A DNA stretch of 27,376 nt from a virus (Duplodnaviria; Caudoviricetes): IMG/VR virus record IMGVR_UViG_3300033109_000112, positions 1 through 27,376 of that record. One strand, written 5' to 3'. Made by a program: the position numbers and the translations under genes. The notes under the pieces are model-generated. The model had not been told where the DNA came from. It did not search any database and was given only the letters and a program-made list of their open reading frames with translations. Within the stretch, counting starts at the first letter, position 1. Each line of letters opens with the position of its first letter. Positions 1-27,376 of this stretch are shown one piece after another.

Positions 1-1194
1 ATGCCCCAACTCACGGATGTGGCTACACGCACTGCAAAACCCTCAGATAAAACCCAACGATTGTACGATGGCGGCGGGTTGTATCTCGAAATTACACCGG
101 CAGGTGGCAAGTATTGGCGGTTTAAATATCAATTTGCAGGCAAGGAAAAACGTCTCGCACTAGGTGTATATCCAGCGGTATCACTCAAGGCGGCACGTGA
201 TGCACGCGATGAGGCGCGCACGCAATTACAGCGTGGCAGCGACCCGGCTGCATTGAAAAAAACACGCAAGGCGCGCCAGGTGCTGGAAAACAACAACACC
301 TTTGAGCACATCGCCCACGCCTGGTTTGAAAAAGCCTATGCCGACAAAGCCGATATCACACGCCAAAAAGTCACTACGCGCTTGCAGCAGGATGTGTACC
401 CATGGCTTGGCTGGATGCCGGTGGCCGACATTAAACCCAGCGACATCATTAGTGTGATCACACGCATCGAGCAACGCGGCGCGGTAGATCTGGCAGCACG
501 CACGTTCAATTATATTCAACGCATACTGCAATACGCCGACACGCTCGAACTGGTGCCGCGTGATGTATCGGCCAGCATTGATATCAGCCTGGTGCTGAGC
601 AAGCGCAGCGTCAAACACCACGCCGCCATTACCAGTCCAGCCGAAGTGCATGCCATGATGCGCGCCATACAGGGATTCACCGGCAGCTATATCACGCGCT
701 GCGCCTTGCTGATGTCGGCCTACACATTTGTGCGACCCGGCGAGCTACGCCATGCTGCGTGGGCTGATATTAATCTGGATGATGCGCTGTGGATCATTCC
801 TGCCGCAAAAATGAAAATGGGCGCTGATCATGTGGTACCACTGGCCACACAAGCCGTGGCTGTGTTACGTGAGTTACACCGCCTCACGGGGTCAGGGGAT
901 TTTGTATTCCCGTCTGAACGCAGCCGGCAACGCCCCATGAGCGAAAACACCGTAAACGCGGCCCTGCGCCGCATGGGTTACACCAAAGACGAAATGACCG
1001 CCCATGGCTTTCGCGCTACAGCCCGCACGCTACTGGATGAGCTACTGGGATTCAGGCCGGATTTTATTGAGCACCAGCTGGCGCACGCCGTGCGCGACCC
1101 GAATGGCCGCGCCTATAACCGCACAGCCCACCTGGAGGAACGCCGCAAGATGATGCAGGTGTGGGCGGATTGGCTAGAAGTTACGAAGGGTTGA
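1..1194 (+). CDS. int: P4-family tyrosine recombinase (integrase)
   Basis: N-terminal arm-binding domain (DGGGLYLEITPAGGKYWRFKYQFAGKEKRLALGVYP); catalytic R (VRPGELR), K (KMKM), HGFR, H (QLAH), Y (RAYNR). Confidence 0.96.
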   Translation: MPQLTDVATRTAKPSDKTQRLYDGGGLYLEITPAGGKYWRFKYQFAGKEKRLALGVYPAVSLKAARDARDEARTQLQRGSDPAALKKTRKARQVLENNNTFEHIAHAWFEKAYADKADITRQKVTTRLQQDVYPWLGWMPVADIKPSDIISVITRIEQRGAVDLAARTFNYIQRILQYADTLELVPRDVSASIDISLVLSKRSVKHHAAITSPAEVHAMMRAIQGFTGSYITRCALLMSAYTFVRPGELRHAAWADINLDDALWIIPAAKMKMGADHVVPLATQAVAVLRELHRLTGSGDFVFPSERSRQRPMSENTVNAALRRMGYTKDEMTAHGFRATARTLLDELLGFRPDFIEHQLAHAVRDPNGRAYNRTAHLEERRKMMQVWADWLEVTKG

Positions 1195-1198
1195 AATT

Positions 1199-1227
1199 TT
1201 GAATCACGCCCCAATATTCTCTACGTT
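1199..1227 (+). promoter_or_regulatory. Putative sigma70 promoter for the small ORF at 1291
   Basis: TTGAAT (1199-1204), 17 bp, TACGTT (1222-1227); alternative TTGAAA (1191-1196), 18 bp, TATTCT (1215-1220). Confidence 0.4.
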
Positions 1228-1290
1228 GCCATGTGGTAACAACGGCTGCGTCAACAGCCGTCACAATCACCTTAGAGAGGAAATATACAA

Positions 1291-1431
1291 ATGACAAAAA
1301 GCAGGAAAATTGGCCGCGACGCTATTACGGGTCGCATTATATCGGTGGAGGATGCTAAGCGCGATCCAAAACATTCGGTCGTAGAGACTATCAAAACCGG
1401 TAGTAAAGGTAAAGGCGGCAAGAAGAGGTAA
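1291..1431 (+). CDS. Small basic protein, 46 aa (GRDAxTGR-type), below the ORF-track cutoff
   Basis: Manual translation MTKSRKIGRDAITGRIISVEDAKRDPKHSVVETIKTGSKGKGGKKR*; AGAGAGGA RBS upstream; followed by a hairpin; resembles a recurrent small hypothetical family (from memory). Confidence 0.8.
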   Translation: MTKSRKIGRDAITGRIISVEDAKRDPKHSVVETIKTGSKGKGGKKR

Positions 1432-1462
1432 ACATAAAACTGCCCGGTTGAGCGCCGGGCAG
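1430..1462 (-). terminator. Intrinsic terminator between convergent genes, possibly bidirectional
   Basis: Perfect 8-bp stem CTGCCCGG-ttgagcg-CCGGGCAG (1440-1462), followed on the minus strand by TTTTATGTTT. Confidence 0.75.
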
Positions 1463-1473
1463 CCTCTATAAAA

Positions 1474-1815
1474 TCATGAGTTGATATAGACCAAAATAGC
1501 GAATCCGCAAACCACACAAATGGCTGACACAAGTTCTGGGTAAAGCTTTAAACGAGATGGGCGTAAACTTAACAGAATGCCAAAGAAAAAGCCTTTCCAG
1601 TTACCGCGAAGCCCGGCCAGCCATGCGCCGAATTCATCGTGATTTCCTTTGGCATGATATTGCTCATGCGCCAAAACAGATGCCTGAACACATTTTGGCA
1701 AATCATTTCTAATGTAAATTTTAGGCTCTGCGCCTGAAAAGTGTTGAGTAACACCGAAATAATCGCCTCGAAACCGAGCAAACATTTCAAATTTAGATAG
1801 ATATATTATTTGCAT
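1474..1815 (-). CDS. Small HEXXH (zincin/ImmA-IrrE-like) protein with hydrophobic C-terminus
   Basis: IYIRNDLP...SVLAHEQYH...DE motif; C-terminal LVSAICVVCGFAILVYI; starts 6 bp after the tail fibre stop. Confidence 0.6.
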   Translation of the reverse strand: MQIIYLSKFEMFARFRGDYFGVTQHFSGAEPKIYIRNDLPKCVQASVLAHEQYHAKGNHDEFGAWLAGLRGNWKGFFFGILLSLRPSRLKLYPELVSAICVVCGFAILVYINS

Positions 1816-1821
1816 ATTTTG

Positions 1822-2541
1822 CTAGCTCTTGCGTGTCACGTAGGCGACTAATTTACCTACACCATTCGTGGAGTCCCCGCCAGAAGAGGAGGCGTTTAAA
1901 ACCATCTCTACGGCGGCAGCTGATGTGACCCTAAATTCACCTCGTGATTTCAAATTCCAGGTCGGAGTATCTGCAGTGTACACAAATAAGATATTTGGCA
2001 TCTCACTACCATAACCGTCCAAATACTCAACTGTACCAGAGGCTATATCAATTCTGGCGCTCACAAGGCCATTGCCTGTTTTAATCCCTTGAACCCACCA
2101 CTGAAAATGTATTAAATCACCAACCTGTAACGCACCTAAATTCAAACGCTGAAGCTCAGTCAACGTAGATGTGATCGTTTTTGAAGCCACAAAAGGCGCC
2201 TTACTCCAATCAACCACTCGATTTTCAACCGTTGTTGTTAAACCTAATGTGTTTCTGGCCGCTGCTTGAGTTGTGTCGTCCAATAGGTTTTGCATAAATG
2301 CAGTAACACCAAGTCTGGACAGCGTAATTTTGGCAGTAATCGCGGCCAGCAACTGGTTGCGTGTCAGTTTATCCAGCGCAATAGATTCACTCGCAATGAC
2401 ATTCACGATTTCTTCTTGCACTGCATTTAACCAATCCGCTTCAACGATGGTTTGCGATTGGAAATATCCATTCGGCTGAGGGCCAACCGCTTGCGGTGTA
2501 GGCAATGTGGGAGCGCTGGTGGCATTATCAACACGATGCAT
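1822..2541 (-). CDS. Short tail fibre protein with Mu-like N-terminal baseplate anchor
   Basis: MHRVD...ADWLNAVQEEIVNVI...QLLAAI anchor; AFMQNLLDDTTQAAARNTLGL fibre-type motif; beta-rich C-terminus; follows the gp48-like gene. Confidence 0.8.
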   Translation of the reverse strand: MHRVDNATSAPTLPTPQAVGPQPNGYFQSQTIVEADWLNAVQEEIVNVIASESIALDKLTRNQLLAAITAKITLSRLGVTAFMQNLLDDTTQAAARNTLGLTTTVENRVVDWSKAPFVASKTITSTLTELQRLNLGALQVGDLIHFQWWVQGIKTGNGLVSARIDIASGTVEYLDGYGSEMPNILFVYTADTPTWNLKSRGEFRVTSAAAVEMVLNASSSGGDSTNGVGKLVAYVTRKS

Positions 2542-2549
2542 AAATCACC

Positions 2550-3080
2550 TCAAATATAATTAAATGTGACACTGGTATGCGCAGGTTTCAGAGCCTGCAT
2601 CACGCATTCCAGAAGGTTGTTCAGCGATTGAACCAGTGGATCGCCTGCTACAGACACACTGGCACGAAAATACACCGCATTCACATCGAGCGCGGCATTG
2701 ATCTGCCACACAAAATTCGGCAGCTCGGTAATAGTTATGGTAAAACCCATGCGCGCAGCAATATTAATAAAAAACGCGCGCGATAAACTGCGCTCAATGG
2801 TGAGCACGCCCATTAATGCATTGTGGCGCTGTTGCAAGGTACTTAGCTCACCGGTACAGGCATGCGGCAAGCCTGCTACACGTTCCCAATCGGGAAGCAA
2901 CTCAACTGATGTGTCCGGGTATGCTTCCAGCAGCAGGTTTTCAGCACGTGCATCAATGCGCGCCAGCTCTTCAGCCAGGGCGTCGAGCAAATTGGCAAAC
3001 GCACTATCCACTTGCGATTGCCACAGCACGCCGGGTGGCAACAGCGACTGTAATTGTTTTTTATAATCGTCTTTAATCAT
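2550..3080 (-). CDS. Baseplate protein, Mu gp48/YmfQ (DUF2313)-like
   Basis: YKKQLQSLLPPG, ELLPDWERVAGLP, LECVMQALKPAHT motifs; synteny. Confidence 0.9.
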   Translation of the reverse strand: MIKDDYKKQLQSLLPPGVLWQSQVDSAFANLLDALAEELARIDARAENLLLEAYPDTSVELLPDWERVAGLPHACTGELSTLQQRHNALMGVLTIERSLSRAFFINIAARMGFTITITELPNFVWQINAALDVNAVYFRASVSVAGDPLVQSLNNLLECVMQALKPAHTSVTFNYI

Positions 3081-4144
3081 TAGCTGAATGTAATCGTGCC
3101 CATGGTTGCAATCTGGTTGGCTGTGTGCGTAATGTCAGCAGAGGGCGCGGTCAGCGTGTAATCGGTTTCGCCCGCCGCCAGACTGATGGCTTCGCGAATG
3201 CGGCTGATGCGAATAACGCCACCGGGTGCACTGTCGCGTAAAATCATATCTTTCAGTTCGGCTGTCACGGCGTCGCGCACTGTTTGCGTGTTGGGCGAAA
3301 CTGTCATGGTAAAATTAATGGGCGCCGCCACCGGCGCAACAGTGGTAAAACCACCCACCGCAATTGCCACCGGCCGCAAGGCATCAATGTAATTCTGCAC
3401 CGCCGTCACATCACCCGCCTGGGGAATGCCATTGTCATAATTGTTATCCATCATGAAGCGCACTTTCACGGTGCCGGCACCGTCTTCCAACGGATAACAC
3501 CAGGCGCGAGTCACACCAGCTACCTCAAGCGCCCAGGCCACATAATCTGCCGCCGCACCACCTTGCGGCGGATTCTGAATACGCTGCAGCAAACGGCTGC
3601 GCAGGGCATCATCGGTTTCGGTATCCGCGCCACCCGTTAAACCGCCCGCCGCTACCGTGGCGGTAGCATCCACACCCGCCACCGGCACCACCAGCGAGAG
3701 CTGGCCGCTGGCCGCATAATTGCCAGTCACGCCGCCCGCCACTTCCACTGCCGAGGTGGTGGCCGTGCCACTGGCAATACTGACCAGCGCAGTGGTTTTG
3801 TATTGCACGCCATCGGCGCGCGCCAGCAAGGTACCCACCGGAATGCTGCTGCCGTTCACGCCGGTAAACGTTACATTGCCGGTGGCAGGCGTGGCGGCTT
3901 TGCGCAGCACACCCCAAATAGCGGCCCAGCGATCCAGGTATTCTGCCTCGCAGGTATCAATAATCACCTGCCTGGCTATCCAGTCGAGATAACCGTACAT
4001 GCCGTGTGCCGCCGCACCGTGCACATGCGCCAGCACATTCAGGTTGCTATAAGGCAATCGGGCATCGGCACCTGGCAGGCGCGCATTGATGTCAGCAATA
4101 ACGCGATCAACCAGTGTGCGCAGCGTGGGGCGGGAAAACGACAT
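3080..4144 (-). CDS. Baseplate wedge J / Mu gp47-like
   Basis: MSFSRPTL start (TAATG overlap at 4144); GGADTETDDALRSRLL, PQGGAAADYVAWA motifs. Confidence 0.93.
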   Translation of the reverse strand: MSFSRPTLRTLVDRVIADINARLPGADARLPYSNLNVLAHVHGAAAHGMYGYLDWIARQVIIDTCEAEYLDRWAAIWGVLRKAATPATGNVTFTGVNGSSIPVGTLLARADGVQYKTTALVSIASGTATTSAVEVAGGVTGNYAASGQLSLVVPVAGVDATATVAAGGLTGGADTETDDALRSRLLQRIQNPPQGGAAADYVAWALEVAGVTRAWCYPLEDGAGTVKVRFMMDNNYDNGIPQAGDVTAVQNYIDALRPVAIAVGGFTTVAPVAAPINFTMTVSPNTQTVRDAVTAELKDMILRDSAPGGVIRISRIREAISLAAGETDYTLTAPSADITHTANQIATMGTITFS

Positions 4145-4602
4145 TAATTCCTCACAGTCGTGGCGCCTTGCCACGCAAATTCAAAACGGTAGCGCGCGGG
4201 CGGCGTATTGTTGCGCGACACCTCAACTACCAATCCCAGTACGCCGGCGCGGGCGATGCCGGCCTGTACCTGCACGTTGCGCGCAACACCCTCGGTTACA
4301 AGCCAGGCCAGCGCCTCTTCGGCGTATTCGCGCGCGCGGCGCACCACATCATTCAGTTGCTTTTCACGGCCAAGTAGCCACAGGCGTGAGCCAATCTGGC
4401 GGCCCATCATGGCATCGGCCCACCAGCCACGTTTGCTGCCGCGCGGATCGGGCAGCGCATCGCCCTCATCGGCTCTGCGATCGGTGAACAAAGAAATCAT
4501 CACCGCAGTTTTAATATCGTGTTCAGCCGCCAGCGCACCATTCAACAACTGGTAATCGAATTCAGTGCCAGTGATATCGGTAAAAAATTCAATGTCTGCC
4601 AT
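4144..4602 (-). CDS. Mu gp46-like baseplate protein
   Basis: TAVMISLFTDRRA, RGWWAD, GSRLWLL.REK, AREYAEEALAWL motifs. Confidence 0.93.
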   Translation of the reverse strand: MADIEFFTDITGTEFDYQLLNGALAAEHDIKTAVMISLFTDRRADEGDALPDPRGSKRGWWADAMMGRQIGSRLWLLGREKQLNDVVRRAREYAEEALAWLVTEGVARNVQVQAGIARAGVLGLVVEVSRNNTPPARYRFEFAWQGATTVRN

Positions 4603-5166
4603 TTACATTTGCCCCGCTGCCGGGCCAACGCTGCCACCCTGTGGATCGGTATGAGCATGCGCGTTATAAACCGTGCGCATCGCCAACATGGATTTATTAC
4701 CGTGGTCACTCACATCACCCTGCGCCACTACATTTCCTTGCACATTCAAGTTGCCGCTCACGTTGGCGGTGTTTGCGGTGATGTTCAGTGTGGTGGTGAC
4801 AATATCAATCACGTGGTTGCGTTTGAGGTGGATCTTGTCGCCCTCATCGGTGTACAAAGCCACTTCGCCGCCCTGTAAACCTTTCAGCCGGTAGCGGCGA
4901 TCATCCACCGCAATAACCAGGCCGTGATCACGCGTGCCGCCCACGCATACCACCACCGCTTCGGCACCCGGTTTGGGCACCGAGGTAAAACCGTATTCCT
5001 GAATGCGCTCCACGTTATCGTGGATTTCATCGGCCATCAGCTGCACCTGGACGGTTTGAATATTGCCGCTGTCCTGGATGGCGGTGAGAATGGCGCGGCC
5101 CACCATCAGGCGCGCGCGGGTGCGCAAATCTTCGGTGAGTGCTGCAATCATTTGCGCCAGATTCAT
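4603..5166 (-). CDS. Baseplate spike (Mu gp45 / gpV)
   Basis: QEYGFTSVP, DDRRYR, GEVALY motifs; C-terminal HAH (HxH) metal-binding tip. Confidence 0.93.
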   Translation of the reverse strand: MNLAQMIAALTEDLRTRARLMVGRAILTAIQDSGNIQTVQVQLMADEIHDNVERIQEYGFTSVPKPGAEAVVVCVGGTRDHGLVIAVDDRRYRLKGLQGGEVALYTDEGDKIHLKRNHVIDIVTTTLNITANTANVSGNLNVQGNVVAQGDVSDHGNKSMLAMRTVYNAHAHTDPQGGSVGPAAGQM

Positions 5167-6251
5167 GCGCCAACCACCTTGTAGGTGTTGTCAGCCGGAT
5201 CCGGGATCTCGGGCAATACATCAAATGCCGTATCCGGCACCAGCGACAACACGGCCAGACTGCCACTGTCGCTCAATTGATACTCCACCGCCGCAACCAG
5301 CAACCAGCCATCCACGCGCAGCCATGGGCAACGCACGCGCACACGCTGGTTAATACGCCACACGCTGCCGTCATCCTGCCGCCAGCCCTGCACGGTAATG
5401 TTCACGGTATGTGCCCGCGCTTCGCGGTTGCCCGCTTCCCATTCGGCACGCTGCTGGCAGCGTGTGGCATCGGCATTGCTCTCGGCCACGATAATCAAGG
5501 GGCGATAACGCGCCACCTGACTACCGCGCACACTGGCCGTGGTACCACGCTCCACGCTGCCGCTGGGTGACGCCTGCGCCAGATCAAATTGCGCGGCCTC
5601 GGCGGCAGACCCCTGCCCTTTCACGGTGATTTTCGAAAATAAGCCTGTGTGATTTTTATTGCCGCTGGCGCGTAAAATGTTGCGGCCAAAATCCAGCACG
5701 GTGGTGCTATCGCCACCGGTACCGGCGCGGGTAATGAGCAAACCGCCCACACCATCCGATACCAGTAGCGCACCTTCGGCGCGCGCCAAACGCTCCAGCA
5801 CGCGAAAAACACTCTCGCCATTTTGCACGGATGCCTTGGTGATTTTTTTACCTGCCGGCAAAGTGCTGCGCACAGCAATGTTGAACGGCGCGCACACGCG
5901 ATTGGCAATGTCTGTAAATGTTAAACCGGACAACGAATCCGAAGGCGCGGAACAATCTACCAGGTCACCGGTGCGATCACGGCCGGTCACGCGCAGGCTG
6001 TGACTGGCCTGATCGTAATCCACATCCACCGCATCCACATACCCGGTGATTACCACGTCATCACCAATGCTGATTTCACAGGCTTCGCCAGGCGGAATAG
6101 CCCAGTCTACCGGCCGGCCGGGCCAGCGCTCGGTGATCGCCAGATCAAAACTGCCGGCAATTTGATCCATGGCCGTGCGCACCGACACCGATTTCCAGCC
6201 GTTATAAATCTGGCCGCCGACGCGCAAGGTGAGCAGGGTGTCGGCGCTCAT
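5163..6251 (-). CDS. Baseplate hub (Mu gpP/gp44-like)
   Basis: YNGWKSVSV, ITGYVD, GRDRTGDLVDCS, RYRPLII, VQGWRQ..G.VW.IN motifs. Confidence 0.93.
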   Translation of the reverse strand: MSADTLLTLRVGGQIYNGWKSVSVRTAMDQIAGSFDLAITERWPGRPVDWAIPPGEACEISIGDDVVITGYVDAVDVDYDQASHSLRVTGRDRTGDLVDCSAPSDSLSGLTFTDIANRVCAPFNIAVRSTLPAGKKITKASVQNGESVFRVLERLARAEGALLVSDGVGGLLITRAGTGGDSTTVLDFGRNILRASGNKNHTGLFSKITVKGQGSAAEAAQFDLAQASPSGSVERGTTASVRGSQVARYRPLIIVAESNADATRCQQRAEWEAGNREARAHTVNITVQGWRQDDGSVWRINQRVRVRCPWLRVDGWLLVAAVEYQLSDSGSLAVLSLVPDTAFDVLPEIPDPADNTYKVVGA

Positions 6252-7429
6252 GCAGGCAATACCATATGCATGTCACGGCCTGCCGGCACAAACAACGGAT
6301 GCCGCACATGGTTGCGGCGAATCACCTCGGCTTCACGGTCCTGTTCCAGCCAGGCATCACCATACAGCGCATGCGCATGCACCAGCGCGGGCAGCTCGGT
6401 TTGCGGGCGCAGGGTCAGCAATTTTGGCAAGGTGATTTGCGTGCGAATAAAATGCGCCGCCGCCAGGGTGCGCAGCTGCAACATAGCATCCACCGTGGCG
6501 GGTGCGGAGGTGGTGTCAAACATCACGTCATCCACGCGTAGCAGAATTTCGGTTTGAGCCGCCCGTGCATCATCGAGCGATGCATGATCTGTCAACGCGA
6601 GATTCACCACCTGCTGTGCCGTGGCCAGATGCTGCACCAGGTTGTGCAGCGCCACGCGGTTGCTCTCGGTTTTGGTGCGCACCACACCCGCGCCGGGTGT
6701 CACTGTCGGGTCATTGTTATCGTCGCCATCCAGTAGCAAGCCCAGGTTGTCCATATTACCCATGAGCGCAATCACGCCATTGGCGAAATCAATCGGGTTG
6801 CCCAGCGCAGCCTGAATATTTTCGGGCAACAACGCATTGAGCGCCGTCAGCGGATCGGAGCGGATCCATTCATATTGCTGAATGCCGATTTGCAACTGCT
6901 GTAATAAATCGTTAGCAAAATCCAGCGCGTCCTGCAGGGCAAAATCATTCACGTCATCGAGGGAAAAGGACTCGGAAAAGTCCTGTGCAATGGTGGCATT
7001 GCAGGCATCGAGCTGATTGGTCAGCTCGCCCTCGGTATCGGTTTGCGCGCCCGGTTCATTTTGTTCGCCCGCTTCAACAAACGTGAGCGAAAACTTGACC
7101 ATGCCGCCATGCTGGTTCGACTCGGAAATCTGGCAATCCGATACCGTAACATTCACTGTGCCGTAATACGGATGCACCAGCAAACCAGCACCAGCTTTTT
7201 CGATCTCAAGTATCAGCTGATCGCGCCCCTGCATGTAATCCGCGCCCAGTATGTAGGCATCCACTTTATACTCGCGCGCCTTACGCCCCATGTCTTCCAT
7301 CCAGGGCGTGTCGCGTTGCGGGTATTCATGCCGCGCCAGACGCCGGCCAATGGCTGTGGTCGCGGCCTCCACCTGAAAAACGATGCCGCGAAAACTGGCG
7401 ATAGAAAGTTGATCGCGCCAGGCCATCAT
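6248..7429 (-). CDS. Mu gpN/gp43-like DNA circularization (tail) protein
   Basis: WRDQLSIASFRGIVF, HEYPQRD.PWMEDMG, LVHPYYG, RNHVRHPLFVP motifs. Confidence 0.92.
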   Translation of the reverse strand: MMAWRDQLSIASFRGIVFQVEAATTAIGRRLARHEYPQRDTPWMEDMGRKAREYKVDAYILGADYMQGRDQLILEIEKAGAGLLVHPYYGTVNVTVSDCQISESNQHGGMVKFSLTFVEAGEQNEPGAQTDTEGELTNQLDACNATIAQDFSESFSLDDVNDFALQDALDFANDLLQQLQIGIQQYEWIRSDPLTALNALLPENIQAALGNPIDFANGVIALMGNMDNLGLLLDGDDNNDPTVTPGAGVVRTKTESNRVALHNLVQHLATAQQVVNLALTDHASLDDARAAQTEILLRVDDVMFDTTSAPATVDAMLQLRTLAAAHFIRTQITLPKLLTLRPQTELPALVHAHALYGDAWLEQDREAEVIRRNHVRHPLFVPAGRDMHMVLPA

Positions 7430-8985
7430 CCACCCGCCATCACTAAACCGGTGGAGACATCAAACCGGGTTTGTCCTGCGCCTGATTTCATTTCGGTGAC
7501 GCGCGGGCGGCCTTCGCTGTCAATCTTGATGCGCAGCGTGTTGTCAATTTGCTGTTTATTGCCCGCTGCTTGCGCAGCGGTAATAGGCGTGACGGCTGAC
7601 GCAAACTGGTTGGCAAAATTTAAGCCCTGCAAATTTTTCACAGCATCCAGATCGCGTACAAACGGGATAGATTTAATAATGCCAAGAATGCCATTGGCCA
7701 AACCCTGCCACATTTCCAGCCAGGCCTGAAAAAGTCCTGCAAAAAAATTCACTTCAAAAACGGATTTAATGCGTTGCCATGCACCTGAAATAGTGGCCAC
7801 AATGGCGTCCCAGTTTTCATACACCACCGTGCCCAGCCAGATAAAGATTGCCGCCAGTGCAGCAATGGCCAGGCCAACTGGACCCAGCGCCGCCACAACC
7901 GCCGCGCCCAGGCCATATAAAGACGTCGTGAGCGAAATCACCGAGACGATCAAGGGCGCCATAGCCAGACCAATTGCCAGAAAAACCGTGACAGTCGGCC
8001 CAAGAATATGACCCAGCGTTTTAAAAACCGAGGCAATACCACTGAAAATATCCCACACTACCTGCGCCGCTTTCCAGACGTTTTCAAGAATGCCAGGCAG
8101 GTGTTGGATAAATGTTGCAAATTTGTCACGCACCAGCTCACGATTGGCCAACAACCATTTGCGCGTGGCGTCAATAATCGGCATCAGCGCATTGGCCAGA
8201 TCCATGCCCAGGGTATTTTTAATGCCGTCGAACGCACCGGTGGCGCGCTTCCATGCCTTGTCAAAAGCATCCGCTTGCTGGATGTGCTCATCGGTAAACA
8301 AGCGGCCATCGGCACGCATGTCGGCATAACGCTGGCGCACGGCATCGCCACCCTGATTCATCACATCCATAAATGCCGTGGCGCGTTCGCCCATTAATTT
8401 GGTCAGCACGGCATGTTTGGCGTTTTCGTTATTCGATGCCTTGAAGGCGTCGGCCATGCGCAGCATCACGTCTTCCGGTTTCATGTTCTGTAACTGTTGC
8501 ACGCTGATGCCGATGCCGTCGAAGGCCGCAACATATTGAGCGCTGCCAGCTATAGCTTCATTCATCGCGCCACGCAGCTTGCCGATGCCTTTGGCGGCGC
8601 TGTCCATGTCACCGCCCGCCTCTTCCACCAGGCCACCCCATACCTGAATAGACGTGGTGGCTACCTGGTAGCGCGCGGCCAGATCACCCACTTTATCAAT
8701 GGCGTCCACGGCCGAGGTTGCGAATTTCATCAGGCCAAAGCCAGCGCCACCCACGGCCACGGTAAATGCCGCAAAGGTTTTGGTGCCGTCTTTCACGCCG
8801 TTAAAGGCTTTATTTACCCGATCCAGAGAAGGCTTCATTTGTTCGGTAAACAAACCCAATGCCTGGGAAACCTGCGAGGTTTTTTGCATTTGTTTGTTAA
8901 AGGCTTCGAGGCGCACGCTCATGTTCAGCAGCGGGCCTGAGAGTTTGTCCAGCGCAGTGATAACAATTTGTGCTTGAGCGGCCAT
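7426..8985 (-). CDS. Tail tape measure protein
   Basis: Ala-rich helical sequence with a central hydrophobic segment; position between chaperone and gpN-like gene. Confidence 0.88.
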   Translation of the reverse strand: MAAQAQIVITALDKLSGPLLNMSVRLEAFNKQMQKTSQVSQALGLFTEQMKPSLDRVNKAFNGVKDGTKTFAAFTVAVGGAGFGLMKFATSAVDAIDKVGDLAARYQVATTSIQVWGGLVEEAGGDMDSAAKGIGKLRGAMNEAIAGSAQYVAAFDGIGISVQQLQNMKPEDVMLRMADAFKASNNENAKHAVLTKLMGERATAFMDVMNQGGDAVRQRYADMRADGRLFTDEHIQQADAFDKAWKRATGAFDGIKNTLGMDLANALMPIIDATRKWLLANRELVRDKFATFIQHLPGILENVWKAAQVVWDIFSGIASVFKTLGHILGPTVTVFLAIGLAMAPLIVSVISLTTSLYGLGAAVVAALGPVGLAIAALAAIFIWLGTVVYENWDAIVATISGAWQRIKSVFEVNFFAGLFQAWLEMWQGLANGILGIIKSIPFVRDLDAVKNLQGLNFANQFASAVTPITAAQAAGNKQQIDNTLRIKIDSEGRPRVTEMKSGAGQTRFDVSTGLVMAGG

Positions 8986-8986
8986 A

Positions 8987-9015
8987 TTGATTTCTTCTTA
9001 ATTGGAGTCCATGCT
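8987..9015 (+). promoter_or_regulatory. Putative sigma70 promoter for the antisense membrane-protein gene (probably leaderless mRNA)
   Basis: TTGATT (8987-8992), 17 bp, CATGCT (9010-9015), then 6 nt to ATG 9022. Confidence 0.4.
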
Positions 9016-9021
9016 TATTGC

Positions 9022-9258
9022 ATGTCACACATCACATCCGCACTCACTCGCCACGGCAGCTGGTTACTGGCTGGCGTCATGCTGTATGCCGTGCTGTTAC
9101 GCGCCACAGCGCAGGCACATTGGGCACTGCGCGCAGTGGGCATACTGCTATTGCTGGTCCTGCCGTTCATGGCTGTTAATGCCCTGTTGCAAACCGATCT
9201 GAACACCTGGTGGATGTTCGCGCCGCTGATCCTCACGGCGTGGGTGCCTAAGCCTTAA
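9022..9258 (+). CDS. Small membrane protein (moron) antisense to the tail operon
   Basis: 78 aa MSHITSALTRHGSWLLAGVMLYAVLL...; 2-3 hydrophobic segments; fills the gap between chaperone and tape measure; start chosen at ATG 9022. Confidence 0.65.
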   Translation: MSHITSALTRHGSWLLAGVMLYAVLLRATAQAHWALRAVGILLLLVLPFMAVNALLQTDLNTWWMFAPLILTAWVPKP

Positions 9259-9385
9259 CAATCGCCTCGGCTTCGCCCGCCCAGAACTCGATTTCTTCCG
9301 TGTCCATGTCCCACAATTCCGATGGCGGAAAATGGAACACGTAAGCAATCAGGACAATGGCTTCGCGCCAATGTCGCTGCCCAAA
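9248..9385 (-). CDS. GpE'/gpT-like C-terminal extension of the tail chaperone, reached by -1 frameshift
   Basis: IAYVFHFPPSELWDMDTEEIEFW resembles P2 GpE-family motif; frame is -1 relative to 9349..9624 at GGT TTT TTG (9382-9390). Confidence 0.85.
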   Translation of the reverse strand, partial: FGQRHWREAIVLIAYVFHFPPSELWDMDTEEIEFWAGEAEAIVKA

Positions 9386-9624
9386 AAACCGCCGATAGCC
9401 TCCACCAGTTTCATGGCATCTGCCGCACACAGCTGATCCATGCTGGACGGAGGCAAGCCCAAACACGTGCCCGCCAGATCCAGAATGTCGCCCATTTCCA
9501 TCACGCTTTTCACCGGCATGTGGCGCAAATGTTTGGCGCGCGGCGCTTCCAGCACCAGCTGGGTCAGGGTTTCACCGTGAGCCTGTATCGGCTCACGCAA
9601 TGTAATAGTAATGCTCTTGCTCAT
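9349..9624 (-). CDS. Tail assembly chaperone (Mu gp41 / P2 gpE-like)
   Basis: ITLREPIQAHGETLTQLVL..P, LPPSSMDQL..AD..IGGFL; between tube and tape measure. Confidence 0.88.
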   Translation of the reverse strand: MSKSITITLREPIQAHGETLTQLVLEAPRAKHLRHMPVKSVMEMGDILDLAGTCLGLPPSSMDQLCAADAMKLVEAIGGFLGSDIGAKPLS

Positions 9625-9986
9625 TATGCATTTTCAACCGCGTGGCCAATGTATTTCAGCGAAGCTTTCGACTCGCTGGCTTCATAGGCGGGTGGTGAGG
9701 CCAGCGCCGCACCGCGCATCAACCACACGCGGCCATTGCTGGTTTCAAATGTCACGGTGACATCGGTCGCCTCGGCCAGTGCCAGAATATCCAGGTCGGC
9801 ATCCACCACGACTTCGCATTCGATTTCGGCATGCAGGGGTTTTTCAGTAAACCCAACGTAGCCGACATCCGCCACCACCGGAGTACGCTCGAAGCCACCC
9901 GGATTAATTTTTGCACCGGGCAGCGATGTCAACAGCACGCCGTTCACACGTATGAAGGCGCGGCCTGATAATGTTTTATTTGACAT
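9624..9986 (-). CDS. Tail tube protein (Mu gpM-like)
   Basis: 120 aa beta-rich; GRAFIRVNG, GGFER.PV, VTVTFETSNG; immediately downstream of sheath. Confidence 0.88.
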   Translation of the reverse strand: MSNKTLSGRAFIRVNGVLLTSLPGAKINPGGFERTPVVADVGYVGFTEKPLHAEIECEVVVDADLDILALAEATDVTVTFETSNGRVWLMRGAALASPPAYEASESKASLKYIGHAVENA

Positions 9987-9996
9987 GGTTCACCCC

Positions 9997-11472
9997 TTAC
10001 AAACGGAACTGGATTTGAGCCGCGAACACGCGGAACTGGTTAACGATATTCGGCGGCAGCAACACATCCACGCGATTTACATCCGTGCCATTGCGCACCA
10101 CCTGCAGATCGGCCTTGAACTGGTCAACGTCTTCCACCAGGCCGGCGGCTTCCCAGTCACGGAACAGGGCAATGAGTTCGGCGCGCACAATGCGCGGCGT
10201 CACGACTGCCTGGCCGGGCGCGAAATTAGCACCGTCATTGGCCAGCTTGTAGCGCGGAAATTTGGAACTGATGCGCGCCCGCACCGAGTAACGCAGATAA
10301 CTCAGCGTGTACATGGTTTCGGCGTCGCGGTAGCTGGGATCCACAGTGCTGCCGGCATTGAGGGTGTATGCCGTCACGGCGCGCTCGATCACCACATTGC
10401 CGCTGGCATCCACCACCGTGGTGGCACCGCCGTAACTCAGCACGTTGTTACGTTCGGCGCGGGTAAATCGTTTTTCAGCACTGGCAGGCAGAATACCGGG
10501 CAGTGCCAGGGTTTGCAGCGGACGCGCCGGATCAATACCCAGGTAATACGCGGCAATTACACCGGCAACCGTGGCCTTGTGCCAAACCGGAGTCGGTTCG
10601 CCACCGGTTTCGCATGTCCAGAAACTTACATGCGGATTATTGCGGCTCGACAAGTAGGTGTTGATGGTACCCACCGTACCGCGCAAACCAATGTGCGCAT
10701 GGCCATCATTCTGGTACAAGGGGCCCCAACGAGTGTCCAGCTCGGTTTCGAGCAGGGCGGCATTGGCCGCATCGTTGAACGCCATGATGAGGGTGTTGTA
10801 CTGAGTGGCACCCAGTGCAGCCAGCCCGGTGGCAATGCTCGGATCGGTAGCACCGCTAGCCATGGCAGTAATGGCCAGGCCAACACCTGTCGGCGTTTTT
10901 TCGGACAGCGGATAATAATTAAGGCGCACATCCACATCATTACCCAGCGTGCCGCGATGACGCGCGGTGAGGGTTACTGTGGCGGTAACAGCAGCAGCCG
11001 TCACCGGCAAATCGGCATTGGCATTAATGGCGGCAGCAATAGCGGTGGCAATGCCGTTGGTGGTATCGGTGGTGGCCACCGGAATCTGCACAGCCACACC
11101 GGCTACATACAGGTTGATGGTGCCTGCCGCAGTGGGCGTGCCAGACACCACAATGGTACCGGTAGCTTGTACACCCGCGCCGTTATCAGCAATGGGCAGT
11201 ACCCAGGTCTCGATGGTATCCGTGACGCTGAACAAGGCCTTGACCATGGCTGCACCAATAGAACCCTGACCCAGCTTGGCGATGCCATCGGATTCGGAGC
11301 TGACCTGGAACGGTACGTTATCGGTCGCGCTGCCCGCGGCCAGTTTTGGCGCAATGAGCAACAGACGCTGCGGCATGGCCACCAGGCCATTTATGGCCTT
11401 GGAGTTATCGAACTCCACATACTGGCCGGGTGTGAGTAAGTTGATCGGGATATTATTAAACGAGATACCCAT
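9997..11472 (-). CDS. Contractile tail sheath (Mu gpL-like)
   Basis: ISFNNIP..L.PGQYVEFDNS, DPARPLQTLAL.G, FPRYKLANDG, PNIVNQFRVFA motifs. Confidence 0.96.
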   Translation of the reverse strand: MGISFNNIPINLLTPGQYVEFDNSKAINGLVAMPQRLLLIAPKLAAGSATDNVPFQVSSESDGIAKLGQGSIGAAMVKALFSVTDTIETWVLPIADNGAGVQATGTIVVSGTPTAAGTINLYVAGVAVQIPVATTDTTNGIATAIAAAINANADLPVTAAAVTATVTLTARHRGTLGNDVDVRLNYYPLSEKTPTGVGLAITAMASGATDPSIATGLAALGATQYNTLIMAFNDAANAALLETELDTRWGPLYQNDGHAHIGLRGTVGTINTYLSSRNNPHVSFWTCETGGEPTPVWHKATVAGVIAAYYLGIDPARPLQTLALPGILPASAEKRFTRAERNNVLSYGGATTVVDASGNVVIERAVTAYTLNAGSTVDPSYRDAETMYTLSYLRYSVRARISSKFPRYKLANDGANFAPGQAVVTPRIVRAELIALFRDWEAAGLVEDVDQFKADLQVVRNGTDVNRVDVLLPPNIVNQFRVFAAQIQFRL

Positions 11473-11663
11473 TATTCAGTCCTCTCTTTTTTGTCGGGCT
11501 TGCTGACTGCGCGCGCTTCAACCGGCGCATCCAGCTCCACATCACCATCGGCCAGGCGGCGTAACCAGAACGGATCGCCATCCGCTACCGTCAGGGGGCC
11601 GGTGACATCGCGGCCGGTTTGCGGGTCGCGTACCAGTCGGCCAGGTTTGGGTTTAATGTTCAT
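11472..11663 (-). CDS. Mu gp38 / DUF2635-like small tail protein
   Basis: IKPKPGRLVRDP.TG...FWLRRLADGDV motif; precedes sheath. Confidence 0.85.
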   Translation of the reverse strand: MNIKPKPGRLVRDPQTGRDVTGPLTVADGDPFWLRRLADGDVELDAPVEARAVSKPDKKERTE

Positions 11664-11671
11664 ACTCGCTC

Positions 11672-12220
11672 CTATTGCGGCAGAGTAATGGTTGTACGGG
11701 CATCAATCTGGCCATCCGGTTCAGCTGGCGTTTGCGGATCATTGCGCGGGCTGGCCATGTCAATCTCTACGGCGGCGGTAATAAAATCATCGGCCACCGC
11801 TGCATACAGGTCATCCACCACAACACCACTCAGTTCCAGCACCAGTCGACGCACCACGCGTTCGCCGTTGGCGGACTCTTCGCTACGCACGGCAGTAAAA
11901 TTCATTTCATCTGCCAGCACGCCACCCAGTTTCATATCGGTGTACAGCCGTGCCAGCACATCGTTCAGATAACCTTCGGCGGTGGTATCGGGCCGGGCAG
12001 ATTCTGCCGCCTTCACTATTAACACCACATCCAGCCGGGTGGTCCATTCAATGCCGTTAACCAGTGTGCGGGCCGCATCAGCACCGGTAAAACTGATCAC
12101 CACACAGGGCAATTCGGCGTCGGCAAAATCCCGTTCGCGATCAACAAAAATACGTCCGTTAAATGCAGCCAGTGGCACCAACCGGGCAGCCAGTGCCGCC
12201 TTGAAACCGCTGATGTTCAC
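11672..12220 (-). CDS. Probable tail terminator / tail completion protein
   Basis: Position between head-tail joining and sheath; ELPCVVISF motif; C-terminal PDGQIDA...ITLPQ. Confidence 0.65.
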   Translation of the reverse strand: MNISGFKAALAARLVPLAAFNGRIFVDRERDFADAELPCVVISFTGADAARTLVNGIEWTTRLDVVLIVKAAESARPDTTAEGYLNDVLARLYTDMKLGGVLADEMNFTAVRSEESANGERVVRRLVLELSGVVVDDLYAAVADDFITAAVEIDMASPRNDPQTPAEPDGQIDARTTITLPQ

Positions 12221-12504
12221 GGCCGCTCCAGTATTAAGGTGGTGATGCCGTTATCCGGCTGTATACCCACCACCGAATACGTCACGTTGTTAATCACAAC
12301 ACTCTGGCCGTGGGTCATGGCGGGCAAGTCCGCCGTGCGGCGGATGAATACCGGCTTAACGCTCTCTACCCCGCCATCCTCAACAAAAGCCCTGGTAAAA
12401 ATGCCGTCATAGTTCTGCCCGGCAATGGTGGCGGTGGCATTGGCCAGTTGTGCAACCGCCACGCTGTTAACCCGATCTTCCAATACCGCAAACGGAATCG
12501 GCAT
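12217..12504 (-). CDS. Head-tail joining protein (lambda gpFII-like)
   Basis: 95 aa; YSVVGIQPDNGITTLILE C-terminus; synteny. Confidence 0.75.
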   Translation of the reverse strand: MPIPFAVLEDRVNSVAVAQLANATATIAGQNYDGIFTRAFVEDGGVESVKPVFIRRTADLPAMTHGQSVVINNVTYSVVGIQPDNGITTLILERP

Positions 12505-12516
12505 ACGGGCTCAACA

Positions 12517-12843
12517 TTACGCGTTAATGTTGCACTGTACGGTGGTAGTACCCGCACCTGCTGCAGCCCAGGCATAACCGGCCAGCGTGTTGCCGGCAGA
12601 TGTCAGGGTGAGGCGGGAATTGGTATTGTCCCAGTACAGCAGCGCGCCTTTGGTCATGGCATCCGTGCTCAATTTGGCGATTTCAAACACGCCAGTCATT
12701 TGCGCCGGGCCGGTTTCGCCGTTGGCCAGGGCTGATAACAACACGCCAATGCGTGCGCCGATCAACACCACCGCACCGGAGGCCAGCGCGGCACCGGCCG
12801 TGTAATCAATCACGTTGCCGGGTTGGATAAAATTCTTCGCCAT
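12517..12843 (-). CDS. DUF2190-family capsid cement/decoration protein
   Basis: MAKNFIQPG..IDY, GVFEIAK, G..LYWD, AG.AW..A motifs; GAGGA RBS; follows capsid gene. Confidence 0.9.
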   Translation of the reverse strand: MAKNFIQPGNVIDYTAGAALASGAVVLIGARIGVLLSALANGETGPAQMTGVFEIAKLSTDAMTKGALLYWDNTNSRLTLTSAGNTLAGYAWAAAGAGTTTVQCNINA

Positions 12844-12858
12844 GGTTGTATCCTCATT

Positions 12859-12878
12859 GCCGGGCGGGTTCGCCCGGC
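12859..12878. other. GC-rich stem-loop between capsid and DUF2190 genes
   Basis: Perfect 8-bp stem GCCGGGCG-ggtt-CGCCCGGC; no U-tract on the minus strand. Confidence 0.5.
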
Positions 12879-12891
12879 TCGTCAGTTAAGG

Positions 12892-14955
12892 TTAGGTGTT
12901 GGGGTTTTTGGCCATAGTGCGATGATCCAGCGCTTTCACACCGGCATCGAGGCGCACCTTGAATTCCACGCCATCAATGTTCCAACCGTTCTGCTGTTCC
13001 AGCACCGGCATCTTGTTGCCATCGAGGTAGGCCACCTCGATGGTGTCGTGCACAGCCGGGTCAGCGGCGCCATACCAGTTGGTGGCGCTGGCGGTATCCA
13101 GACGCGCATCGGCAATCACTTTGAAAGTGTTGCGCACGGAATTGGGCACGGTGTTGTTTTTGCTGGATGCACCCACTTCGAACTCGGACGTGGCGACCAC
13201 TTGCGCGGTACCCTGCAGTGCCACCGGCACCAGCAGGTTGGCCAGGCGAATATTGAGCGCCTTGCCGCCAGCGGTTTGCTTGGCCATGGCGACGCGCATG
13301 GCATCCACGCCGGGCGTAGAAATGGCAGCAGCAGTCAGCAGGTTGGCGTGGGTGGCATGGAACAGGGCCACGCCATCGGCCATATTGGGGTTGCCGGTAA
13401 GAATGGCATAAACCAGATCGCCCACAGTGCGAATGGCCGCACCACCCATCTTGCGCGGAATGCGCGTGAAGGCGGTCAGGTCATCATTGATGATGGCCTG
13501 GCGGGTAATACCAAACAGCTTGCCGTAAGTGGCGAGCTGAATGGTTTCGCCACGCTCACCCACGGTGGCATATTTGTATTCCGCGCCTTCGCGTACCTGA
13601 TCCAGCGCCGGAAAATCATTCAGACCGACACGGCTGCCGGGTTTGAAATCGGTGAGTACGCCATCAGACGTCCATTCCTGAAACGTCTCGCCGGCTTCCT
13701 CGTAACCCTTGAGCATGGCCTTTTCGGCCACGTTGGCCAGCAGCAGCGGAAAATCACTGCCGGTATGCGTGAAGGCGGCTGCCACCAGTCCCATTTTGTC
13801 CATGTGGCCGGTGTTCACACCGCGCTTGTCCAGGCAGGCACGGGCCAGCTCGAACAGGGTGTGGCTGCGATACGGATTGGCCGTATCGTTTTTGCTTAAG
13901 CTGGCACGAATCAGCAGGGCATCGCGAATGGCTGCGCGGAACTTGTCGCGCTCATCCGCCACGGTAACAACATAGCCGCCTGCAATGGGTGCAGACTGCG
14001 AGCCCAGATGCGCCAGCAGTTTGGTATTGGCCTGTTCGACCGTGCACTGATGATCATCGGCGCAGGTTTTCATGAGGGCAGATACGCCCTCAACGCCAGA
14101 GAATTTGGCAAACGCCGTTTCGATATCGGTACGGCGCTGTTTATCAGCTGCCAGCGCACGTGCCTGAATGTCAGCTTCGCTGGCAACAGGTGCAACGGCT
14201 GCGGGTGCAACAGACGTGGATGCGGCTGCGGGTTGTGCCGCCTGTACTTCTTTAGGCATGGTGGCCTCCGGTGAGTTGTGAATAGCGGCGGCTGCCGCAT
14301 GAGGTACTTTCACCGCTGCCACAGCAGACAGTGAGGTGAATCGGGCGGCCAGTGCCGCGCGGTCAAACGAGGCCGCCACCGGCATAGCCGTGGTGGTGGC
14401 ATCAATGAATTTTGCATCCAGCGCCTGGCTGGCGGTAAACCAGTGATCAACGCCATCGGTGAGCAGCGCCTGCATTTCATCGAGGGCGCGGCCGGTTTTT
14501 GCGGCATAGCTGGTGGCCATGGCAGCGGCCCAGGTATCGAGCAGATCGGCAAACTCGCGCAGCTCGGCGGCGTTGCCATACATGCCGCCCCAGGGCGCGT
14601 GAATCATCAGCAGGGCGTTTTCGGCCATTTCAACCGTGTCGCCTGCCATGGCAATCAGGCTGGCAATGCTGACAGCCACGCCATCAATGCTCACGGTGAT
14701 GTGTGCAGGATGACGCTTCAAGGCGTTGTAAATGGCAATGCCATCGGACACCGAACCGCCGTAGGAATTAATGCGCACGGTAATCGCATCCACATCGAGC
14801 GCGGCGATGTCGCGCACAAACTCGGCTGCTGTGACGGAATCGGCATACCAGCTGTCGCCGATATCGCCGTAGATAAAAACTTCAGCGGCACGTGGCGCGG
14901 ATGCGCGCACACGTACGTTGTACCAGGGAGATGATGCGGTGATTTTATTGGGCAT
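12892..14955 (-). CDS. ClpP-like prohead protease / major capsid protein fusion
   Basis: N-terminal S14 motifs (INSYGGSV, DGVAVSIASLIAMAGD, MIHAPW); Ala/Pro-rich linker; capsid motifs (SDFPLLL.NVAEK, TYGKLFGITRQAIINDD, VEFKVRLDAG). Confidence 0.95.
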   Translation of the reverse strand: MPNKITASSPWYNVRVRASAPRAAEVFIYGDIGDSWYADSVTAAEFVRDIAALDVDAITVRINSYGGSVSDGIAIYNALKRHPAHITVSIDGVAVSIASLIAMAGDTVEMAENALLMIHAPWGGMYGNAAELREFADLLDTWAAAMATSYAAKTGRALDEMQALLTDGVDHWFTASQALDAKFIDATTTAMPVAASFDRAALAARFTSLSAVAAVKVPHAAAAAIHNSPEATMPKEVQAAQPAAASTSVAPAAVAPVASEADIQARALAADKQRRTDIETAFAKFSGVEGVSALMKTCADDHQCTVEQANTKLLAHLGSQSAPIAGGYVVTVADERDKFRAAIRDALLIRASLSKNDTANPYRSHTLFELARACLDKRGVNTGHMDKMGLVAAAFTHTGSDFPLLLANVAEKAMLKGYEEAGETFQEWTSDGVLTDFKPGSRVGLNDFPALDQVREGAEYKYATVGERGETIQLATYGKLFGITRQAIINDDLTAFTRIPRKMGGAAIRTVGDLVYAILTGNPNMADGVALFHATHANLLTAAAISTPGVDAMRVAMAKQTAGGKALNIRLANLLVPVALQGTAQVVATSEFEVGASSKNNTVPNSVRNTFKVIADARLDTASATNWYGAADPAVHDTIEVAYLDGNKMPVLEQQNGWNIDGVEFKVRLDAGVKALDHRTMAKNPNT

Positions 14956-15014
14956 TACATGATCCTGATCTCTGCGATGTTATTTACGCGCAAGCGGCGC
15001 GCCTCGATAATCGC

Positions 15015-15057
15015 AGTGTGGCCGTGGGCCTGTGACATTTTTAGGGGAAAATGGCAA
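15015..15057 (-). promoter_or_regulatory. Late promoter with Mor/C-type activator box (copy 1), upstream of the capsid/tail operon
   Basis: 26-bp GTGACATTTTTAGGGGAAAATGGCAA (15032-15057) identical to 22454-22479; -10-like CACACT 11 bp downstream on the minus strand. Confidence 0.75.
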
Positions 15058-15063
15058 TTTCTT

Positions 15064-15339
15064 TCAGGGCGCGGGATGCAGGATATTTACCGTATCAATC
15101 AGTTTGTCGCACTGATCTGCCAGCATGTGGTATTGCCTGGCCCACTGTATAAACGTGGCGGTAGCCTCGGGTTGCGACACGGCAACACCCGTGGGCAACG
15201 CCGGTAAATCGGGCGCTTTAATCAGCAGATTCGCTGGCACGGATACGCTGGTAGTGATCGGCGCGCGAGACGAGGGAGTTGAGCAGGCTGACATCGTCAG
15301 GCTGATAATTACACTGAGGCACAGCAGGAACTTTTTCAT
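15064..15339 (-). CDS. o-spanin (Rz1-like lipoprotein)
   Basis: MKKFLLCLSVIISLTMSAC lipoprotein signal; Pro-rich; overlaps the i-spanin 3' end in another frame. Confidence 0.8.
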   Translation of the reverse strand: MKKFLLCLSVIISLTMSACSTPSSRAPITTSVSVPANLLIKAPDLPALPTGVAVSQPEATATFIQWARQYHMLADQCDKLIDTVNILHPAP

Positions 15340-15592
15340 AGATCACCCGGGTGACGGTAGTGAAATGCGGATCACTGCGCGCCTGTAATAACTCGGCAGA
15401 TAACCGGTTAACTTGCGCCTGCAGCAGAGTGTTTTTTTCAATGGCCGCAACCAGGTCGGCATTATCCTGTTTCAAATGCGTGGCCTCACATTCGGCAACG
15501 CCCGCAGCATGTTGGGCTTGGGTGTACCAGACGGCGACTGATACGAGCAGCAGAATCAATAGGCCAGCAGTAATGGCTTTGGCGCGTGTCAT
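15218..15592 (-). CDS. i-spanin (Rz-like)
   Basis: N-terminal TM (AITAGLLILLLVSVAVWY), coiled-coil, C-terminal Cys; overlaps o-spanin. Confidence 0.8.
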   Translation of the reverse strand: MTRAKAITAGLLILLLVSVAVWYTQAQHAAGVAECEATHLKQDNADLVAAIEKNTLLQAQVNRLSAELLQARSDPHFTTVTRVIYEKVPAVPQCNYQPDDVSLLNSLVSRADHYQRIRASESAD

Positions 15593-15885
15593 GGTGCCGG
15601 CAGCTTTGCCGCGGTAATACGCCCGACGCGATCCAGCACATCACTGGAATACGCCGCTACACCAAATGCAGTGAGTACGGTGAGCTCGTTGTATTGATGC
15701 AGCACGGCAACGCCCACAATGGAGCTGATGATGGCCAGGGTAAATTTGTACGGGCGCTTGCGGGTGTAATAGGTAAAACCCACGCGCCGGCCCGCAGCGC
15801 TGGACATTTCTTGCAATATGAGCAACAGGTGGGTGAACTGGCCGAGCACAGCAGCCAGCATGCAGAGGTATAAATCGTGCGTCAT
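15589..15885 (-). CDS. Putative holin
   Basis: 98 aa, 2-3 hydrophobic segments with basic loop (YTRKRPYK); ATGA-coupled to i-spanin. Confidence 0.6.
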   Translation of the reverse strand: MTHDLYLCMLAAVLGQFTHLLLILQEMSSAAGRRVGFTYYTRKRPYKFTLAIISSIVGVAVLHQYNELTVLTAFGVAAYSSDVLDRVGRITAAKLPAP

Positions 15886-16520
15886 GGCGATGGCTCCAGG
15901 TGAACCTGCATGGGTGGGTTAGCGTAAACCTTGCGCTCCCAACGATCCTTGGCAGCATCATCGCCGGAGGATTTGATTTGGTGCGGCAGCCATTGCAGAT
16001 TTGAAACCGCATCACAACCACCCACCGCGAGCGGAATAACATGATCAATCGCCCAGCCGGGGCATGCGCCGGTGGTTAAACCGGTGGCGGGACACGGATG
16101 AATTTTGCGAAACGCCTTGAGCACAGCGCTGCTGCGTTTGATGCCACCACCTGCAGCATAACGTTCTGGCTCACCGCAATAGCGAGTCTCTTGCAAATTA
16201 TCTGCCTTGGCAGATGACGCCCATAACGCACCACCGATAAATAGCAACATAAACACGACGCCAAAAAGCGCCGGCGGGCTCAGGCCTGATATGCTTTGAA
16301 CCCTTACCCAGAAATAATACAAACAGGCCATGAACCAGTTAGACCGCTCGCGCATACAGCTGTAAAGCATCTTGTCAGCGGTAGCAGCACTGACCAGCTT
16401 GTCGCGTCTGGCGTAGTCGTGAATCCGGCAACAGCTGCCCCATGTTCCATCAGGGGCGAGTGTGCAGCCGTCTGACTTGAAATGCTCCGGAATTTTGGTC
16501 TCGTAGTCTTTAAATTTCAT
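15882..16520 (-). CDS. Fusion: phospholipase A2-like domain + membrane/signal segment + HNH-type nuclease domain
   Basis: Start MKFKDY at 16520 (ATGA overlap); SDGCT...WGSCCRIHD...ADKML..CM; hydrophobic LFGVVFMLLFIGGALWASSAKA; HPCPATG...CPGWAIDHVIPLAVGGCDAVSNLQWL...KDRWE. Confidence 0.75.
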   Translation of the reverse strand: MKFKDYETKIPEHFKSDGCTLAPDGTWGSCCRIHDYARRDKLVSAATADKMLYSCMRERSNWFMACLYYFWVRVQSISGLSPPALFGVVFMLLFIGGALWASSAKADNLQETRYCGEPERYAAGGGIKRSSAVLKAFRKIHPCPATGLTTGACPGWAIDHVIPLAVGGCDAVSNLQWLPHQIKSSGDDAAKDRWERKVYANPPMQVHLEPSP

Positions 16521-17029
16521 CGATGACAGTCCGCTGTTATTCGCACCCCTGTGAACGGTGCAACATCTGGAACCCATGACATAACCCAATTACTGCATAT
16601 CATATTTACGCCATTAGTCCAGTCGGCCAATGTATATGTGATCGTAGTAACTTGTTGCGTCCAGAAAGCTATGTCGGCGTGATCCAGAACAAGTCCGTGT
16701 ATGACTGGCGGGTTTACGGTTGCATCAACAACCCCCTCCATGCGCCATTGATAAAAACCACCAGAGCTATCCGGAAACAGCATCCACCTGAATCCTGTAT
16801 CAGTATCCGTAATGAAGGATGCTATACGTGACACCTGGGTTCCATTGCTTGTATTCAAGATAAAATCGACAGTACCGCAATACGCGATTGCACTCGTGCA
16901 ACCAAGTTTTGTTTGATAATCTTCGGCGCTGGTAGTTACCGGTACAGACAGCCGCGGCAAATCGACTTGCCCAAGTTTGCAACCCGATAAAACAAACAGC
17001 ATAACAACAAGGAATAAGAATTTTTTCAT
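16517..17029 (-). CDS. Lipoprotein of unknown function
   Basis: MKKFLFLVVMLFVLSGC lipobox at ATG 17029 with GAGG RBS; +2 residue Lys (suggests outer membrane by the enterobacterial rule). Confidence 0.8.
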   Translation of the reverse strand: MKKFLFLVVMLFVLSGCKLGQVDLPRLSVPVTTSAEDYQTKLGCTSAIAYCGTVDFILNTSNGTQVSRIASFITDTDTGFRWMLFPDSSGGFYQWRMEGVVDATVNPPVIHGLVLDHADIAFWTQQVTTITYTLADWTNGVNMICSNWVMSWVPDVAPFTGVRITADCHR

Positions 17030-17036
17030 TTTAGCC

Positions 17037-18521
17037 TCATACTCTAGAAGGTTGATTACTACCGACTTTGAATATAGCACCACACTCCAGTCTCACTTCG
17101 CTCTGCAGTTCCACATTAATTTGAAATACTGGTAAATCACCACGCACATCAGCACAAAGCGTATGCCATCGATGATGGCCATGCTCTGTGATGCCACTCT
17201 CCTGGGTGTACACAACAGATGTGCCACCATAACCACCACCATCAACACAATTAGCAATAGCTCCAGCTGATGACAATCCAAAATTGATGGAACCATTAGA
17301 GCTACCAAGAAACCAGCTCCACCAGTTTTCAGCAGCATTACCTGCGTAAGCGGCTGCTTGATTGTTATACACACCGCCTCGATGCGTATCGCCATGCCAC
17401 ACAAGCAAGAATGCTAATGTGCCATTTGTTTTTGGATTATCCATCAAGCTTTTTTGCGTTGCCCCAGTGCGCGTGTACAAACGTCGATATTCTTCAATAC
17501 AATGATTGAATAATGGATGTTGTTGTCCTGCTTGAAATTCTGGCGTTGCAGCAGTCGCGGCTTCAAAATATCTATCGCCGACATTCATCACTAATATTTT
17601 GCAAGCTTCATCTGTATTCAACGCGTCAAGGCAATCATCAATCTGGTTGTTGCCAAGCTGCGTGGTAATAGCAGTTGTGCCATCGATATAACCACCGGAG
17701 CCATTTGTGACATTGTCGGTAGCAACAATACGGGTATTCCCAACGGTAATACCCCAGTGCAAAGCAGTTATGTCACGATTGCGGATATCCGTCTCAGGAC
17801 GCAACGGACTAAACAGCGCATTAAAAACGCCTATTGCAGTATCGTACAGCGCGCCCGGTCCAGCGTTATCCCAACCACGATCATTCTCCACTTCCCAGTC
17901 GCCGATTTGCAGCATCCATGGCATGTTTCGTGTCACATACACACGATCCGCATCACGCCCCCAGCGAATATTACGATCGGAAGTATCTGCGAGCATTCCA
18001 AGATTGTTCGCGTAAGACAAAACATAATCAGCAGCCAATCCACTGACAGCAGCCGAATTTGTATGTGCCAACCCAAGTATTACGTCATTAACTGTTTGTT
18101 TAGACGGATATCCCCAATCATCAGCGAATATCATGTAATGTAATCCACCAGCCTTGCGTGATTTCGCAATGCGGCCATAGCCGCCTTTCTGAGCACCGCC
18201 GAAAACAGCTGAAGGATTGTCACACCCATTAAACCAGAGCTTGCAACGTGTGAATGCATCGCAATTTGTTGTTACACTGCAATCGCTTTCAGTAATACTG
18301 CCTTGTTGCAATGTAACGGGATAAATTGTGGCAGGTGCCAGGTTATAAAACGTAACATGGCCATAATACAAAACACCGATTTGAGCCAATATTGGTGTTT
18401 TAGTTTCACCATTACACATTACAGATATAGGTGAATTGATAAAGCTGCAAACAAGAACGACCGCGCTATTCATGCGCGGTGCGCCACACATAAAACCTAT
18501 CTGCCGTCTTTCTGCAAGCAT
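17037..18521 (-). CDS. Divergent PhoD-like metallophosphoesterase with FN3-like N-terminal domain
   Basis: VTFYNLAPATIY; ordered motifs FNGCD, FADDWGY, IGDWEVEND, QLGNNQ...L, WHGDTH matching PhoD's ASC, GDxxY, WDDHEVxN, LGxxQxxWL, GDxH; no Tat/Sec signal. Confidence 0.7.
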   Translation of the reverse strand: MLAERRQIGFMCGAPRMNSAVVLVCSFINSPISVMCNGETKTPILAQIGVLYYGHVTFYNLAPATIYPVTLQQGSITESDCSVTTNCDAFTRCKLWFNGCDNPSAVFGGAQKGGYGRIAKSRKAGGLHYMIFADDWGYPSKQTVNDVILGLAHTNSAAVSGLAADYVLSYANNLGMLADTSDRNIRWGRDADRVYVTRNMPWMLQIGDWEVENDRGWDNAGPGALYDTAIGVFNALFSPLRPETDIRNRDITALHWGITVGNTRIVATDNVTNGSGGYIDGTTAITTQLGNNQIDDCLDALNTDEACKILVMNVGDRYFEAATAATPEFQAGQQHPLFNHCIEEYRRLYTRTGATQKSLMDNPKTNGTLAFLLVWHGDTHRGGVYNNQAAAYAGNAAENWWSWFLGSSNGSINFGLSSAGAIANCVDGGGYGGTSVVYTQESGITEHGHHRWHTLCADVRGDLPVFQINVELQSEVRLECGAIFKVGSNQPSRV

Positions 18522-19414
18522 CAGAAACGATCCATCCAGTGAGGCAGTGAATAAGTCGGAGCGCGAGCAAGGCGATCAGCCAATTCATAAAAATCAGCTT
18601 GCGCGTTATCGTATCCAGACAAATCCATAATGAACAAATCACGCACACGAGTCTCTGGCGAAGTTGATGGAGTTCTGGCATCAATAGTCGTGCCGCTATT
18701 CAATGCACCAAACATCCAACCTGCACCAGTCAAAGTCAGTTCATCTGCAGCAGGCAACAATGTTGCTTTGCCAGAAACCGTTTGTGCAACTCCATTTCTC
18801 GCTGAAAGAATTTCACCGTGAGCAAAATCTAACAAGACAGCACAACGCCATGCAGAGTTTTGCGACAAACTCGCGTTCATCAAATCGGCCTGTGTAACGG
18901 TCAACCCTTTTTGAATACCAAGATTCAACGCGCCTGTGGCAGGATTAATTCCAATACTGATTCCATCCGCATTGGTGGCAGTATTACGATTTCCGAAAGA
19001 CAAAAGACCACCGTTTGTGACGGCTCCTGTCGGGTTGAATATTGTAGCAGCTAGAAATAATCTTCCTCCACCAATACCGTTCACCGTGCCCGCGCTGAGC
19101 AACTTGCGGCCAAGTGAAAATAATCCATCTTCTGTGACAGGGTTATAATCATGCCCGGCACCGGGCCAGAAATAGTCATTATCATTGGTTGGATCAGGTG
19201 TGAAATAACCTTCGTTATTATCAGCGGTAGAATCCGCATCAACACACGGAAAAACGCCAGGGCATCCTTGTATATTGCTAATGACGGGTATGCCTGTAGT
19301 CTGCAATGCAGACCCGGCAGCGATGGCAAGCGGAAAAAAGATAAACGGTGATTCAATATTATCTGCAGCCCATGCAGCACCGTGACTAAACGTATTTGGT
19401 ATTTTGTTTTTCAT
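18521..19414 (-). CDS. Putative LamG/concanavalin A-like jelly-roll protein
   Basis: GGLLSFG...GISIGIN...LNLGI...WRCAVLLD....ILSARNG...WMFGA...VRDLFIMD pattern; start 19414 (ATGA overlap, GGAG RBS). Confidence 0.55.
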   Translation of the reverse strand: MKNKIPNTFSHGAAWAADNIESPFIFFPLAIAAGSALQTTGIPVISNIQGCPGVFPCVDADSTADNNEGYFTPDPTNDNDYFWPGAGHDYNPVTEDGLFSLGRKLLSAGTVNGIGGGRLFLAATIFNPTGAVTNGGLLSFGNRNTATNADGISIGINPATGALNLGIQKGLTVTQADLMNASLSQNSAWRCAVLLDFAHGEILSARNGVAQTVSGKATLLPAADELTLTGAGWMFGALNSGTTIDARTPSTSPETRVRDLFIMDLSGYDNAQADFYELADRLARAPTYSLPHWMDRF

Positions 19415-19923
19415 GCACATACTCCTGTCAGAACGGAGTTGCCCACCACAGTACCAGCGGATGAAATCGGGATGGTGTAAATGTCAGTGATGTCTGCATC
19501 ACTTGGTATCCAAATAAACCCAGCGTCAGGAGGAATGACAAGACTTCCGCTGTTAGTATCTGCATCAACTGTAGCCCCTGTTGCATAAAGGCCAGTTGCC
19601 ATTGCCGCGACTAGACGGTCTTTCGCTGTGACAGGATTTCCTGCATTCCATGTAAGCCACCAACCAAGGTGAGTATTACCTGTTACCCGATCTCTTGACG
19701 CTGCAACAGCAAGACGTTTCTTGCCGCTCGGCATTGACCATGCAATTATGTCAACAGCACTTACAGTTACGGCAGCACCTGGAACAAGTCCTGTGTTTCC
19801 ATTCATGCAGCGTGCTATACGAAATTCGCCATCAGTTGGAGATTGATCATCAGTTACACATAACGCTCCGTCATCGGTATAACGTTTTATAATTCCTGTT
19901 ATGGGATCGACTTCAATTTGCAT
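19411..19923 (-). CDS. Hypothetical protein (Gly/Ala/Thr-rich, probably beta-rich)
   Basis: 170-aa ORF with GAGG RBS, coupled to the next gene; no recognised family. Confidence 0.7.
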   Translation of the reverse strand: MQIEVDPITGIIKRYTDDGALCVTDDQSPTDGEFRIARCMNGNTGLVPGAAVTVSAVDIIAWSMPSGKKRLAVAASRDRVTGNTHLGWWLTWNAGNPVTAKDRLVAAMATGLYATGATVDADTNSGSLVIPPDAGFIWIPSDADITDIYTIPISSAGTVVGNSVLTGVCA

Positions 19924-19935
19924 ACTCGCCTCGCC

Positions 19936-20388
19936 TTACACGATACCGTTAAGTTTTTTCGGTTTGCCGTTAATAAATTGAATGGTGAAAACCTCTTTAC
20001 GTGCTGGCGTTATGTCAGCATGAAAAGCAATATGTACCCATGTGCCTTCGTAAATTAATTGTTTGAACTGAACAATTTCGGCATGCTGTGCAATAGCTTC
20101 TGCCACTTGTTTAGGCGTGCCAAATTGCGGGCAGGTGAAATCATCTGCCAGAAATTTCATATGATCAGAGTCATCCGATCCGCCAACGGCTGCATTTAAT
20201 TCGGGGCAGCGATATCCGCTTGAGCTGTGCATTGGAAAACACAGAATTCCGCGCACACGCTCCAGACCGCGAGCCAGGGTAAAAGCATTGTGTAACAGGT
20301 CCGCGGGCGGGACATTTTTAATGCCTTTACGCAACGCAATATCACTGGCGGTTAATTCGGCCATGGTGAAATGCATCGACAAATTCAT
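19936..20388 (-). CDS. Endolysin, peptidase M15 family
   Basis: LSMHFTMAEL..S, SSGYRCPELNAAVGG..SDH....ADDF, WVHI zinc motifs. Confidence 0.92.
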   Translation of the reverse strand: MNLSMHFTMAELTASDIALRKGIKNVPPADLLHNAFTLARGLERVRGILCFPMHSSSGYRCPELNAAVGGSDDSDHMKFLADDFTCPQFGTPKQVAEAIAQHAEIVQFKQLIYEGTWVHIAFHADITPARKEVFTIQFINGKPKKLNGIV

Positions 20389-20684
20389 CCGTCACTCTCC
20401 TGTTCCGAAAACGTCAGCGCAGAGCGGTTGGCGATGTTGCTCAAACGATCCACGGTTAACTTCAGTTGGCGCAGTTCGTTGCGCAGTTGTACGTTTTCCG
20501 TTTGCAGGCGCGTTATTTCTTCGCGCAAACTGGTCACCAGTGATTGCATGGTTTCAATCGCGGTGATGTTGCCGCCATCGTTTTTCCAGCTCACCTGCAG
20601 TTTGCGCAACGCCACGACGCCGCCCACCAATGCCACTACCACACCCGCGCCGAATTCTTTTAAGCCCTCAATCTCCAGCGCCAT
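20385..20684 (-). CDS. Single-TM plus coiled-coil protein (holin/antiholin-like)
   Basis: Start MALEIEG at 20684; TM FGAGVVVALVGGVVAL; heptads LREEITRLQTENVQLRNELRQLKL; ATGA-coupled to endolysin. Confidence 0.6.
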   Translation of the reverse strand: MALEIEGLKEFGAGVVVALVGGVVALRKLQVSWKNDGGNITAIETMQSLVTSLREEITRLQTENVQLRNELRQLKLTVDRLSNIANRSALTFSEQESDG

Positions 20685-22215
20685 TAGTACCGCCGTTATT
20701 GTTGTTATTGACTGATTCGCGCAAATAATCTTGCGCCGTGCCGGCCTGGCTGGTGCGGCGCGCATCGGAATCGAACATTAAATTATTTTCATCTGCGTAT
20801 TGCCGCCACTTCTTGATTTGCTCCAGCACGTTCGAGGGCGTGCCGCCGCGCTTGCGAATCACTTCCACTTCGCTGGCAAAACCAGCTCGCACCAGGTGGG
20901 TGAACGCCACAGCTTCTTTCAGCGGATCAATCCACGGCATGCTGGTGCCAATGTACAGGGCATCATCTGCTGTGTCGGGCAGCACAGCGCGCGGGCGCGG
21001 TACCACGCCGGATAAGTGCGCGGTGAGCACAAACGCTTCCCATACCGGGCGCACAAACTGGCCGGTGAATTCATCGGTGAGGGTGGCGTAGTTGCTCCAC
21101 TGCTCAACCAGCTCTTGCCGCTGCGAGGAATACGTGCCGCTGTAATCACGCGATACGGAGGAATAGCTGGCACCGATACCGGTGGCGAATGCGCGCAACT
21201 GGCCTTGCCGCCAGGTCACCACATTCGGGTTGGGGCGCTTCGAATCAATCAGGCCAATCTCTTCGCCGGGCAGCAACGAATCTATGAACATGCCGGGCTG
21301 GAAACGCATTTCGCGCGGCAGTAAATTGCCTTCGGTGTCGCGTGTCGCCTGGGCGGGGTCGTACAAATCCGGTGTGCCACGCTTGACGTAGGCGGTGAGC
21401 ATGGCGGCAATTTTAGCGGCGACGCGCTCGGACTCTTCATAGTCTTTCAAATCTTCGAGCCTGGTAATCACGCTGGCAAATTCGCTCACGCCGCGCAGCT
21501 GGCCAATGCGGTCAATGCAGGTGAGACGCAGCATGCGATCAGCGGGTACGCGCTTGAGGTTGGGCTTGGTGGTAACAGCTTCGCCGGGGTTGTCTTTATA
21601 CACGTGATACGCCACGGGCCGACCCCAGGCGTTGCACTCAATGCCCTGTTTGATGCGCCGGGCATCATCAAAATAATCCAGCGGCACCATGTCGGGCTCG
21701 AGTAGTTCAAGGCTGTAGGGTACGCGTGTGCCGTGATCCAGCAGCGCCACCGGGCCGATAAGTTGTTGCGCCAGCGATTCGCCGTCACGCAGCCAGGTGC
21801 GCGCCATGAGGCGTTGCACGCGGGCAAAATGATGTTGCTGAGTCACCTCGGGTTTGCGGCACCAGTCGCGCCAGGCTTCGAGCAGGGCCTTGGCATAATC
21901 GGCGTGGATGTCGCCATTGGCTATGCGCGGTTGCGGCTCAATGCCAATGCCGGCAGGGCCTACCACGTTATTCACCAGCACACGCAGGGCGCCGCGGGCG
22001 ATGTCGTGGTTTTGCTCCAAATGGCGAATCTGGGTGCGCAGCGGCACAGCGCCCTGCTGCACTTGTGTATTGGGTGAGCTGGTATCGCGGCGGAATTTGC
22101 GCAGGCGCGAGGGTTCGGCGGCTTCGTAATAAGCCAGCGCGCCACGGGCCGCGCGGCGCTTTAACGCCAGCTGGGGCGAGAATTGTTCAACGAGCCAGTC
22201 AATGGGATGGCGCAT
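20668..22215 (-). CDS. Portal protein, lambda family
   Basis: NNVVG..GI..PQP, RDGE, GRPVAYH, QLRGVS.FA.V, SRDYSGTYSSQRQELVE, WIDPLKE motifs. Confidence 0.96.
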   Translation of the reverse strand: MRHPIDWLVEQFSPQLALKRRAARGALAYYEAAEPSRLRKFRRDTSSPNTQVQQGAVPLRTQIRHLEQNHDIARGALRVLVNNVVGPAGIGIEPQPRIANGDIHADYAKALLEAWRDWCRKPEVTQQHHFARVQRLMARTWLRDGESLAQQLIGPVALLDHGTRVPYSLELLEPDMVPLDYFDDARRIKQGIECNAWGRPVAYHVYKDNPGEAVTTKPNLKRVPADRMLRLTCIDRIGQLRGVSEFASVITRLEDLKDYEESERVAAKIAAMLTAYVKRGTPDLYDPAQATRDTEGNLLPREMRFQPGMFIDSLLPGEEIGLIDSKRPNPNVVTWRQGQLRAFATGIGASYSSVSRDYSGTYSSQRQELVEQWSNYATLTDEFTGQFVRPVWEAFVLTAHLSGVVPRPRAVLPDTADDALYIGTSMPWIDPLKEAVAFTHLVRAGFASEVEVIRKRGGTPSNVLEQIKKWRQYADENNLMFDSDARRTSQAGTAQDYLRESVNNNNNGGTNGAGD

Positions 22216-22430
22216 TAGTCGAGCCTCGCCACGCTGTAGCCCAGCCCGCTGCGACCCGCAGCGGCAGCTTGCTCATCGGCCACGCGGCGTTCCAGTTTGG
22301 CGCGCTCGGTTTGCACGTAAGATAAATCGGCAAAGCTCACCTGCCGGTCACCCAGGCGCACGCTCTGCCCTTGCAGGATGGCCTGCTCGGCGGCAATGTA
22401 AAGGGGTAATAAATCGGAGGCTGTACTCAT
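22215..22430 (-). CDS. Head completion / gpW-like adaptor
   Basis: YIAAEQAILQGQSVRLGDRQVSFADL motif; TAATG-coupled to portal. Confidence 0.85.
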   Translation of the reverse strand: MSTASDLLPLYIAAEQAILQGQSVRLGDRQVSFADLSYVQTERAKLERRVADEQAAAAGRSGLGYSVARLD

Positions 22431-22436
22431 GCTCGC

Positions 22437-22479
22437 ACGCTACGCGAGCGGGCGTGACATTTTTAGGGGAAAATGGCAA
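22437..22479 (-). promoter_or_regulatory. Late promoter with Mor/C-type activator box (copy 2), upstream of the gpW-portal-lysis operon
   Basis: 26-bp box at 22454-22479; -10-like TAGCGT 11 bp downstream, then 6 nt to the gpW ATG. Confidence 0.75.
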
Positions 22480-22487
22480 AAACACGG

Positions 22488-22517
22488 GGAGAAACACCGC
22501 GCCGGATGGCGCGGTGT
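22488..22517 (-). terminator. Putative terminator ending the terminase-Mor-DUF6527 transcript
   Basis: Perfect 10-bp stem ACACCGCGCC-ggat-GGCGCGGTGT (22494-22517); only a weak pyrimidine tail on the minus strand. Confidence 0.5.
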
Positions 22518-22614
22518 GGAAGGCTTAGAGAATCAGACAATCATCCAGCATGGGGGCGCCCACCACTTCACCTAGATGCTGATCAATCAGCGTCCAACCA
22601 CAGCCATACGTTAA

Positions 22615-23007
22615 CTAAAATGGAAGGTTTTTATCTTCATCGGGCCATATGGGGATTGGCACGGTTTGCCCTGCAAGCGCATGTGTGCAATCGCCGAGAA
22701 ACTGGATCTGGCCGTCGCACACGAATGAGTGACAAATCAAGTCGACGCTTTCAAATTCGGGCGGCGTGTATGCTCGACCGCTGGCAAGCCATTCCCTGAA
22801 GTCGGCGTGCCCCTTTGCGGTCATCTGCCGGCCTTTGACGAGTATCGAAGGGCTAAATGTCGGGCGCTCGGCATCGCCGTTATATGTCCAGCGCGGGCCT
22901 GGGCCTTCACCGATTCTGACCATATGCATGCGGTCACACCCTGGGCACCAGAATGCTAAACCGTTACTGACTGTATCCCGCAAAATTTTTGAAAGCGCGC
23001 TCATCAT
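22615..23007 (-). CDS. DUF6527-like protein
   Basis: FWCPGC..H, WTYNGD..RPTFSPSILV, CHSFVCDGQIQFLGDCTHALAGQTV motifs; start 23007 ATGA-coupled to Mor. Confidence 0.8.
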   Translation of the reverse strand: MMSALSKILRDTVSNGLAFWCPGCDRMHMVRIGEGPGPRWTYNGDAERPTFSPSILVKGRQMTAKGHADFREWLASGRAYTPPEFESVDLICHSFVCDGQIQFLGDCTHALAGQTVPIPIWPDEDKNLPF

Positions 23008-23321
23008 TTTCCCCCGATAATCCGATGCCCCTGCCGATTCGACAGGCCATATTTGCGGCACAATTCATCCAGGTTGCGACCGTTGAATTCTGCCCGAAAC
23101 AGGCTGTCGCGTTCGGCACGTTCGGCGCGTGAACCATTGGCGGGGATGTACATATCCAGCCCGCCAAAACGTTTGCGCAAACCGCGGGTAATGGCTTCGG
23201 CAAAGTGCGAGGCCAGCGCTTCGGAAAGCCCGGTTTCTTCACGCACAATAGCCGTGACTTCATACAGCAGCGATATGGCGGCGTCATCGTTATGTGCGCC
23301 GGGTGCGTTGGCGATGGTCAT
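23004..23321 (-). CDS. Mor/C-family transcription activator
   Basis: RFGGLDMYIP...RD..FRAEFNGRNLDELCRKYGLSNRQGHRII; start 23321 ATGA-coupled to terL. Confidence 0.9.
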   Translation of the reverse strand: MTIANAPGAHNDDAAISLLYEVTAIVREETGLSEALASHFAEAITRGLRKRFGGLDMYIPANGSRAERAERDSLFRAEFNGRNLDELCRKYGLSNRQGHRIIGGK

Positions 23322-25162
23322 AGCTTGTTGGCCCACTCGTTGTTGGTAAGGTGGTGCCCTGCAGGCGGTTTTATTATTTTTGGGGCGTCGGCCGCGGGTG
23401 ACGCGCCCGGCTTGCGGCTGGCCGGTAACAATCGGCGCGCCACCAGCGCCAGCAGCATGCAGTCCAGGGCCTCGTTGCGCGGGCGGGTTTGTACCCATTC
23501 CTGGTAGGGGCGGCCGTGGCGGGCTTTGGTAACCAGTTTTTCGGCGGCGAGCTGCGCAAAATATTCGTCATCGAAATCCGGTGTATTGGGAAAATGCATA
23601 TAGCCCGGCCCGGCCTGGGTGAGTTTGAGCCGGGCATAGAGGATGGCCTTGCCCTGATCTACCCCCACCGGTTCGAGCGGCGCGCCCTTGCGGCGGCGGG
23701 TGCGCAGGCGCTGGGCGCGCTTGCGCTCATCCTCGATGAGCGGGCGGCCCATGCCGGTGACGCCCTTGGTGGCCGTGCACCAGCGGCGCTTATCGCAAAA
23801 GGCATACACCATGCTGGTGTTGTAGCCGGAGTCAATGCAGGCATGCTGCACCCGTGCCTCCGTGAGCACCTGGTGCAGTTCGTCCCATACTGCGGGCTCG
23901 GTGGTGTCACCATCAAGCACCAGATGCGACAGGGCCCAGCCCTCTTCGCCCTCATCCCGCCAGCCGATAATGCTGACCTCGATGCGATCTTTCTGCACAT
24001 CCGCGCCCGCCGTGATGTCGCGCACCGGCAAGCTCACCGGGTACTCTTCCAGCCGGGCAATAAGTGCCAGGCCATCTACGCTTTCGCCCTGCTCTTCCCA
24101 GGTTTCACCCAGGGTGGTGTTCACAAATCGCTTAAGGCGTGATGTGTCGCCGTGAGACCGCTGCCATTCGCTCCACAATTCGTGCCACGTGAAACCTAAA
24201 CCCAGCGGGGCATACAGGCCGTTGATGTGGTAGCCGCGCACATCGCGCTCGGGGTATTTCGGGATCCACACGCCGCGTTCCAGCATGGCGGGTTTGTGGT
24301 GTTCGTCAATGCGGCTGCCGCACTCACGGCAGGCATAAAAGACTTCGCCGGTACTGCTGTGGTGGATGAGGCCATAGTTGCCATCGTCATGCCGCCAGCG
24401 CAGCACCTGGGGGGTGTAGCAATGCGGACAAGGTACGTGGAACTGACGCTGATCGGAGGCCAGGTATTCTTGCTCGATGCGGCTTTGGCCCTTGACCGTA
24501 GGCGTGGAGACCAGCAGCACCTTGCGACGCGGGAACGCTTTGGTGCGTTCGTCAATCAGGCCGAGTGGATCGCCCTCCTGGCCAACCTCCCAGGGGAAGC
24601 GGTCCAGCTCATCGCACAGCACGTTACAGATGGGCATGGAGGCCAGCGACGCCGGGGAGTTGGCGCCACCGATGACCAGCATGCCGCCTGGGAAATCTTT
24701 CAAATCCTCGCTGTTGCCGGCATCGCGTGAGCGGCGTGCATCGAGTAAATCGCGCAGCACCGGCGTTTCGGTGAGCATGGGATCCAGGCGCTGCCGTACC
24801 CAGCGCTTGCGCACCTCCAGCGTGGGCACCGCCACCAGCGTCGGTGCCGGGGCGTGTTCCATGATGTAGCCCAGCCAGTTGAGGCCGATTTCGGTTTTAC
24901 CCACCTGCGCACAACTCATCACCACTACCCGTTGCGCGACACTGGTGATGGAGAGGGCATCCATGATGTCGCGCAGGAACGGCGTGCGTGAGGTGTCCCA
25001 CCGGCCCGGCTCGGCGCTGCCCTTGCTCGACAGCACGCGGTAAGTATCGGCCCACTGACTCACCCGCACCACGGGCCGGGGGCGCAATGCGTCGGCCAGC
25101 ACCCGGTATAACTCCGGGCGGGCCGATGGCAGGGTGATGCTGGATTGGCGGGCTAGCATCAA
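23318..25162 (-). CDS. terL: Terminase large subunit, lambda GpA family
   Basis: AQVGKTE Walker A, VLCDELDRFP Walker B, STPT, CPHC/CREC zinc pair, GADVQKDR and RNEALDC nuclease motifs. Confidence 0.97.
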   Translation of the reverse strand: MMLARQSSITLPSARPELYRVLADALRPRPVVRVSQWADTYRVLSSKGSAEPGRWDTSRTPFLRDIMDALSITSVAQRVVVMSCAQVGKTEIGLNWLGYIMEHAPAPTLVAVPTLEVRKRWVRQRLDPMLTETPVLRDLLDARRSRDAGNSEDLKDFPGGMLVIGGANSPASLASMPICNVLCDELDRFPWEVGQEGDPLGLIDERTKAFPRRKVLLVSTPTVKGQSRIEQEYLASDQRQFHVPCPHCYTPQVLRWRHDDGNYGLIHHSSTGEVFYACRECGSRIDEHHKPAMLERGVWIPKYPERDVRGYHINGLYAPLGLGFTWHELWSEWQRSHGDTSRLKRFVNTTLGETWEEQGESVDGLALIARLEEYPVSLPVRDITAGADVQKDRIEVSIIGWRDEGEEGWALSHLVLDGDTTEPAVWDELHQVLTEARVQHACIDSGYNTSMVYAFCDKRRWCTATKGVTGMGRPLIEDERKRAQRLRTRRRKGAPLEPVGVDQGKAILYARLKLTQAGPGYMHFPNTPDFDDEYFAQLAAEKLVTKARHGRPYQEWVQTRPRNEALDCMLLALVARRLLPASRKPGASPAADAPKIIKPPAGHHLTNNEWANKL

Positions 25163-25755
25163 GGCGCCCTCATGGATCGCTGCATGAGCGCGGTCATTTC
25201 GTCCTGCAGGCTGCGCATGGCGTCCTGCAGGCTGGTACGCAGGGCCGGCACATCGCCGCGCTGCGCGGCCAGCACGGGTGCCAGACGATCAGGCAGGGCT
25301 TCCAGCAGGCTGCGCAGGGTGTTGCCGAAATCGCGCAGCACAAATTCCACCTCGCTACGCTCGACCAAAAGGCCGGCCATCTTGTCGCGTTCCATGGCGG
25401 CGATCTCGGCTTTGGCTTCACGCTCTTTGGCCGAGGCCATACGCAAACGCAGGCCAGCGCTTTCGGTTTCTGCCGGGGGTTGCGCGGAGACGGCCTGGCC
25501 GGGTGATGATGGCGACTCGGACGCGATCGCCTCGCCTGCGTCGTTCTGCGCGGTTTTGTCATCGGCAATGCGTAGCCGATTGGCTTCATGATGTGGCATA
25601 GGGCTTTCGGTGAGCGCCATGCGTGCCTGACTGGCCTCGACATCCACCAGACCATCCTGCATCACCAGCCGCCCGGCCTGCATGGCGCGGGTGATGTGGG
25701 AGCGGTGAACGCCTAAACGGCGGGCAAAAGCGGCGCGGGTTTCGAGGATTTTCAT
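25159..25755 (-). CDS. terS: Terminase small subunit
   Basis: N-terminal HTH (RAAFARRLGVHRSHITR...GRLV), coiled-coil, G.LVERSEV and LEALPDRLAPVLA; coupled to terL. Confidence 0.85.
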   Translation of the reverse strand: MKILETRAAFARRLGVHRSHITRAMQAGRLVMQDGLVDVEASQARMALTESPMPHHEANRLRIADDKTAQNDAGEAIASESPSSPGQAVSAQPPAETESAGLRLRMASAKEREAKAEIAAMERDKMAGLLVERSEVEFVLRDFGNTLRSLLEALPDRLAPVLAAQRGDVPALRTSLQDAMRSLQDEMTALMQRSMRAP

Positions 25756-25768
25756 ACCTGCACCTCAA

Positions 25769-26013
25769 AACCACGCCAACAATTTAAAAAACCACGCCTG
25801 AAACCACGCCTGAAAACCGATTTTTCCCAGTAAACCACTGATACCACGCCAACCACGCCATATATATACACGCGCGAGAGAATTAAAAAATATAAAAACA
25901 GTTCTCGCGCGTGCGCATACGAGGGGCCGCTGGCGTGGTTGGCGTGGTTTCCGCGACACGCCTGAGTTTGAGGCGTGGTTGTTGGCGTGGTTGTTGGCGT
26001 GGTTGGCGTGGTT
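25769..26013. repeat. Iteron array with AT-rich core: probable replication origin
   Basis: AACCACGCC at 25769, 25790, 25802, 25851 (near-match 25842, degenerate 25833); inverted GGCGTGGTT at 25932, 25941, 25972, 25984, 25996, 26005; 11-bp inverted repeat 25869-25879/25903-25913 around an A-rich spacer. Confidence 0.85.
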
Positions 26014-26017
26014 TTTT

Positions 26018-27376
26018 TCATGATTCGCCCACGCATTCGGCAAAGGCGAAAAAACCGGCTGTTAGCCATTCCGCCTGTGAGCTGAATTTTTCGAGTAAAA
26101 AATCCTGCTGCCGCGGGTTTTTGGTCAAGCTGCCCGATAGCGCGCCGGACGCCGGTATAATCATTTTGCGGTTTTTGTTTTGCGGGTTTTGCAGGTCCGT
26201 CCAGGTGGGCACGGATTTACCAGCCCGCCAGCCAGGCATTTTGCCAATGAGACCGATCAAGTCTTTCATACCGCGCCGGCGCTCGCCCTGGCGCTCGCAC
26301 CACAGGCAATAGGCCTTGAACAGGTGGCTGCCAAGGCATGGGCACAGCGGTAGTGGTTCACCGGTTGCGGATTCGATTTCGAGGTTGAGCCATTCCTGCA
26401 CAAAGCGCTCTTCACTCGACTTGCCAAGCTCAATCAAATCGGCTTTTGCATTGGTCATGGGTGGTTTGGTCCAGGGCTTGAAATTACCCAGATCCATGTT
26501 CAGCAGATAATGATGCAAGGCAGCGACACCGCCTTTATCAATTTCATCATTCACTTCATCGAAAAAATCTTCACCCAGTTTGGGGGGTACCCAGATTACA
26601 CAATGCCGGCGGTCATCGTTTTCCAGAACCAGCGGCATGCGCTCGTTCGACAGGAATACAATGTTCATCTGGTTTTTTTCGTTATGAGCGGCGAGATTTT
26701 TTGGATTAACACGGATAGTGCCGCCAGTGATAAAACCCTTAAGTCTGTTTTTGATGTGATACATGTCGGCGCGCGCCAGCACTTCATCACCGATGACAAA
26801 TAATTTTTTCTCAGCCCAGTCGGAATTGAATTTATCTTCGAGCGCTTCTTGCCCCAGCACGCGACCATAGGGGCCGAAGATTTTTGCATACGCCTCGAAG
26901 AACCGGCTTTTGCCGGTGCCTTGCGGGCCGTGAATGACAATGGCGCTGTGCATTTTTGCGCCGCGATGCTGCAGTGGATACGCCAGCCAGTGGAGCATCC
27001 ACTGATAAATCTCCGGCCCATTTGGTTCGTTACTGCAGAGATAATTTAATAATTCGAGCAACCGCTCACACGAGCCCTCAGCCGGCACTGTTGGCCAACC
27101 GCCAAACAAATTGCACTTAATAGCCGGATCCGATTCAGTCGGATCAAACCCAACCTCATGATCTCGCACGACTTGCCAGGCAGGGTGTTCGCGCACGGCA
27201 TCCCAGCCGTGGCGTGGCAACAGATTCATCACGTCTTTTTTATGTACAAGTCGCCGCTCTTGCAGATCAAACAACACATCCCCACCAAAACCATATGTGC
27301 CGCAATAACGCGCAACAGCATCCTCTACGGATAAACGCGCTACCATTGCGCCGTCATCCCCGCCCCCCACCTGGGA
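26018..27376 (-). CDS. Primase-associated SF3-type helicase (D5/DUF5906-like), 5'-truncated by the window edge
   Basis: WLAYPLQH.G.K, GPQGTGKS Walker A, VIGDE Walker B, FLSN, DDRRH motifs; frame open to the window end. Confidence 0.9.
   Translation of the reverse strand, partial: SQVGGGDDGAMVARLSVEDAVARYCGTYGFGGDVLFDLQERRLVHKKDVMNLLPRHGWDAVREHPAWQVVRDHEVGFDPTESDPAIKCNLFGGWPTVPAEGSCERLLELLNYLCSNEPNGPEIYQWMLHWLAYPLQHRGAKMHSAIVIHGPQGTGKSRFFEAYAKIFGPYGRVLGQEALEDKFNSDWAEKKLFVIGDEVLARADMYHIKNRLKGFITGGTIRVNPKNLAAHNEKNQMNIVFLSNERMPLVLENDDRRHCVIWVPPKLGEDFFDEVNDEIDKGGVAALHHYLLNMDLGNFKPWTKPPMTNAKADLIELGKSSEERFVQEWLNLEIESATGEPLPLCPCLGSHLFKAYCLWCERQGERRRGMKDLIGLIGKMPGWRAGKSVPTWTDLQNPQNKNRKMIIPASGALSGSLTKNPRQQDFLLEKFSSQAEWLTAGFFAFAECVGES

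Follow-up and report, generated by a model that had tools for sequence, protein, structure and literature searches.

A recurrent phage gene cassette encoding a PhoD-like phosphoesterase beside a predicted lectin, and its possible role as a virion appendage

The head spike of RcGTA consists of a pentameric base, Rcc01079, and a head fibre, Rcc01080, and is described as binding capsule (PMC7296036). The turret of HFTV1 combines a base with a domain that binds carbohydrate and a deacetylase-like one for which glycan deacetylation has been proposed; gp30 is the base and gp31 the head (PMC12494034). XepA, encoded in the lytic cassette of PBSX, forms a jelly-roll pentamer and is reported to be absent from mature particles, and a relation to capsid vertices has been proposed for XepA and YomS (PMC6834076). 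In cyanophages, phoD lies beside neck-fibre genes, is transcribed separately from them and has been read as metabolic (preprint 10.64898/2026.02.14.705889). PhoD members are phosphodiesterases with teichoic acid or phospholipid as proposed targets, and one member is a phospholipase D (PMC4223295).

Here, we describe a block of five genes in a Caudoviricetes sequence of 27,376 nucleotides (IMG/VR record IMGVR_UViG_3300033109_000112; “the window”). We put at roughly 55% the probability that the first three genes, ORF1 to ORF3, encode a mobile virion appendage, made of a base, a lectin and a phosphodiesterase, that grips and clips phospho-polymers on the host surface. In the RcGTA spike, a small gene for a jelly-roll base precedes that for a fibre that binds capsule, an order that ORF1, as a putative jelly roll, and ORF2, as a predicted lectin, would share, and in one related locus (L009) the enzyme gene closely follows a true NF048002 base and an N-terminal motif resembling that of the fibre; one difference is that the available text on the RcGTA spike describes no enzyme (PMC7296036). 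With the HFTV1 turret, the locus would share a capsid-mounted base that carries a carbohydrate-binding domain and an enzyme modifying host glycans. This likeness is one of logic only, since HFTV1 is an archaeal virus, its enzyme domain is deacetylase-like rather than PhoD-like, and its binding and enzyme domains are part of one chain (PMC12494034). XepA and YomS, from Bacillus prophages, are small beta-sandwich proteins of a lysis cassette, as ORF1 is predicted to be, but their similarity to ORF1 is a weak lead (0.87; Z 4.5–4.7), and the parts of PMC6834076 available describe no lectin or phosphoesterase partner. Compared by description, cyanophage phoD is also a phage PhoD-type gene found consistently beside fibre genes, but it differs in its metabolic reading and its separate transcription (10.64898/2026.02.14.705889).

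Gene layout and base composition

All five genes are on the minus strand, as an earlier note on this DNA had stated. ORF1 (19411..19923, 170 aa; gene A of the cassette) encodes a putative jelly-roll base or adaptor, ORF2 (18521..19414/19420, 297 or 299 aa, 297 from the ATGA overlap; gene B) a predicted LamG/concanavalin-A-like lectin fold, and ORF3 (17037..18521, 494 aa; gene C) a PhoD-like metallophosphoesterase with an N-terminal beta-sandwich and without a signal peptide. ORF4 (16517..17029, 170 aa from an ATG behind a GAGG site) encodes a lipoprotein with a lipobox at Cys17. ORF5 (15882..16520, 212 aa) encodes a putative DUF1353/PLA2-like N-terminal domain (residues ~1–80), a transmembrane segment (84–102) and an HNH domain. 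The start/stop overlaps that the same note listed are present: ATGA at 19411–19414, 16517–16520 and 15882–15885, and TGATG at 18519–18523. Chance ORFs are ruled out by the homologues and invariant ligands described below. The claim of no internal promoter also stands, in that the minus strand has no sigma-70-like site between 14900 and 20900; the plus strand has five over the same range, versus 8.9 expected.

The flanking genes, all on the minus strand, belong to a lysis region. Upstream of ORF1 is an endolysin of the Peptidase M15 type (19936..20388; Peptidase_M15_3, E 1e-15; GC 0.457), and 5′ of the endolysin is a holin-like candidate (20385..20765, true start probably ~20684) whose product has one hydrophobic segment, a predicted coiled coil and a match to phrog_8369 (E 0.0017). 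Downstream of ORF5 lie a candidate holin-like membrane protein of 98 aa (15589..15885), with a hydrophobic N-terminal segment and no match to lysis families in Pfam/PHROG profile searches, and an overlapping spanin pair (15064..15592). The Rz-like member of the pair (15218–15592) has a PHROG match (E 2e-6); its lipoprotein-like partner (15064–15339) was assigned by its lipobox and the overlap. The block had been placed between the endolysin and the holin and spanins. This is right for the endolysin and the Rz-like spanin, but separation from “the” holin is not borne out, because a second holin-like candidate lies directly upstream of the endolysin and the 98-aa ORF is unmatched.

The block is AT-richer than the core on average (GC 0.474 vs 0.579), in agreement with the two lines sampled earlier, which do have 21/60 (17401–17460) and 45/60 (23641–23700) GC. 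The limits of the AT-rich region are different from those first drawn, however: the low-GC island (GC 0.457–0.472, GC3 0.31–0.44) runs from the endolysin to ORF4, its last gene, and leaves out ORF5, which has a GC of 0.540 and a GC3 of 0.57, similar to the holin-like and spanin genes (0.536–0.562). The cassette probably arrived here with the endolysin and ORF4 as a single low-GC block.

Predicted products of the three cassette genes

ORF3 has the PhoD / purple acid phosphatase fold, as had been guessed from motifs. Its AlphaFold model has a pLDDT of 96.8 and a pTM of 0.95, the top-ranked Foldseek match of the model is B. subtilis PhoD (2YEQ; E 1.4e-18, TM 0.58), and the profile of the ORF3 family matches 2YEQ with an E of 9e-7. 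The two proteins share the N-terminal beta-sandwich and the Cys-Asp-Tyr-His iron site: the Fe3+ ligands C100, D135, Y138 and H380 of ORF3 align to the motifs of mature PhoD residues C124, D151, Y154 and H382, and they are kept in 130, 128, 130 and 130 of 130 family sequences, respectively. The near-invariant Ca2+ ligands of PhoD are Asp265, Asp266, Asn271, Asn272 and Asp436, in the numbering of the published structure, which is the chain number plus 56 (PMC4223295). The Asp265 position is Gly207 in ORF3, and Gly in 124/130 family members; the other positions hold D208 (kept in 117/130), N213, D214 and D378 (kept in 129/130), so that three of the four remaining calcium-ligand positions are alike (D208, N213/D214, D378). 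An extra Asp, D134, is found where PhoD has Gly, in 122/130 family sequences, and could replace the lost calcium ligand. Next to Gly207, ORF3 carries a Trp, in common with 12/130 members, where 117/130 carry His. Because the Asp265 equivalent is Gly in the family and ORF3 has this Trp for His, its activity is only predicted; in B. subtilis PhoD, D265A abolished activity (PMC4223295).

Other differences from PhoD are an identity of just 11–13%, the lack of a signal peptide, and the position of the gene in a phage beside a lectin-type gene. In a simple motif and hydropathy screen, none of 154 family members has a Tat motif and one has a strongly hydrophobic N-terminal stretch. A canonical secreted PhoD is ruled out by the missing signal and the lost ligand. 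ORF3 itself has no Pfam match to PF09423, while 2 of 10 A1 members do match (best E 0.0034), the best score seen being 21.7 bits against a cut-off of 27. It has no family in Pfam, PHROGs or NCBIfam, and a single-sequence PDB search gave nothing useful. In BFVD, a protein of Enterococcus phage Idefix is called a “virion protein with calcineurin-like phosphoesterase domain”; this label was set aside, as the main text of PMC6356687, so far as available, does not support it.

ORF2 is predicted to be a sugar-binding lectin. The LamG fold suggested earlier is favoured by an ESM Atlas feature score of 0.97 to a Laminin_G_3 cluster and by TM scores of 0.58–0.69 to ten models, 8/10 of them from Laminin_G_3 clusters, for an Atlas model of moderate confidence (pLDDT 0.53). 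The gene has four homologues with 48–55% identity. It has no HMM match in Pfam (PF13385 included), and its single-sequence PDB search was likewise of no use. Complex prediction for ORF3 with ORF2 returned a score of 0.00, which is no verdict and weighs neither way.

ORF1 is the least certain of the three. Its model has a low pLDDT (55.9), with generic jelly rolls as top matches (Z 4.4–7.2, all <8) and 0 BFVD matches at E ≤0.001. ESM feature matches are to unnamed clusters (0.91), XepA (0.87) and the PRD1 P5 spike N (0.81), the last two being leads only; XepA/YomS reach Z 4.5–4.7 against the model, and these scores are under the tools' trust levels. The RcGTA base is absent among the 50 structural matches listed, which excludes nothing. 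Neither ORF1 nor ORF2 has a family in Pfam, PHROGs or NCBIfam, and neither matches the two NCBIfam spike models. The alternating-leucine anchor is absent from the N-terminus of ORF2.

Recurrence of the three-gene layout

ORF3 belongs to a large family without a name, with 241 clusters at 50% identity. All 17 distinct loci fetched are phage or prophage DNA, and cellular genomes yielded no ORF3-family locus with A1 and a single prophage locus with A4. GenBank phages gave no match to ORF3 or two relatives, and thus no cultured phage with the family. Upstream DNA is available for 15 loci. In 14/15, a co-oriented gene of 220–312 aa lies directly upstream of the PhoD-like gene, and in 10/15 that gene is itself preceded by one of 144–200 aa. 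ORF1-ORF2-ORF3 form a cassette, and many unrelated phages, all uncultured, share its three-gene layout.

True orthologues of all three genes (69, 48 and 57% identity for ORF1, ORF2 and ORF3, in the same order) are found in L001, which has a different head module. Outside L001, the A and B genes could not be linked to ORF1 and ORF2: profile-profile comparisons and shuffle tests gave scores no higher than those of shuffles, and an apparent bridge, P0173, was only just above them (8.1 vs 7.5 bits). The wider cassette thus rests on position and size, together with the predicted fold of ORF2. Profiles of the A and B groups gave nothing useful against the PDB.

Fusions provide a second link between the genes. 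Eighteen family members are >620 aa; in four of these, the C-terminal extension matches the upstream-gene profile (E 4e-11 to 2e-5, Z=1000), and three more match it weakly. Three members are fused to virion domains, namely a tail tube, an SU10 adaptor and DUF2793; the first two fusions, with a Met where the parts join, may be stop-loss or assembly errors. In L009, a 77-aa gene two genes before gene B encodes an RcGTA-type spike base (NF048002, 41.2 bits vs a cut-off of 28), the only gene to pass that model, and gene B starts with IGLGINL, which resembles the anchor of alternating leucines in the RcGTA head fibre (PMC7296036).

The surroundings of the cassette vary. In L001, L004, L018 and L019, it directly follows capsid genes or is embedded in a set of tail genes; L019 is a Thiobacillus prophage locus, which points to one host genus. 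The cassette is near lysis-like genes in ~7/17 loci, including L006, where it sits between lysozyme-like and spanin-like genes (labels read from translations). In L003, the enzyme gene is alone among apparent replication genes. The slot into which the cassette is inserted varies: between portal and capsid, 42/57 relatives have <300 nt and 11/57 carry inserts of 1.7–6.3 kb, and 4/18 insert proteins scanned match beta-helix, collagen, LamG or fibre-adaptor families.

A candidate virion appendage and competing readings

Among the functions proposed earlier, a virion-borne appendage that degrades surface polymers is the best fit for ORF1 to ORF3, though not for ORF4 and ORF5. In such an appendage, the three products would form a complex in which ORF1 docks on the particle, ORF2 binds a host-surface glycan, and ORF3, as a predicted iron/calcium phosphoesterase, cleaves phosphodiester bonds of capsule or of other polymers at the surface. 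Synthesis of ORF3 would be late and cytoplasmic; as it has no signal peptide, contact with its substrate would come only extracellularly, once the particles carrying it have been released. There, it could open the way to the receptor in the membrane, or release particles caught on the cell surface and debris. Several observations point the other way: the absence of the family from cultured phages in GenBank, the failure to link ORF1 and ORF2 to A and B genes beyond L001, the spike models unmatched by ORF1 and ORF2, the missing leucine anchor of ORF2, the poor ORF1 model, the lone enzyme gene in L003, the possible artefacts among the fusions, the lost Asp265, and the ~7/17 loci near lysis-like genes.

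The last of these, with the position of this cassette inside a lysis cassette and the low GC it shares with the endolysin, would suit a soluble late complex that is released at lysis, off the virion, and aids progeny escape by acting on envelope phospholipid or surface polymer. XepA, as a particle-absent jelly-roll pentamer of a lytic cassette (PMC6834076) and the nearest named ESM feature match of ORF1 (0.87; Z 4.7), would be its model, and the phospholipase D activity of one PhoD member and the lysozyme-like and spanin-like flanks in L006 are in keeping with it. We consider a soluble complex doubtful, given the loci with the cassette after capsid or among tail genes, the spike base in L009, the fusions to virion domains, and the low trust of the XepA scores. 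The appendage may instead be real and ORF3 catalytically weak or dead, so that its role is confined to binding phosphorylated polymers at the surface, as a second receptor-binding protein. The family-wide loss of Asp265, whose mutation abolished PhoD activity, and the Trp for His in ORF3 favour this, but the invariant Cys, Tyr and His iron ligands, the retention of D135, D208 and D378, and an extra D134 that could stand in for the lost ligand make it more doubtful still. Finally, ORF3 could be an auxiliary metabolic phosphatase, releasing phosphate to supply phage replication, with incidental neighbours, in line with the preprint on cyanophage phoD (10.64898/2026.02.14.705889) and the lone gene in L003. 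This is quite unlikely for a family that has no export signal, is nearly absent from cellular genomes and is repeatedly fused to an upstream-type domain, and for a gene in a late operon with start/stop coupling to a lectin gene.

If the appendage reading is correct, a PhoD-type phosphodiesterase spike would be a new chemistry for phage entry through phosphate-linked surface polymers, and would caution against tallying phoD-like genes of phages with the metabolic genes of the phosphorus cycle. A broader proposal, which we make tentatively, is that the cassette represents a widespread, so far undescribed class of plug-in virion spike with a purple iron/calcium phosphodiesterase and a rebuilt calcium site, swapped as a three-gene unit among podo-, sipho- and myophage-type genomes of Gram-negative bacteria and stripping phosphodiester-linked capsules. 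On this view, phage “phoD” genes in their hundreds would encode depolymerases that act in host range and would not be metabolic genes for scavenging phosphate. The high-confidence fold of ORF3 makes direct expression and assay feasible.

The earlier note favoured a single lysis-timed module in which all five genes would serve to degrade the envelope, phospholipid and DNA outside the cell. The genes are co-oriented and mostly overlapping, with no internal promoter, and L005 has a stand-alone 85-aa homologue of the ORF5 N-terminal domain (E 1e-14) 1.6 kb downstream of its PhoD-like gene, compared with 0/114 control loci; in L014, a looser motif match immediately precedes the cassette, and the lipoproteins of L014 and L015 that faintly resemble ORF4 also speak for the module. 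Nevertheless, we regard this module as highly unlikely. The layout of ORF1 to ORF3 recurs, but an HNH homologue is found in 0/17 cassette loci; conversely, 46/46 viral HNH loci match ORF5 only from residue 73 onward, as a stand-alone protein, and contain no other gene of the block. ORF5 is also a singleton outside the low-GC island, ORF4 and the ORF5 HNH protein are predicted to be exported whereas ORF1 to ORF3 are not, and the cassette is often away from lysis genes. ORF4 and ORF5 are likely to be independent accessory genes of the lysis region.

ORF5 was rejected as a cassette member on its core-like GC and the HNH counts. The HNH domain itself, proposed from motifs, is confirmed by phrog_333 (E 1.2e-4), with Pfam HNH_5 below the cut-off. 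The PLA2-like label rests on a Cys-Cys-x-x-His-Asp motif in the N-terminal half, which would correspond to the PLA2 catalytic context; the PLA2 family profile does not match, and the other matches are phrog_6098 (unknown function), phrog_1158 and a weak DUF1353 (E 0.064). Nearly all of the 46 stand-alone HNH proteins have a signal-like N-terminus, and ORF5 has probably arisen by fusion of two small genes that usually stand apart. GenBank phages gave one match to ORF5, in the HNH half, and none to ORF4. The lipoprotein signal noted for ORF4 is backed by a visible lipobox and a weak LPAM_1 match (E 0.015, below the cut-off). The lysis-cassette lipoproteins of L014 and L015 are faintly like ORF4 (9.5 bits, E 0.12), compared with at most 8.4 bits in 2,000 shuffles.

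The ORF3 family and its PhoD-like fold

ORF3 (17037–18521, minus strand) received no family name from the libraries searched (Pfam, PHROGs, and NCBIfam). A profile built from nine relatives retrieved 241 clusters at E ≤ 1e-3, 219 at 1e-10, and 182 at 1e-30 from a search space of 1.84 billion representatives. The family alignment comprises 130 full-length members, drawn from 150 listed together with earlier hits, and its profile matches the structures of B. subtilis PhoD (2YEQ, E 9e-7) and a Streptomyces protein (9UYA, E 7e-6). The AlphaFold model of ORF3 (pLDDT 96.8) has 2YEQ as its best match (E 1.4e-18), with purple acid phosphatases next. Model and profile thus bear out the earlier note's suggestion that ORF3 is PhoD-like.

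Ligands, as given in the available part of PMC4223295, were transferred through the alignment of the ORF3 profile to 2YEQ. The PhoD iron ligands correspond to C100, D135, Y138, and H380 (kept in 130, 128, 130, and 130 of the 130 members, respectively), and calcium ligands D266, N271, N272, and D436 correspond to D208, N213, D214, and D378. Loss of PhoD D265 abolishes activity, according to the same part of PMC4223295; this position is Gly in 124/130 members. The D134 position, Gly in PhoD, is Asp in 122/130, and this residue may take over for the lost calcium ligand. A His next to the D265-equivalent Gly is replaced by Trp in ORF3 and 11 other members. In a simple screen of 154 members, none had a Tat motif and one had a hydrophobic N-terminus. 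Given the fold match, the lost ligand, and the absence of an export signal, ORF3 is PhoD-like by predicted fold yet not a canonical PhoD member, and its activity is a predicted one. Three queries found no family match in GenBank phages; in GTDB genomes, insensitive pattern scans returned no loci with one family alignment and one prophage locus (Thiobacillus MAG) with another.

Genes that accompany the enzyme gene

In the window, ORF3 follows ORF1 (19411–19923) and ORF2 (18521–19414), both on the minus strand. Scans for the ORF3 family returned 19 locus ids; removing duplicates (L011 = L001, L016 = L005) leaves 17 distinct loci, of which L013 and L017 lack upstream DNA, so that 15 are assessable for upstream genes. 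A co-oriented gene “B” (220–312 aa) lies immediately upstream of the enzyme gene in 14 of the 15, the exception being L003, and a gene “A” (144–200 aa) precedes B in 10. At L003:5029–6651, the family gene stands alone amid replication-type genes, without A or B. L001 encodes true orthologues of ORF1–3 in the same order, close behind a major capsid gene that belongs to another kind of head module. Sequence comparison found no link between ORF1 or ORF2 and the A and B groups of the other loci, so their equivalence beyond L001 is based on position and size. Eight B proteins are interlinked at E ≤ 1e-3, those of L008 and L009 form a separate pair, that of L004 weakly matches Laminin_G_3, and the upstream gene of L019 matches no other B protein.

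In four of the 18 members longer than 620 aa, the B profile matches a C-terminal extension (E 4e-11 to 2e-5); three more match B proteins weakly, so enzyme and B-type domain repeatedly occur in a single chain. The extensions of three fusion proteins (P0109, P0150, and P0160) match one another over their whole length (E ~1e-34). All three share an unnamed middle domain, preceded by the PhoD-like domain and followed by the B-type domain. In three other members, the fusion partner is a tail tube, SU10 adaptor, or DUF2793 domain; the tail tube and SU10 adaptor fusions, at least, could be stop-loss or assembly errors. In L009, the first gene is a spike base that exceeds the NF048002 cut-off, and the N-terminal motif of B resembles the RcGTA head-fibre anchor as presented in the available part of PMC7296036. 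Two large genes downstream of the L009 PhoD-like gene (9768–13192; 762 and 378 aa), neither of which matches Pfam, may be additional appendage enzymes.

The ORF2 model from the ESM Atlas aligns with models that contain LamG (TM 0.58–0.69; feature score 0.97 to the Laminin_G_3 cluster), in agreement with the lectin fold proposed earlier. For ORF1, whose model is poor (pLDDT 55.9), the matches obtained are jelly rolls (picornavirus capsid, Z 7.2; STIV turret A223, 5.2; XepA, 4.7; YomS, 4.5), and all fall short of the score that would indicate anything beyond a shared arrangement.

ORF4 (16517–17029, minus strand) is a lipoprotein for which no clear homologue was found. Two lipoproteins encoded in the L014 and L015 lysis cassettes were combined into a profile; after these two, ORF4 ranked top among ~9,300 ORFs and also scored higher than 2,000 shuffles, but at E 0.12–0.79. 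The C-terminal half of ORF5 (15882–16520, minus strand) matched 46 loci, each from residue 73 onward only. All 46 encode a stand-alone HNH protein, nearly always with a signal-like N-terminus, and homologues of ORF1, ORF2, ORF3, ORF4, and the ORF5 N-terminal half are absent from every one. This HNH family (98–188 aa, often adjoining lysis or tail genes) is a predicted exported phage nuclease. For the N-terminal half, there is a stand-alone homologue of 85 aa in L005 (E 1e-14) and, upstream of the L014 cassette, a look-alike by motif alone; 114 control loci gave no match. The single hydrophobic segment of ORF5 (residues 84–102) would place its halves on opposite membrane sides, as expected were an HNH signal sequence made internal by fusion. 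There are hints that DUF1353-like genes and lysis-region lipoproteins sometimes travel with the cassette.

Possible roles of the cassette

Layout, co-occurrence, fusions, the fold and ligands of ORF3, and the absence of export signals are the observed ground for our main reading, which we put at roughly 55%: ORF1 would dock onto the virus particle, ORF2 would bind glycan and carry ORF3, and ORF3 would cleave a phosphodiester-linked surface polymer, on approach or at release. As far as the available parts of the sources go, the closest known systems include the RcGTA head spike (PMC7296036), the HFTV1 turret (PMC12494034), and XepA/YomS (PMC6834076). No description of the ORF1-ORF2-ORF3 cassette was found in the literature searched, which covers subscription journals thinly.

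It is unlikely that the trio is a soluble lysis-time complex. Lysis-like genes lie near the cassette in ~7 of the 17 loci (L002, L006, L008, L009, L014, L015, and L017), and in most others it sits behind capsid or amid tail or packaging genes, contexts judged by reading translations, without HMM. That ORF3 is a binding-only PhoD fold, its D265 position lost and its iron ligands kept, is distinctly improbable. We doubt still more that it is a phosphate-scavenging gene, although cyanophage phoD, which adjoins neck-fibre genes, is interpreted as metabolic in the available part of a 2026 preprint (10.64898/2026.02.14.705889). The earlier note's main reading, ORF1–5 as one lysis-timed unit, now has very little to recommend it: the ORF5-type HNH is absent from all cassette loci, and co-occurrence of ORF4- and ORF5-type genes amounts to hints, not evidence.

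The block and its insertion site

The 27.4-kb record is a temperate myophage with an integrase, lambda-type terminase and portal, a ClpP-capsid fusion, and a Mu-type contractile tail. Between portal (ending at 20668) and capsid gene (starting at 14955) lie 5.7 kb occupied by lysis genes and the five ORFs; the entire lysis cassette sits there (14956–20667), with the portal on one side and the ClpP-capsid gene on the other. Among 68 loci that have a related capsid gene, the portal is present in 57, and in these the gap between tblastn hit ends is <300 nt in 42, 0.7–1.0 kb in 4, and 1.7–6.3 kb in 11. None of the 68 has homologues of block or lysis genes. Four of 18 insert proteins scanned, from seven loci, match beta-helix, collagen, LamG, or Gp77 fibre-adaptor families; the other 14 have no family match. 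Gap sizes and insert contents therefore mark the slot as a variable insertion site, with appendage-type genes in some relatives. Small ORFs that terminate the inserts of three relatives (L082:8622–8903, L090:8666–8854, and L108:8660–8893), with a Gly/Leu/Phe-rich N-terminus and a basic C-terminus, may be anchor peptides.

The five ORFs, their overlaps, and the two sampled GC lines are as first described, and the absence of an internal promoter holds, with no minus-strand promoter-like site within 14900–20900. The limits of the AT-rich block, drawn earlier around ORF1–5, do not. Gene-wise GC is 0.457 for the endolysin, 0.472, 0.463, 0.457, and 0.458 for ORF1–4, 0.540 for ORF5, 0.562 for a 98-aa holin-like ORF, 0.536–0.554 for the spanins, and 0.579 for the core; the foreign block is therefore endolysin plus ORF1–4. 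ORF1–5 do part the endolysin from a holin candidate, but there are such candidates on both sides.

Elsewhere in the window, the large terminase and the head-tail adaptor flank 22615–23498 (minus strand), where a Mor-family late activator is encoded alongside a DUF6527 gene. The stretch 1474–2541 (minus strand) holds the phage's own tail fibre, a short protein of 239 aa with an AT-rich gene (GC 0.463). After it, in this stretch, comes a 113-aa ORF (GC 0.412) without family match, containing an HEQYH stretch that we take to resemble a zinc-peptidase motif.
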